From: Dendrobates tinctorius
Lineage: Eukaryota
Reading direction: 5' to 3'
Assembly: GCF_039654945.1 (NCBI RefSeq)
Contig: NW_027361722.1
Span: 17,298,001-17,362,000, forward strand
Length of the DNA stretch: 64,000 bases
Part shown: positions 1 to 64,000 of the stretch, in pieces
Layout of the letters: each line of letters begins with the position of its first letter
How positions within the stretch are numbered: the stretch's first letter is position 1
Notes under the pieces: model-generated
What the model was told of the DNA's origin: nothing
The model's database searches: none
Seen by the model: only the letters and a program-made list of their open reading frames with translations
Program-made: the position numbers and the translations under genes

Positions 1-23
1 AAGGGGAAAATGAACTCACAACA

Positions 24-339
24 CCGTCTCTTGGTATTCGTCTCTGCTGTTACGTTCCCTCTCTGGCATCTGACTCCCTGGCTTGTACCCCGACCACGTA
101 TTTCGTCTCACGTTTTGGACCCCGTGCTCATGTTCTGGCTTTCTGACTCTCGGCTTTGGTATTTTGACTACGTGTATTGCTGCTCCTTCTGGTACGTCTG
201 CTCCTGCTAGTTTCTGACTCGGTTCGTCTGACTATTCTCTCTTGTTACCTGTGGCACCTGTGCTGTTGCTCAGGGTTGCTGCTCTTAGTGTATAACCTCT
301 CTTCCCTCACCAGCTCCCCCTGGTGGAGGTTTCACTACA
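24..339 (+). repeat. 5' LTR, truncated (lacks first ~238 bp)
   Basis: Direct repeat of 4839-5154, ends ...TTCACTACA. Confidence 0.95.
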
Positions 340-391
340 TTATCACTAACCCCACATTTAAACGGGATTTTGCATTTTTTTTTCTTTGGCT

Positions 392-3300
392 ATGGATCTG
401 CTGCATAACTTGGCAGATCAAGTGTCCAGTTTGACGCAGATGGCGCAGGACTTTTCTGTGAATCATCAGTCATGTCTCAGACCCTCTTACAGAAAAAACT
501 GACTGAGACTATTAAGACCATGCAGGGAAACACCTCTCATATTGTTTGTCCACCAGGTGACTCTGTAGATGTTATTTTGCACTCTCCTGAACCCTCAGTT
601 AAACTTCCTGACACATTTTCTGGCGAAAAAGATACATTTCATATATTCAAGGAGAGTTGTAAATTATGGTTTTCTCTTAGACCCTGATCGTCTGGGGATG
701 AGACTCAGCAGGTGGGGATTGTTATCTCCTTACTTAGGGAGGGTCCCCAATCCTGGGCTTTTTCGTTGCCCCCTACTGCGCCTGAACGGATGTCGGTAGA
801 TAGGTTCTTTGAGGCCCTAGGACTTATCTATGACGAACCGGACCGTGTTAGGGTGGCAGAGGACACTATTTTGGGTCTGGGGCAAGGGAAGCACTCAGCC
901 GAATGGTACAGCTCCGAATTTCATCGATGGTCCACTGAGGTGTCCTGGGACGACTCTGCACTGAGATGTCTGTTCAGGAAGGGACTGTCGGATTGCTTGA
1001 AGGATGCTCTGGCTCTCCATCCACCTCCCAGTTCATTGGAGGAGGCTATGACTCAGGCTATCCGTATGGATCGGAGACTGCGGGAGAGAGGTGTTACTCA
1101 GCGAGGGGTTCCGTTTTTCCCTGCTAACCCTGATGTTTTGCTTCCATCTGAACCTATGGAGGTGGGAGCCACCAACCCCCAGGAGAAAGAGAGGAGACGG
1201 CGACGTGATGGAAAATTGTGTTTTTACTGTGGAGATCCCGGACATTGGAAAAAAGACTGCCCCTCCTGTCCTCCGACTAACAAGCGGCTGAATCTGGGTG
1301 ATAATCGTGGAGGTCACCCAGACTCTCAGGTACCTTTTTCTTCCTTTTCAAGAGTACTGCTAAAGGTGGAACTTGGTGTTGAGAACGGCTTTTTCCATAC
1401 TTCGGCTTTTGTAGACTGTGGGTCATCCCTGAACCTGATTGACTCTAAGCTGGTGGCTCGCTGTAGATTGGGGACAGTTAGGTTGGGGACTCCCTTAAAA
1501 ATTGTGGCTATTGATTCTACACCACTCACTAAGGATGGTCTCCATTTCAGTTCTAAAGAATTTACCCTCAGGGTGGGGGCCCTACACCAGGAGCGCATGT
1601 CATGCTTTGTTTTGGATAACCTCCCTGCTGGCCTGGTGTTAGGGTTTCCCTGGTTGCAACGGCATAACCCAGTTATTGACTGGGGGTCCCGGGATATTGT
1701 TAAATGGGGACCTGGGTGTTCTGAAAATTGTCTTGCTACTGTGTCTATGTCATCCGTCAACCTGGAAGGTGTTCCGGAGTACCTAAAGGGTTTTAAGGAT
1801 GTGTTCTCCGAAAAGGAGGCTGAGGTTCTACCACCACACCGCCCATTCGATTGTGCCGTGGATCTTGTTCCCGGTGCCAAATTGCCCAAAGCCCGGCTGT
1901 ACAATCTCTCCGGCCCTGTGCGAGCTGCTATGAAGGAGTATATCTCTGAAAGCCTCCGTAAAGGGCATATACGGCCATCTGTCTCTCCCGTGGCAGCAGG
2001 GTTCTTTTTTGTAAAAAAGAAGGATGGTGGTTTACGCCCATGCCTCGATTTTCGAGAACTGAATAAAATAACCATAAGAAACGCCTACCCTCTCCCACTG
2101 ATACCTGATTTGTACAATCAATTGACGGGGGCCAGGTGGTTCTCTAAGTTGGACCTCAGGGGAGCATACAATCTCATCCGTATGCGGGAGGGGGATGAAT
2201 GGAAAACTGCGTTTCTCACCTCTGAGGGTCTGTTTGAAAATTTGGTTAGGCCCTTCGGTTTGACTACCGCACCAGCGGTATTCCAGAATTTCATTAACCA
2301 TGTTTTTTCTGATTTTACTGGACGTTTTGTAGTTGTTTATCTTGACGATATACTTATATATTCTTCTGATAGACAAAGTCATATGGGTCATCTTCATGCG
2401 GTTCTCCAGAGGCTCAGGGAGAACTCACTCTTTGCCAAATTGGAGAAGTGTTCATTTTTTACTCAAGAAGTGTCCTTTCTAGGGGTCATCCTGTCCGCTG
2501 AGGGGTTTCGTATGGACCCTAGGAAGGTACAGGCCATTGTGGATTGGGTGCAACCCAGAGATCTCAAGGGTCTTCAGCGATTTCTGGGTTTCGCCAATTA
2601 TTATAGAAAATTCATCAAGGGGTTCTCTCAAGTGGTCAAACCCCTCACTGATCTCACCCAAAAGGGAGCGGATCTTAAAAACTGGTCAGCTCCAGCTGTG
2701 GTGGCGTTTTCTTTGTTAAAAGAACGTTTCATGACTGCTCCGGTACTGGTGCAACCTGACTTGTCTAAACCATTCATCGTAGAAGTGGATGCCTCTGAGG
2801 TGGGAGTGGGGGCTGTGTTGTCCCAGGGGCCCATCACATTAACTAACTTAAGACCCTGTGCCTTCTTTTCTAAAAAATTTTCCTCTGCTGAAAGGAATTA
2901 TGATGTGGGTAACCGAGAGTTGTTGGCCATTAAATTGGCTTTTGAAGAATGGAGGCATTTTTTGGAGGGGCTGTCCATCGTATCACTGTCATTACAGATC
3001 ACAAGAATCTGTCTTACATCGAATCCGCCAAACGTCTTACTCCGAGACAGGCAAGGTGGTCACTTTTTTTTTCCCGATTTCAGTTTTCCATCACTTTCAG
3101 ACCAGGTTCCAAGAATGTGAAGGCGGATGCCTTGTCTCGCAGCCTAGATCCGGTATCGCCTCCGGAGCCTCCTTCCTCCATTCTTCAGCGCGGGGTGGTG
3201 GTGGCTTTGGTGTCCCAGAGATTGGAGCAGGAGATTCGTGAGGCCCAATCTCTTGCTCCCCCGTCCATACCTGAAAATAAGCTCTTTGTGCCTGTCCAGT

Positions 3301-4589
3301 ATCGGTTAAAAGTGCTTCGGGAGTTCCACGACTCAGCTCTGAGTGGGCATCCAGGAATCTCGGCCACTCGTAAAGCCATCACTAGGCTGTTCTGGTGGCC
3401 CTCGTTGACTTCTGACGTCACTGGTTTTGTGTCCTCCTGTGAAACTTGTGCCCGCGCTAAAGCCTCCCACAACCGGCCGGCCGGGGAATTGGTGCCACTG
3501 CCACTTCCGGATAGACCGTGGACTCACCTGTCCAAGGATTTTATCACCGATCTCCCACCCTCTAATGGCAAAACCGTGATCTGGGTAGTTGTGGATAGGT
3601 TCAGCAAACAAGCACATTTTGTACCCTTTAAGGGCCTTCCTAATGCTGAGACTCTATCTGGGCTGTTCATTGAGCATGTGATTCGGTTGCATGGTGTGCC
3701 TGTCAGTGTGGTGTCTGATAGAGGGGTGCAATTCGTGTCAAAATTCTGGAGAGCTTTTTGTAAAAGGCTGGGCATCAGTCTGACCTTTTCATCGGCCTAC
3801 CATCCCGAGACCAATGGTCAGACTGAAAGGACCAATCAGTCTTTAGAGCAGATCCTGCGGTGTCTTGTCACATCCAGACAGGATGATTGGTGCTCTATGA
3901 TACCTATGGCGGAATTCGCCTTCAATAATCGTGTCAATCAGTCTACTGGTACTCCTCCTTTCTTCTGCAACTACGGGTTTCACCCTCATTTTGGTGAATT
4001 CTCCAGACTAGATTCGGAGTGTCCAGGGGCTGATTTAGCCTTTTTGCTGTTGGAAGAGGTTTGGAGGGAAGTTCAGAGAAACATTGGGGAGGCTCAGGGC
4101 AAATATAAGTTTTTTGCAGATAAACGACGCTCGGTGGGGCCGGCTTATCAGGTGGGGGATAAGGTATGGTTATCCACCAAAAACATAAGGCTGAGAATTC
4201 CCTCTGCTAAGTTGGGTCCCAAGTTTATTGGTCCGTATGAGATTTTAGAGGTGATTAATCCTGTGGTCTTTCGCCTGCGGTTGCCTCCGTCATTACGGAT
4301 TCCTAATGTGTTCCACAAAGCGCTTCTGAAGCCCTCGGTGCCTTCCTCTGACGAGTCTCCCTCGCACCCGCCGCCTGTTATGGTAGATGGGCAGACCGAG
4401 TACGAGGTGGAACAGGTGGTGGATTCTCGTATGCTCCGTCGTTCACTTCAGTACTTGGTCCATTGGAAAGGATACGGTCCTGAGGATCGGTCATGGGTGC
4501 CGGCGCGTTCGGTCCATGCGGATCGGTTGGTCCGGGCCTTTCACGCTCGTCATCCAGGGAAGCCTGGGGGTCCAGTGGCCCCCCATTGA
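392..4589 (+). pseudogene. gag-pol polyprotein (gag, CCHC knuckle, protease, RT, RNase H, integrase, chromodomain), interrupted
   Basis: ATG 392, frameshift near 470, TGA 685-687. ORF 712-3120 has CFYCGDPGHWKKDC, AFVDCGS, YLDD, VDAS. Frameshift near 2965 into ORF 2949-4589 with HHCC zinc finger, D..D..E core, GPY motif and chromodomain YEVEQVVDSR..QYLVHWKGY. Confidence 0.95.
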
Positions 4590-4600
4590 GAGGGGGGTAC

Positions 4601-5154
4601 TGTCATGGTCCAGTCCGGAGGTTATCTTCTGATGTCTAAACTCCGGACTGGTCATGCGGGGGTTTAATCTCCTCAGCCTCGTTCTGGAGCTAGCTGGGCT
4701 ATTTAAATCCCTCACAGCCTGCTGACCAGTGTTAGTGATAGCTCTAGCTTGCAGTTTAGAGCCGCTGACCCTTGTACCCTGGTGATCCTCCTGCCTTTGA
4801 CTGATATTCACGTGTATGACCCGGACTGATTTCTGACCCCGTCTCTTGGTATTCGTCTCTGCTGTTACGTTCCCTCTCTGGCATCTGACTCCCTGGCTTG
4901 TACCCCGACCAAGTATTTCGTCTCACGTTTTGGACCCCGTGCTCATGTTCTGGCTTTCTGACTCTCGGCTTTGGTATTTTGACTACGTGTATTGCTGCTC
5001 CTTCTGGTACGTCTGCTCCTGCTAGTTTCTGACTCGGTTCGTCTGACTATTCTCTCTTGTTACCTGTGGCACCTGTGCTGTTGCTCAGGGTTGCTGCTCT
5101 TAGTGTATAACCTCTCTTCCCTCACCAGCTCCCCCTGGTGGAGGTTTCACTACA
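4601..5154 (+). repeat. 3' LTR (554 bp)
   Basis: Starts TGTCATGG just after the PPT, ends ACTACA; TATA-like TATTTAAA at 4700-4707. Confidence 0.95.
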
Positions 5155-8100
5155 ACAACAAAGTTGACAGTACAGGAACATACAAAATTTTATAATGCTG
5201 CATAAACAATTCTTATACTAAACTTCCTAGTATAGGAGGTACTTATTCTTGAACGTTACAAACAATTCTTATTTAACTATCTAAACTACAAGTCAAAAAG
5301 TGCAATTCTTCATTCTAAGTGCCATTATCTGTGACTCACTATCACTTCAATATTATTCAGCTTTCCTTCTCTAGTACACATTTCTTTATCATTTTTCTAC
5401 TTTCACTGTCTCTTCTAGACGCAAGACGCTGACCGCAAGTACCTGGTCCGTCACCTGTCTACTTTCAATTCTTTATTCTGAATTCTATATCAAAACATTT
5501 CTCACTCTATCTAAAAGCCATTTCTCAATTACTAATAATCTTATAAAACACATTATCAACAATAAAACATTTCAAAGATTCTTGTAAGTGCTGGACACCG
5601 CTCCCAGCTGGGATCTCCTGCAGTGTCCCTTGAGGTAGACATCATCTTCGAAAAGTGTCCATGCAAAACATCATCTTCGCAAAGTGTCTTTTATGTAAAA
5701 CCAAGAGAGGGCACCTAAAGAGGCGCAAATTATGTACAAGAGCGTTTGTGATACACTCCAAGTTCATGATCACTGTAGTTCAAAATTGAAGAATGCTGCC
5801 ACTGCAAAAATTAGGCAACAAAAGTGCTACCAGAAAAACATGATAACCAACAAAAATAGAAACAGGCACAACGGTGCAACAAACCCTACTGGGTCACGAC
5901 ATTTTGAAAGTTTTCTAATTGTGGTCCCCTCCTGGGGTTCTGGAAGCTTGGGTCCCGCTACCAGATGTGGTATCTTCATCTTGATTCTGGTTTTTGGCTA
6001 GCCGCATGTATTCTGCTCCTTCAGGGATAAGATTGACAGCTGCCTGTGCGGATACTGTGGTAGCTGATGGGTCTGTTACTTGGGGTTCTGCAGGGGTTGC
6101 AGCTGGCATTTCTGCCGTTAGCTATTCGGCCAGAGTGGCAGCGGGTACCGATAGGTGTTGTTCCGCGACTGCAGGGGGTATCACAGCAAATGATACTACG
6201 GCCAGCTGCTGCGGGTATAAGGCAATTTGGTGGCCACCCACTGATGTCGGCGCGATCACTGGACCGTTTCTGTCTGCGGGCGCGGCTCCTAATACTAGGA
6301 TCATGGTAGGGGCAGTCATCGTACCTGCTACCTCCCGGTGATGTTCCGGCTCCTGCGGGGGCACTGGATGGCGAATGATGGCAGCCGCAACCCCCGGGGT
6401 TGTCTGTCGTACTGCCGGTAGCTGTATCCGTCCTGGATCAGGACCAGGACAGGCAGGCAGGAGCCTGCGCAGCTGCGCCGGCTTCGGGCTGGGACTCCGC
6501 TCCCGTCCCACAATCTCCGGGACTCTCATATATCTTCTCCTGGCAGGCTGCGTCCAATGACAGCACCGGCCTGGCGGCAGCAGCGGGCGCTGTAAAGGGT
6601 GTCAGAGCGGTGGTATGCTCCGCGAGCGCTGCCTGGGGAGGGTGGCTTCCCCCCGCCATTTCCTTCTGGCCTCTGCGCCCCTTCCATCATGACGTTCTGG
6701 CGTTCTTCCTGCCTCGGCCCCTTTCCCGTCACTGGCTTCTTCTGCCCCTCCTTCCGGGGGCGGCGTCTTCTTCCAGCGCCTCCATACCAAGCCAGTATAT
6801 GAACCCCTCGGGAGGGTGGGCCATGTCGCTGTCACATAGTAATTCAGGCAGGTGATGCCCAAGACTCTTCGCGGTCTTTTCCTAGGACCTCCTATCTCTT
6901 CACGTCCTTCTCCGCGCCAGCGGCAATTTCTAATGTCCATTTTACAGTCCATCAAATCAGGTCTTCTGCACATTTTCAAAAGTATAAAGTCTAACAAATC
7001 TTAGGCACACAGAACCCGATGGTATCGGGTCTCGTCATCCTGTTCATTACGCCAAGTTGGGTCGCCCTCCCAGGGCTGTGGGATACTCGGTACCAGGCCG
7101 GTGTCAGTGGGATGTGTCACAGCAGCGGTGACCCGGTCCGTCGCCCTGGGCGCCCAAGTAATGGCGGAATTTGATGTAGTTTAAGTGGGATGGAATAGTT
7201 CATGACGCCACCTGTGGTGTTTGGCAAGCAAGATGTTAAGCCAACGCTGCGTGCAGATCCTCTGGGGCTGATGGTGTGTTGCAGCATAGATGGTGGATGG
7301 TGTAGCTCCCCACAGGTGAAGCTGTAACCCCAGGGGAGTGTAATTGCAATAGATGAGGATAGGTGCAGGCGGTGTGAGGAATGCTGGTACCCAGATGTAG
7401 TGGTGCTGACGGTGTTAGCGCACAAATGAATGGAAGACACCAGGGCTTGCAGTTCCAAAGCTTTACTCACAATCCGTGGTACACACTGGTGCCTGCCTCC
7501 GTGCCGTGTCCTCGGGGTAGAGACTCAATCAACCTCCCGGGCAAGTCAGGATTCTCCTCTCCAACACTCCGCCAACATGTACCTTTCCTGAACAACTCCT
7601 CTATTGCGCCTTAAGGTGTGAAGAACTCCAGTACCGTGGTACTCTGGAGTTCCTCCTGTCAGATGTTCCTAACAACTCTACTCGTATGGCAGACAGCTGT
7701 AGCCTCTCTCGGGGACGCCTTCTCTGGAGTCCTGGCTCTCAGTTGCTGTTGTGCCCCAAGTCTTAGATGGGAGTAGTGCATTTACTGCCAACTACTTCAC
7801 CGGTGTCTGCTGCAGAACCATAAGTGTCCATACACCCTCGGGGACTGGGCCCCGGCCTTGCGCTGAGAACCTATAGGCAGGGTTCCTCTTCCAACCCTCT
7901 TCTCCTCTCTGTTCTCCTACTCCTTCGTTCCGCACTGTTCTTTCTCTCTCTTATGGATGCTTAGGTTGCAGTTCTACATCTTTCTCCTTCTGTTCTTTTC
8001 CCGTGCCAGCTGGCTCAGATCACTGAGGCAGCTGCAGCACTCCTTCTCAGACCCGTCCTCAGACTCACCTGACCTCCCGTCAGACTGACCTGTAATTCTA

Positions 8101-8334
8101 AACCTTCCCACTCTTTTATGTGGATCTCAACTCCACCCACCTCCCAGCACATCTAGTGTTCCAAGCTGGGAACCACCAAGGCACTCCTAATGTCTAGGAG
8201 GAGAGAGACACCTCAATGTGGTTGTGCTGAACTACCCTGTCGTGTGGGATGCGAGTGTTGGAGTGTGGAAAGGAGTTCCCACCTTAGGAGAAGGTGCAGT
8301 ACCTCTGTGGTGACTGAGCCTCAGGGGCGCCACA
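5155..8334 (-). mobile_element. Older degenerate/non-autonomous LTR retroelement: 5' LTR 7058-8334, tRNA-Ser-type PBS, decayed internal region; host of the chromovirus insertion
   Basis: LTR termini TGTGGCGCCCC..GGGCGACCCA on minus. PBS TGGCGTAATGAACAGGAT (7037-7054) resembles the complement of a tRNA-Ser 3' end. GC-rich broken ORFs at 5900-6850. Confidence 0.7.
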
Positions 8335-9039
8335 TGTACATGATTGGGGACTCATGGCAGTGACGTCATGCTTTTCCGTCGCATGCACGCTGAAGTCAGC
8401 TGCCAGCTTCAAGGCCCCAGACCGCCGTGGGAGCGTGTGACATGTAGACCTTATCTGCAGATTTGAGGTCCTTTTTCTTATTGTACCTTTTCTCAGGACG
8501 ATACTCCTCAGTGTGTAGCAGCTTGTCCAGGAGAGATGCTAAAGTTATGTGCTCCCAGCCAATAATAGGTCTCCTTATACTCCTCATCCCGGCTTACTGA
8601 AGCTGCCGCATCTCCCTCCTCCCCCTCTTTATGGACCCATTTACAGTTTTGAAAATTAGAGGAATTTTCCAGCCACTGAGGAAGGAAGTCTCTGAAGAAT
8701 CACAGATGGAAAGACGGGAACTCGAGTCTTCTGGATGGTGGAGGAGACGGCACTTTGCTCTAATTAAGTTTCAACAAATTTATGCATTAGCCCCTTCCCG
8801 CCCCATATTCTGATAGGTCATTCAGCGGGAGTATGGAGTGGATAATGACTATTCAGCCATCTGCCTGTAACCGCTCCAACCACCTCTGATGATTGTCACT
8901 AAGGGCCTATCATTCCACACAAACGCAGGACATAGATGGTGTGCCATGACACCTGGGGTCATGGTGCTTCTGTGAAGACCTGACTGTGGAAACTGCTCTC
9001 TTTTTTTTGTCAGTTTCAGGTAACATGCCATGCCTGGGT

Positions 9040-9112
9040 CGTCAGCCATCTTGATTCTCTCCCCTCATCCGACATCGTGACCCTCATTGCAGACTACATT
9101 TCCCATGATGCC
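9040..9112. promoter_or_regulatory. ZNF143/Staf (SBS)-like motif plus AAGATGGC (YY1/start-codon-like) element; candidate promoter remnant
   Basis: ACTACATTTCCCATGATGC near 9092 matches ACTACAnnTCCCAnnATGC; CAAGATGGC on minus at about 9045-9053; the block is duplicated at 21610-21710. Confidence 0.45.
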
Positions 9113-9855
9113 TTTCCCCTTGCAGAGGAGGTGGATTCTTATTGCTCGTCCTAATCATGGCAGTCAGCGATGCGGCCGTTGTCCCTTTGATGTAAACAAC
9201 GGCGTCTGTATCGCCTGGGATGCCGCTTCATCCTCAGTTATATAGAGCAGAAATCAGAAAAGAAAAAATTTTTTAGAAAGAAACTTTTGCCGATAGCAAC
9301 CAATCATTGCGAAGCTTTCGTTTCTGAAGAGCTGCAAGCTGCTCTAGGATTGGCTGAGGTGGACAGCAATTTTTTTTTTTTTGTAGAGTGTCAAGTTTAT
9401 TTACTGCCTGTGAAGACAGAGGGAGGAGTGGTTGACCCAAGTGCACAAATATATTTTTATTTTATGAATTTAGGGTGAGATGAGGAGGAATTTTACAGAT
9501 AAATATTCTGTCAGCAAAAGAAAAAAGTTACTGTTCAAACTCAGCACAAGCGCTTAGTGCAGCCAACAGTCCTGTGCACCTCCCCACCGACATATCAGCG
9601 AGAGCGTGCGCACTCTTGCGCGCAAACTCTCTCTAAATGGGCGGATCGGTTTTTTTCAAAAAGTGATGGATTTTGACTGACGTGAAAAACTGAAGTGTGA
9701 AACAGGCCTAACGAGTGAAGAACGACCAGTTCGAGCTCAACTGCATATAAGGGGAAAAATAAAAAATAAAGCTGATAGATGAAATACGGAGGGGTGATCA
9801 CTTTAAGACCTCCTAATTTAAAGAAATTCATGCACACTTTTCCCCAGCCATCATC

Positions 9856-9861
9856 TTTATT
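9856..9861 (-). terminator. Polyadenylation signal of aquaglyceroporin copy 1
   Basis: AATAAA on minus, about 390 nt after the stop, in a context (tcatctttattgaaaatttt) conserved in copy 2. Confidence 0.7.
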
Positions 9862-10249
9862 GAAAATTTTACTGAAATCAGCTGTCTAAAATGCTCCAAA
9901 ATCCAATACAGAAATAGGATTTTACGCAAAAGTGATTATAAAAAAAACAAATAAAATAGGATAAAAAGGCCACAGCCGCCCACAGTTGGTTTCCATCTTC
10001 CGATGACAGAATCTGCTACAAGAAGTGGCACCCAGTAGTCCCAAGATACTGTATAGTCCTCCCCACGGTTATAGGGCCAGGCCTCAAGACTAGCAGGAAC
10101 CATGACCTCTCTGGGGCCATTTATGGTGGAATGCAAACAGTCATACACATGAACCAGGAAGGGGGGGAGCACTTGTTTTGGAATCAACATTGTTAAGTTT
10201 CATTAAGATGGCCATTAAAAAGTCAATCTGTGGAGGACCACATTCGGGA

Positions 10250-13200
10250 CTACACCTCCGACTGGACCAACTCGTAGTCAGGAAGATGGCGCTCTTCAGT
10301 CTCGTCATTGCATAGACTTGGTGGATGATGAATTCCAATGAGGAGGTCATAAATAAATGACCCAATGACCCCACCAACCATGGGGCCCACTACTGGTACC
10401 CACCACCAGTGACCTCCAGCCCTAGAAGACAAAAATAATCAGAAATAGGTTAACAACTCAGATTTGTGAGATGTCCTACCACCCAAAATAACCATACAAG
10501 TTACTAGTCAACAAGCTTATCGGAAGACTCCTTAATGTCTTAAGTCACGGAAAAGTTCTATATAATAACTGAAGTTGACGTCTTCCCAGTATTCACGTCA
10601 CTGTAACAAGACTGTGCAGAAACTGAAAGAGCAGGGGATGCTGGAAGATTTCAGCTCTCGAGTTTACAAAATTATGAACAGACAATTACACGGCACAAGA
10701 CATATGCTTATTAATATTATTTAGTACACGTAAAAGAGGATGAGAAAAAAAAAACAAAAACACACAAACAAAAGGAAAACCATACACAAGTTACCTGAAG
10801 ACTTCAGCACCCCAACCAGCAAGCGCCGTGAAGAAGCGAGGGGCTAGGTCCCGGGCTGGATTTATGGGGTATCCACAGTTGAATCCCATAGAAAGACCAA
10901 CAAGCAAGACTATCAAACCAATCACAAACGGTTGAAGACCCCGGGGGGCTGCATTATTTTTCTCATCAATAATGGCCAGGAGGCAAATCATTAAGGCAGC
11001 AGTGGCGATCACCTGGGTTGGGAAAAAAAAAAAAAAAAAAAAAGTATATTTATTCAGGGGCAGACCTATTCCTGGAGGGGTGGAGCCTAATAGTCTAATG
11101 ATCTACATTCTTTATTTATATTTTTTTCAGCCTAGTGTGAGCTTCCAGTCTTATGGTTCTTCTGTCAAGAAGAGCCTCCAGTAAATACTGTGTAGCCAGG
11201 ATAATATTTTTCCCCACCTTGTAGCGTTGAACGCCAAATGGGTCTTGAGCTACCAATTCATTAGAGATGTCTTGTATAGAACCCCAAACCACAAAATTAT
11301 ACTTTGCCTGCACCAGTCTGGAAAGGACTTGAGGGAGGAGCATTGTAAGGAGGGGATTGGGCTCCTCCCCATGTCCTTTCCAGATTGATGCAGACAAAAC
11401 AGAGGTGTTTTATATGTAATTTAAAAGCCATGTATTTTTCCCCCATGGAGACTTTACCTGATCTGAGAATCCATTAGCCACGCTCAGATGTTCTGATGGA
11501 TAAGACGCAAATATCCCAGCAGTCGCTTGTGGCCCGTACACCGTCCAGTTCCCGCCACTGTACACATGAAGGGCATCTAGAGGTCACCAATAAAAGATAA
11601 GCGATTGGCAGTTGTACAAAATTACAGGACAGTTATAAAGTCCATTTTCAGATACCTTATTATAACATGGGGAGTTAAAGGGGGCACCTCAATAGTAATA
11701 TATCAGCAAGGGGAGGTGGTCCCTCTAAAGGATACAGAACATGAAGACCATGGAATTTGATACCATGTAAAGCTACAGATCACCTGTAGGAGGCGCTGCA
11801 TAGAAAGAAACAATTGCAGAATACAGAATCACAATAGTGAGATAAAGTTATTTTTACAAATTAGGAGAAAAGTAGAACCTAAAGGATTACACAGGATTTA
11901 AGGCAGCCACCTTCTGACAGCTCAAGATGTCAACTGTTGTAAAATCCAGCGATCGGGTGCACAATCCTCCCCTGAAGCTGCTCTCCACACAAGTATTACA
12001 CTGTACCCAGGTTAGCAGGCTGCTCATAATGGACCGACCAGTCAAAAAGCATCTCATGGTTTGATCTCTTACCAAAATACAAGACAAATACCAGGCTTGC
12101 GCCAAAAAAGGATCCGAGGAATTGTGCCACAAAGTAGACGATCATGAGCTCACAGGTCATCTTCTTTAGGAGGTACATGGAGAAAGACACAGCTGGATTG
12201 AGATGCGCGCCTGGAGTGTAACGGGAAATGGGTTATCAGAAACCTAAAAACACCAGCAGAATAGTGAGTGCAGCTCTGGGGGTATAATACAGGATGTAAC
12301 TCAGGATCAGTAACGTAATGTGTGTACACAGTGACTGCACCAGCAGAATAGTGAGTGCAGCTCTGGAGTATAATACAGGATGTAACTCAGGATCAGTAAT
12401 GTATGTACACAGTGACTGCACCAGCAGAATAGTGAGTGCAGCTCTGGGGAATAATACAGGATGTAACTCAGGATCAGTAATGTAATGTATGTACACAGTG
12501 ACTGCACCAGCAGAATAGTGAGTGCAGCTCTGGGGTATAATACAGGATGTAACTCGGGATCAGTAATGTATGTACACAGTGACTGCACCAGCAGAATAGT
12601 GAGTGCAGCTCTGGGGTATAATACAGGATGTAACTCGGGATCAGTAATGTATGTACACAGTGACTGCACCAGCAGAATAGTGAGTGCAGCTCTGGGGAAT
12701 AATACAGGATGTAACTCAGGATCAGTAATGTAATGTATGTACACAGTGACTCCACCAGCAGAATAGTGAGTGCAGCTCTGGGGTATAATACAGGAGGTAA
12801 CTCAGGATCAGTAATGTAATGTATATACACAGTGACTGCACCAGCAGAATAGTGAGTGCAGCTCTGGGGGTATAATACAGGAGGTAACTCAGGATCAGTA
12901 ATGTAATGTATGTACACAGTGACTGCACCAGCAGAATAGTGAGTGCAGCTCTGGGGTATAATACAGGAGGTAACTCAGGATCAGTAATGTATGTGCACAG
13001 TGACTGCACCAGTAGAATAGTGAGTGCAGCTCCGGGGTATAATACAGGATGTAACTCAGGATCAGTAATGTAAATACACAGTGACTGCACCAGCAGAATA
13101 GTGAGTACAGCTGACCTTTTTATATAAATCACATCATCAATACATGCAAAGTTTTAATACACTTCTTGTAACCTGCTCACCTCATCAACATAGAATGTTA

Positions 13201-13706
13201 AAAAAAAAAAAAAAAAAAAAAATCCATAGTTACCCACTCACCTGAGATTCCAGCACAGACATACGAGCCAGCAGTGACCGCAAAACCAAACGCCATATTG
13301 ACGCTTAGAAACTGAGCTTTGGCAAAACCACTCAGCTCCATCTGAGCCACAGAACCGCAGCCAAATAACTAAGGGAAGAAAGTGAACTGTGAAAGACAGT
13401 TCTTGCATGACACTTGCACTGATAACCACTTCCATATACATACTGCAGGGCCACGCACTTTTATATAAAAGTGATCGTATATGGTACAGAATCTCTTAAC
13501 CACTTCAAAGAGGTTCTGCAGCAGTTGGGATGTATTACATGAAATAACAGTGTTACAGAACATGACAGCACTTTACTTACAATTAATATGGCAGTCCCTA
13601 AAAACTCCGCCAGCCCGCAGCGCACATAGGGATTAGTGGTCCTAAACATACGTTTGAGCGTCTCCAGTGATCGCTCATGCAGACTCATCTCATCCATATC
13701 CGCCAT
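10250..13706 (-). CDS. Aquaglyceroporin copy 1 (AQP3/7/9/10 class, probably AQP13/AQPxlo-like), 6 exons, 299 aa
   Basis: Exons 13581-13706, 13242-13368, 12073-12210, 11458-11576, 10795-11012, 10250-10421; all GT-AG; sum 900 nt and open. Internal exon sizes 127/138/119/218 are typical of aquaglyceroporins. Motifs [29 protein letters not shown]. Confidence 0.96.
12251..13112. repeat. 81-87 bp tandem minisatellite (~10.5 copies) in intron 2 of AQP copy 1
   Basis: Unit acagtgactgcaccagcagaatagtgagtgcagctctggggtataatacaggatgtaactcaggatcagtaatgtatgtac. Confidence 0.97.
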
Positions 13707-13830
13707 GTCCCTGACCCTCTGACTGCAGCTGCTTTTCCTTCACAGCTGCACTTTCTATCCTCCTGATATAGGACCCAATCTACTGACCTGGGCTCTGATC
13801 GAAGTGCAGCTGATTCTGAGCTCCATTAAC

Positions 13831-13837
13831 TATTTAA
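13831..13837 (-). promoter_or_regulatory. TATA-like element upstream of AQP copy 1
   Basis: TTAAATA on minus about 125 nt upstream of the ATG, at the edge of the block shared with copy 2. Confidence 0.35.
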
Positions 13838-14435
13838 CTCTCACTACAATGACAGCGCCATTTTCTGGAGTGAGGCGTTTTGTTCTTTAAGATATTGGGG
13901 CTTGGACAATATAAGAAAAAAAAGATTTGTGGAGTCAAATTTGCCAAATTAATTCTCTTAATAAATATTCCATATTTTGGATCGTCCTAAAACCTGAAAA
14001 TGAAATCCAACAGGCGTAGATTTGTACTAAAAGTTGCTCCATTTTCTGGCCTAAGGCTTAATAAGTGTATCTTACGCCCCCTTCACACGTCCGTTTTTGT
14101 GGTCCGTGTGTGGCTCATTTTTTAAATACCGCACACCCGTTCTTTTCTATGCCTGGTGCACACATGTCAGTTTTTTCTTTTTTGACACAGACAGTGTGTC
14201 CATGTGAAAAACCCGCAGTCCTTTTTTTTTTCATCAGCACAGAGGAAATGCTTTCCGCACACGTGAACACTGATCACATCTATGTAACATCTGCGTGTCA
14301 CGTCCCGGAATTAAATGCTCTGGCGGCGGCCAGGAAAATAAAAATCTGAGCTTTTCCTAGGTGCTGACTACAACTCTCATCATTCTCAGGTCTCCCTGCA
14401 GTCAGCGAGACTAGGCAACGCTGAGAACAGTTTTA

Positions 14436-14652
14436 GGCCACGGTCAGACTTGCAAGTGCAATGAGAGAAACTCGCGCTAGTCTCTCGCATCAATACCCGG
14501 CACTGCCGCCGCCACTCAGACAGGAATGTGCAGCTGCATGTATTTCTATGCAGCCGCACACTCCGGTCCCGAGTGCCGGCAGCAGTGCCAGGTGTTGAAG
14601 CGAGAAACTTGCGTGAGTTTCTCGCATCACACTCGCAAGTCTGACCCCGGCC
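14436..14652. mobile_element. Palindromic MITE, PIF/Harbinger-like
   Basis: TIRs GGCCACGGTCAGACTTGC / GCAAGTCTGACCCCGGCC, preceded by TTA; related to 47437-47652. Confidence 0.7.
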
Positions 14653-15830
14653 TGGAAATATCAGGAGGCTTTCTATTTTCCCTGTCGCGCATTAAATAAA
14701 ATTTTTTAAAAAAACGTTGTGGTGTCCCTCCTATATTTTAAAACCAGCACAGATAAAGCAGACAGCTGAGAGCTGGGACAGTTCAGGGCTAATGGCCCGT
14801 CCCGAGCCAAAAAATAGAGGCCCGCAGCCACCACAGAATTGGCGCATCACATTAGATATGCCAATTCTGGCTCTTTACCCATCTCATCCTGATTGCCCTG
14901 GTGTAAGAGGGTGGCCGGACGATATTCGTAGTCGAGGACACTGAGGCTCTGGTGTCCTGACCTCCTCCCACAGAAAAACCATCAGCTTCTACCGGTGTAC
15001 CTGTTCGAGATGCTCGTCCACCATCAGGGATTTCACTGTAGTGTGACCCAATTCCTGCACACTTGGTTCCAGCACTCAGGGTTGAAATAACGGACACAGA
15101 TACCGGTTCTGATGCCAAATCAACGATTTTACTTTCTTCTTCAACGGTCCAGGACACATCAGTTATATTACAGTTCACACAGCCTTCCTCCTGCACTTTC
15201 CCTTGCTTGCTTTCTACATCCTTACGCACATTCCAGGGTAGTAGCGCCCTTGGCGGTACCGCAGCATCACTCCTGTGTGACCTCAACCCCCTACATTCTC
15301 CCTTTCCTAAAATTTGGTCGTCCCGACCAAACCAACTACAATATTTACACAATACATAGAAAACATCCTAAAGAATTTACACTGTACATAACTTAGAAAG
15401 TGCAATCTTGGCTCAGAGTCCTCCAGGTTAAGTCCATCAATATATACATTATATATATATATATATATACAGTATAACATATTTTTGCAATAATACGGCC
15501 CGTTTTTTCCAGATGCCATCAGTCTTTCTGAAGTAGAGCTCCCCCTTTCCTTAAGGAGAGCAGGTTTCCTCATCAGCAAGAAAAACATATATTTATTTTT
15601 GCACATGGATCATTAGCATTATGGGGACACGAAACAGTCCTTCCGCAATATTTGTCAGGCGCAACAAGTGCAACTTTTTTTCTTAAAGCGACAGTACTCA
15701 GCGGCGGACATCCCGGTCCGACGCATCCGGTGCCACCGGAAACGGAACCTGATTCCGTTGCCGGTGGCTACTGTTGTACGACTGTGCAGCTGCAGAATCA
15801 TAAGACATCAAAGGGTGAGATGCACCGCGG

Positions 15831-16697
15831 TGTTAGGAACGGCGGAACGCACTGAATAAAAATAAATAATAAAGTGCGTTCGCCGCTTGGGGTCCACCGT
15901 GCAGTAGGTGTTTCACCGCTGCTAGATAATGGCAGATGCACAATATGGCGGTATATCGCACACGGGTTGAACATCACCCAAATGCGGTAAGCAATCTCTG
16001 TTTGCTCACAGAGATGTCAGCAGAGGTAAACACAAAAGGCTGAGCCTGTTAGTGTCACAGGTCTCAGGTAAATGCACACACGGTATCTGGTCACAGGACA
16101 GAACCCAAAACACAGGAGCTGCATCCGTCTAGACCTACCGTGCGTGCGGCGTCGCTACTGCGGATGCTAAAGTGGGCTGCAACTGCAGCGCAGCGTAGAA
16201 CACTGCCGCTAGTCGACAAAGCAAGGAAGCACGTGCAATGTCGGACGCTAGCACTGTGGATGATGTTGTAGCGGCTTGAGGCTTGCCACGCGTTGGCGCT
16301 GACTCTAATCTAAGTCCCTGTCCACATTCGTAATATCAGAGGAAGGGGATCTTAATGAGTCATTCGCAGGTTCATACATCCATCATCATTCACACAGTAG
16401 CGACTATACTAGCGCATGGCCGAACGGTCATGCACGCTTTTTATAGCCGGGACCTTCCGAAAGCTTCCAGATCTCCGAGATGGACCAATGAGATCTGGAG
16501 CAGGACCTGGGCACATGACTCTCGATCTCAAATGGGAGATCGTCTCGTGAGCATGCCCAGTAGGAGAACAGAGGGACTTAGTCCCTGGAGCGATCTGCTG
16601 CAAAGCAATCTCCTCTTTGGTAGATAGACAGCAGGAGACCGCAGAATGTGAGGTTCTGGATTCCTGCAGAGTAGATGCAGAAACCTGACGCCTAACA
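15831..16697 (-). mobile_element. Solo LTR (867 bp)
   Basis: Termini TGTTAGG..CCTAACA, perfect 5-bp TSD CGCGG (15826-15830, 16698-16702), TATAAAAA on minus near 16440. Confidence 0.9.
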
Positions 16698-16770
16698 CGC
16701 GGGGTGTAGAAGATGGTGGTGGGGCAGCCTGCTCCGGCTGTGGAAATAGCCCCATGTAATCCTCACGTAG

Positions 16771-16958
16771 GAGGGTCACCGCGACCGCATAATACCCCAC
16801 GGACAATCTTCCTTAAAAAAGAACACTTCATCGCCCTACTTCAGGGCTCTGCCGAATCTGATGGAGGCCGCGTTTAGGTAGACCTTCGCGTTGGTCCCGT
16901 CTTCCCTGATGAAGCCGTACCCCCGCTCAATGTCCACGTACGCTAACCGACCTCGGTG
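16771..16958 (-). pseudogene. Decayed cold-shock-domain (CSD) coding sequence
   Basis: Manual translation HRGRLAYVDIERGYGFIREDGTNAKVYLNAASIRFGRALK*GDEVFFFKEDCPWG/YYAVAV fits the CSD pattern (RNP1 GYGFI, L.EGD.V.F, A..V); one stop, one frameshift. Confidence 0.65.
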
Positions 16959-17230
16959 CGCCCGCCTGCCAGAGCGCTTCCACCCTGCTGCAGCTCGGCC
17001 CACACCTACTTTTCTCGCTGCTTCTTTTTTTTAGATTATATCTTTCACCCAGGCCGCCTGCCTGGGGGTGGGGAAGGGCACCTCCGGTGTTAGGGAGAAG
17101 TGGGGAGCGCCCAGGCCTGCAGAGGTGGAGGGTACTGCAAAGGCTGTCGGGTAGGAATTGGCGGCTGCACCCCCCTTAGGGATGTGATCTTGGGGTTCTT
17201 CCTTACCTCTGACACCAAGGCTCTTCTCCC

Positions 17231-17532
17231 ATGATTGCTCAGTTTGGCTTAACGGCCAGGTCTAGGAAGACTTCTGGTGGTCCCAAACTTCTTCCATTTA
17301 AGGATTATGGAGGCCAGTGTGCTCTTAAGAACCTTGAGTGCTGCAAAAATTCTTTTGTAACCTTGGCCAGATGTGTACCTTGCCACAATTCTGTCTCTGA
17401 GCTCCTTGGCCAGTTCCTTTGACCTTTGTAACCTTGGCCAGATGTGTGCCTTGCCACAATTCTGTCTCTGATCTCCTTGGCCAGTTCCTTTGACCTCATG
17501 ATTCTCATTCGGTCTGACATGCACTGTGAGAG
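17231..17532 (-). mobile_element. Tc1-like transposase N-terminal fragment with a 71-bp internal duplication
   Basis: MRSKELAKEIRDRIVARHTSGQGYK..LKVLKSTLASIILKWKKFGTTRSLPRPGR (paired-like HTH and GRP-type linker). Confidence 0.88.
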
Positions 17533-17992
17533 TCAATGGCTCCATCAGTGCATGCACCCGTTTTCTAGGGCTTCAGACGTAAACCCCGACTGAGCCCCTG
17601 ACATGAGGGTAACACAAAATATGAACGTAGCCTAAAAAACACAGAAGGAGTAGGAGTAAATTGGAAGTCTCAAGAGACTCCTGGTTGGATTTCGAGGCAC
17701 TTTTTGAGCATTTTATAAGCATATTTGCCTTAAAAAATGTGAGCATTGGATTCAATTGGCTTAATAATTGTCAAAAATGTGGGAAAATCATCCCCCTAAA
17801 GGCTCGCTCACACTGGCGCATAATACGCAGGAGTGCAATGTGAGAAAACATGGCATTGAACTCTGACCAATGTTATTAAATGAGTCAGTATTTATCTGTG
17901 AGTTTTTTTCAGTTCAGATCAGACTGGGAATTGCTAGAATTGAATCACACTCCCCAATGCAAGTCAAAGGGTGCGACCAAAAAAAAAGCATA

Positions 17993-18920
17993 ATGTGCAC
18001 AAGGAGTGTGGATCATTTCCGAGAGTGCTTCAACAATACAGTTCCAGAGTTGATAAAGTAGTAATGGTGGTTTATCCAACGCGTTTCAAGGTCTTAATGA
18101 CCCCTTCTTCAGTTACGTTATAAAAAGGTTCTCAACCGAAAAAGGGAAGGGAATCAGGGGAGAACCCACAGAGGAAAGCATCCAAGCACCAGATTTGGCC
18201 GCGCTGTAAACGAGCCACCGAAACAGTCAATGAAGCTCGTGAATGGATATGTGTATTTTTTTATATATTTTTGCAGAAATATTTTAACCATTTTTTTGGT
18301 AACAATTTTTATTATACATATATATTCTTTTTTTAATATGAATTACTAATAAAGGCTTACTGCCCTTTTTTTTGGTGGTATTTCAACAAAACCTCTCATT
18401 TTCACTACATATCCATTCACAAGCTTCATTGACTGTTTCGTTGGCTCGTTTACAGCGCGGCCAAATCTGGTGCTTGGATGCTTTCCTCTGTGGGTTCTCC
18501 CCTGATTCCTTTCCCTTTTTTTGGTTGAGAACCTTTTTATAACGTAACTATGGTTTATACAATGAATCATAACATTTCTTTATTTGTATGAATTTTTCAC
18601 CTTGATTTTCTGCAAAAGATATAAATTTACTAGTAAGAAATTGAAACTTTATTTATTTTGTGCCGATAAACAAGCTTTAATTGTCCCTTATTTTGAATCT
18701 TGATACCACGTGGTAAGTGAATGTTTGTCGCCGTTTTTTGAATCATGTAGGTATTTAAGGATTGTAAGTGTACTGTTGCTCTATGTTTTGTGTGGCATCT
18801 CCTGAAGAAGGGGTCATTGAGACCTTGGAACGCGTTAAATAAACCACCATTACTACTTTATCAACTCTGGAACTGTATTGTTGATGCAGGGCGGAAATAA
18901 TCCACACTCCTTGTGCACAT
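17993..18920. mobile_element. Penelope-like inverted-repeat remnant carrying hammerhead motifs
   Basis: Inverted arms 17993-18112/18802-18920 and 18112-18254/18407-18548; CTGAAGA..GAAACGCGTT core in the outer arms. Confidence 0.65.
18071..18112 (-). ncRNA. Minimal hammerhead ribozyme motif (Penelope type)
   Basis: CTGAAGA-A-GGGGTC-ATTAA-GACCTT-GAAA-CGCGTT; stem I looks disrupted. Confidence 0.5.
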
Positions 18921-19138
18921 TGTTTCATAGAGTCGTTAACCATCCCGTGGATCTGCAGCGGCCGATATCTTTGAGCCTTTATCTTGCACCACCAGGTGAG
19001 CAGTTTCTTGGAGATTCCGGTTTCAAATCTGTGGCATAAGACCCTATTTGTGCTTTCTTCCTCTTTCTTTAAACACGCATGTGGCATCCGATTTCTATTC
19101 ACACATCTCAAAGGGATTGATTGATGGATGAATGGACT

Positions 19139-19287
19139 GGGAGCAGCAGCCAATGCCGGTTCTCACGCTGCGCTCTGCGAGAGCCCGGCTGCTTTGATGC
19201 AGGGTTACATCAGTAAGGTTACCGTAGCTTACAGCTGCTGGGTCCTCACAGAGCGCAGCGTGAGAACCGGCATTGGCTGCTGCTCCT
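19139..19287. repeat. Hairpin/inverted repeat with ~42-bp arms inside a non-autonomous DNA element
   Basis: ggagcagcagccaatgccggttctcacgctgcgctctg and its reverse complement. Confidence 0.85.
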
Positions 19288-22021
19288 ATATATGGAGCTT
19301 CGTTCTCTGAACGGGGCTCCATACACTGGATGTCGTAGGATCTCCATTTTTTGGATTACGGCGGACCAGTGTAGATTATTTCCTTATTGTAATAAATGAG
19401 CAAAAGAGAGAAATTGTCGGAAAGTGATTTTTACAAATAAAGGACTTTTCTGTGTGTTTGCTAACCTTGTAGTCAAAAGAATTAAACAAAGGGGGGGTTT
19501 GACAGGCACGTCTCCACTACTAACCCATGGGCTTGTTGTTAGCCACAGCTACTGACCTCAACCCCACAAACCCATTACCCCAATTGCCAGCTCCCCAGGG
19601 CAACTGGGAAGAGCCGAAGCTAAGCAACAGAATTGATGCATCTAATTGGGGCTAGTGTTCTTAGGCTGTTCTTATAATGTAAGCCCACAGCTGTCTGCTT
19701 AGCCTTTGCTAGTTATTAAAAATAGGAGGGACCCCACATCATTTTTTTGGGGGGGGTCCGCCTTTTTAATAACCAGTAAAGGCTAAGCAGACAGCTGTGA
19801 GCTGATATTAATAAACTGGAAAGCTTCATAGTTATTGGGCACTTCCCAGCATAATAAGACAAGCTCACAGCTGTTTGCTTTCCCTTGGCTGATTATTAAA
19901 AATAGGGGAGGACCCCATACCATATATTAGCTAAATACATGTACAGTACGGCACTAATTATGTATCTTGTGGATATCTTTCTATGTATCTATATATAAGG
20001 TTGCTTTATTAGTTTGAAAAATAGCTTTAAATGACATAGAAAATTACAGTATGTAAAAGATGATGTGTAAAACCCATTCCATGTCGTACGTATGCTAGGT
20101 GAGAACATCGCACACTCACATGATACAAGTTGAATCATACAGATTCCACTCATCCAACTTTTCAGAAGCAATTTCGGAGCTATTTTTTAGATGCTAATTC
20201 TGGATAAAAAAAAAAGTTTTCTGCAGCCGTTTCCATTTGACCAACTCGTCATTTTTGACCATGTATACAAAAATGTAGTGTGAACATATCCTTAAAAAAT
20301 GCAAAAAAAAACAAGAAAAAAAAAAAAATCTATAGTAAAGTATAGAGCAACTTCGCAGTCGAAAACGCCTGGTAAAACACAATTAGATTTGCACCGACTC
20401 CAGTGGTCACACTTAAGCACTTTTACTCCATTCACACAAGGAACTTTGGGACCTCCTTCCGTGGGCCTCACCAGACGAATCACCTCACCCAGTGATCATA
20501 CATTTTTTATCTATTCTGTGGCTATGTAATATATTTTGCTCATGGGACAGCCTTTAAGTTGAGATCATCTTGCTGGTTCTTCTCCGAGAAGAGACTGTTT
20601 AGGGTGCAGTCAGATGGCCATATAAATCGGACCGAGCGAGATTGCAACGCATTGATCAGACTGACCGGCGGATCTGCCTACCTGAGCGTGACAGCTACAC
20701 AGAAATATATGAAGCGGTCTTGCGAGCAGCCGGCCAGTCCAAGCATTTTGATCTGATCTCGGTCCGATTTATACGGGAAGTCTTTGCCTTGATAACCTGT
20801 GGTTGAAGGCTTGACGGTGACATTCTGTTTTGGGATTGTGGTTTGCGTTCTTGTCTGACTCTTATAATACAGGCATGGGAAGAAGCCATTTATTACGCAT
20901 TTTTTCTTGAATCCAATTTTTCCTTTCCTAAATAGCAGAATTTCGTTTTCAGTGCTCGCAAAAAATGTTTTACATGTGGTGTTGCCAGGCATGCAATTAC
21001 CTAAACTAATAAGACGTAAAAATTTATAAAAAAATAAAAATATATATATAGTTAATTGTAGAATTAGTGTTTTTCACACGCCACAATCATCCCCATCTCC
21101 GAAAGAAGTCCACTATAAAGACTATATAACCCCCAAAATGGTATCACAAGAACCAAGCCCTCGTGTTCATCCATCAGCAGAAAAAAGTCAAAAGTTACAG
21201 ATTCAAGAAAATGGCGACAAAAGCAAAACTATGCAAGTGTGGCATTGCTGTAATTGTGCTGAACTTTAGGATCTTCTTTCCAAGTCATTTTTATCGTTTA
21301 ATGGACACTAAAAAAAAAAAAAAAAAAAAAAAAATTGTAAAATAGCCTTTTATTTTTTTGCAGTTTTTCCCCCACTTGGAATTTTTTACTTCTGTCTTCC
21401 ACTACATCAAATGGTAAAATGAATGTTGTGATTTAAAAGTACAGCTCGCCCAGAAAAAAAAAAAATGAAAAAGTGAAAAAAAAAAAAAAAGTGAATAAAA
21501 AGTAAAGACTCCTGGAAAATGAGAAGGAGAAATAAAAAAAAATGGCTGCAGCTGGCCTAGGGGGTTTAAAAAACAAAAGTCTGATTTTTATGGCTGGTTC
21601 TGTTGCTACTCCTGGTCGTCTACCATCTTAATTTCTTTTTTTCTTCTGACATTGTTCCCTGATTGCAGACTACATTTCCCATGATGTCTCTTGCTTTGCA
21701 GAGGAGGCGATGTGTAGCCACACCAATTTGCCATTTCTTTCTACCCTTGCTGGTGGAGTTGTCAGAGGGACATTCAGCAGATGCATGAGACTACAAGGCG
21801 TAGACCCAAATCCAGAACTGTCCGCAGTATCCAGGACAGTTGGGACTAAAGTTGACTGGATCGATTTGTACTAGAACGGTCGAGGGGGGGGGTGGACACT
21901 TCAGCACAATCTGTACTCACTGTGCTGACAGCTGCTTCATCCCTGGTGCATCCCACGTTCCTTCTGGAATTCAAGAGAACTGGAGGCAGAGCCCAGCATA
22001 ACTTCAAACAGGAAAGATTTA

Positions 22022-22375
22022 GGCTGAGTGCAGACGGAGTTTTGAGCCCTGCGGATTTTTCCGTGCAGAATGGAAGAAAACCGCAGGTCAAATGACCTGC
22101 ATTTTTCCTGCGGATTTCTTCCATTTTTCACGCGGTTTTCGTGCGGTTTTCCATTGCGGTTTTCCCCCTGCGGATTTGGTAACAGGGGAGATAGAAAACC
22201 GCACAAAAGGAGTAACATGCTGCGGATTTTGTACCGCAGGAAAACCGCGCGGAAAAATCCGCAGCGTCTGCACAGCGTTTTTTTTCATTTTAAAGGTACT
22301 GTACATCACAATGCGGATATGCAACGTTTCTGCGCGGTAAAATCCGCTGCAAATCTGCATCGTGTGCACATGGCC
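22022..22375. mobile_element. PIF/Harbinger-type MITE
   Basis: TTA TSDs, TIRs GGCTGAGTGCAGACG / CGTGTGCACATGGCC, many internal tgcgg/ccgca motifs. Confidence 0.8.
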
Positions 22376-23785
22376 TTATTTTCTTCAGGACATAGCACAT
22401 CCAACACATCATTACCACACTTGACATGGTACCAGCAATACATCTCAGCTTTCCCTAGCTTCTTCAGCTACACCAGAATGGACCACAAAGTTATAGCGGG
22501 ATGAGGAGCCCGGTGAAAATGGCACTTCGACCTCTTTCACTGGAACCGACTTCAGTCCAGACACGGAAATACTCGTCTACTAGGTTGTCCACCCCCTTTT
22601 GGTTATCCTGCCCGTACACTCGCTTGTGGCCCACTCGACTACTTCGTCAGCACCCACACTCATCCGCTGGCTTTTTCACTGCTGCAGATACCATATACTT
22701 CACTTCTGCTCTGCACAAGTCTCCCACATCTGCTATGGATGGCGAGGGACACCACTTCACACAGTGGGTTAGCTACACAGCTCAGGAACAGAGATGTTTG
22801 AGCACCACACGGGGTCCACCCCACTGACTATAAACCAGGAAATCTCACTAGTTCCCACTAACACTCCTCTAATTAACTCTAAAGTGTCCTACAAATGTGC
22901 TCTATTATGAATGTGCCCAGTGCCCCCATCTTGTGTCCTTTTTATTAACTGCACTGCCCCAACTCGTAGATCACAATATGGCAATAAACACTTATATACA
23001 GCTTACACATAATGCACAGATATGTAAATACGGGACATTCAACTATGGCAATCATGTACAAACAAAACAGGAATATCAACATTTACAGGGGTAGGCCCTA
23101 ACCTTCTTACAAATTCAGGAGACACCAGTTCATGGCAGCTGGATGGGAGATTTACCTTCTGGCAGGACACAATATTATCTGTTCACAGATCACATTGCAG
23201 GAGCCGGAAGATAAGTGTCACAGTCAGACCATTCTTCTAAGTGCCAGGTAAAACTTACCCGATGTCCCGCTCAATTCTAGTTAGGACATACGGATTTATT
23301 TTTGGTCATTCATTCATAATTTTAGCAGCCAGAACTTTGGCATGTTACACAAGCTTTACTATATGACAGCTTGTCCTTGCATCCGCAGGGCAGTGTTCCC
23401 ACGTTACGTAAAATCATGCATTTCCTGAACCAAAGTATGCAATATCAATTCTCTCTGGTTATTGCATTTTTCCTGCTTAATTGATACATTTCTGGTGCAG
23501 ATTTGAAGCAGTTTTTTTATGCTCTTGGCATTTTTCTTTTTATAGTGTAGAAAAGCTTTGAATTTCTCTTTATGGGTGGAAGAAACAAAGTAGTTTAAGG
23601 AAAAAAAAAGTTTCGCCTCTGAAATACAGATACATAGAAATGCACTGGTATATACAGACTTATCTCTATGTACCAGTATAATCTGCCTCTGATTTCAGAT
23701 CCTGCACACTCCAGCTTCAGAAATGCTGTAATATTTATTGGTGGCTCGCAGCTTCTTACTGGAATGATGAAGGTTGTCGGTTTAA

Positions 23786-24736
23786 CCCCTTAACAACCAG
23801 AGGTAGTTTTGGATTTTCATTTTTCACTCCTTCGTCCCAGAGCAATTACTTGTTTTTTGCAGGATGAATTGTAATTTTGAACACCATTGAATTTAGCATT
23901 TCTTCTACTGGAAGATAGGATAAAATTCCAAGTGTGGTGAAATTGCAAAATAAGTGCAACTCCACAATTTTTTTGTTTTCTTTTTTAATTTACTAGGTTC
24001 GCTAAATGCTAAAACTGACCTGCCACTATGAATTCGTAATGACCTGGAGAATCATAGACACCAAACATGTCTAGGTTGTTTATTTTTTTTAATCCAAAGG
24101 GGGAAAAAAAAAAAAAAAAAAAAGACCCAATTCAGTACAAAAAAAAAAAATAAAAAAATAAAATAGTGTCATTTTCCAATACCCACAGTGTCTTTAGTTT
24201 TTGTGATCTCAGGTTGGGTGAGGGCTTATTTTTTGCACACCGAGCTGATGTTTAATGATACCTTGTTGGTGCAAATATGTTCTTTTGATCACCCGTTATT
24301 GCAATGTTGCGGCAACAAAAATTATATATATTTATATTAGTTCTGTCGTTATTACTTTCTTAATTAGCAATTGGGTTAATCTTTCTATATTGATTTGGCA
24401 ATTCTTAATGTAACAATACTAAATATGTAGGTGTTTTGTTTTTTTTATTTTGATTGGGGTGGAAACAGGTGTTTTGAACTTTATTTTTTCACTTTTGGCA
24501 TGTTTTAATAGTCTCCATAGGAGATGAGAAACTGCCATAAAGCATTTACCTCTGCTACATACAGGCGATGAATGATCAGATCGTCTGTATGTAGCAGAAT
24601 TGGTACAAGTGCCGACCACCAGGCGGTATTCATAGCAATCTGACATGTGCCAGAAAAGAGGTGGCCTCAGCTCTGGAACCCACATCAAAAGGGTATCCGA
24701 CGTCCGCATACTATTATGGCCCATGTTGGAAAGGGC
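23786..24736 (+). mobile_element. Non-autonomous TTAA-CCCC (piggyBac-like) element
   Basis: TTAA|CCCCTT left end, GGAAAGGG right end, collinear with 45521-46756. Confidence 0.75.
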
Positions 24737-24920
24737 CTAAATGAAAGTGTATATTTTATATTTAACTGAATTAGCATGTTCAGAGCAGAGCTGCTGGCCC
24801 CACCCCAGAGGAGCTACATTCAATGCAATCAGAGAAAAACATCGCACAGAGGGAGAATGAAGTTGGACACAGCCATATTAGATCCAGGTCAGGAGAACAT
24901 TCGCACTTGAATATTTTACC

Positions 24921-25139
24921 CATTTATATAGCGCCATTAATTCCACAGCGCTTTACAGACAATCACCACTGTCCCCGATGGGGGCTCACAATCTAAGTTC
25001 CCCATCGGTATGTCTTTGCGTGGGTTTCCTCCCACATTCCAAACATAGGGAGAACATACAAACTCCTTGCAGATGTTGTTGTCCTTGGTGGGATTTGAAC
25101 CCAGTGCTGCAAAGTAACTGTGCTAACCACTGAGCCACC
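24921..25139 (-). mobile_element. tRNA-derived SINE with an L2-type 3' tail
   Basis: On minus: A box GGTGGCTCAGTGG, B box GGTTCAAATCC; tail similar to the 3' end of the L2 at 38933. Confidence 0.85.
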
Positions 25140-25353
25140 CTATATGTGCGTAGTCAAAGTCTACCTGCACAGTGCAGCTGCGCTCAAAGCAACCACAAGT
25201 GCCCCATGCACCTTCACACGGGCTTCCCCCTTGCCACCCCACAGCCATCGCCACCCTCCTCTTCCTTCGTCAGGAGATTAAATATTGGACAAACCTGGCA
25301 TCACCACTTCAGGGCCCCATATAGCACAAAACTTCTTTTTAGGGGGTCTCATC

Positions 25354-25359
25354 TTTATT
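25354..25359 (-). terminator. Polyadenylation signal of aquaglyceroporin copy 2
   Basis: AATAAA on minus in the same conserved context as copy 1. Confidence 0.7.
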
Positions 25360-25821
25360 GAAAATTTTACAAATTAGCTGTATACAAAGTTCCAGTGACG
25401 ATCCTGAAATACGATATTACAAAGCGTTAAAAACAGCGATTATAAAACCATTTAAAAGCACAATTAAAAAACAAAAAAGAAAGAAAGGCAGCAGCTGCTG
25501 ACTGCAAACAGATTCCAGCCCTCATGTTTCAGAGGCTGTTGAAAATGAAAGATGATCTGATCCAAGAAGTGGCACCCAGTAAGTCCTGAGATACTATGTA
25601 GTCTTCCCCACCATTTTAGGGCCAGGCCACGAGACTGATAAGAACCATGACCTTGCTGGGGTGAGTAGATGTAGGGGCAGCCATTTATGGTGGAATGTGA
25701 ACAGTCAAACATCTGAATCCGGAGAAGAATCACATTTTGGGGTTAATGTAAAATTTCAAAGGCGTCCATTAAAATCTTCAGTCTTCAGATGACACAGGCC
25801 CCCCCCCAACCACGTAGGGCC

Positions 25822-28800
25822 CTAAGCCTCCATCTGGACCAACTCGTACTCCGGAGGATGACGCTCTCCATTTTCTTCATGGTTCTCCTTGCGTTGGCTC
25901 GGTGCATGATGTATCCCAATGAGCAGGTCATAGACAAACGTCCCAATGACGCCACCCATCATGGGACCCACTACAGGCACCCACCACCAGTGACCTCCAG
26001 CCCTAGAACACAGATATTCTATCAGAACATACCAACTTGCAAAGGTTAACAACCCACTAGTTTGTGAAATGTCAACCACCAGAAGTACCCAGTCTAGTTA
26101 TTGGAAACAGTCAGCAAGTTTCTCTTAAGACCCCCTTAACTGAAGTTCCAAAATTCAAGTGGAAATTAGGTTTTAGGTTAAAGATGCCTCTTCCCTGTAG
26201 TCTAGTCACCATAGCAATCCTTCATGCAGATGCTGAACTAGCAGGGGATGCTGGAAGATTTCAGCTCTGAAGTAAGCAGAATTCTACCCAATGGACAGCC
26301 CATTATACAACACATCTGCTTTCACAATATTTAGTGCTTTTTAACAAATGTAGAATTACGAAGCCGTTACCTGAAGACTTCCATGCCCCAGCCAGCAAAC
26401 GCAGTAAAGATCCGAGGCGCCAGGTCCCGGGCTGGATTAATGGGGTATCCACAGTTGAATCCCATAGAAAGGCCAACAAGCAGGACTATCAGACCAATCA
26501 CAAATGGCTGAAGACCACGAGGGGCGGCATTGTTTTTTTCGTCAATAATGGCAAGGAGGCAAACCATCAAGGCAGCGGTGGCGATGGCCTTGGGCAAAAA
26601 AAAGAAAAAAAAAGTTTCTTTATCTCAAATGGAAAAAAAAACACCTACACAGTATGTGTACATTTAGGGGTGGTCCTATTCCTGGAGGGGGCTGAGCATG
26701 ACAAATCAATAGGACCATTGAAGTTCTTCAGCCCGATTTCACACTATGGTTTGGACCAGCCATGATGGTTGCACAGTCCTTTTTTTTTTCCTGCAGCAGT
26801 ATTGAGCAATACCTTGGTCATGAGCTACTGGTATTTCATAGAGCCCCTGACAAGACTGTACTTCCATCAGTCTGGAAAGGAATTAAGGGAGGAGCATTGT
26901 AAGAAGGGGCCTTTCAGCCAATCGGCTTCCCGATAGTGTTATTCTGTGACATGATTGGCTGAGAGCAGCAGACTGACCTCACAATGCTCCTCCCCATGTC
27001 CTTTCCAGTTTGATGCAGACAAAACAGAAGTACTTAGCTTGTAAATAAAGGAATACCGTGATTTGTTTTCCCACACAAACACTTCACCTGATCTGCGAGT
27101 CCATTTATTGCACTCAGATGTTCTGACGGGTAGGAAGCAAATATCCCAGCAGTCGCCTGCGGCCCGTGCACAGTAAAGTTGCCGCCACTGTACACATAGA
27201 AGGCATCTAGGGAGGTATTCAAGAAGAGACAAGAGTTGGGAATCTAAACACCAACTTAGTCTTAACTGAGGAACTCAATGATTCATCGAAACATCGTATA
27301 ATTGGTTGAATTCTTACCAAAATACAAAGCAAATACCAGACATGCACCAATGAACGCGCCGAGGAATTGAGCCAGCCAGTAGACGAGCATCAGCTTCCAA
27401 GTGGTCTTCTTTAAGAGAAACAGGGAGAAAGACACAGCAGGATTGAGGTGGGCGCCTGGAGTAGTAAAGGAAGTTACCATAAGGCCATGTTCACACAGAA
27501 TTTTTGTACTAGAGAAAAAAAACCCACACGTTCACAGCATTTTATTACAGCTTTTTGGCTGCTGGATACAGGTTTCTTTGTCTATTGCACATGTTTAAGT
27601 TGTATTTGCAGCTTTTTTGGGGGAAATAAACTTTCTATGTTTGGAGGAATTTTGAAAGATTTTATATGCTGCAGATTTCAAAGTCAAAACAAAGAAAAAA
27701 AAAAAAAAAGAAAAAAAAAAAAAGCACATTAATGAGATTTTTGAAATTGCAGCTTTTGCATGTACGATCAAGAGTAGACTATTTTGCATAAAAAGGCTGC
27801 ATGTGAACGTCACACGTACACAGTGACTGCACCAGCAGAATAGTGAGTGCAGCTCTGGAGTATAATACAGGATGTAACTCAGGATCAGTAATGTAGTGTA
27901 TGTACACAGTGACTGCACCAGCAGAATAGTGAGTGCAGCTCTGGGGTATAATACAGGATGTAACGCAGGATCAGTAATGTAATGTATGTACACAGTGATT
28001 GCACCAGCAGAATAGTGAGTGCAGCTCTGGGGTATAATACAGGATGTAACTCAGGATCAGTAATGTAATGTATGTACACAGGGACTACACCAGCAGAATA
28101 GTGAGTGCAGCTCTGGGGTATAATACTGGACGTAACTCAGGATCAGTAATGTATGTACACAGTGAGTGAACCTGAGCTTTTTATATGAATCAGATCAATG
28201 TGTAGAATTTTAATACACAGTTCTTATAACCGCTCACCTGAGACTCCAGCACAGACATAGGCGCCGGCAGTGACCGCAAAACCAAACGCCATATTGACAC
28301 TTAGAAACTGAGCTTTGGCAAAACCACTCAGCTCCATCTGAGCCACAGAACCGCAGCCAAATAGCTAAAGGAAGAAAAAAAAAATATATATATATTATAA
28401 TGGACTTCATAGTAATTACTATAATGTAAAAGTGCAACCGCAGGGCGAATACCCAATAAACAAGATGCACCCAGTCCAGTACAATACATCAGTGCCACCG
28501 CATAGTCACAGGACATGGAGGAGTTAATACCACATCAACATGATCAGTTTAGGATTCCATTCTCCCAAGGCGGTAATACAAGAACACTAGTCTGTAGTAG
28601 AGGGAGCCCCTTCTTCCCTATCTGAAAGAGGTTCAGCAGCAGCTGTGATACAATAGGGAAGATCAGTGTTCCAAAACACGACAACAGATTACTTACAATT
28701 AATATAACGGTCCCCAAAAACTCCGCCAGCCCGCGGCGCACATAGGGATTAGCCGTCTTAAGCATTCGTCTGACCTTCTCCAGGCATTGCGCATGGACAT

Positions 28801-28831
28801 CCATCACGACTGTCTCATTCATGTCCACCAT
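25822..28831 (-). CDS. Aquaglyceroporin copy 2 (tandem paralog, probably AQP13/AQPxlo-like), 6 exons, 305 aa
   Basis: Exons 28697-28831, 28238-28364, 27318-27455, 27088-27206, 26371-26588, 25822-26002; GT-AG; sum 918 nt and open; both NPA boxes and NPARD present. Confidence 0.96.
27483..27813. mobile_element. Harbinger-type MITE in intron 2 of AQP copy 2
   Basis: TAA|GGCCATGTTCACAC left end, ATGTGAACGT right end; absent from copy 1. Confidence 0.6.
27817..28167. repeat. Same 81-87 bp minisatellite (~4 copies) in intron 2 of AQP copy 2
   Basis: Same unit as 12251-13112. Confidence 0.95.
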
Positions 28832-28981
28832 GATCCTGACCCTCTGATTGTAGCTGGTCTGCCAGCACAGCTGCACTTTATGGAGAGGACTTGATCTAAG
28901 TGCAGCTGATTCTGAACTTCATTAACTCTTTCATTGCCAGGCAAGGTAATTGTGTTAAAATTTGCACCATTGTAAGGCGTA

Positions 28982-29412
28982 AGCCTCTTTCTCACATCCG
29001 GCTTTTGTAATCCGGCGAAATTTGTAACAACCGGATGCGGTTTTGTCCCATACAGTAGAGTTGTATTGTCACCGCATCGTGCCGGATGGGTATGCGTCGC
29101 ATCCGGTTTTTGCCGGATACGGCAAAAAGTAGCCGTCTGGCGTCTGCAAAAAACAATCCCTGCAACGTTTTTTTGCCAGCGCCGGACCGGTTTTCTGAAC
29201 AGCGCATGCGCGGAGTCTGTGAGTTTTAACCCTTGGTGTGGCGAATTCTCGCTCTCACTCATCATACCTGTGCGCGCTGCTCCTTTAAATCTCTGCTACA
29301 CCGTATCCGGCCACGTAAAAGCATCTGGTGTCAACGGCACATCCCGGATCCGCTCCTACGGCTTTTCGCCGCACGGTTCCAGACTCAAAAAGCCAGATGT
29401 GTGAAAGTAGCC
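28982..29412. mobile_element. Harbinger-type MITE upstream of AQP copy 2
   Basis: Imperfect TIRs GCCTCTTTCTCACATCCGGC / GCCAGATGTGTGAAAGTAGCC followed by TTA. Confidence 0.75.
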
Positions 29413-31113
29413 TTAAAAAGTGCACTTCAGGCTAAAGTCGCACCACAATTTTCTCTTGATCTGGGAAAAATGATCACAGTTGGATCTGTTCTTCTCATAG
29501 TTGGAGGGAAAAAAAAAAAAGTTTCCCCACCTTCTCCATTCAGTAACGCTGTGAAAATCAGACTGCACTCGGATGTCATCCAAGTGCCTTCCAATGTTAT
29601 CCACAGAGCCATAGACTTGCATTACCGATTTTGATCAAAATCGGACATGTCATTGATTTTTTTCCTCCACCACTTTGTCTGGGGGAAATATCGGACATCA
29701 ATACAGCCCCATAGAATAACATGTGTACGAGTCTTATACGCGAAAACTACAGATGACACTTATCCGATTTAAACAGTCGCGTGCACAAGCGCTATGAGTC
29801 TGCGCGCACGTGGTGAATTTAATTTTGAAAACCCCCTGAAAAAGCTCTCAATAAACGTTAAAAAAACAAAACATTTGCACAGCAATGTAAAAACCTCTTG
29901 CTGCGCACGTGTCCAATCTCTTGAGCTTCTTTTAATTTCTTTCATTTTTCTGGAGTTGTTAAAAGATATGTCGTAACCATTCGTCAGACTACTTCAGCGT
30001 ATTACTTGGTTGGGAAGATGTCCAGTAAACAGATCCGGAGAGGTAAGTGTTCAAAACAAAATAATTCCATTTTTTTTTTCTGAAAATTTTTTTTGGTATC
30101 GTATTAGTAACAATTGCATATCTCTTGGAATGCACTATCTAATAGATGCGCCTTTTCTGGGCAGCTGAAGGTTTCTATTTTTAGGGTGGGGGGCGCAGTG
30201 TCTATGGCCTCTTACCAGCCTGAGAATAGCAGCCCTCAGCTGTCTGCTTTAGCAAGGCTGGTTGTCAAAAATGGGCAATGGGTTTTTTAAATTACGTATT
30301 TAAATAATTTTTAAAAAAAAACAGCGTGGGGAACCCTCTATTCTTGCTAACCAACCTTGTTGAAGATGACAGCTGAAGGTTGCAGGCCGCAGCTGTGAGC
30401 TTTGCCTGGCTGGTTATAGAAAATAAAAATACAAGGGAACCCACACCATTTTTTAAATGTATTTATTTATTTAGCGCACCGGAGCCCGCTGATGAATACT
30501 CCCATCAGCCGCTGCCTGCTCTCACTGTTATTAGCGGCAACAGGTCCCATCAGCCGCAGCATCCTCTTGCTGTTATCAGTTGAATATAACTCAGTCTCAA
30601 TATTCTCCCCTCATCACTGGCAGAGCAGGGGAGAATGGTGAGAGCTGTCTTCAGCACCCGGCGCCGGGAAACAGAGCTTACTGTACTGCTGCTTCCCTAG
30701 CGCTGGTACGTGTGGTACTTCTGTGGCACAGAGGCGGCACACAGTTGCCACATGGTTGCCATAAGTATGACACTGATATCTCCGATAATGATTTTTCCCG
30801 GTACTGGAAATATCAGGACGTGGGAAAGAGGCCTAAGGCTGTGTGCACACATTGTCTTTTTTAGGTAATCGCCCGCAAAATACAGAAATCACCTGGAATC
30901 AGAAAACTCTCAAAATAATTAACTCATGCAATTCTATGTAAAAACTACTTGCTGCGTTTATGTTCAGGCTTTAATCAGTTAAGGTTTATTAAACCGACAA
31001 ACGGTTAAAAGAAGTGACCGGACTGTTCTTCAAGCATTTTCCACTCAGAAGACACTCTGTACTTTACAATAAAAGTCAATGGGAATACTCAAAAGTCAGA
31101 CAGACGTCTATTA

Positions 31114-31547
31114 GGCTACTTTCAGACTAGCGTTCTGAGGCGCAGCGCAGGGCCGCCGCTAAGCTCTGCCCCCGGCCGCGCCTCCTCCGGTCAGCTCCTC
31201 CTATGGGCGCATGACGCTGCATACGACCAGCGTACCCTATATTTACCATTGGGTATGCTGGCCGAGTGCTGTTATGATTTTGCCGGTGCTTGCGCCCTTT
31301 TGGCACAGTGCCGAGTGCACAAAAATGCAACACGGTGCGTTTTTGTGCGCTTGGTGCAGCGCCAAAAGAGCGCAAGTGCTGGCAAAATCATAACAGCGCT
31401 CGGCCAGCGTACCCAACAATATAGGGTACGCTGGTCGCATGCAGCGTCATGCGCCCATAGGAGGAGCAGACCAGAGGATGCGCGGCCAGGGGCGGAGCTT
31501 AGCGGCGGCCCTGCGTTGCGCCTCAGAACGCAAATCTGAAAGTAGCC
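31114..31547. mobile_element. Palindromic Harbinger-type MITE (434 bp)
   Basis: TTA TSDs, TIR GGCTACTTTCAGA; whole element is a fold-back; same family as 49390-49827. Confidence 0.9.
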
Positions 31548-31982
31548 TTAGACTGTTTTGCCATTGTCAGTAAAAAAAATGCTGGCGGTTTCTTCATTAC
31601 TTAATGAAATTTAAAAAAAAAACACAACTAAAAAACGACAGTAAATAAAGGTAAAAAAAAAAAATACCCAAAAATCAGTTTACTGAAATGTCTTCTGCTT
31701 GAAAAACTCGACAGGTTCACCTGAATATAAAAGACGTCTTGTGCACATAACCAAATTCTTTTGTATGGGAAATTCACTTTACTTTCCATGTGAGAAGTTT
31801 TTTGGGGGCTTTTTGATTCCAAAAGAGGTTTTGAAAAACACCTGGTGGGAGAAAAAAAAAGTGCAAGTCACTTCTTTAAGTGCATCCTGAAGGAAACATC
31901 TCCAAAGTAAGCGCTGTCCTTTCAAAAGGCTACAAGATTATTATTATTGTTATTATTTATTTTTTGAGCACCATTAATACAA

Positions 31983-32360
31983 ATGATTTGGGAATGTTTA
32001 GCTTGGAAAAGAGAAGACTGAGAGGAGACTTAATAACTGTCTACAAATATCTCAAGGGCTGTCACATTGTAGAAGGATCAACTTTATTCTCATTTGCACA
32101 AGGAAAGACTAGAAGCAATGGGATGAAGCTGAATGGGAGGAGACACAGATTAGATATTAGAAAAAACTTTTTGACAGAGTGATCAATGAGTGGAACAGGC
32201 TGCCACGAGAAGTGGTGAGTTCTCCTTCAATGGAAGTCTTCAAACAGAGGCTGGACAGACATCTGACTGGGATGATTTAGTGAATCCTGCTTTGAGCAGG
32301 GGGTTGGACCAGATGGCCCAGGAGGTCCCTTCCAACTCTACGATCCTATGATTCTATGAT
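31983..32360 (+). mobile_element. CR1 LINE 3' fragment
   Basis: LGMFSLEKRRLRGDLITVYKYLKG, and classic CR1 end GGTCCCTTCCAAC..(ATTCTATG)n. Confidence 0.92.
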
Positions 32361-33230
32361 ATAAAATATAGCGAACAAACTAACAATGATAGAAAGGTTA
32401 GAGGACCCTGCCCTTGTGGGCTCACAGTCTGCAGGATAATGGGGAAGGAGGCAGTAGTTTGGGGGCTTGTGGCAGCACCAGTGGTTGTGAACTGACAGCT
32501 CTGGTGGTGGTCAGATGACAGCTCCGGTAGTGGTAAGATGGCATGGGGTCATTGCGGGCTGTAAGGTTTCTTGAAGAGATGGGTTTTCACGTTACATCTG
32601 AAGGTTCCGAATGTGGCGGATAGTCTGATGTTTTGGCGCACAGAATTCCAGAAGATGGGGATACACTTGGGAGAAATCTTGGAGGCGATTTGGTGAGGAA
32701 CGTATGAATGTGGAGGAGAGAAGGAAGTCTTGGTAAGACCAGAGATTGCGTGTTGGAATATTAGTTCGGAGATATACGCCGGAGACAGATTATGGACGGC
32801 CTTGTAGGTCAGCATTAACAGTTTGAACTGGAGACGTTGGGGAATTAGGAGCCAATGGAGGGATTTGCAGAGGGGAGAGACAGGGGAGTAGCGTAGAGAG
32901 AGTTGGATTATTTCGACAGCCTAGTTAATGATAGACTTGAGAGGTGCAAGAATGTAAGCTGGGAGGCCACAGAGGAGGATATTGCAGTAGACAAGGAGGG
33001 AGATGATGGGGCAGCAGTAATATTTTAGTAGATTCAGGGTTGAGTAAAGGATGGATTCTGGAAATATTTTTGAGTTGGAGGTGGCAGGAGGTGGAAAAGC
33101 GAAGAATACTCCAAGGCAGTGGACTTCTGGTAATGCGGAAAGCATGGTGTTATTAGTTGTGATAGATCAAGTAGAAGAGTTACAGTAGGTAAGAGGAGAA
33201 AAGATGAGTTCAGATTTGTCCACAGCACTG
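32361..33230 (-). mobile_element. Degenerate L2 LINE 3' fragment (its TTA tail lies at ~31938-31980, beyond the CR1 insertion)
   Basis: Fragments LTYKAVHNLSPAYISELI, FWNS..QNIRL, KTHLFKK; homologous to 39322-40035. Confidence 0.8.
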
Positions 33231-33602
33231 TGTACTTACAATTGCTCATTTTGCCTTTCTACCCAGATAATTCTGTTCTTTTCTCTGCTCTATGTAGAAA
33301 CAGGAAGTCTCTTGTCGCTGCATTTATCATCGCCCTCTTCACCTCCTGACCCAGCTGCTCCCTCTTCCCATCCGTCAGACTTTTGCTGTCACTCATGACT
33401 TGTGCAGAGAAAATTTACCTCCTGTTTCTGCATAGAGACTAGAAGGATTAGAAGCTTGTCAGTTTTTAATCAAGTGATGTCATAGGAATAACAGAAAAGA
33501 GAAGAATTAGCTGGGTAGATCCCTGCTCTGACAAGGCAGGGTCTCCAGCATGTCACTTCCCCATGCTCTGCATGCTTCCAGCAGAGCTTCCAGCCGTGCC
33601 TC

Positions 33603-34490
33603 TGTAAGGGGGTGAAGAATAAGAGGAGCCCAAAGGAGGTTACCTTCCCTGCTCCTGATCTGGAACCACTTAGCCAGACAGCAGGGTAGCCAGGGGGAAG
33701 ACTTTCTGCCCTGGATGTACTGGACCATGTGGGCAGGCAGAGAGCGCATGCAGCTCAGAGCAGCATGTGCAGGGGACAGAGCAGGGCGCAGTCGCACGCA
33801 GGGGAGAAGAGAGTACTCCCGGTCAGAGGGAAAAGACAGAAGGACGGGACATACTGCTGACTGTGAGTACGTGAACGCAGAGTCCCCTGTGATTAGAGGA
33901 AGACGTCCTCCTGACCATGCAGAGATGGAAACCTGCACGCATAGTCACGGTGGCCGTGGTGACAGGTCAGAGCCCCTGATTCTGGCAGAGAGACTGAGAA
34001 TTGTTCCAGCAGAGAGACTGAGCATTGTTCCAGCAGAGAGACTGAGAATTGTTCCAGCAGAGAGACTGAGCATTGTTCTGGCAAAGAGACTTGGCTTGAA
34101 AGCAGAGACTCAGAGCAGGGGAGACCCAGTTTGTCCCAGTTTCCCCCTGCCTTCCACCTTACCCCTGGAGATCCCGGCTACCATCTAACAGAGACTACAG
34201 CATACACAGTGACTACAGAGACTACAAGTGCCTCTGCTGACGGCGCCGATGCTGGAGAAGATGACCCTTCAAGCAAGATTCCTTCAGACTGATAAGTTTC
34301 ATGAAAACCCGTTAATTATCATTATCTGCCTTGATAAGTTTCATAAACCGCTATTTCATCATTCTTTTGCCAGTTTATCCCCCACTGTTTCCTCCCTGCG
34401 AGGAGGTTTAGATCCCTGTAAATAAAACCCTTTAACTTTTGGTCTGTCTCTGTTCCGTGGTGACATACCCAGCACCTGCATGTTATTACA
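33603..34490 (+). mobile_element. Solo LTR (888 bp)
   Basis: TGTAA..TTACA termini, 4-bp TSD CCTC, AATAAA at 34421, 24-bp tandem repeat x4 at ~33985-34090. Confidence 0.8.
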
Positions 34491-34679
34491 CCTCCAGACA
34501 TGTCCTTAGAGCACGCACGCTCCCGCCCTCTTAAAGGGCCAGCACGTGCACTTGCTATTTCCTCCCCAGCTCATAGCTGTGGGGCATTTTGTATATATTG
34601 CTTCCTCCTCACTGGGGAGGTGCCTGAGCAACCTTCCTGTTCTTCAGTCTATGTTGTGTAAGGTTGCGTACCAGTCCTT

Positions 34680-34945
34680 GTTGCACTCTGGTGCAGATCC
34701 TGTCTGCTGCACTTTGGTGCAGATCCTGCCTGCTGCACTCTGATACATACTCTGCCTGCTGCACTCTGATACGAACACTGCCTGCTGCACGCTGATACGA
34801 ACTCTGCCTGCTGCACTCTGATACAAACTTTGCCTGCTGCACTCTGATACAAACTCTGCCTGCTGCACTCTGATACGAACTCTGCCTGCTGAACTCTGAT
34901 ACAAACTCTGCCTGCTGCACTCTGATACGAACTCTGCGTGCTGCG
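34680..34945. repeat. 26-bp tandem repeat (~10 copies)
   Basis: Unit ctctgcctgctgcactctgatacgaa. Confidence 0.9.
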
Positions 34946-36181
34946 CCATCCAGTTCGTCCTTATGGGTCCAGCTGCCGCGAGTCCTTTCGTCTGTTCTGT
35001 AGTGGCACCTGGTGTTCATCGGGAGCCAATCTAACCTCACCATCAGAGGTTCAAGTGAACAGTCCGGTGCTCGTTACGCCCCTCCAGGCTCTCCGCGGTC
35101 CGAGGCACAGTGGTTCCAGAAGCCACGTCCGTGACACAGTGTAATATAATATGATGATTGCAATATATTAAGAGGATAAAAGCTTTCTTANNNNNNNNNN
35201 NNNNNNNNNNNNNNNNNNNNNNNNNNNNNNNNNNNNNNNNNNNNNNNNNNNNNNNNNNNNNNNNNNNNNNNNNNNNNNNNNNNNNNNNNNNNNNNNNNNN
35301 NNNNNNNNNNNNNNNNNNATTTTCTTTTTTTAGTATTACTGTGTGTGTAACTGTCTGATCTAAATCACATATCAGAATACATATTCCACATGGTGATGGC
35401 TGAAGCAGAAATAAAATCAAAATGGCAGAATCAATGATTTTTTAATAATTTTTGCCTCACCCCCAAAGAATGTATTAAAATGAGATCAGAAAGTCGTATG
35501 GACCCCAAACTGGTAATGATAAAATCTGCAGCTCGCACTTCAAAAGACAAGTCCTGACTCCTGATACATCTCCATTCAATGGTTTTAAATTTTGGAAGAT
35601 GAGGAGGAAAAATCCAGAGCGAAGATAAAGAGGAGCACATTGGAGCCGGCCCTGGAGGGTTGATGGGAGCTGTGTGCATGTAATCAGTCTGCGATTCATA
35701 TTCAGAAACAATGAATTCTTTATTAATAAACATATACAACAGAGGTTATCATGTGTGTATTCAAGTTCACGAGTCTGGGCCCAAACAATGCCCACGTCCC
35801 GTCACATTTCACATTCTGATACGGCCCGACATTGTGTGTTCTCATCAGGGCATTAATAATGAACGGCTTCCAGGGGTCACAAAACACATTGTGCATCCCA
35901 AACGCTTAATAACCTAGTTCCATATCTCAATGGGAGGGATCTGGAGCTACAGGCTCTGTCTGATATTACAGCTTCAACTGAAAGGGGATGAGCTGCAGTA
36001 CCAGACACCGCCTTTGAGCAGAAGTGGCGCTGTTTCTGATTTTTTTTTTTTAAAAGTTCCCTTTTTGCAAATTTTCAAACAATTCCTTTAAGGAATTGTC
36101 CAACTCTGAGAACATTTTTTTTTGTAATTTAAATGCATATATTTGGGGCTAAAGTTCATTTTTCCAATCCAGTTAAATTAA

Positions 36182-37959
36182 CCCCTCAGTGATAGAGCCA
36201 ATTTTGTACTTAGTGACCGGGCCAATTTTTACAATTCTGACCACTGTCACTTTATGAGGTTTTAGCTCTGGAACGCCTCCGTGGATCCTGGTGATTCTGA
36301 CATTGTTTTTTTGTGACATATTGTACTTATTGTCAGTGGTAAAATTTATTTGCTAGAACTTGTGTTTATTTATGAAAAAAATGGAAATTTGGCAAAAAAT
36401 CTTGAAAATTTAGCAATTATCAAACTTTTCATTTTTGTGCCCTTAAATCAGAGAGTCATATTGCACAAAATAGTTAATAAATAACATTTAAAACATGTTT
36501 ACTTTACATCAGCACAATTTTGGAAACATATTTTTTTTTGTTAGGAAGTTATAAGGGTTAAAAGTTGACCAGCGATTTCTCATTTTTACAACAAAATTTA
36601 CAAAACCATCTTTTTAGGGACCACATTACATTTGAAGTGAGTTTGGGGGGTCAATATAACACAAAATACCCAAAAGTGACACCATTCTAAAAACTGCACC
36701 CCTCAAAGTGCGCAAAACCACCACAAGAAGTTTATTAACCCTTCAGGTGCTTCACAAAAACTAAAGCAATGTGGAAAGAAAAAATGAACATTTTACTTGT
36801 TTCACAAAAAATTTACTGTGGAACCAAACTGCTATATTTTTATAAGGGTATCAGGAGAAAATGGACCACAAAATTTGTTGTGCATTTTCTCCTGAGTACG
36901 CCGATACCCCGTATGTGGGGAAAAAACACTGTTTGAGTGCATGAGCTCAGAAGGGAGGGAGCACCGTTTGACTTTTTGAACACAAAATTGGCTGGAATCA
37001 ATGGTGGCACCATGTCGTGTTTGGAGAGCCCCTGATGTGCCTAAACAGTGGAAACACCCCAATTCTAACTCCAACCTCAACACACCCCTAACCTTAATCT
37101 CAATCATAACCCTAACCAGAACCTCTAACCCCAAAACCCTAACCTCAACAGAACCCCAACCCTAACCCTAGCCCCAACCCTAACCCTAGCTCTAACCCTA
37201 GCCCCAACCCTAACCCTAGCTCTAACCCTAGCCCCAACCCTAACCCTAGCTCTAACCCTAATCCTAGCCAACAATAGCCCCAACCCTAACCCGAGCCCCA
37301 ACCCTAACCCTAGCTTTAACCCTAATCCTAGTCAACACTAGCCCCAACCCTAACCCCAACCCCAACCCTTACCCAAATGGAAAAAAATACTTTTTTTTAA
37401 TTTTATTATTTTTACCTAACTAAGGGGGTGATAAAGGGGGGTTTGATTTACTATTTTTTTTATTTTGATCACTGTGATAGGGTCTATCACAGTGATCAAA
37501 ATGAACCAATAGGAAAAATCTCCTATTGTTGCCGGGTGCCGGTTGGCAGATCTCAGCGGATGCACTGCACATGCGCCCACTAGAAGGCGCCAAGGACCAG
37601 GGGGACATAGTCGGAGGGACCGGGGAATGCCGGAGGTGCCAGAGGTACATGGGGGGCTCGGGTGACCCCATTTCTCTCTCCTCTGGTATGTGAGATCATA
37701 TCAGAGGAGAGAGAAATGAATGCAAAATCAGACTTTTCTTTGTGGATACCATTATTCGGTGAATAATGGCGATAGCAACACTGGGGACAGTAAAAACCAA
37801 CCCGAACCATATTCTTCGGGATCTCGGTAGCCGAGACCCCGGAGATTTTCGGACGCTGAGGGGCGCTATTCTCTTATTTCTCAGCACCGTTAAAAAGCAG
37901 CGCTGAGGAATAAGTACCCTTAACTGCCGTTGAAAGACGTATTGGCAGTCGTTAAGGGG
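36182..37959 (+). mobile_element. Non-autonomous piggyBac-like element (1.8 kb)
   Basis: TTAA|CCCCT..AGGGG|TTAA. Confidence 0.85.
37060..37375. repeat. Degenerate telomere-like (CCCTAA)n array with a 30-bp higher-order unit
   Basis: ccctagccccaaccctaaccctagctctaa repeated. Confidence 0.92.
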
Positions 37960-38932
37960 TTAAAAATGTTGCATTGTTGGCTTTTATGGGCTCTTTGTTT
38001 TTTGCATATTCAACTTTGATGTGGTCTATGGTCATAAATCAGCAGAAGTTAAAAGAGTTAAAAGAGATACAAACTCTCCCACTGGCCAGTGAAAAAGGAG
38101 TTCACTGATGGATTCTCGTTTAACTCATTCTACAGCCTGTGACACATAGAGGCTACAGAAGGTACAACGGTGCAAAATTCTGAATGGAACCCAAATATAA
38201 AAATTGATTTTAGATACAAATAGATGCATTTAAATAATATAAAAATGTTCTCAAAGATAAGACACAACCCTTTTAATGCATCCCATGAAATGTAATTCTG
38301 GTTGTTTGAGGGGTTTTGGGCACCAGAAGCCCTTCTTTTCTGGACTTGTTGAACCCCCCTCCCCTTCACCTTTTTGCACCATTAATCCTTAAACTGCAAA
38401 TTATTCATCTTGATATCTAATCTAATTGTCCTTAATATGGTCCTCTTGTGTTTACAGCTCCTATGCAGACCAATACGCCTCCAAGCGCCTGGATACATGG
38501 GTGGATCACTTGTCTACAGAATCAAGGTTTGTTTGTGGTCTACGCGAGGACAATTTTGATAATTTCCTAACGTTTTGCAATATGATGGAATATGATAACA
38601 AGGTTTCCCCATAGGTTCTTAATTCTGAGAACAAGGTTTCTATAATTACTGAGATTTCACTTTGTATCAGTCCATTCCAGATAGGACCTGGTTAATATGT
38701 AAACAAGCCCCGCCTCTGAGGTTCTGGTGATGGTCCTGAAGAAGGACATACACTCGAGCGGCCCCTAAGCAGCTTTCAGTGGGGATAAAGAGCTGACCAC
38801 GATGTCTGGGAAGGGAAAGGAAAGGCTACAAGGAGTTGTACACGTGAGACACCTGTTCAAGAAAAAGGGATAAAGAATTATTAGATCACATTTCTAGATT
38901 ACATTATGTCAACAATTTTTCACATTTTTTTC

Positions 38933-40066
38933 TAATAATAATAATAATAATAATTTTTATTTATATAGCGCCAACATATTCCGCAGCACTTTACAATTAA
39001 GCGGGGACATGTACAGACAATAAATTCAATACAAGTTAAGACAATTCAAACAATAACATTAGGAGTGAGGTCCCTGCTCGCAAGCTTACAATCTACAAGG
39101 AAATGGGGGGACACAGTAGGTGAAAAATGCTTGTTAATTCAGGTCTGGCAATTATAATAGGGATTTTCATATAAAGCTGCATGATCCGGTCATCAGCCCG
39201 TGTGTTTAAGTGCAATAGACAAGTATCAAGTGCAGTTATCATGTGCATGAAGGGTGTGGAGACAGATGAATAGTAGGGTGCAGATTCAGAATAATATTTG
39301 GAAGGAGGGAACAGGGCAAGGTTAGCTTGCTGGGTAGTTGATGTGGTAGGCTTGTTTGAAGAGATGGGTTTTCAAAGCGCGCTTGAATAGGTCAGGGCTA
39401 GGTATCAGTCTGATCGCCTGGGGAAGTGCATTCCAGAGAGCTGGAGCAGCACGAGAGAAGTCTTGGAGGCGGAGGTGCGAGGTTCGGATTACGGGGGATG
39501 TTAGTCTTAGGTCATTTGTAGAACGGAGGGCACGTGTAGGGCGATAGACAGAGATGAGAGAGGAGATATAAGGCGGTGCAGAACAGTGGAGAGCTTTGTG
39601 GGTGAGAGAGATGAGTTTATACTGGACCCTGTAGCGAATAGGTAGCCAGTGTAATGACTGGCACAAGATGGAGGCATCGGTGAAGCGGCTGGACAGAAAT
39701 ATGACCCTGGCTGCCGCATTCAAGATGGATTGGAGAGGAGAAAGTTTGGTAAGAGGGAGACCGATCAGAAGAGAGTTGCAGTAGTCCAGGCGAGAATGAA
39801 TAAGAGCGACAGTAAGAGTCTTAGCAGTTTCAAAGGTGAGAAAAGGTCGGATTCTGGAGATGTTTTTAAGATGCAGGTGACAAGAGCGACTGAGTGATCG
39901 GATGTACGGAGTAAAGGAAAGTTCAGTGTCGAATATGACCCCAAGACAGCGGGCATGCTGCTTGGGAGTTATGGTTGAACCCTCCAGGGTTATTTCGATG
40001 TTAGGTAGAGTGAGGTTAGTAGAGGGGAGAAACACAAGAAGTTCAGTTTTAGAGAGATTTAGTTTC
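38933..40066 (-). mobile_element. L2 LINE, 5'-truncated, young (ORF2 C-terminus 39322-40035 open)
   Basis: KLNLSKTELL..ARCLGVIFD..LIHSRLDYCNSLLIGLP..LHWLPI..FKRALKTHLF, then 3' UTR and (TTA)n tail. Confidence 0.95.
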
Positions 40067-40383
40067 TATTTTTTTTTTCTTTCAAAATGCATTTAGTTTT
40101 TCATTGAAGAGTCTTTCTCCTGATCTATTGTATTTGGACATAGAAGAATTTTCTTCTACTGTACATTTTTAGGCTCTGCATTTACACCATGGGTATAATT
40201 AGGGGGCCTCTTGGGGGATGTTCTAGGAGGCCGCCAGCATGCTTTACTGCCTTGGGTTTCATTAAAAATATTGCACAGTTTTGCTGTTACAGGAGCTTTG
40301 TTTCTATGCACATACAACTTTGCTATGATCTCTGGTCATAAATCAGCTAAGAGGAGCTCGGAAAAGGAGAGATAAAAGAGTTT

Positions 40384-40730
40384 GGGTGCTGTCGCATTGC
40401 GTTCTGTGTCCCCCACAAAACGGAGTCCAGGTGCATGCGCCGACAAGGCCATAGACTGTAAAGTTGACGGCAGAGAAAACGTGCGCTCTACCGTGCATCA
40501 TTTTCGGGAGTGTACGCTTACAGGAGGCGTAGACGTAGTTGACAGCGTCTGGGTGTCCGCCTTCTGTAGATGTACACTCCCAAAAAAAAGTGCACCGCAG
40601 TGTGCACGTGCACTCTGCCGTCAACTTTTCAGTCTATGACCCTGCCGGCGCATGCACCTGGACTCCGTTTTGTGGGGGATTTCAGATTTAAGCCCCGACG
40701 TGGAACACAGAACGCAATGTAGAAGCACCC
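40384..40730. mobile_element. Palindromic MITE (Harbinger-like)
   Basis: TIRs GGGTGCT..CATTGCGTTCTGTGT / ACACAGAACGCAATG..AGCACCC followed by TTA. Confidence 0.75.
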
Positions 40731-40809
40731 TTATAAAAACTCTGTCTGACCGGGCTCACTGACGGATCCTCAGTTAGTTGCAAGGAGTCTGATCTTATCA
40801 GACCAAATT

Positions 40810-41660
40810 CACATAGGTGGACACCACCGAGATTGGTAAGTAACAGGAAAAGAAGGGGGAAGGGAATGCGAATTTAAAATGTAACCTTTATTGATGTAAT
40901 TTAATATTTAGAATTTCAGTGACATGAATTAAAAGTATAAGCGTTATCCCCAAAATTAAGGGCTGGATTCCAATCTCATTATTAGGCGCTCATTGATCAT
41001 TGAGTAGAAAGATGTGTATCTTGCACCATTAACTAACTACACATCACACTGACGCGCGTCTGAATCCTTGTGGAATAGGATAGACACCCTGATGGTATAT
41101 TAGAGGGTTCTACAGGGTTAATTTGCCGTGTATATTGTGGTATGGAGCTGCTGATCATAGGGTTGAAAATCTAACATCAGCGCTGATGATCCCCGAATCA
41201 GTCAGCTATGATGTTCACTGAAGGATCATCAGCACTAAACCTCCGTTGCTATAGATTATGTGCGGCTTTGAACAGGAGCGGCTGGGTTAGGTGGGTTAGA
41301 TGACACCTGCCGCTCGGTTACATATGCGGTCAGGGGGAGAGGCAGCGTGCTCTCCAATCAAGCACACAGTCTCCCTTGGGGTCACAGCCTGCTTCTCTAC
41401 AGTTAGAGACCGTGCAGGCAGTTGGATCACGAACCACCATGCGGTCAGAGGGAGAGACAGCGTGCTGGTCAGTCAAGCACGCAGTCTACCTTGAAGTGGC
41501 CACCTGCATCTCATACGGTTAGAGACCATGCAGGGGTCAGGATTGTTTAGAGTGAGTAAATTGCAGCGTGCTAATGCTATTCTGAGATCATATTAATATC
41601 GGGACTACGTCCCTGACGCACGTTTCAAAGGGGAAACCGGCTTTCTCTAAGGGCGGGATC
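40810..41660 (-). mobile_element. Penelope-like non-autonomous remnant with a degenerate hammerhead
   Basis: Minus strand CCCT..GAAACGTGCGTCAGGG at 41611-41653; internal ~115-bp duplication 41320-41535; AATAAA on minus near 40890. Confidence 0.45.
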
Positions 41661-42912
41661 AGCCGCTTTTAGAGCCCTTCTCAGTTTGTTCATTTTGCAG
41701 CCGGCAACATTTTTATTGAAATCTAATTACAAAAAAATAATTTTTAGCCACAATTGCATGCACTTAAATAAGAAAATAAAATGATCCCCAACGGTAACCA
41801 ACCCCTAGGTCAAGACAAGGCACATTTTAAAGTTTTTTCATATGTGCAGTTTAAAGAGCTGAGAAAAAAATGAAACATTCACAGAGACTTAAAAAAGTGG
41901 AAAACAAAGGAATGGGGAAACGTTAATTAAACTTATGCAGCATCAATAAACTTGAAGCCGTGTTACTGTATAAATGATCCACTTATTTATAATGTTCAAC
42001 GTTTAAAAAAAAGGAAAATAATCAGAATCACAAAATCATTTCAGAATTAGATTTGTCCCTCTTTTATTTATTTAATAACGTAATTTACACTTTATTTACT
42101 GCATATTGACAACTAGAAACAAATCTTCAGAAAACATATTGTAGAACTGTGAAAAATTAAAAAAAAACAATCTAAACATAAGGGGGCAAAATGAAAAATG
42201 ATACTTCTTCTTAAAAGGATTATGCCATGAAGCCCATTTATCACTTATTAATACGATTATTTACTGCTTTAGATCAGATTGCATTGTTGCCAGCTCCTGC
42301 TGCTTTTCGGTATTTATTGCACATCCCCCTAGAGCAGCTTTACGGAAAAAAAGAAAACATTTGCTGCGTTCAGCAAATCAGAAAAGGCCGGGCGGCAGTG
42401 TTTATACAGAGGAGTTAATGGATGTGAGGACAGACATTTAATAGCAAGCCGTCAGAAGAGAACGATCAGCAGATTATAGCATAGGAGGTATTCTCATGAT
42501 ATTAAATGGCAACTAGTTGACTAGTTTTCTTCTATTTGCTGTAGATCTCCTGCAATGACAGGTTTTATCTTATATATTGTACAGCTTGTTTCCAAGGAGA
42601 TCGGCTACCAGAGCCTGGCCGAGTGTGGCAGTTGTTACATTCCGGGAGAGGAGTCAACTCCTAACATCCCAGACAGCCCTCTCCAGCCCACTGATTTTTA
42701 TACAGCAGTTAGTTGCTCACCAGCCTCTCCTTCCAGCTGCTGACAAGACTCTTATCAGTACTTTAGAATCACAATGGCCTAGAACCCGCTATCAGCAGTT
42801 TCCAGAGCAGTTCTCCTAATCACAGCTCTCATTTTCTTGAGCTGTGTGCTTAATTAAAGTCTATGTTATCTCTATACACAGTATAAATATATAGATGAAC
42901 AGTGTAGAATAA

Positions 42913-43229
42913 AGCCCCCATACACATTAGACTAATCAACAGGTTTGGCCAACAGCCGTGGACACCAACTGACTGCCAGGGTCACCAGGCGACTGATGTT
43001 GACGAGAGATGTCAATGGCGCATGTCTGATTTTATGCTGCCAATCACATTGTTCTCCCGGAGAAAAGCTGCCGACTGATGTGTCAGTTGGTGGCTTTCTC
43101 ATAAAGAACACAGGAGCACCCAGCCGAGTGAGCGCTCCTGTGTATGGATGAGGAGGACAAGATGGCAGTGGCCAAACAATTGGCCAAAGCATCGTTCAGC
43201 CAAAATCCATGTAATGTGTGTGGCCTGCC
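42913..43229. mobile_element. MITE with TAA TSD
   Basis: AGCCCCCATACACATTA..TAATGTGTGTGGCCTGCC; related copy at ~47889-48208. Confidence 0.65.
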
Positions 43230-43304
43230 TAAAAACAGAAACTCATAGATTTTAAATGTGTAGTAGCATAATGACGCGCTCTCCAGAACTGAATCTCCAA
43301 GTGT

Positions 43305-45119
43305 TTCTCCCAGTAACTTAGGCTGTATGTCAGCTTTGTGTGTTTTTTTCCCAGTAAAATAGGCTGGATGTGAGGTCTTTGCATCTCTCCCTGTAATGCA
43401 GGCTGGATATGAGGTCCGTGTATCTCTCCCAGTAATATAGGCTGGATGAGAGGTCTATGTGTTTCTCCCAGTAATATAGGCTGGATGTGAGGTCTGTGTG
43501 TCTCTCCCAGTAATATAGGCTGGATGTGAGGTCTATGTGTCTCTACCAGTAATATAGACTGGATGTGAGCTCTGTGTGTCTCTACCAGTAATATAGACTG
43601 GATGTGAGCTTTGTGTGTCTCTCCCAGTAATATAGGCTGGATGTGAGGTCTGTGTGTCTCTCCCAGTAATATAGGCTGGATGTGAGCTCTGTGTGTCTCT
43701 CCCAGTAATATAGGGTGGATGTGAGGTCTGTGTGTCTCTCCCATGAATATAGGCTGGATGTGAGGTCTGTGTGTCTCTCCCAGTAATATAGACTGGATGT
43801 GAGCTCTGTGTGTCTCTCCCAGTAATATAGGCTGGATGTGAGCTCTGTGTGTCTCTCCCAGTAATATAGACTGGATGTGAGGTCTGTGTGTCTCCCAGTA
43901 ATATAGGCTGAATGTGAGGTCTGTGTGTCTCTCCCAGTAATATAGGCTGGATGTGAGCTCTGTGTGTCTCTCCCAGTAATATAGGCTGGATGTGAGATTT
44001 GTGTGTCTCCCAGTAATATAGGTTGGATGTGAGGTCTGTGTGTCTCGCCCAGTAATATAGGCTGGATGTGAGCTGAGTATCTCTTCCAGTAATATAGGCT
44101 GGATGTGAGGTCTATGTGTCTCTCCCAGTAATATAGGCTGGATGTGAGCTCTGTGTGTCTCTCCCAGTAATAAAGGTTGGATGTGAGCTCTGTGTGTCTC
44201 TCCCAGTAATATAGGCTGGATGTGAGGTCTGTGTGTCTCTCCCAGTAATATAGGCTGGATGTGAGGTCTGTGTGTCTCTCCCAGTAATATAGGCTGGATA
44301 TGAGGTCTGTGTGTCTCTCCCGGTAATATAGGCTGGATGTGAGCTGTGTGTGTCTCTCCCAGTAATATAGGCTGATGTGAGCTCTGTGTGTCTCCCGGTA
44401 ATATAGGCTGGATGTGAGCTCTGTGTGTCTCCTGGTAATATAGGCTGGATGTGAGCTGTGTGTGTCTCTCCCAGTAATATAGGCTGGATGTGAGCTCTGT
44501 GTGTCTCCTGGTAATATAGGCTGGATGTGAGCTGTGTGTGTCTCTCCCAGTAATATAGGCTGATGTGAGCTCTGTGTGTCTCCCAGTAATATAGGCTGGA
44601 TGTGAGGTCTGTGCGTCTCTCCCGGTAATATAGGCTGGATGTGAGGTCTGTGTGTCTCTCCCAGTAATATAAGCTGGATGTGAGCTGTGTGTGTCTCTCC
44701 CAGTAATATAGGCTGATGTGAGCTCTGTGTGTCTCCCGGTAATATAGGCTGGATGTGAGCTCTGTGTGTCTCCTGGTAATATAGGCTGGATGTGAGCTGT
44801 GTGTGTCTCTCCCAGTAATATAGGCTGATGTGAGCTCTGTGTGTCTCCCAGTAATATAGGCTGGATGTGAGCTCTGTGTGTCTCTCCCAGTAATATAGGC
44901 TGGATGTGAGGTCTGTGTGTCTCTCCCAATAATATAGACTGGATGTGAGCTCTGTGTGTCTCTCCCAGTAATAAAGGTTGGATGTGAGATTTGTGTGTCT
45001 CCCAGTAATATAGGTTGGATGTGAGGTCTGTGTGTCTCTCCCAGTAATATAGGCTGGATGTGAGCTGTGTATCTCTTCCAGTAATATAGGCTGGATGTGA
45101 GCTCTGTGTGTCTCTCCCA
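43305..45119. repeat. 39-bp minisatellite (roughly 47 copies, with 36-38 bp variants)
   Basis: Unit tctctcccagtaatataggctggatgtgaggtctgtgtg. Confidence 0.98.
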
Positions 45120-45520
45120 TCTATGTCAATCAAAGGTGAACCATGTAATACACCCAGACATTCATATTATTTAAGCCATTAATGCTGTATAGTGGTCAGT
45201 CATTTAAGTGATCGTGCTTACATTGAGGAAAGAAAGAGATAAATTAATGAGATCTGTCATAAAAAAAATTACAAAATTCAGCAACCAAAGTGAGCGACCT
45301 GTGGGGCCTGAAAGTGGCAAATAAATAAGTTGGTGCTACAAAATCCTGTGATTTCACAATGATGTCACCGGCCTGGTATTGTATTTGGGGGAGAAGTAGA
45401 AGCTGGAGAACGTGACTTATGTCCTTCAGGAATTATTAGTAGTCAATAGATCACTGATACAAATTCCAGAGAAATGGTGAAAGTGAACAGATAATATAAT
45501 CTCATCTACATCCAATTTAA

Positions 45521-46756
45521 CCGCTTCATGACCGGAGGTATTGTCGGTTTTGTGTATTCGTTTTTTGCTCCCCTTCTTCCCAGAGCCATAACTTTTTTAT
45601 TTTTCGTTAATATGGCCGTGTGAGGACTTGTTTTTTTGCAGGATGAGTTGTACTTTTGAACGACACCATTGATTTTAACATATCATGTACTGGAAACCGG
45701 GAAAAGAAATCCAAAGTGTGGTGAAATTGCAAAAAAGTGCAATCTCACAGTTGTTTTTTGTTTTGGCTTTTTTGCTAGGTTCACTAAATGCTAAAACCGA
45801 CCCGCCATTATGATTCTCCAGGTCGTTACGAGTTCATAGACACCAAACATGTCTAGGTTCTTTTTTACCTAAGTGGTGGAAAAAAAATCCAAACTTTGTT
45901 TAAAAAAAAAATTGCACCATTTTCCGATACCCGTAGTGTCTCCATTTTTCGTGATCTCGGGTTGGGTGAGGGCTTATTTTTTGCGCACTGAGCTGATGTT
46001 TTTAATGATACCATTTTGTTGCAGATACGATCTTTTGATCGCCCATTATTGCATTTAATGCAATGTCGCAGCGATAAAGAAACTTAATTCTTCGTTTCTG
46101 ACTTGTTTTCTCGCTACGCCATTTAGCGATCAGGTTAATCCTTTTTTTATTGATAGATCGGGCGATTCTGAACTCGGTGATGCCTAATATGTGAATGTAT
46201 GATTTTTTTTAATGTTTTATTTTGAATGGGGCAAAAGGGGGATGATTTGAACTTTTACTTATTTTCTTTTTTTTTAATATTTTTAAAAACATTCTTTTAA
46301 CTCTTGGCATGCTTCAATAGTTAGCATGGGAGACTAGAAGCTGCCATAACCCGATCGACACTGCTACATAAAGGCGATGGTCAGACCACCTGTATGTAGC
46401 AGAATTACTGACTTGCTATGAACGTTGACCACCAGGCAGCACTCGTACCAATCCAGCAGTGACAATCATAGAGGGCTGCAGGAGACCTCTGGTTATCATG
46501 CAAACCCATCGATGACCCGCGATCACAAGACAGGGGTCACTGATAAGCGGATTTCCGGCGCGACTGCCGGAAGCGCATGTTAAATGCTTTAATAGTCGCG
46601 GGTGGATCGCGATTCCACCCGCAGCTATTGTAGGCACATGTCAGCTGATCAAAACAGCTGACATGTGAAGGGAAAGATGTGGGCTCACCGCTGGAGCCCC
46701 CTCAAAGGGAGGGTGTTCGACATCAGTGTACTATTACGCCCGATGTCGGAAAGGAA
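45521..46756 (+). mobile_element. Non-autonomous piggyBac-like element
   Basis: TTAA at both ends, collinear with 23786-24736. Confidence 0.8.
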
Positions 46757-46796
46757 TTAAGGAAAAAAAAATTATTACAAAATAAAGTAAATAATA

Positions 46797-47757
46797 CCGT
46801 ATTTTTCGCATCATAAGATGCACTTTTTCCCCAAAAAATTTTGGAGGAAAATGGGGGGTACGCCTTATGGTGCGAACACAGGCTTACCAGGGGGGTTGGG
46901 GCATCAGAACCAGCGGTGGCAGAGATGTGGCAAAGCTGCGGCGGTGGGTGGTGTGGAGTGCACCTGAGCAGGGTCCCTTCCTCAGGATGCCGGAGCAGGA
47001 ATGTGTCCACACTGCTGTCCGGTGTCCACGGTGAGTGAATCACCAGTTTCCCTGCGGCCATCTTCCTGAAGCCGTGGGCCACCGGAGGATTCAGGAAAAT
47101 GGCCGCCCGAGGCCGCGCGCGCGCAGATTGAAATCTCGGATTCAGGAAAATGGCCGCCAAGATCTCAATCTGCGCACGCGTGGCATCCAGCGGCCATTTT
47201 CCTGAAGACACCAGACAGCAGCGTGGACATATTCCTGCCGCTGGTATCCTAAGGAAGGAACCCTGCTCCGGTGCTCTGCCTCACCACCGACACCCAACCC
47301 GCAGCATCGCACCCCGGGACTGCACCATTGCCCCACTTCTGCCGCCGCTGGCTTCCTGAGTAAGGGACCATGCCTCCTGTGACCCCGCTGTACCACCACT
47401 GGCCCTCAAGTAAGATACCTTAAATTCGGACAATAAGGGCTCAAACTCACTTGCGAGAGACTTGCACGGTTCTCGCACGAGTCTCTCGCATGAAAACCTG
47501 GCACTGCCGCCGACACTCGGATCGAAGCATGCGTTTACATGTATTTCCATGCAGCTGCATGCTCCGGTCCCAATGCCGGCAGTAGTGCCAGGTTTTAATG
47601 CGAGAGACTCGCATGAGAGTCGTGCGAGTCTCTTGCAAGTGAGTATAAGCCCTAAGATGGATCCCCGTCTCATAAAAATCTTTTTTCTGCTATTTTCCAC
47701 CCCAAACTTTGGGGTGCATCTTATGGTCAAGTGCTTCTTATAGTCCAAAAATTACGG
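46797..47757. mobile_element. Tc1/mariner-superfamily (Tc2/pogo-like) MITE with TA TSD
   Basis: TA|CCGTATTTTTCG..CAAAAATTACGG|TA. Confidence 0.8.
47437..47652. mobile_element. Harbinger-type MITE nested in the previous element
   Basis: TAA TSDs, TIR GGGCT..ACTCACTTGC, fold-back structure. Confidence 0.85.
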
Positions 47758-49389
47758 TAATATCACAAAGCCAAACCAGACCATCCTCCATGATGCAGAC
47801 ACATTTATCGAAACACACAAATCATCAATCACATCACATCAATCATAGCAACGTTTTACCTTCTGCACACCATCTCCCTCAGCTGTAAAGTCCCCCGTAC
47901 ACATTAAACTAATGTCGGTTGTACCCACTGATATCAGCAGGTTCGGCCAACTCTCTTATGTGTATTGGGACCCTAGAAAATTTATTGTCAGGGGAAATAT
48001 TGATCCGGCATGTCCGATTTCGGACTTCCAATTGTATTGTCTACCAGAGATAAGCCACCGTCAAACACGTTTGGTGATGGATCTCTCAAAAATAACACCG
48101 GCGAATCGAGAGCTTTTGTGTATGGGAGACCTAGCCTAGATGGCTGCTGTCCGAATGACTGCTCGGAAGCGCATTTCGTCGATAGCCATCTAATGTGGTT
48201 GGAGGCCTTAAGTCTGCAATAAAAATATAGTGGTTCGGTATGGTCAACAAGGACAGATAATACCACCATACACATTAGGAGAAAGTTGGTCGAACTCGCC
48301 AATTTCAAAGAGATCTGGGGGCCTCTCAACTTTCATCTGACAGATAATGTCGGGGAAGACAAGGATTGAGTAGTTGGAACTCCAATATCCGTTCTTTTCA
48401 CTTTAATGAACTCTTGGGGAAGTTTTACTAATTCATATGACAATAAACTCTAAAAGTCAAGAAGATAACCCCTTTCCAATTGCCCTATGAGGGTTTCTGA
48501 AAAATCGGAATATCACTTCATGTTGCAGATGGAAGAGGCGCTCTGTAACGGTGGCATTGACTTGTTGCATCCATTGTATGCCTTAAATCAGCTCACCTAG
48601 GCTGCTCTCATCTCATACTTTCATTGTTTAACCTCAGGATATGTCATACATGTGTAGTAGTTGTTGGTCCCATCAATGGAACAACATCTATCTTGTAAAC
48701 GCGGCCTTGACATGCGCTGCTCTTCATGGAGAGGTGGTCGGAAGCCCCATACAAATGAACCATCTCTAAACTGATAACAACATGCGTCAGGGCCCAAATC
48801 TTAAGATTTATCCTGGTCCCATTAGGGGACTCCCAACTACTATACATTTATGCAATATCCTGTTCAATATGCCATAAATGTATGGGATGGGAATAAACCA
48901 TTGAGTGCACAAAAACAAATTCAGACATACAAAAGCAAATTTATATCCTAAAGAAAAACCAATAAAACAATATTACTAATAAATACAAAAGAAATACTAT
49001 AAATACCATATGTTAATACAAAATAATTGCATAAATATTTATAAATATATTGATGTTCTTTGTTTTTCCAAAAAAAACAAAACAAAATGCATTTGTCATT
49101 TACTCACCTGAATATAAAGCTCACAGCCGTCCGCGCAAAAGGACGATATTATCCACCAGGAGAAGCATCAAGACAATGGGAAACAGAGGATTTTGGAAAG
49201 ATTAGAGATATAAACAGTTACATGGAACAAGGTTGCTATATAAAGTTAAAGTACGGTACCAAGAAAAGTTTTACATCCCAAACTACAGCTGAATATTTGA
49301 CCAACACAATGCTGTAAAAAAAATCTATATTGCCTGGGGTCTACCGGCCGGTAGGTGTCTACCCTCTTAGTAAATAATATTGTGGCTTA

Positions 49390-49827
49390 GGCTAGTTTCA
49401 CACTAGCATTACAGGGTGCAGCGCACGGCCGCCGCTAAGCTCCGCCCCCGGCCGTGCCTTCTCCGGTCAGCTCCTCCTCCGATCGCATGACGCTGCATGC
49501 GATCAGCGTACCCTATACTTAGCGTTGGGTACACTGGTCATGCGCTGGTACACTTTTGCCCGCGCATGCACCCTTTCTGTGCTGCACCGAGCGAACAAAA
49601 ATGCAACACAGTGCATTTGGTGCACGTTGGCGCAGTGCAAAAAGGGCGGATGCGCAGGCAAAAGTGTACCAGCGCACGACAAGCGTACACAGCGCTAAGT
49701 ATAGGGTACGCTGATCACATGCAGCGTCATGCGATCGGAGGAGAAGCTGACCGGAAGGGGCGTGACCGGGGGCGGAGCTTGGCGGCGGCCGTGCGCTGCG
49801 CCCTGTAACGCTAGTGTGAAACTAGCC
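49390..49827. mobile_element. Palindromic Harbinger-type MITE (438 bp)
   Basis: TIR GGCTAGTTTCACACTAGC at both ends, flanks TTA/TTT. Confidence 0.9.
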
Positions 49828-51523
49828 TTTTCCCATTTGCCAAGACTGGGAGCAGACTCAAGATCTCTAATATAGAGGAGCCAGAGTCACATTTTCATTT
49901 ATATAGTAAGAAAAATCATTAAGCTTTGAAGATGGAGCTTTTTTTTTGGGGGGGGGATTTGGACTTTAATGACTGTGATCAATTTGAAAGATTTATTCAA
50001 CCTATGCAGAACAAAGTGGAAAAAAGTTTAAAAAAAAGTCTAATATAACAAATTAAATGTTTTTCCCTCTCCCCATTTGTCTCCAAAACTTACTTACATT
50101 TTTAATGCTTTATACCTCTTTTTTATTGTAAAATTTTGGTCTATTTTTTTCACATCTGAAGCACAAGTGTGACACAATCTTTTAAAAAGCTCTGATCATG
50201 TAAATTGGATTCAATATCTACTTTTAATCCCCTTTTGGGAAAATTTTGAAATAATCAATTCGTTTTAATGTTTTTGTGATACTTTTTTTTTTCTATTTCT
50301 AATTCTACAAGCATTGATAGACTTTTGGTAAACTGTCAAGTCAGAGTTAAGCCTGTCTCAAAGAATTAAAAAAAATACAGTAAAAAAATATCAAACCCTA
50401 TCTAAAAGTCTAAAAAAAATAAAAATAATCAAACCTAATCTAAAAAAGTATATTAAAATTAATACAAATATTAAAAACCTATCGGAAAAATGAAAAATAT
50501 AAAACAAAATAAAAATATCAAATCCTCTAAAAATGTATAAAAAAAAAAGTGATATTGTCACTGTAACTTTTTTTTTTTTTTATCTCCACTTATTCCTTTG
50601 TTGGAATTTTCTGTTCAAAAAGACAAAAGTAGAAGGTTTGTAACCGATTGAAATGATTTTAAATGATTTGAAATCTATCTGCCGCTACCTCTTTCTATGT
50701 TTTTCTTTCCTTTTGTGCTGCATAGCACTGACATTTTTGAACACTACTGGAAGTTACATCAGAAATCTAGGAGGAAAATTACAGCCGATGGGAAGAAAAA
50801 AAAAATTGGTGACTATTACCGGTACATTACGAAACAGAAAAAAAAAATGATCTGGTCACGTAGAAGAGTGAGAGATTATAATAGTATCGCACAAAAGAAA
50901 AACGGAGAAATATGTGGGTTTCTTGTGAGCAGTAACCAGTTTCTAAGGGTCTAAAAATTTTTTAAAAAGGTTAAAATTCTAATTTTTTAAAATCATTTTA
51001 AATTACGTATTCTAGTCATAACATTATATTGTTTTGAATTATTAGAATTGTATTTTTTATGTTGAAATGATAAAAATATTTTGTTAGAGATTTCTTTTAG
51101 GTTATTAATTAATTATTCAGTTACAATGTAAGCACATGTTATTTTTTTTTTTTAACATTTTTCCAAGGAATCGATTTATGACTGAGGTATATGCTATGCA
51201 AGTTTTTATGGATCGATATTTATGAATGCTAATAGACTAAAAAAAAAAAAAACTTACATTTTTCCATAACTCTTAATTTTTCACCAACTTTAAAGGGAAA
51301 ATTCTTGGCATTCATTTAGCTCACTAAAACTAGAACAATGTAATATTTCTAAAAAAAAATTTTTAAAAATGTGAAAACATACAATGCAGCGTATCCCGGG
51401 TAGCACTTTTCTTTACATCATCCATTCTGTCTTCTTAAACCTGTGGCACGTCAGAATCCAAATCGAGTTGACTGTTTGGCGTACCTTGCACTATTTTGCG
51501 TTACTAGTTTCATGGCTTTCCGT

Positions 51524-53299
51524 TCATACGGCTAAATCGTCGGAGCGAGCCCGGCTACTTGCCTTACTTAATCTACTCAAGGATCTAGAATCCGGAATTA
51601 ACTCGAAACTTAGTAAAGGCAGTTCAGGAATCGGAGGTTCTGCTTCATAATCATCTGGTTTATCAGACAAAGGTTGGGGGAATCCTTGTCCTAGAGGGAG
51701 GTGTTCAGATCTGGAATTATCTGAAAGTGCTCTAGACGGTGCACGTTCATATGGTACCCGGTCAAAATTGGTGGGGTTGTTTTCATCTAAGACTTGCTCT
51801 GAAGTTACTGTGGAAGGAATATTTTCTAGCGGTGGATCAAAGAGAGAAGGGGTTGCTTGTGAAGGGGTTTGCTCAGCGGAGGCATGATCTGAAGCAGCCC
51901 GAGATAAAGCGTGGTATGAGGGTGCACACTCAAAAGGATCATGGTCAGAAGCTGCTCGGGATACAGCCCTTTCAGAGGAAGCGCGCTCAAATGGGGCATT
52001 TTCAGATGGTGCTCGAGATGGGACTCTCTCTGAAGTCACATGTTCAGAAGTTGCCCGAGATAGAGCCCGCTCTGAGGGTGCACGCTCAGAAGAAGTATGC
52101 TCAGAATTAGCCCGGGAAATGGCTCGCTCTGAAGGTGCTCTTTCGGAGATCACATTGTTGGAAGATAATTTTACAAGGGAAGGAAAAGCACGTTCAGAAA
52201 GTGCACGCTCAGAGGGGGCACGCACCGAAGGGGCTCGCTCTGAAGGCACTTGTTGTAGAGTTTCAGCCGCTTGAACTTTCACCATCTCCTGTTCTTCAGC
52301 TTGACGATACGAGGGCAGAGATTCATCGTAGGCCTTCGACATGTCTTCTAGGAGGCCTGTGCTGCTTTTTTCATAATTATTAAAGTGAGATGGAAGAGGA
52401 CTAGTTTCTAATCCAACCTCGGTCATTGGATAAAAATGGGAGACAACCTTTTCTTCTTCCAGTAGCTTATACCCTTTAGATTTTGGAATGGAGGAAATGG
52501 CAATGGAGTGCAATGGTTTCTGGGAAACTTCTCCAAGCAGTGAATTTGTTTGGTGATCTGTACTCCTCCGAAATGCAAAGCGAATCTTTTTCCAGCCAAG
52601 ATGACTGATCTCCACCACATTCAGAAAGAGTGAGACTGCAGCTACAGCTAACATGAACATAATAAATACAGTTTTCTCAGTAGGCCTGGAGACAAAACAG
52701 TCTACGATGTTTGGGCAAGGCCAACGACTGCAACGATATAAGGGAAGGATCCTAAAACCATACAGGAAATATTGTCCCACCACAAAGCCCACCTCAAAAA
52801 TTGTTTTGAAGATAATGTGACAGATGTAGGTTCTTAGGAGAGTTCCTTCCAAGCGAAACTTCTTAGTCCCTTTGGTACTGGTTTCCTTGGTGGTCCTAAT
52901 GCTCCCTTGATCGGGAGCAAGCGGCAACCTTTCTTCATTAATCTCCTGCTGCCGACTCATTTCTGCTTCCTCTCTCTCCTTTCTTTTCTCTTCCATCCGA
53001 ACGTGATGTACAGCGTGACCCACGTACACCAGGGACGGTGTGGAGACAAAGATGATCTGTAGGACCCACAGTCTGATGTGAGACAGAGGGAAAGCCTCAT
53101 CATAGCAGACATTCTCGCAACCGGGCTGCTGAGTGTTGCACACAAAATCAGATTGTTCATCCCCCCAAACGAACTCGGCAGCAGTTCCCAAGATGAGGAT
53201 CCGGAAAATGAACAGAACCGTCAGCCAGACCCTGCCAATAACGGTGGAGTGCTCATTCACCTCTTCTAAAATATTCCCTAGGAAACTCCAGTCTCCCAT
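51524..53299 (-). CDS. gja8: Gap junction alpha-8 protein (connexin 50), single coding exon, 591 aa with expanded tail
   Basis: N-terminus [38 protein letters not shown], six extracellular Cys, [14 protein letters not shown]-terminus [17 protein letters not shown]; splice acceptor at 53310-53311, 10 nt before the ATG. Confidence 0.97.
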
Positions 53300-54865
53300 T
53301 CTCTACAGCCTGTAGAAATAAAATAAAAACACAAAACCATGGACAAATATTAGTGAATTCCCAAATAAAGCTGTAGATAAAATAAAAAAAAAAACCTATC
53401 TAACAGAAGTAGAATAATTACAATACATTTATGCCGATGATAATACATTCATATTTTATCCTAAATTGTTGTATGTCGTATCCGTGATCTCAGATCTCAG
53501 ATCATGAAATCCTCAGATCTAGAGTTCTCCTAAACCGGACTTTCTACACCACATGGATCTATGGATCAGAAGGACCCAGGATACGAATAGTTAAACGTAG
53601 GTACAGTAGGCGCGTCTGAAAAAGACATCCCAGTATTAGTATTATCAATAGTATTATAATTACTAGCTTCTTCTATATTACTGCTGCCACTTGTAATTAA
53701 TAATAACTCACAAAACAAAAAAAGACAAAAAAACACAATAACTAATATATGTGACATAACGCCAGCATTTTCAATAAAGGAACCTGATAACTTAAAAGAA
53801 GCTTACAAGAGCTGTAACATTTGTTTAACTCCCAACAATAGAACATTGAAGCTTCATATTATAGGTAAAAGAAAATTACAACAAAATTTATAAAAAAAAA
53901 AGTAAAACAAAAAAAAATGGAAAGAGAAAGCATTTTTTTTAGAGAGAAAAAGCATAAAGGAACTAAGATGCTAACCAGTACATACGGCATAACGCATTTT
54001 GAATGAAGTAACTGGATAACTTAGAAATGTAGAAGATCTGTAACTTTTTCATTCACAAAGGAACCATGAAACGCCGTGTTACTTTTTTCAAAACGATGAC
54101 ACTATGTCACATGCAGTGGTTAGTCTATTAGCTTTATTGTGTTTGGTTTTTTTTTAATAGCTAAAAACTGTTTTCTGTTAACTATTATTTATTATTATTA
54201 ATAATGTACTTATATTAATATAATATATGTGTGTGTATACATACTATATGTGACATAATTGCATCATTTTGAATAAAGTGTTGCTATAAAAGTTTTCTAT
54301 ATTTTTTCCCTTTTATTTTACAACTATAGTTATGTTTATGTACATATATATATATTCTCCTAGATACAATGCTTTCCATTTGCTTTTTCTTCTATATTTT
54401 ATTTTATGAATATAGCTATGTTAATTTGTACATATATGTAAAGATATACATAATACTTTCCATTTATTATTTTCCTACAGTGAATTTCTTTTTTTATCAC
54501 TTTTTACTTTTTAAATATTGCTAGGTTGAANNNNNNNNNNNNNNNNNNNNNNNNNNNNNNNNNNNNNNNNNNNNNNNNNNNNNNNNNNNNNNNNNNNNNN
54601 NNNNNNNNNNNNNNNNNNNNNNNNNNNNNNNNNNNNNNNNNNNNNNNNNNNNNNNNNNNNNNNNNNNNNNNNNNNNNNNNNNNNNNNNNNNNNNNNNNNN
54701 NNNNNNNNNNNNNNNNNNNNNNNNNNNNNNNNNNNNNNNNNNNNNNNNNNNNNNNNNNNNNNNNNNNNNNNNNNNNNNNNNNNNNNNNNNNNNNNNNNNN
54801 NNNNNNNNNNNNNNNNNNNNNNNNNNNNNNNNNNNNNNNNNNNNNNNNNNNNNNNNNNNNNNNNN

Positions 54866-55195
54866 TGATGGGTAGATGACAGATAGTTAGGTAATAGACA
54901 GATAGATAATAGATTAGATAGAGAAGAAAAAAAGGAGGCAGCACTCCAATAAATTATGAAAAAAAGAACAGATTTTATTAGCCCATATGGTGTGGCCACA
55001 TTATTGGAGTGCTACCTCCTTTCTTCTTTTATATTACTTATACAAATGAACATTTGTTTGTAGGGCCCTGCACCCTGAATTCATCTATATGGTGCTGTTC
55101 CATTTTTTCTTCCAGATAGATAATAGATAGATAGATAATAGATGGATAGATAATATATAGATAGATAATAGATAGATGATAGATAATAGATAGGT
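54866..55195. repeat. GATA-type simple repeats around a small inverted-repeat remnant, next to an assembly gap
   Basis: (gata)n-like runs; aggaggcagcactccaataa / ttattggagtgctacctcct. Confidence 0.75.
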
Positions 55196-56539
55196 GGAAA
55201 ACATTTTTAGTGATAATTTATTCAAAATGATGCAAAGTAAACATATATATACTGTATACATACATGCACATAAAGAGCCGTCTTACACCACTTGCCCATA
55301 CTAGGAAGCGCCTGTTAATCCTGTTCATTTAGATACTGTTCATATGTTCAGGTTTTAAATACATTAGATAGGGACTGCTCCATTAAGGATTACCTTGACG
55401 AGGTGGAGTGGCTTGGTATACACTTTTTTGCAAAAAAACGTATCAACTAAATACCCTGTATTTGTTGTCATCTTTTTACCAGCACTTGCTGATTATTGTC
55501 ATATTTGTTACTGCAGGGTATTTTTTGCACATTTGTTATTCTGTGCTTTCTTTTTGTGTTTCAGTCAGTGGGTGGTGTGAACACTGTCCGACCGACTTGT
55601 TCACATTTGTGCATGTCATATGTGTTTTTAATACATACGGTATATATAGAAATACATTTTTGAGTATTACAAAAAAAGCAAATAGCGGCATCATTTTGAA
55701 CAAAGTAACTAGATAGCTTAAAAGAAACTTGCAAGATCTCTAATATTTTTGTGCACCACAATAAAGTCACGACACTCCATATTCCGTATAAAAAACAATA
55801 AAAGTGACTATATTTCTATAAGAAAAAAAAAGGAAAGGGAAAACATTTTTTAGAGATATGAAATACAGAAAAAAAAAAAGGCCAGTAATATATTAAGCAA
55901 TATAATACACGTGACATAATGGCATCATTCTGAATAAAGTAACTGGATAACGTAAAAGAAACTTATAATATCTGAAACGTTTTTGTACAATGATTTGATA
56001 TTTCAACCACAGTCATGAATTTCTTAAGAAAGTAAATTTAAAAAAAAGATAAAACATTTTTCAGAATTTAAAAAATACATTCAATTTAGGAAAATGCACA
56101 AAAATAAAACAGACACATGAAAATGAAAACTTACAATATTCAATATATAACATCAATAAAAAAAGAAAAGAACCCAACCTAACAAATTATCCATGGAAAA
56201 AGAAAGAAAAATAAAATAAGGAAACTTGAATCAAATTTAGAATTTTCAAAAATGTAAGTTCCAGCTCTGTATCCTCCTCATGTCAGAAACTCATGGAATC
56301 AACACACATTAAACTACAAATATATCACACTTGGAGTCTAAAGTCAAGAAAATTTCCACAGAACGCAAAAAGCAAAAAACATAAAAAGCTTAAGAAACTC
56401 CTAACACATAACTCATTAAGAAGACACATGAATGGTAGAAAGTGGGCAACTTGCCACAGTGAAAGTTCCACTGGAGAAGATGTTTCCACTCTTGGCACCG
56501 TGCTGGAAAATAGTGAACCTTTGTCTGTGGCCTTTCCTA

Positions 56540-57005
56540 CCTAAAGTCCCAAACGTATCGCACGACTGAGCAAACGTGACTCAATCCACCCTGATGGGTG
56601 GGTTTTACTGTCCGGCAATATTTAAGCTCTGAGCTAGACGGCCTTTATGAGAGGGGGACAACTGGTGACGTGTAGGACAATGGGCAAGAGCCGGGCAGAC
56701 ACAGCGGTGGCGTGTAGGAATGTATGGAATATGTAAACTTATTAAAGAGTGAAGCTGCTAACTTTGATAAAGAATATATATCTATTATCTATCTACCATC
56801 TATCTGTTATCTATCTGTCTATTATCTATTATCTATCTATATATCCATCTATCTAGGCGGAAGCCTTTGCCATGTGATATGACATGCTCGCTTCTTCATA
56901 CTCACAGTGAGTCCCTTATTCCTCGCAACTTTGTAGAGCCGCCTTTGTTTTCTCCTCTTTCGGCTGATACTCGTAGTTAAGCTTTTGCTGACCCTGCTGA
57001 CATAG
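56540..57005 (-). promoter_or_regulatory. Candidate gja8 promoter and non-coding exon 1
   Basis: Donor AG|GTAGGA at 56540, TTAAATA near 56620, Sox-type ACAATGG 56677 and CTTTGTT 56943, two TGCTGAC Maf half-sites at 56986 and 56995, in a GC-richer island within AT-rich DNA. Confidence 0.4.
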
Positions 57006-57144
57006 AGCTTTGGACAGCTGCTGGCCGGGTAACATGCGTTATCGGAGTGTTAGAGGGAAAAGAACCTAAAATGAAAAACAGAAAATTCCAGGGTGACAAC
57101 TCTAGTATCATGTAGGACAGATATTGTCTTCAAGGCATGGTCTA

Positions 57145-57781
57145 CAGTGAAACCTGTCTGGAGAATCACTGATAGGAGAAGATGACTCTTCTAAAACACC
57201 ATTCTGTATTGCAAGTGTGGGTCGTCATCTATCTATGTATGTTTGTATGAAGAAACCTCTCCAAAAGACCAAATCTTTGATAAGACTACTTATCTAAGAA
57301 GATCACTTTTGATCTACGCCAGATTTTTCTGGGATGGACTTTCAGTTCTCTTCTGTTCTCAACATTTTGCCATCTCATTTGCAAATAAAATGACCCTACT
57401 AAAATACTATTCCTCAATAGTTGGTCATCCTCTCCAAAAGACCACTTCTTTAGGAAGACCATGCAAGCAAGATCAGAACTTTCAGTGACAGCCTCCAAAT
57501 TTCCTTATGTTCTTCATATGTTGGACACATCTTTGAGAAGATCACCCTTCAAAAACACTATTTTTCTCTGCAAATATGGGTGACCATCTATCTATGTATT
57601 TATATATGAAGACACCTGTCCAAAAGATCAAGTATTTGAGTCTTTGGGAAGATTACCCATGATCTAGATTTTCCCATAATGGATTTGTAGGTTCTTTATT
57701 GGTCTTTTCTGTGAGAAGACCATCCTCTGAAAACCATTCATCCCTGCAATGGTTGGAGGTCATCTTATAGAAATTTCACTG
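57145..57781. mobile_element. Tc1/mariner-superfamily (pogo/Tigger-like) MITE
   Basis: TA|CAGTGAAA..TTTCACTG|TA, internal duplication. Confidence 0.7.
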
Positions 57782-58129
57782 TATGGAGGTAAACTCATAT
57801 AGACTGCCTCTTTACGAAAACTACCTTTGATCTAGTGCTGATTTTTTTTGGAACTTATTATCATTTATTTTCTGTCCTACAAATATTGACCAACCCAGTC
57901 TAGAACAGCTTTCTCTCTGACATATTTTCAGATTCCTTTCAAGCTACCCATATTGTCCTCTAGATTAACTCTAGAAATCCAGTTTTAATGACATTTTCAA
58001 TGGTTGTCTCAAAAGGTTTTCCTTGAATACAAACAACAAAAATGGAGGAACCCATTGTTAATTGTCTAAGGAAAGAATTGGGTAATGTTGAGCTAATATT
58101 AGCGACATTGAATGATAGTAATTTAGTAG

Positions 58130-58500
58130 TAGCGTGAGTCCTGGTCCCCCATCTACTCAGAGAGAAATCCCGTGAGTACTGTTCCCTTCGCCTACTCATG
58201 GAAAAAGCCTGTGAGTCCAGCTCCCTCCACCCACTTATAGAGAAAGCCTGTGAGTCCTGCTCCCTCCACCCACTCCTAGGAAAAGCTATGAATGCTGCTC
58301 TCTGCTAACTCATAAAAGATCCTGTGAGTCTTGCTTTTACCACCCACTGACAGAGGTAGCCTAAGAGTCTCCTACTTGTAGAGAAAACCTGTGTATCTTA
58401 CTACCCCTTCCCACACTTAGAAAAAAGACTGTGAGTCCTGCTTCCCCCACCCACCAATAGAGAAATTCTGTGAGTCCTGCTTCCCCCATCAACCTATAAG
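58130..58500. repeat. Degenerate ~40-bp tandem repeat
   Basis: agaaagcctgtgagtcctgctccctccacccact variants, about 9 copies. Confidence 0.75.
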
Positions 58501-58864
58501 ACTGTAAGGCTGGTTTCACACTTGCGTTTTTTTTTGCGGGATTTTAGCGCTAAAAAACGCATGCGATTTTTTTTTCCTATACTTTGCATGGGATGCGCTT
58601 ATGTGCGCATACACATGCGTTTGTACGCGTTTTTCCGCGCATGCGTTTTTTTGCGGTATGCGCTCGGGCGCACAAAATGCATCCTGTTGCATTTTTTGAG
58701 CGTCCGACTTGCCTCAAAAAAACGCATGCGCACGCAATGCGTTTTTTTTACGGCAAGACACCCATTATAAGTCTATGGGTGCGCATATGTGCGCATTGGC
58801 ATGCTTATGTATGTGTTTTTTTGCGCATGCGTTTTTTTTTTACCATTAGTTGGACAATGGAATT

Positions 58865-59051
58865 TAGGGGTTTGGGTTAGAGTTAGGGTTAGTTAAGGGG
58901 GTTTAGGGCTAGGGTTANNNNNNNNNNNNNNNNNNNNNNNNNNNNNNNNNNNNNNNNNNNNNNNNNNNNNNNNNNNNNNNNNNNNNNNNNNNNNNNNNNN
59001 NNNNNNNNNNNNNNNNNNNNNNNNNNNNNNNNNNNNNNNNNNNNNGGGTTA
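58865..59051. repeat. Telomere-like (GGGTTA)n tract spanning an assembly gap
   Basis: ttagggttagttaaggggg..agggtta before the gap, gggtta after it. Confidence 0.7.
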
Positions 59052-59520
59052 GTGTGAGGGGCCACCTAATGTTGGAAAAAAACGCAAACGCGGTAAAAAC
59101 GCACTAAAAACGCATACAAACGTATAAAAACGCTGCATTTTTTTCATGCATGCTCATAAAAATGCTTGAAAAAAACGCAGCATTTGTATGCGTTTGTATG
59201 CGTTTTTTCAATGCGTTTTTTTGCAGGAAAAACGCGCTGCAAAAAAAGCAAGTGTGAAATTTTAGCCTACATGTTGCATTTTTTGGTCCGCCCAAGCACT
59301 GCAAAAAAGCGCATGCGCACGTATGCGCACGTTTTGCGCTAAAAATGGCCATTATAGCCTATGGATGCGCATACGTGCGCACTGGCATGCGCATGTATGC
59401 GTTTTTTTAGCGCTGCGTTTTTTTGGTGGTGTCCACTTGTTGTACTAGTTATAAACTTCTTTTTGGTGGTGTCCACTTGTTGTACTAGTTATAAACTTCT
59501 AAAGTAAAAAAAAAAAAGTC

Positions 59521-59528
59521 TATATAAA
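59521..59528 (+). promoter_or_regulatory. TATA box of the MADF gene
   Basis: TATATAAA followed by a probable non-coding exon ending at 59620 (GTGAGT donor). Confidence 0.65.
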
Positions 59529-59696
59529 GGAGGTGCCTGCCAAAACTCTGCCACTACTACACTGACAGATTGGAGAGCAGACAGTCACCAAGGAACCCAT
59601 CTTCTATCAGCGTCAAGAATGTGAGTATATTACATTATATGCCTGTCCTTTTAAATTATGTATGTACTAATGATTTTTATTATTTTTACATGCAGT

Positions 59697-62032
59697 ATGT
59701 CTTCAGAATCCGAATATTCCCCATCGCGGCAGGAATTGGCGCAAGCAGACCGTGAGGTGATTATTTTCGTGCATCTGGTAAGTATATCTGCTGCTACTCC
59801 AAATCTCTTACGTTTTTTTCAACTTTTTTAAGACATCATCATCATCTTCTGCGGACGGGACTAGTGAGGGCGAAGAGCAGGAGCAGCGAAGCCAAGTCCC
59901 GGTGGTGATACGGAATGTAAGTATCAAATGATTTGTAATGTTCTTTATTTTTTATCTTCTATTTTTACTCTTTTTTATGTTTCTTTTTTTTGTAACTTTT
60001 TATTCAATTTAAATTTGATTATTCTAATGAATGTGTTTTGTCTAGGTTCCACAACGGGATGAAGACGTCTACCTGGATAATGAGCAGCTCATCAGCCTGG
60101 TCCAGGAGCGTGCGCCGTTGTGGGACAGCCGTGACCGGCTGTACAAGGACAATGTGGTGACCCGGCGGCTATGGAATGAGGTGGCCGCAGCGTTGATGGA
60201 TGGCTGGGACAGCGCCACTGCATCCTCCAAAAAGGCGTTTAGTAAGTATTTCCCTGCTCTGTATTGTGCCGCAGTGACTGTTGTCCTTGACGGCACTGTT
60301 GGGTTTCGTGCTAGGTATATTCTAGCAGGAAACCCAACAGTGTCATCGGGCTCTACAGTGACTGCTTTGAGTATTGTATTGCTACATTGTGCCTCAGTGA
60401 CTGTTGTCCTTGACGGCACTGTTTTTTTTTCCCAACAGTGGACAAAGTCCGAACACGTTGGCGTTCGATCAAGGACCGCTTCAACAGTGATGTTCGTGCT
60501 GAGGGCCAGGTTCGCAGTGGATCAAGGACCAGAACTAGATACCGTCACTATCACGCGTTGCAATTCCTAAGACCGGTCCTTGCCACGAGATCGTAAGTAT
60601 TATAAATTTTGGGTTTTTATTTTTATTAATCTGTGTTTTTCTAATCCACAGCTGATGCTTCTTGTAAAGGCATGGTAGCAATGATTTTCCTTTCTTCCAC
60701 AGCACCTGGAGCAGCACCCTGCAACCTGGCCCTGGAGCGGTCCTTCCTCGGACGTCCTCTGACCCGTCCCAGCCATCCGACAGCCAGGAAGCACCTTGCA
60801 GGTCAGCCACACACACAGCTGGTGACCAGGAAGCTGGGCCATCAGGTGTTCCCCTGTCCCAGGTCTCTGCCACTGGTTATGCGGGCACTACCCGCCAGCG
60901 GCAGAGGGCCTTGGACAGGAATGTCTTGCCCGAGTTTATGCATTTGAGCGAGGCCTTTAATTCCAGCCTCAAGTCGCTGTCCGACAGAGTTGAAAGCGGT
61001 TTTGCACTTATGGAACGTGGTTTTAACCACTTTGAACACCGCTTCAATTCTGTAGAACAGCGCCTTGACCGTCTGGAGGCTGACCTCAACAGACCAGCAC
61101 ACCATTTTTTTAGTAAGATTGAAAAGGGCATGGCGGAACACCTTAGTCCTGAGCAACAGCTGAATGTGCTGCAGGCCTGCAACAATGCTTTCTTGCAGGC
61201 TATGCAGCATAATCGGTACGGTCAGCAGTCAGTGGTGTCATTTCCACCTGTGCCACCATTGACTCGCTTCACCTCACTACCGACTTGTGCTGCATACCAC
61301 TGCACGGACACCTCTATTCAAAGCCAGGACACCCACCGTTACACCACCACAAGTCTGAGTGCAGCTGGTCACTTCACCGACACCACCATGGCAAGCGCTG
61401 CTCCTGTCTGGAGCACCACCGCCACTCCCATGCATGCGTGGAGCTCAGCCACCACTAGGCAAACATGGAACAGCCCTGCCGCTACAACAACATGTAGTAG
61501 CCCTGCCACCACCACTCTGCAAACCTGGACCATCACTGCCGCCACCAGTCCTCCTGCAAGGACGAGCACTGCCAACCAAGAGCAGCAGCAGCAGCCACCC
61601 CAGCAGCAGCAGCAGCCACCTCAGCAGCAGCAGCCACCTCAGCAGCAGCAGCCATCTCAGCAGCAGCAGCCGCCACCTCAGCAGCAGCCGCCACCTCAGC
61701 AGCAGCAGCCACCTCAGCAGCAGCCACCCCAGCAAACGGGGGACCTACACTCAATATTTGCCCCAAGTTCAAGGCGAAATCAATCAAGGCGGGCATTGGG
61801 CCAAAGTCGGTCCAGGCACACAAGCCTACGGCGACATGCCATTACAACAAATGTACCTGAACAGATTTCCTCTCCTCCAAGTGTTCCTAGTTTAATTCCC
61901 TTAACTGGACTACCTTCCCCCACAAGTTTTGTTGCCCCTTCCCCTCAAACACCGTCTTCAACTGCAAGTGTTGCATATTCCCTGCACACCCCCAAATTGA
62001 AACCATCTGCCCCCAAACGCCGGAAAAAATAA
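59697..62032 (+). CDS. Harbinger Myb/SANT-like (MADF) DNA-binding protein, 5 coding exons, ~607 aa
   Basis: Exons 59697-59756, 59833-59916, 60046-60241, 60439-60592, 60703-62032 splice in frame (1824 nt). LISLVQERAPLWD..LWNEVA..VRTRWRSIKDRF..LQFL, coiled-coil-like segment, QP-rich tract, C-terminal PKRRKK; AATAAA 62059-62064. First donor is uncertain (alternative at 59778). Confidence 0.85.
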
Positions 62033-62155
62033 TTTTTTTGTTTATTTTTGTGATTAAAAATAAATTTACATTTGTGGTTCACCATTACAAAGTTTCATTA
62101 ATGTTGTTTGCGCCGCTCACACACACTGTTGGGTAAATACATGTTAAAAACCAAC

Positions 62156-62557
62156 CCAAGGCCTAGTATAGTCATATGTGAAATAACACGGACTAGTATA
62201 GTCATACCAAGGCCTAGTGTAATAACTCGAGTTTTACCAACTTGGATCTGGTTTCATGAAAAACAAACTGTTGAAACTTGTCTAAAAAATAAGTTTCTTT
62301 CTTAAAAAGTTTCACCAGTTTGTTTTTCGTGAAACAAGATGCTAGTTGGTAAAAATCGAGTTATTACAGTAGGCCTTGGTATGACTATACTAGGCCGTGA
62401 TATTTCACATATGACTATACTAGTAGGCCCAAGGCCTACTATACTCATATTTGAAATACCACGGCCTAGTATAGTCATACCAAGGCCTAGTGTAATAAAT
62501 CGAGTTTTACCAACTAGAATCTGGTTTCATGAAAAACAAACTGTTGAAACTTGTCTA
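62156..62557. repeat. Three ~125-bp units in forward-reverse-forward arrangement
   Basis: 62156-62284 (+), 62307-62423 (-), 62428-62557 (+). Confidence 0.9.
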
Positions 62558-62948
62558 TTTCTACACTACCACAATTTTAAATAAAAGTTGGAATGGAGCA
62601 GATTACATTCATCCACTCAATGCTGACTTGTATTCCCCATTGACTTTCATTGGGGTTGGGTTTTGAAAAAATCACATACTTTTTTTCAACTAGTTGGACA
62701 ATTTTCTCTTGAAAAAAATTGGTTTCCTGATTCATGGCCTGCAGCTTTGCTCGTTCCAATATATTTCACGCAGACTAGCAATGCTGCATTTTAACTCATA
62801 TGTGTATTTACCAGCCCAGGTGTGTGAACATCAAAAACTTCAGTTATACATGGGAAGTTTTTTATTTAATTGGAGTTTAAAAAATATAGTGCACTCAGTA
62901 ATGGTATCAAATAAGGTTTTTTATTGCCATAAACAAACAAAAACATTC

Positions 62949-63834
62949 TTACACCATTTCATCTTGCCAGTGCACCCGTCCTACATCAGAAATAAAGTAG
63001 GCCGCAAATTGGTCCCTCATTTGGCCAACTTCAACGGATGACCTGAGAGTGTGCTGAGTGAATTCAGGCAATGGGTTAGGAGCATCATCGTCCAGTTCAA
63101 AGGTCGGGTGCTCTTTAGCCATCACAAAGTTATGTAGAACCACACAGGCCTTCACCACCTCATCGACTGTTTCAAGTTTAAGATTAATGGCCGTGCCCAG
63201 AATTCGCCATCTGGAGACAAGAATCCCAAAAGCACACTCGACAGTTCTTCTGGCCCTGGTCAGCCTGTAATTAAATATTTTTTTGGTGTGGTCCAAGTCC
63301 CGGCTGGAGTAGGGTTTCAGTAAGTTTCCGCACATTTGAAAAGCCTCATCGCCAACCATTACAAAGGGCAGTGGCGGAGCTTCGGTGTGAGGAAGAGGCC
63401 GTGGCATAGGGAAATTAAATTGGTTGCCATACAACCTCCGGCCCATGTCTGAGTTTTTAAAAGCCTGTGAGTCATTACCACGGCCAAACGCTCCAATGTC
63501 CACTGCTACAAACATACATCCGGCATCCGCAATCGCAATGAGTACTATTGAAAAGTACTTTTTGTAATTATAGTACTCAGATCCTGTTCTTTTGGGTTTG
63601 ATGATCCGTATGTGTTTACCATCAACAGCTGCCAAACAGTTGGGGAAATTGCATACTGTCCAGAATTTGTCAGCAATTTCCATCCACTTTTCAGCGGTGG
63701 GCAGGGGCATAAATTCTGGACAAAGAACATTCCAGAGAGCCCGGCAGGTCTCCGCAACAATTCCAGACAAGGTAGAGATTCCAATACGGTACTGGAAGTG
63801 TAGTGAAGATAGGGTTTCTCCAGTTGCCAGGAAT
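62949..63834 (-). CDS. Harbinger/PIF DDE transposase (HARBI1-like family), last exon; 5' exon(s) outside the window
   Basis: Acceptor at 63835-63836, then FLATG..HFQYRIGISTLS..FPNCLAAVDGKHI..YYNYKKYFS..VGDEAF..FNYRLTRARRTVECAFGIL..LHNF; D-D-E intact; AATAAA on minus 62920-62925. Confidence 0.93.
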
Positions 63835-64000
63835 CTGTGAACAGAGAAAGAAGTTAAATTAATATTTATGTATATTATTTTAAAACACTATAAAATAAAA
63901 TATTAGTACATTCACGAAAACTAATTACCCAAGGTTTTGAATATTAAATTTTAAAAAAAAAGCAATCAGACCGCACCCCTTGGTTTTTAAATATTACGTA

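What the first reader, a model, noticed from the sequence alone, without database searches (positions are those of the whole stretch)
10250..28831. Tandem pair of intact, diverging aquaglyceroporins beside gja8
Seen: two complete six-exon genes with alignable introns and UTRs, so the duplication is not ancient. Both NPA boxes and the predicted ar/R residues (F, G, Y, R) are the same in the two copies. Substitutions cluster in the N-terminus, loop B/TM3 ([17 protein letters not shown] vs [17 protein letters not shown]), loop C and the C-tail. Established: NPARD marks glycerol/urea channels, and amphibians have an extra aquaglyceroporin class (AQP13/AQPxlo). Inference: a lineage-specific duplication keeping pore selectivity while regulation or localisation diverges, possibly relevant to egg, skin or osmotic physiology.
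Basis: partly seen in the sequence, partly recalled or inferred. Interest (0 to 1): 0.72.

Follow-up and report, generated by a model that had tools for sequence, protein, structure and literature searches.

The report
Poison-frog AQP13 aquaglyceroporin tandem genes
The window holds two of three tandem copies of AQP13, the amphibian "fifth" glycerol/water channel; the array arose in the ancestor of poison frogs, is transcribed and conserved, and is already annotated under the misleading name "aquaporin-3-like".

Summary
Two intact six-exon aquaglyceroporin genes lie head to tail on the minus strand: gene A at 10250-13706 (299 aa) and gene B at 25822-28831 (305 aa). All ten introns are GT-AG. 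A gja8 (connexin 50) ORF lies 22.7 kb upstream.

The exon translations match RefSeq proteins XP_073433282 and XP_073433283 ("aquaporin-3-like", Dendrobates tinctorius). A third copy, C (XP_073433281), lies outside the window.

Phylogeny and synteny place all three in AQP13, the class of Xenopus AQPxlo (NP_001082310), and not in AQP3, 7, 9 or 10. Xenopus laevis has the order gja8, aqp13, GTPase, gpr89.

The array is shared by Ranitomeya and Anomaloglossus, and at least two copies by Phyllobates. It therefore predates the Dendrobatidae/Aromobatidae split. About 25 other amphibians show one copy; Eleutherodactylus coqui expanded independently.

A versus B gives dS 0.51, dN 0.10 and omega 0.20. 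The NPA boxes and the F/G/Y/R filter are invariant. Changes sit in the N-terminus, TM3, loop C/TM4 and the C-tail.

Spliced transcripts of A, B and C occur in the same runs. The A contigs lack 23 nt of exon 5, which shifts the frame.

This is a new member of a known kind, of moderate interest.

The parts
10250..13706 (-). Gene A (AQP13 paralogue A; RefSeq XP_073433282, 299 aa). CDS exons: 13706-13581, 13368-13242, 12210-12073, 11576-11458, 11012-10795, 10421-10250.
   Evidence: ORFs and GT-AG splice sites. All six exon translations are found at the expected offsets in P0179. The CDS span of 3457 nt equals the called gene in the assembly. Pfam MIP E 7e-50. Zero-mismatch spliced contigs lie on exons 3, 4 and 6 and the 3'UTR.
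25822..28831 (-). Gene B (AQP13 paralogue B; RefSeq XP_073433283, 305 aa). CDS exons: 28831-28697, 28364-28238, 27455-27318, 27206-27088, 26588-26371, 26002-25822.
   Evidence: All six exon translations are found in P0178. Pfam MIP E 3e-48. B-specific letters in spliced contigs match the window exactly at 27319, 26373, 25880 and 25881.
12251..13112 (.). Intron 2 minisatellite of gene A: 81-86 nt unit, 10.3 copies.
   Evidence: TRF and repeat family D1. The unit occurs in the window only in the two intron 2 arrays.
27816..28157 (.). Intron 2 minisatellite of gene B: the same 86 nt unit, 4.0 copies, 92-95% identical to the gene A array.
13231..13381 (-). Exon 2 of gene A plus flanks, unusually similar to gene B at 28227-28377. 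Identity is 94-95%, against 80-88% in the other exons. This may be a gene-conversion tract or may reflect extra constraint.
   Evidence: Repeat D5. Exon 2 dS is 0.14 against about 0.6-0.7 in exons 3-6 (0.36 in exon 1). Fisher p = 0.004 on synonymous sites.
10980..11002 (-). 23 nt near the 5' end of gene A exon 5 that are absent from gene A transcript contigs in three runs of one study. The loss shifts the frame: VIAT then GHY then stop.
   Evidence: Joint 10979 to 11456 with the 8 letters TGGCGATC between, in X19, X20 and X21. Record-length accounting and A-specific letters are; translation of the shortened form is.
13796..13835 (-). 40-nt block about 90-130 nt upstream of gene A's ATG, 90% identical to 28892-28931 upstream of gene B. 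It is a candidate shared promoter element.
   Evidence: BLAST of the A region against the B region. Function not tested.
51524..53299 (-). gja8 (connexin 50) single-exon ORF, 591 aa, same strand, upstream of gene B.
   Evidence: Pfam Connexin and Connexin50. X. laevis has the same order, gja8 then aqp13.

Best explanation
The two genes are paralogues A and B of a three-gene, head-to-tail array of AQP13. AQP13 is the aquaglyceroporin class first cloned as AQPxlo from Xenopus oocytes. In Dendrobates tinctorius the array sits between gja8 and the downstream GTPase/gpr89 genes, in the sense order gja8, B, A, C.

The array arose by tandem duplication of the single ancestral amphibian AQP13 on the stem of the poison-frog superfamily Dendrobatoidea. 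All three copies have been kept since.

Each copy most likely still forms an AQP3-like tetrameric channel for water and small neutral solutes such as glycerol and urea, because the fold, both NPA boxes, NPARD and the F/G/Y/R constriction are unchanged. This step is inferred.

The copies differ in the cytoplasmic N-terminus and C-tail and in TM3, loop C and TM4. The most likely reason for retention is partitioning of regulation, trafficking or expression, or dosage, and not a new pore chemistry. This step is also inferred.

Local sequence exchange, or added constraint, keeps exon 2 and the intron 2 satellite of A and B more alike than the rest.
For: Shown:
- Intact six-exon models with GT-AG introns.
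- Exon-for-exon identity with RefSeq proteins P0179 and P0178 of D. tinctorius.
- An AQP13 clade containing X. laevis NP_001082310/AAM81580 (support 99/89 with lungfish, 100/97 for amphibians), separate from AQP3, 9, 10 and 7. Those two accessions are the ones Finn et al. 2014 list as AQP13 (cluster).
- Synteny in X. laevis: gja8, aqp13, MMR_HSR1 GTPase, gpr89.
- A dendrobatoid clade (99/97) with a C group (100/99) and A and B groups that each hold Ranitomeya sequences. An Anomaloglossus sequence falls in the A group.
- Consecutive RefSeq accessions in the order C, A, B in three species.
- In Anomaloglossus, A is followed 9.3 kb downstream by C on the same strand.
- About 25 other amphibian species appear with one gene each in the word search; only E. 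coqui has more.
- Summed per-exon counts give dS 0.51, dN 0.10, omega 0.20.
- No A/B rate asymmetry: 19 against 17 unique changes.
- Invariant F63, G203, Y212, R218 and both NPA boxes.
- AF2 model with pLDDT 85, matching AQP3 cryo-EM structures at TM 0.96, rmsd 1.5 A.
- Spliced transcript contigs of A, B and C in the same runs.
Against: - No transport assay and no tissue information, because run identities are coded.
- Conserved ar/R residues do not guarantee equal solute selectivity. The determinants among aquaglyceroporins are poorly understood (PMC10769510).
- Gene A transcript contigs in one study carry a 23-nt frameshifting gap. This sits badly with A being needed in every animal.
- The grouping of A with B has weak support (84/58) and the Anomaloglossus and Phyllobates B-like sequences are unresolved.
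- Copy C was only seen as a protein record and in contigs. Its DNA could not be fetched.
Confidence: 0.8

Rival explanations
1. The copies are redundant and gene A is on its way to being lost. The array persists by chance or by dosage, and in at least some D. tinctorius animals A is already a null allele.
For: Gene A transcript contigs in three runs of one study lack 23 nt of exon 5 and would terminate after about 176 residues. In run X20 no intact A contig seems to cover the place. All three paralogues are co-transcribed in the same runs, which allows redundancy.
Against: - Omega is 0.20 between A and B, with no excess of changes on the A side.
- A-type orthologues are intact in Ranitomeya variabilis, R. 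imitator and Anomaloglossus.
- The reference assembly has the intact, conserved exon 5.
- Canonical joints next to the masked poly-T run were dropped by the tool, so intact A transcripts may have gone unlisted.
- These are contigs, not raw reads.
Confidence: 0.12
2. The copies have been neofunctionalised in permeability. Changes in TM3, loop C and TM4 alter which solutes pass (urea, boric acid, peroxide, ammonia) although the ar/R filter is unchanged, as happened between the tandem aqp10.1 and aqp10.2 genes of ray-finned fishes.
For: Nine of the 65 A/B differences lie in TM3 and ten in loop C/TM4. Fish tandem aqp10 paralogues differ in urea and boric acid permeability, and the basis of selectivity among aquaglyceroporins is not well understood (PMC10769510).
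Against: There are no changes in TM5 or around the second NPA box (A residues 180-229) or in residues 40-76 (TM1 and the start of TM2). Y212, which tunes urea permeability in AQP3, is conserved. Most replacements are conservative hydrophobic swaps.
Confidence: 0.12
3. The duplication is an assembly artefact: uncollapsed haplotypes or a mis-join.
For: None beyond the general risk in large, repeat-rich frog genomes.
Against: The copies are only about 80% identical in coding DNA, with dS 0.51. Each has its own orthologue in other genera. Distinct A, B and C transcripts exist.
Confidence: 0.01
4. The genes are extra AQP3 copies, as the RefSeq name 'aquaporin-3-like' suggests, or AQP10 copies.
For: Exon 5 scores best against AQP3 and then AQP10 among solved structures. 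The fold is closest to AQP3.
Against: They are only about 50% identical to AQP3. Frogs have a separate true AQP3, which sits in its own 100/100 clade. The genes group with X. laevis AQPxlo/AQP13 and share its gja8 synteny. The PDB holds no AQP13, so the PDB ranking cannot decide.
Confidence: 0.01

Closest known systems
Xenopus laevis AQPxlo / AQP13 (NP_001082310, AAM81580)
   Same: They share a phylogenetic clade and the position downstream of gja8 on the same strand. They are 74-75% identical, with the same NPA/NPARD and F/G/Y/R residues, the same 'LLKK' stretch after the first NPA box, and the same C-terminal Y-E-L-V-Q motif.
   Different: Xenopus and about 25 other amphibians have one gene. 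Poison frogs have three in tandem. Yilmaz et al. 2020 reported only single AQP13 orthologues in Amphibia (PMC7408487).
Human/mammalian AQP3
   Same: Same fold (TM 0.96, rmsd 1.5 A). Same ar/R quartet F63/G203/Y212/R218 and same NPA boxes. Six-exon gene.
   Different: Only about 50% identical. Different clade and different locus. Frogs also have a true AQP3.
Tandem aqp10.1 / aqp10.2 of ray-finned fishes (PMC10769510)
   Same: These are tandem duplicates of an aquaglyceroporin retained for a long time. They serve as a model for what retained tandem copies can become.
   Different: They belong to a different subfamily and lineage. In fish, functional divergence in urea and boric acid permeability was measured. 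Here nothing has been measured.
Eleutherodactylus coqui AQP13 copies (P0212, P0214, P0216)
   Same: An independent multiplication of AQP13 in another hyloid frog that lays eggs on land. The copies form their own 100/99 clade.
   Different: Separate origin. The tandem arrangement is only inferred, because two of the proteins are listed on a contig of the same length, 79.5 kb. No second copy lies within 10 kb.

Membership tests
MIP / aquaglyceroporin (GLP) family | Pfam MIP domain across the protein | tested here: met
   Exons 3 and 5 alone hit PF00230. Full records P0179 and P0178 score E 7e-50 and 3e-48.
MIP / aquaglyceroporin (GLP) family | Two NPA boxes, the second followed by R-D (NPARD), and a wide ar/R filter (F, G, Y, R as in AQP3) | tested here: met
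   N83-P-A, N215-P-A-R218-D219, F63, G203 and Y212 (AQP3 numbering) are invariant in the alignment of A, B, C, other AQP13s and AQP3.
MIP / aquaglyceroporin (GLP) family | Six-helix, two-half-helix aquaporin fold | tested here: met
   The AF2 model of gene A's protein has pLDDT 85.4 and pTM 0.85. Foldseek gives AQP3 at TM 0.96, AQP10 at 0.96, AQP7 at 0.95 and GlpF at 0.90.
MIP / aquaglyceroporin (GLP) family | Conducts glycerol, urea and water | not testable with these tools
   Needs oocyte or liposome assays.
AQP13 subfamily | Groups with X. laevis AQPxlo (NP_001082310/AAM81580), apart from AQP3, 7, 9 and 10 | tested here: met
   IQ-TREE with 60 proteins gives an amphibian clade at 100/97 that includes P0192. 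P0192 and P0307 carry the accessions that Finn et al. 2014 list as AQP13.
AQP13 subfamily | Conserved locus | tested here: met
   The window has gja8 upstream on the same strand. The X. laevis locus reads Connexin50 gene, aqp13, MMR_HSR1 GTPase, GPHR/gpr89. Nanorana has the same GTPase downstream. Platypus synteny was not checked.
AQP3 orthologues (RefSeq name 'aquaporin-3-like') | Falls inside the gnathostome AQP3 clade | tested here: not met
   The AQP3 clade (100/100) holds the frogs' own AQP3 and excludes these genes. They are 50-51% identical to AQP3.
AQP10 orthologues | Groups with AQP10 | tested here: not met
   The AQP10 rows (Numida, Sphaeramia) lie outside the AQP13 clade, on long branches.

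The most novel reading that the evidence does not exclude
AQP13, the oocyte aquaglyceroporin, was multiplied independently in two frog lineages that lay eggs on land: Dendrobatoidea, with three conserved tandem copies, and Eleutherodactylus. The array would then be an adaptation of the water, urea and glycerol economy of the egg, embryo or tadpole to terrestrial reproduction, with the copies split between stages or membranes. Copy C has lost the conserved C-terminal Y-x-x-hydrophobic motif. A segregating 23-bp frameshift in copy A would give a natural knockout with which to test this.
Probability: 0.15. Interest if true: 0.65.

Novelty: new member of a known kind. Interest (0 to 1): 0.4.

Why it matters
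AQP13 is the least studied vertebrate aquaglyceroporin. It was lost in therian mammals, birds and reptiles and kept in amphibians and monotremes. The most complete survey reported only single copies in amphibians (PMC7408487).

A three-gene array conserved across poison frogs, plus a separate expansion in the coqui, shows that the subfamily is still evolving. It also gives a natural set of closely related channels with identical filter residues and different termini. These are useful for asking what controls trafficking and solute preference in aquaglyceroporins, and whether terrestrial breeding selects on egg or skin solute channels.

There is also a practical point. The RefSeq name "aquaporin-3-like" hides the true orthology.

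Tried and rejected
1. The exhaustive representative search with exon 5 alone gave no near-identical full-length representative. The best was a lamprey 'aquaporin-3-like' protein at 71%, and many hits were unnamed exon-sized fragments. It did not settle the class.

2. An alignment of all twelve exon rows on a lamprey scaffold misplaced exons 1 and 4. These rows were dropped and the profile was rebuilt from exons 2, 3, 5 and 6.

3. The look-up of encoding contigs returned no DNA for any dendrobatid genome because the files are too large. So there is no codon-level comparison with orthologues, no distance from A to C in D. tinctorius, and no branch-site test.

4. The look-up of sequencing runs gave coded runs, none recorded as RNA. 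That they are RNA was inferred from exon-only depth and GT-AG joints. Tissue is unknown.

5. Global alignments of introns of very unequal length gave inflated identities, for example 98% for intron 3. These were disregarded in favour of BLAST.

6. A word search of earlier findings for aquaporin terms returned nothing.

7. AQP3, AQP10 and assembly-artefact readings were considered and rejected.

8. No second E. coqui copy was found within 10 kb of P0212.
Full report
**What is in the sequence**

Two sets of six ORF pieces lie on the minus strand and are collinear with each other. Reading the minus strand around them gives two complete models with identical exon phases and GT-AG at all ten introns.
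- Gene A: 13706-13581, 13368-13242, 12210-12073, 11576-11458, 11012-10795, 10421-10250 (900 nt, 299 aa).
- Gene B: 28831-28697, 28364-28238, 27455-27318, 27206-27088, 26588-26371, 26002-25822 (918 nt, 305 aa).

The finding's limits, 10250 and 28831, are exactly A's stop codon and B's start codon.

The repeat finder shows the gene bodies as a direct repeat spaced 15.0-15.6 kb apart. BLAST of the two regions aligns:
- all exons
- the start of intron 1
- the intron 2 satellite
- part of intron 4
- intron 5
- about 250 nt of 3'UTR
- about 130 nt upstream of the ATG, including a 40-nt block at 90% identity

Intron 3 and the intergenic DNA do not align.

A 591-aa ORF at 51524-53299 on the same strand is gja8, with Pfam Connexin at E 6e-102 and Connexin50 at E 9e-27.

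**How the spliced models were handled**

Exons were searched one by one by reference. Per-exon counts were summed for dN/dS.

To reach full-length relatives in the word search, I used a profile whose rows were a lamprey protein (P0151) and the separate translations of exons 2, 3, 5 and 6 of both genes, all by reference. That search returned public proteins P0179 (299 aa) and P0178 (305 aa). These contain all six exon translations of gene A and gene B respectively, at the expected offsets. All later full-length work used these records.

The N runs were not touched.

**Identity**

P0179 is XP_073433282 and P0178 is XP_073433283, both named "aquaporin-3-like [Dendrobates tinctorius]", on a 19.6-Mb contig of GCA_039654945.1. 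So the window comes from the dyeing poison frog, and both genes are already RefSeq models.

A third model on the same contig, XP_073433281 (P0190, 299 aa, copy C), is 79-81% identical to A and B. It is not in the window and has no called neighbour within 10 kb.

**Class**

Among solved structures, exon 5 of both copies scores AQP3, then AQP10, then AQP7, then GlpF. The PDB holds no AQP13, so this ranking cannot decide the class.

A maximum-likelihood tree of 60 proteins (LG+C20) places A, B and C in a clade of amphibian proteins (100/97) with a lungfish protein as sister (99/89). That clade follows the species tree: salamanders, Bombina with Discoglossus, pipoids, pelobatoids, neobatrachians. 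It includes X. laevis P0192.

P0192 and its cluster mate carry accessions NP_001082310 and AAM81580. These are the two accessions that Finn et al. 2014 list as AQP13 of the African clawed frog. [quoted passage not shown]

The frogs' own AQP3 sits in a separate 100/100 clade. AQP9, AQP10 and AQP7 are also apart.

Synteny agrees. In X. laevis the gene order is a 594-aa Connexin50 gene, aqp13 on the same strand, an MMR_HSR1 GTPase, then a GPHR/gpr89 gene. Nanorana has the same GTPase downstream.

The genes are therefore AQP13. They are not AQP3 or AQP10.

**Age and spread of the duplication**

In a second tree the 14 dendrobatoid sequences form one clade (99/97).
- The C group (100/99) holds D. 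tinctorius, two Ranitomeya species, Phyllobates and Anomaloglossus.
- The B group (98/92) holds D. tinctorius and two Ranitomeya species. One Phyllobates and one Anomaloglossus sequence lie unresolved next to it.
- The A group (91/90) holds Anomaloglossus, D. tinctorius and two Ranitomeya species.

RefSeq accessions are consecutive in the order C, A, B in D. tinctorius (…281, 282, 283), R. variabilis (…908, 909, 910) and Anomaloglossus (…397, 398, 399). In Anomaloglossus the A-type gene is followed 9.3 kb downstream, on the same strand, by the C-type gene.

The sense order is therefore gja8, B, A, C. The array existed before Aromobatidae and Dendrobatidae split, which from my own knowledge was roughly 40 million years ago.

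A word search with gene A's protein lists about 25 other amphibian species with a single AQP13 (isoforms aside). There is a sharp drop from 65% or higher identity to 57% or lower at the edge of the subfamily. Only Eleutherodactylus coqui has several, and they form their own 100/99 clade.

Yilmaz et al. [quoted passage not shown] I found no paper in the held library on aquaporins of poison frogs.

**Selection and where the copies differ**

Nei-Gojobori counts summed over exons give dS 0.51, dN 0.10 and omega 0.20. Both copies have been under purifying selection.

Relative-rate counts with five outgroups show no asymmetry, for example 19 A-unique against 17 B-unique changes.

Amino-acid identity by exon:

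| Exon | Identical residues |
|---|---|
| 1 | 27/42 |
| 2 | 40/42 |
| 3 | 33/45 |
| 4 | 31/39 |
| 5 | 67/72 |
| 6 | 42/56 |

I mapped the differences on an AlphaFold model of A. The model has pLDDT 85.4 and matches AQP3 cryo-EM structures at TM 0.96 and rmsd 1.5 A. The 65 differing columns fall as follows:

| Region | Differing columns |
|---|---|
| N-terminus | about 21 |
| Half-helix B and the turn after it | 3 |
| TM3 | 9 |
| Loop C | 4 |
| TM4 | 6 |
| Loop E | 3 |
| TM6 | 3 |
| C-tail | 14 |
| A residues 40-76 (TM1 and start of TM2) | 0 |
| A residues 180-229 (TM5 to second NPA box) | 0 |

F63, G203, Y212, R218 (AQP3 numbering), both NPA boxes and D219 are invariant in A, B, C, other AQP13s and AQP3.

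It is not a poison-frog novelty.

**Partial homogenisation**

Exon 2 is 95% identical between A and B, against 80-88% for the other exons. Its synonymous divergence is a third of the rest (pS 0.13 against 0.41, Fisher p = 0.004).

Intron 2 of both genes holds the same 81-86 nt minisatellite, with 10.3 copies in A and 4.0 in B. The arrays are 92-95% alike between genes, and the unit occurs nowhere else in the window.

This fits a gene-conversion or unequal-exchange tract. Added constraint is not excluded, because the exon 2 peptide of B is unchanged from Xenopus to Dendrobates.

**Expression**

Four runs were laid on gene A's exons 3-6 and 3'UTR at 80% likeness. Depth falls on exons and is about zero in introns. 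The joint 11576 to 12073 is intron 3 with GT..AG ends on the minus strand. So the runs hold spliced RNA, although they are not on record as RNA.

- Gene A: zero-mismatch contigs cover the 3'UTR and exon 6 (10000-10367 in X21) and exons 4 and 3 (X20 record 20, X21 record 25).
- Gene B: letters in other contigs match the window exactly at gene B. Forty letters match the end of exon 3 (27319), 13 letters match the end of exon 5 (26373), and the 9-nt insertion in exon 6 matches at 25880. These contigs span the exon 3/4 and exon 5/6 junctions.
- Copy C: a third set of letters encodes LEVF and APNRCKADH, which occur only in copy C.

All three paralogues are therefore transcribed in the same samples of one study. 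Depths of contigs cannot rank them, and tissues are unknown.

**An unexplained point**

In X19, X20 and X21 the gene A contig joins 10979 to exon 4 with only TGGCGATC between. It therefore lacks 10980-11002, which is 23 nt of exon 5.

Three things show this is gene A and not a paralogue:
- the record-length accounting adds up (21 + 82 + 8 + 121 + 141 + 56 = 429)
- the contig carries the reference letter at sites where A differs from its paralogues
- the bin depth in X20 fits the shortened form

The shortened form reads VIATGHY and then stops.

The orthologue-like contig in run X1, from another coded organism, has the full exon 5. Canonical joints that abut the masked poly-T run at 11011-11056 were dropped by the tool, so intact A transcripts may exist unlisted.

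The likeliest reading is a 23-bp deletion allele in the animals of that study. This rests on contigs and needs DNA.

**Comparison with known systems, and verdict**

The fold, filter and gene structure are those of an AQP3-like aquaglyceroporin. Membership of AQP13 is met on phylogeny and locus. Membership of AQP3 or AQP10 was tested and not met.

What is new is copy number. There is a conserved three-gene AQP13 array in Dendrobatoidea and a separate expansion in E. coqui, against the published picture of single copies.

It needs three corrections. The genes form a triplet. The array is old. The claim of regulatory divergence is untested.

Interest is moderate. This is an annotated, ordinary kind of gene-family expansion. 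It offers a plausible but unproven link to terrestrial reproduction and a possible natural knockout.

Noticed in passing
window 10980-11002: Gene A transcript contigs in three runs of one study lack these 23 nt of exon 5, giving a frameshift and an early stop. This may be a deletion allele.
   Followed up: partly
window 12251-13112 and 27816-28157: The same 81-86 nt minisatellite lies in intron 2 of both genes (10.3 and 4 copies). The arrays are 92-95% alike between genes, which is more than the exons are. Exon 2 next to it is 95% identical, with low dS.
   Followed up: partly
outside the window (P0190, XP_073433281; P0306 in Anomaloglossus): Copy C has lost the tyrosine of the C-terminal Y-E-L-V-Q motif. 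That motif is conserved in AQP13 from Xenopus to Bufo and is kept in A and B. It has the form of a Y-x-x-hydrophobic sorting signal, so trafficking may differ.
   Followed up: no
P0211 (Protopterus annectens 'aquaporin-9-like', 304 aa): A lungfish protein is sister to all amphibian AQP13 (99/89) and is 67% identical to gene A. The papers read here describe AQP13 only in amphibians, monotremes and possibly cyclostomes.
   Followed up: no
P0212, P0214, P0216, P0309 (Eleutherodactylus coqui); loci L003, L004: There is an independent multiplication of AQP13 in the coqui, a direct-developing frog. Two of the proteins are listed on a contig of the same length, 79.5 kb. No second copy lies within 10 kb of P0212.
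   Followed up: partly
window 712-4589 (+): Long ORFs of 802 and 546 aa show protease, reverse-transcriptase and integrase-like sequence features of an LTR retrotransposon. They lie downstream of gene A. This was judged from the translation only.
   Followed up: no
window 51720-52250 (within gja8): The connexin 50 C-tail is long (591 aa in total) and holds repeated ERAPSERA-like units. X. laevis gja8 at the syntenic locus is also 594 aa.
   Followed up: no
window 43229-45133 (-): An ORF of 634 aa is made of a short tandem repeat (…HTELTSSLYYWER…). It is probably a satellite read through, not a gene.
   Followed up: no
window 62949-63770 (-): A 273-aa ORF has the look of a Harbinger/PIF-type DDE transposase.
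   Followed up: no
RefSeq naming: All amphibian AQP13 genes found here are named 'aquaporin-3-like', 'aquaporin-9' or even 'pyrimidine nucleobase transmembrane transporter activity'. Orthology is hidden by the names.
   Followed up: yes

What the first reader, a model, noticed from the sequence alone, without database searches (positions are those of the whole stretch)
51720..52250. Connexin 50 tail expanded by a phospho-motif repeat array
Seen: residues ~351-527 are built from 5-aa SERAP units grouped into ~19-aa repeats ([76 protein letters not shown]). I count 17 R-x-x-S motifs. The codons are diverged, the frame is intact and the terminal DDLAV is kept. Established: human Cx50 is 433 aa with an acidic tail that controls gating, ZO-1 binding and age-related cleavage; R-x-x-S is a basophilic kinase/14-3-3-type motif. 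Inference: an old, selected, lineage-specific multisite phosphorylation module on a lens gap-junction channel.
Basis: partly seen in the sequence, partly recalled or inferred. Interest (0 to 1): 0.72.

Follow-up and report, generated by a model that had tools for sequence, protein, structure and literature searches.

The report
Amphibian connexin-50 tail repeat array
The lens gap-junction gene gja8 (connexin 50) of this poison frog has a serine-rich SERAP repeat array in its cytoplasmic tail; all frogs and salamanders sampled share it, it is at least as old as their common ancestor and moderately conserved, and its proposed role as a phosphorylation module is plausible but untested.

Summary
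Window 51524-53299 (minus strand) is one uninterrupted 591-aa gja8/Cx50 ORF. Coordinates 51720-52250 encode residues 350-527. These consist of degenerate 5-aa SERAP units grouped into four 19-aa (57-nt) super-repeats, with 17 R-x-x-S motifs and a terminal DDLAV.

The array is not specific to this genome. All 25 frog Gja8 proteins (573-670 aa) and all 3 salamander proteins (516-529 aa) have it. Lungfish, coelacanth and gar have a 22-23-aa linker at that place, and amniotes have a different, glutamate-rich insert there. No caecilian Gja8 was retrieved.

The duplications are old: all array Ser codons are TCN with diverged third positions, and synonymous sites between units are near saturation. 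The array is under moderate purifying selection, with dN/dS 0.19-0.39, against 0.005-0.02 in the channel core.

Serine is the best-kept residue. The motif arginine decays to Q, H or C through CpG transitions, and salamanders mostly carry SEHAP. No canonical 14-3-3 or PKA RRxS motif is present.

Phosphorylation, and transcription in this species, are not shown. The proteins are already annotated publicly, but I found no description of the array in the literature. I rate it a new variant of a known kind, of moderate interest.

The parts
51524..53299 (-). Complete gja8 / connexin 50 coding sequence, 591 codons plus stop, in a single exon
   Evidence: ORF list and translation; Pfam Connexin and Connexin50; 91-94% identical to annotated gja8 of Ranitomeya and Phyllobates
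53310..53330 (-). Polypyrimidine tract and AG splice acceptor (AG at 53311-53310), 10 nt upstream of the ATG. This fits the usual GJA8 layout of a non-coding exon 1 followed by an exon holding the whole CDS.
   Evidence: Read directly from the sequence; the exon layout of GJA8 is established knowledge
52592..53293 (-). Channel core, residues 3-236 (four transmembrane helices, two extracellular loops, cytoplasmic loop)
   Evidence: Pfam PF00029 covering 3-236; dN/dS 0.005-0.019; helices predicted at 20-45, 72-120, 151-180 and 207-243 in a low-confidence model
52301..52489 (-). Connexin50-specific proximal tail domain, residues 271-333
   Evidence: Pfam PF03509, 8.7e-27; dN/dS 0.06-0.19 for residues 237-345
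51878..52243 (-). Core SE[RH]AP repeat array, residues 353-474: 27 Ser, K+R 17 equal to D+E 17 (net charge 0)
52148..52186 (-). Non-repeat island [12 protein letters not shown] (residues 372-384) inside the array. Its 'SNN' landmark occurs in every non-dendrobatid frog sequence read in full (8) and in Phyllobates, and is deleted in Ranitomeya.
52091..52147 (-). 19-aa super-repeat 1 (residues 385-403)
   Evidence: 57-nt spacing; 15/19 aa identical to repeat 2 but only 70% nt identity, pS 0.66
52034..52090 (-). 19-aa super-repeat 2 (residues 404-422)
51935..51991 (-). 19-aa super-repeat 3 (residues 437-455)
51878..51934 (-). 19-aa super-repeat 4 (residues 456-474), the most decayed copy ([10 protein letters not shown])
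51752..51877 (-). Non-repetitive, poorly conserved spacer, residues 475-516
   Evidence: Per-column identity to other frogs is mostly 0-0.5 and gaps are frequent
51719..51751 (-). Outlying repeat pair [11 protein letters not shown] (residues 517-527), well conserved in frogs
51527..51709 (-). Distal tail, residues 531-591. It includes the block [18 protein letters not shown], in which 15 of 18 positions are invariant and 2 more nearly invariant across the 34 aligned vertebrate Gja8, and the PDZ-type terminus DDLAV (51527-51541).
   Evidence: Invariant and nearly invariant columns R572-L589 in the 34-sequence alignment. Cx50 needs this motif and ZO-1 to form channels (abstract of PMC3226470, seen).
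52220..52225 (-). Donor-like GTGCGT at codons 359-360 (phase 0). This is the place where predicted 365-aa 'isoform X2' models of two ranoid frogs leave the ORF. No use of it is shown here.
   Evidence: P0029 and P0030 end in ...SVRAPSWL; no joints in the laid contigs

Best explanation
Shown: this is the gja8 (connexin 50) gene of a dendrobatid frog. Its cytoplasmic tail carries an ancient in-frame tandem expansion of a 15-nt unit encoding S-E-R-A-P, organised into 57-nt (19-aa) higher-order units. The expansion sits in the linker between the Cx50-specific proximal tail (...LPSYRQ) and the near-invariant, PDZ-binding end (...[17 protein letters not shown]). It arose no later than the common ancestor of frogs and salamanders. 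It has kept positional orthology since then and evolves under moderate purifying selection that preserves Ser best, then Arg, Ala and Glu.

Inferred: the array is a disordered, charge-balanced stretch with a serine every 4-5 residues. Its most likely role is as a multisite substrate for basophilic lens kinases. PKA and PKC-gamma are already known to act on Cx50 in amniotes, and R-x-x-S-x-R fits a PKC-type consensus. Graded phosphorylation would turn a net-neutral linker into a strongly acidic one. That would tune tail-dependent properties in differentiating fibre cells, such as plaque assembly through the ZO-1-binding end, turnover, pH or chemical gating, and the timing of proteolytic removal. 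Later the tail would be clipped off as fibres mature, as it is in mammals.

My confidence is about 0.95 in the evolutionary and anatomical part and about 0.4 in the phosphorylation mechanism.
For: Identity: Pfam Connexin plus Connexin50; named gja8 orthologues at 66-94% identity.

Distribution: the array is present in all 25 frog and 3 salamander Gja8 proteins. It is absent from lungfish, coelacanth and gar (linker 22-23 aa) and from amniotes.

Age: all Ser codons are TCN with scrambled third positions. Paralogous units show pS 0.35-0.85 but pN 0.15-0.29. The units align one-to-one from Ascaphus to neobatrachians around the SNN landmark.

Selection: NG86 dN/dS for the array is 0.19-0.34 and GY94 ML gives 0.22-0.39, against 0.005-0.019 for the core. 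Neutrality is rejected at P=2e-6.

Motif: acceptor Ser identity is 0.87, Arg 0.73, variable positions 0.29-0.42. There are 13-26 RxxS per frog tail and 6 RxxSxR in this protein. The core array has net charge 0 and 27 Ser. The model predicts no secondary structure from residue 244 to 591 (a weak model).

Context from papers: Cx50 is a phosphoprotein. PKA phosphorylates S395 and CK2 phosphorylates S364 of the chicken orthologue. PKC-gamma is required for Cx50 Ser/Thr phosphorylation. The C-terminus is cleaved during fibre maturation (PMC5267330). Xenopus gja8 mutants develop lens opacity (PMC12592064). GJA8 marks newt lens epithelial cells (PMC12822573).
Against: No phosphorylation data exist for any amphibian Cx50. 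The motif Arg is not strictly kept: 32 of 48 replacements are Q, H or C, the products of CpG transitions. Salamanders have 5-10 RxxS against 8-12 HxxS. So either the kinase logic differs there or Arg is dispensable. Pro at position -1 and Glu at +1 are not optimal for PKA-type kinases (my own knowledge). There is no RRxS and no 14-3-3 motif. Constraint at dN/dS around 0.3 is ordinary for disordered linkers kept for length or composition. Among close dendrobatid relatives the array shows 17 nonsynonymous to 8 synonymous changes (pN/pS 0.78). That is not distinguishable from neutrality (P=0.35) and is above omega 0.3 (P=0.018). Transcription in this species is not demonstrated, because the run types were only guessed.
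Confidence: 0.5

Rival explanations
1. The array is a compositionally constrained disordered spacer. It is kept for length, flexibility, solubility and charge balance, for example to set the reach of the ZO-1-binding terminus or the 'particle' in particle-receptor gating. Serine phosphorylation plays no special role, and the R-x-x-S count is a by-product of copying one unit.
For: dN/dS of 0.2-0.4 is typical of disordered linkers. Tail length varies widely (165-317 aa) by gain and loss of whole units without loss of the gene. Arg drifts freely to H, Q or C, and salamanders are mostly SEHAP. K+R exactly equals D+E in the core array. The RxxS excess follows from the repeat itself.
Against: Ser is the single best-conserved residue (0.87, against 0.66-0.69 for Glu and Ala) and keeps its 4-5-residue spacing over divergences at which synonymous sites are saturated. 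A pure spacer would tolerate Ser to Thr, Ala, Gly or Asn more freely. Cx50 tails elsewhere are known kinase targets (PMC5267330).
Confidence: 0.33
2. The array is a near-neutral slippage product. It expanded once and is kept in frame only because the essential PDZ-binding end lies downstream. Its amino-acid sequence is effectively free, and it is tolerated because the tail is proteolytically removed in mature fibres.
For: Among close dendrobatid relatives pN/pS is 0.78, not different from 1. Unit indels are frequent. Residues 475-516 are barely conserved.
Against: Between frog families neutrality is rejected (P=2e-6; omega 0.19-0.39). The repeat pattern is still readable although dS exceeds 1 between the window and Nanorana or Ascaphus. 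Paralogous units keep 11-15 of 19 residues with pS up to 0.85. No sampled frog or salamander has lost the array.
Confidence: 0.12
3. The array is usually absent from the functional protein because it is spliced out. A donor inside the array would yield a tail-less Cx50 like the 365-aa 'isoform X2' models.
For: Two ranoid frogs (Lithobates pipiens, Hyperolius riggenbachi) have predicted isoforms that end identically (...SVRAPSWL) inside the array. The same donor-like G|GTGCGT is present at codon 359 of the window.
Against: The full-length form is the primary model in every species. Purifying selection acts on the array and on the distal end in the long frame. No contig from three runs shows a joint in the array, and one 1781-nt contig is collinear with the part of the CDS that was laid (51521-52399). 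No matching 'AG-TGG-Leu-stop' acceptor exists in the 51.5 kb downstream in the window.
Confidence: 0.05

Closest known systems
Amniote Cx50 (human/mouse GJA8, sheep MP70, chicken Cx45.6) C-terminal tail
   Same: It is the same gene and has the same position between the Connexin50 domain and the near-invariant [17 protein letters not shown] end. The tail is cytoplasmic. Phosphorylation (PKA, CK2, PKC-gamma-dependent), ZO-1 binding and cleavage in mature fibres are documented (PMC5267330; abstract of PMC3226470).
   Different: The amniote insert is 57-83 aa, 31-37% Glu, non-repetitive and has 0-1 RxxS. The amphibian insert is 165-317 aa, built of SE[RH]AP units, about 16% Ser, with a net-neutral core array. 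The two look like independent expansions of an ancestrally short (22-23 aa) linker.
Gja8 of lungfish, coelacanth, gar, sturgeons and sharks
   Same: These are orthologues with an almost identical channel core, Connexin50 domain and terminal motif.
   Different: They have no array. The linker is 22-23 aa and the proteins are 365-390 aa, which probably represents the ancestral state.
Cx43 (GJA1) C-terminal domain
   Same: It is a disordered connexin tail carrying many Ser phosphosites that control trafficking, gating and degradation, and it ends in a ZO-1-binding motif (PMC5267330).
   Different: It is not a tandem repeat, and its sites are individually distinct and mapped to specific kinases. 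No such mapping exists for the amphibian array.
Tandem phospho-repeat platforms such as the RNA polymerase II CTD heptads or RS domains (analogy from general knowledge only)
   Same: They are short Ser-containing units repeated many times in a disordered region, where the number and charge of phosphates, rather than any single site, could carry the signal.
   Different: There is no sequence relationship. The unit is SERAP, the context is a membrane channel, and phosphorylation is unproven.

Membership tests
Connexin family (Pfam PF00029) | Full-length match to the connexin four-transmembrane core with the conserved extracellular cysteines | tested here: met
   PF00029 at 6.3e-102, residues 3-236, covering profile positions 1-225 of 225. 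C54, C61, C65, C190, C195 and C201 are invariant in the 34-sequence alignment.
GJA8 / connexin 50 orthogroup | Connexin50-specific tail domain (PF03509) | tested here: met
   8.7e-27 (94.1 bits against a cutoff of 25), residues 271-333
GJA8 / connexin 50 orthogroup | Closest named relatives are GJA8, not GJA3 or GJA1 | tested here: met
   Among the 120 listed hits, every one that a source names by gene is gja8, Cx50 or CXA8, except one fused Atractosteus CXA1 record. Amphibian orthologues are 66-94% identical over 100% of the query.
GJA8 / connexin 50 orthogroup | C-terminal class-II-like PDZ-binding end (…SRARSDDL-x-V/I) | tested here: met
   The protein ends in [12 protein letters not shown]581-L589 are invariant columns and V591 is nearly invariant.
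GJA8 / connexin 50 orthogroup | Whole CDS in one exon preceded by a splice acceptor | tested here: met
   Uninterrupted ORF; pyrimidine tract plus AG 10 nt before the ATG
GJA8 / connexin 50 orthogroup | Lens expression and a lens phenotype | not testable with these tools
   Not shown for this species, because the run kinds were only guessed. In other amphibians, Xenopus gja8 mutants show lens opacity (PMC12592064) and GJA8 marks newt lens epithelial cells (PMC12822573).
Multisite phosphorylation module | Conserved phospho-acceptor residues at fixed spacing | tested here: met
   Acceptor Ser identity is 0.87 across 21 non-dendrobatid frogs, against 0.52 for the array as a whole. Ser-Ser spacing of 5 occurs 15 times and spacing of 4 occurs 9 times. 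Aligning repeats inflates this figure somewhat.
Multisite phosphorylation module | Conserved kinase-recognition residue (Arg at -3) | tested here: inconclusive
   Arg identity is 0.73 in frogs. However, 32 of 48 replacements are Q, H or C, and salamanders have more HxxS (8-12) than RxxS (5-10).
Multisite phosphorylation module | Phosphate actually found on the sites, and a functional consequence | not testable with these tools
   No amphibian lens phosphoproteome was found in the paper searches.
14-3-3 binding site (mode I RSxpSxP, mode II RxxxpSxP) | Match to either consensus | tested here: not met
   There are 0 matches to either pattern in the tail of the window protein and of 12 other vertebrate Gja8 (7 amphibian).
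Classical PKA site (R-R/K-x-S/T) | Dibasic residues at -3/-2 | tested here: not met
   There are 0 matches within the linker and array. Only the conserved distal end (RARS) is PKA-like.
Coding tandem repeat (minisatellite-derived) | Head-to-tail copies with a constant period that is a multiple of 3 | tested here: met
   Start-to-start spacings are 15 and 57 nt, and copies are 60-84% identical. TRF detects only the least diverged 59 nt.

The most novel reading that the evidence does not exclude
Tetrapods expanded the same short Cx50 tail linker twice. Amniotes gained a constitutively acidic Glu-rich insert. The ancestor of frogs and salamanders gained a net-neutral SERAP array whose roughly 20-30 serines let kinases dial in an equivalent acidic charge. 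On this reading the amphibian lens has a kinase-controlled, graded version of a tail property that is hard-wired in amniotes, for example for pH or chemical gating, or for the timing of tail cleavage during fibre maturation or metamorphosis.
Probability: 0.2. Interest if true: 0.65.

Novelty: new variant of a known kind. Interest (0 to 1): 0.42.

Why it matters
Cx50 is one of the two fibre-cell gap-junction proteins that keep the lens transparent, and its tail controls channel assembly, gating and age-related processing. Frogs and salamanders carry a 165-317-aa repeat-built insert exactly where amniotes carry a short acidic one. This offers a natural experiment on what that linker does. It is also easy to test: Xenopus oocytes are the standard connexin expression system, and Xenopus gja8 mutants already give cataracts. 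The finding also gives a clean example of a coding tandem repeat that has stayed recognisable since at least the frog-salamander ancestor, with serine kept and arginine eroding through CpG decay. The gene itself is ordinary and already annotated. The value lies in the undescribed tail architecture, not in a new kind of system.

Tried and rejected
(1) Tandem Repeats Finder alone under-reports the array, finding only 59 nt. Seeded repeat search and codon-level reading were needed.

(2) DNA of the closest annotated relative could not be fetched. The one look-up tried (Ranitomeya variabilis) failed because the assembly file is too large, and the other dendrobatid proteins also lie on contigs of hundreds of Mb. 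dN/dS therefore rests on Leptodactylus, Engystomops, Nanorana and Ascaphus.

(3) The sequencing runs holding the stretch are of unknown kind ('RNA?' is a guess) and are stored as contigs. They show collinearity and substitutions in close relatives but not transcription. I laid only the tail and 3' flank (50900-52400) and kept the highly conserved channel core out of the reads tool.

(4) The AlphaFold2 model is poor overall (mean pLDDT 42.8). Its lack of structure in the tail is only weak support for disorder, so I made no fold search.

(5) A search for the 3' exon of the ranoid 'isoform X2' (AG-TGG-Leu-stop) downstream in the window found nothing.

(6) Plus-strand ORFs 51739-52110 and 52135-52383 are antisense read-throughs of the stop-poor repeat. 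The third-position divergence pattern fits the minus-strand frame.

(7) P0121, the only non-connexin hit to the array (E=5e-3), is an unrelated low-complexity SEK/SERAP protein from an AT-rich organism.

(8) The 14-3-3 and classical PKA readings of the motif were rejected.

(9) Caecilian Gja8 was sought in three word-based protein searches and one paper search without result. I did not use the large profile search because it returns no names and clusters at 50% identity.
Full report
**Observation.** The finding's coordinates lie inside one uninterrupted minus-strand ORF, 51524..53299, of 591 codons. Window 52250 corresponds to residue 350 and 51720 to residue 527. Each is built from 5-aa S-E-R-A-P-like units plus one 4-aa S-R-A-x unit, and the protein ends in DDLAV. 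I count 17 R-x-x-S in residues 341-530 and 19 in the whole protein. Of the 20 arginines in residues 346-530, 17 have Ser at +3, whereas composition-preserving shuffles give 3.6 +/- 1.65 and never more than 12 in 20000. That excess is the arithmetic consequence of copying one unit, so it shows a repeat rather than 17 independent selections. At the DNA level the copies lie 15 and 57 nt apart and are 60-84% identical. Tandem Repeats Finder reports only 52188-52246.

**Gene identity and anatomy.** Pfam gives Connexin (6.3e-102, residues 3-236) and the Connexin50-specific domain (8.7e-27, residues 271-333). The best named relatives are 'gap junction alpha-8 protein' of Ranitomeya variabilis (94%), R. 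imitator (92%) and Phyllobates terribilis (91%). A pyrimidine tract and an AG lie 10 nt before the ATG. This fits the usual GJA8 layout, with the whole CDS in one exon. The block [18 protein letters not shown] near the end is almost unchanged across 34 aligned vertebrate Gja8 proteins, with 15 of its 18 positions invariant. [quoted passage not shown]

**Distribution.** The array is not peculiar to this genome.
- All 25 frog Gja8 proteins retrieved are 573-670 aa long, from Ascaphus, Bombina and Xenopus to hyloids and ranoids. They carry 10-26 R-x-x-S in the tail (13-26 in all but Hymenochirus, which has 10).
- The three salamander proteins are 516-529 aa and carry the same kind of array, mostly as SEHAP. 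They have 5-10 RxxS and 8-12 HxxS.
- A search scoring only residues 345-530 found only frog and salamander Gja8, plus one unrelated low-complexity protein.
- Lungfish, coelacanth and gar have just 22-23 residues between LPSY and the SRLSK block.
- Amniotes have 57-83 residues there, but these are 31-37% Glu and have 0-1 RxxS.

The ancestral linker was therefore probably short and was expanded independently, and differently, in amniotes and in amphibians. No caecilian Gja8 appeared in any of three searches. The origin can therefore be dated only to at or before the frog-salamander ancestor, roughly 300 million years ago by commonly cited divergence estimates (my own knowledge, not tested here).

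**Age of the duplications.** All 34 array Ser codons are TCN, split TCT 15, TCA 9, TCC 9 and TCG 1, and four other frogs have almost no AGY Ser codons either. The units therefore share one origin and have since diverged at third positions. Between the four 19-aa super-repeats, nucleotide identity is 60-74% and synonymous differences reach pS 0.35-0.85, while pN stays at 0.15-0.29. Across species the units align one-to-one around a non-repeat island (window residues 372-384). Its 'SNN' core is present in every non-dendrobatid frog sequence I read in full (eight species) and in Phyllobates. Ranitomeya has deleted it. Length differences arise from gain or loss of whole units.

**Selection.** I used genomic CDS from Leptodactylus, Engystomops, Nanorana and Ascaphus. 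dN/dS by region was as follows.

| Region (residues) | NG86 dN/dS | GY94 ML dN/dS |
|---|---|---|
| Channel core (1-236) | 0.005-0.015 | 0.008-0.019 |
| Proximal tail (237-345) | 0.06-0.17 | 0.10-0.19 |
| Array (346-530) | 0.19-0.34 | 0.22-0.39 |
| Distal end (531-591) | 0.09-0.26 | 0.12-0.17 |

For the nearly gap-free Leptodactylus-Engystomops pair, neutrality in the array is rejected (P=2e-6). The array is thus under purifying selection, but 15-40 times weaker than in the channel core, which is a level common for disordered linkers.

Contigs from three public runs of two very close relatives (95-99% identity) are collinear with the tail. They show no indel inside the coding part and no joints. 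Of the 29 substitutions listed, 10 are synonymous and 19 nonsynonymous. Within the array the split is 8 synonymous to 17 nonsynonymous, giving pN/pS of 0.78. This is not distinguishable from neutrality (P=0.35) and is higher than omega 0.3 (P=0.018). It could reflect recent relaxation, segregating slightly deleterious variants or low-depth contig errors. I cannot tell which.

**What is conserved.** The table gives identity to the window residue across 21 non-dendrobatid frogs.

| Position | Mean identity |
|---|---|
| Acceptor Ser | 0.87 |
| Arg at -3 | 0.73 |
| Ala after Arg | 0.69 |
| Residue after Ser | 0.66 |
| Second x position | 0.42 |
| Non-SERAP residues | 0.29 |

Aligning a periodic sequence inflates these values. 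Even so, a readable pattern that persists while dS exceeds 1 is itself evidence of constraint. Arginine is the weak point. At columns that hold Arg in at least one of five frogs, 32 of 48 replacements are Gln, His or Cys, the products of CpG transitions in CGN codons. This explains the SEHxx, FECAP and AEQTP variants in the window and the SEHAP-rich salamander arrays.

The core array (residues 353-474) has K+R 17 equal to D+E 17, 27 Ser and few hydrophobic residues. The tail has no RSxSxP or RxxxSxP (14-3-3) and no RRxS (classical PKA) motif. It has 17 R-x-x-S/T, 11 S/T-x-R/K and 6 R-x-x-S-x-R, which are PKC-like or generic basophilic patterns.

The structure model predicts four membrane helices and no secondary structure from residue 244 to the end. 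Its overall confidence is low (mean pLDDT 42.8), so it is only weak support for disorder.

**Expression and splicing.** Transcription in this species is not shown. The run kinds were only guessed and the data are contigs. One 1781-nt contig begins at 51521 and matches collinearly up to the end of the laid stretch (52399). Its length projects it to about 53301, so it would coincide with the CDS to within 3 nt at both ends. That looks more like a capture or CDS-limited product than a natural mRNA end. In other amphibians, Xenopus gja8 mutants have lens opacity and fibre-cell defects (PMC12592064). GJA8 also marks newly formed lens epithelial cells in the newt (PMC12822573). Predicted 365-aa 'isoform X2' models of Lithobates pipiens and Hyperolius riggenbachi both end with ...SVRAPSWL, so they leave the ORF at a Val-Arg codon pair inside the array. 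The same donor-like G|GTGCGT exists at codon 359 of the window (about 52225), but no matching downstream acceptor was found. This remains a lead, not evidence that the array is spliced out.

**Mechanism.** What is shown is an ancient, in-frame, moderately constrained, serine-periodic and charge-balanced repeat in the Cx50 tail linker. My preferred functional reading, at about 0.4, is a multisite substrate for basophilic lens kinases, in which graded phosphorylation converts a neutral linker into an acidic one. Cx50 is a phosphoprotein, with PKA and CK2 sites mapped in the chicken orthologue, PKC-gamma required for its Ser/Thr phosphorylation in mouse, and tail cleavage during fibre maturation (PMC5267330). 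The main rival, at about 0.33, is a spacer kept for length and composition, with no special role for phosphate. A near-neutral slippage product held in frame by the downstream PDZ motif is less likely, at about 0.12, given the between-family dN/dS. Routine removal by splicing is unlikely, at about 0.05.

**Comparison and novelty.** The gene is a clear member of the GJA8 orthogroup, and the proteins are already annotated in public databases. I found no description of the amphibian tail array in the searchable literature. That includes a broad survey of connexin evolution, which holds neither 'repeat' nor 'caecilian' and whose four GJA8 mentions do not concern the tail (PMC7914757; other searches). 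Many subscription-journal papers are outside that library, so an earlier description cannot be excluded. I class this as a new variant of a known kind. Interest is moderate: a lens-connexin specialist would find the size, age and regularity of the insert notable, and it is easy to test, but it does not reveal a new kind of system.

**Limits.** Four things are missing: caecilian data, DNA from the closest relatives, proof of transcription in this species and any phosphorylation data. Runs of N in the window (35191-35318, 54531-54865, 58918-59045) were left untouched.

Noticed in passing
protein searches, no window coordinates: No caecilian Gja8 of 325-1034 aa appeared in any of three word-based searches (whole protein, array only, Connexin50 region), although frogs, salamanders, lungfish, coelacanth and amniotes all did. 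Caecilians have reduced eyes, so gene loss, strong divergence or missing annotation are all possible.
   Followed up: partly
window 52220-52225 (-); proteins P0029, P0030: Predicted 365-aa 'isoform X2' of gja8 in Lithobates pipiens and Hyperolius riggenbachi ends identically (...SVRAPSWL) inside the array. The same donor-like G|GTGCGT exists at codon 359 here. No matching acceptor was found in the 51.5 kb downstream in the window.
   Followed up: partly
linker between LPSY and SRLSK in vertebrate Gja8 (window residues about 332-569): Amniotes carry a 57-83-aa, 31-37% Glu insert at the same place where amphibians carry the SERAP array. Lungfish, coelacanth and gar have only 22-23 aa there. These look like two independent expansions of one linker.
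   Followed up: partly
window 51521-52399 laid (projected by its length to about 53301), run X2: A 1781-nt public contig from a close relative would match the CDS to within 3 nt at both ends, going by its length. This suggests a capture, amplicon or CDS-limited source rather than a natural transcript. The run kind is unknown.
   Followed up: no
window 712-4589 (+): Two overlapping long ORFs carry gag, zinc knuckle, reverse transcriptase and RNase H domains (802 aa), and integrase, SH3 and chromodomain (546 aa). This is a Ty3/gypsy chromovirus-type LTR retrotransposon copy with largely open frames. It is described only and was not analysed further.
   Followed up: partly
window 43229-45133 (-) and 39322-40035 (-): ORFs of 634 aa and 237 aa have no Pfam match at E<=0.001. 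They were not examined further.
   Followed up: partly
window 35191-35318, 54531-54865, 58918-59045: Three runs of N (128, 335 and 128 bases), which are assembly gaps or masked stretches. None touches gja8, and they were left as they are.
   Followed up: no
protein P0121 (385 aa, ENA): An unrelated Lys/Asn-rich protein carries SEKVQ/SERAP pentapeptide repeats. This is a convergent low-complexity match to the array (E=5e-3).
   Followed up: partly
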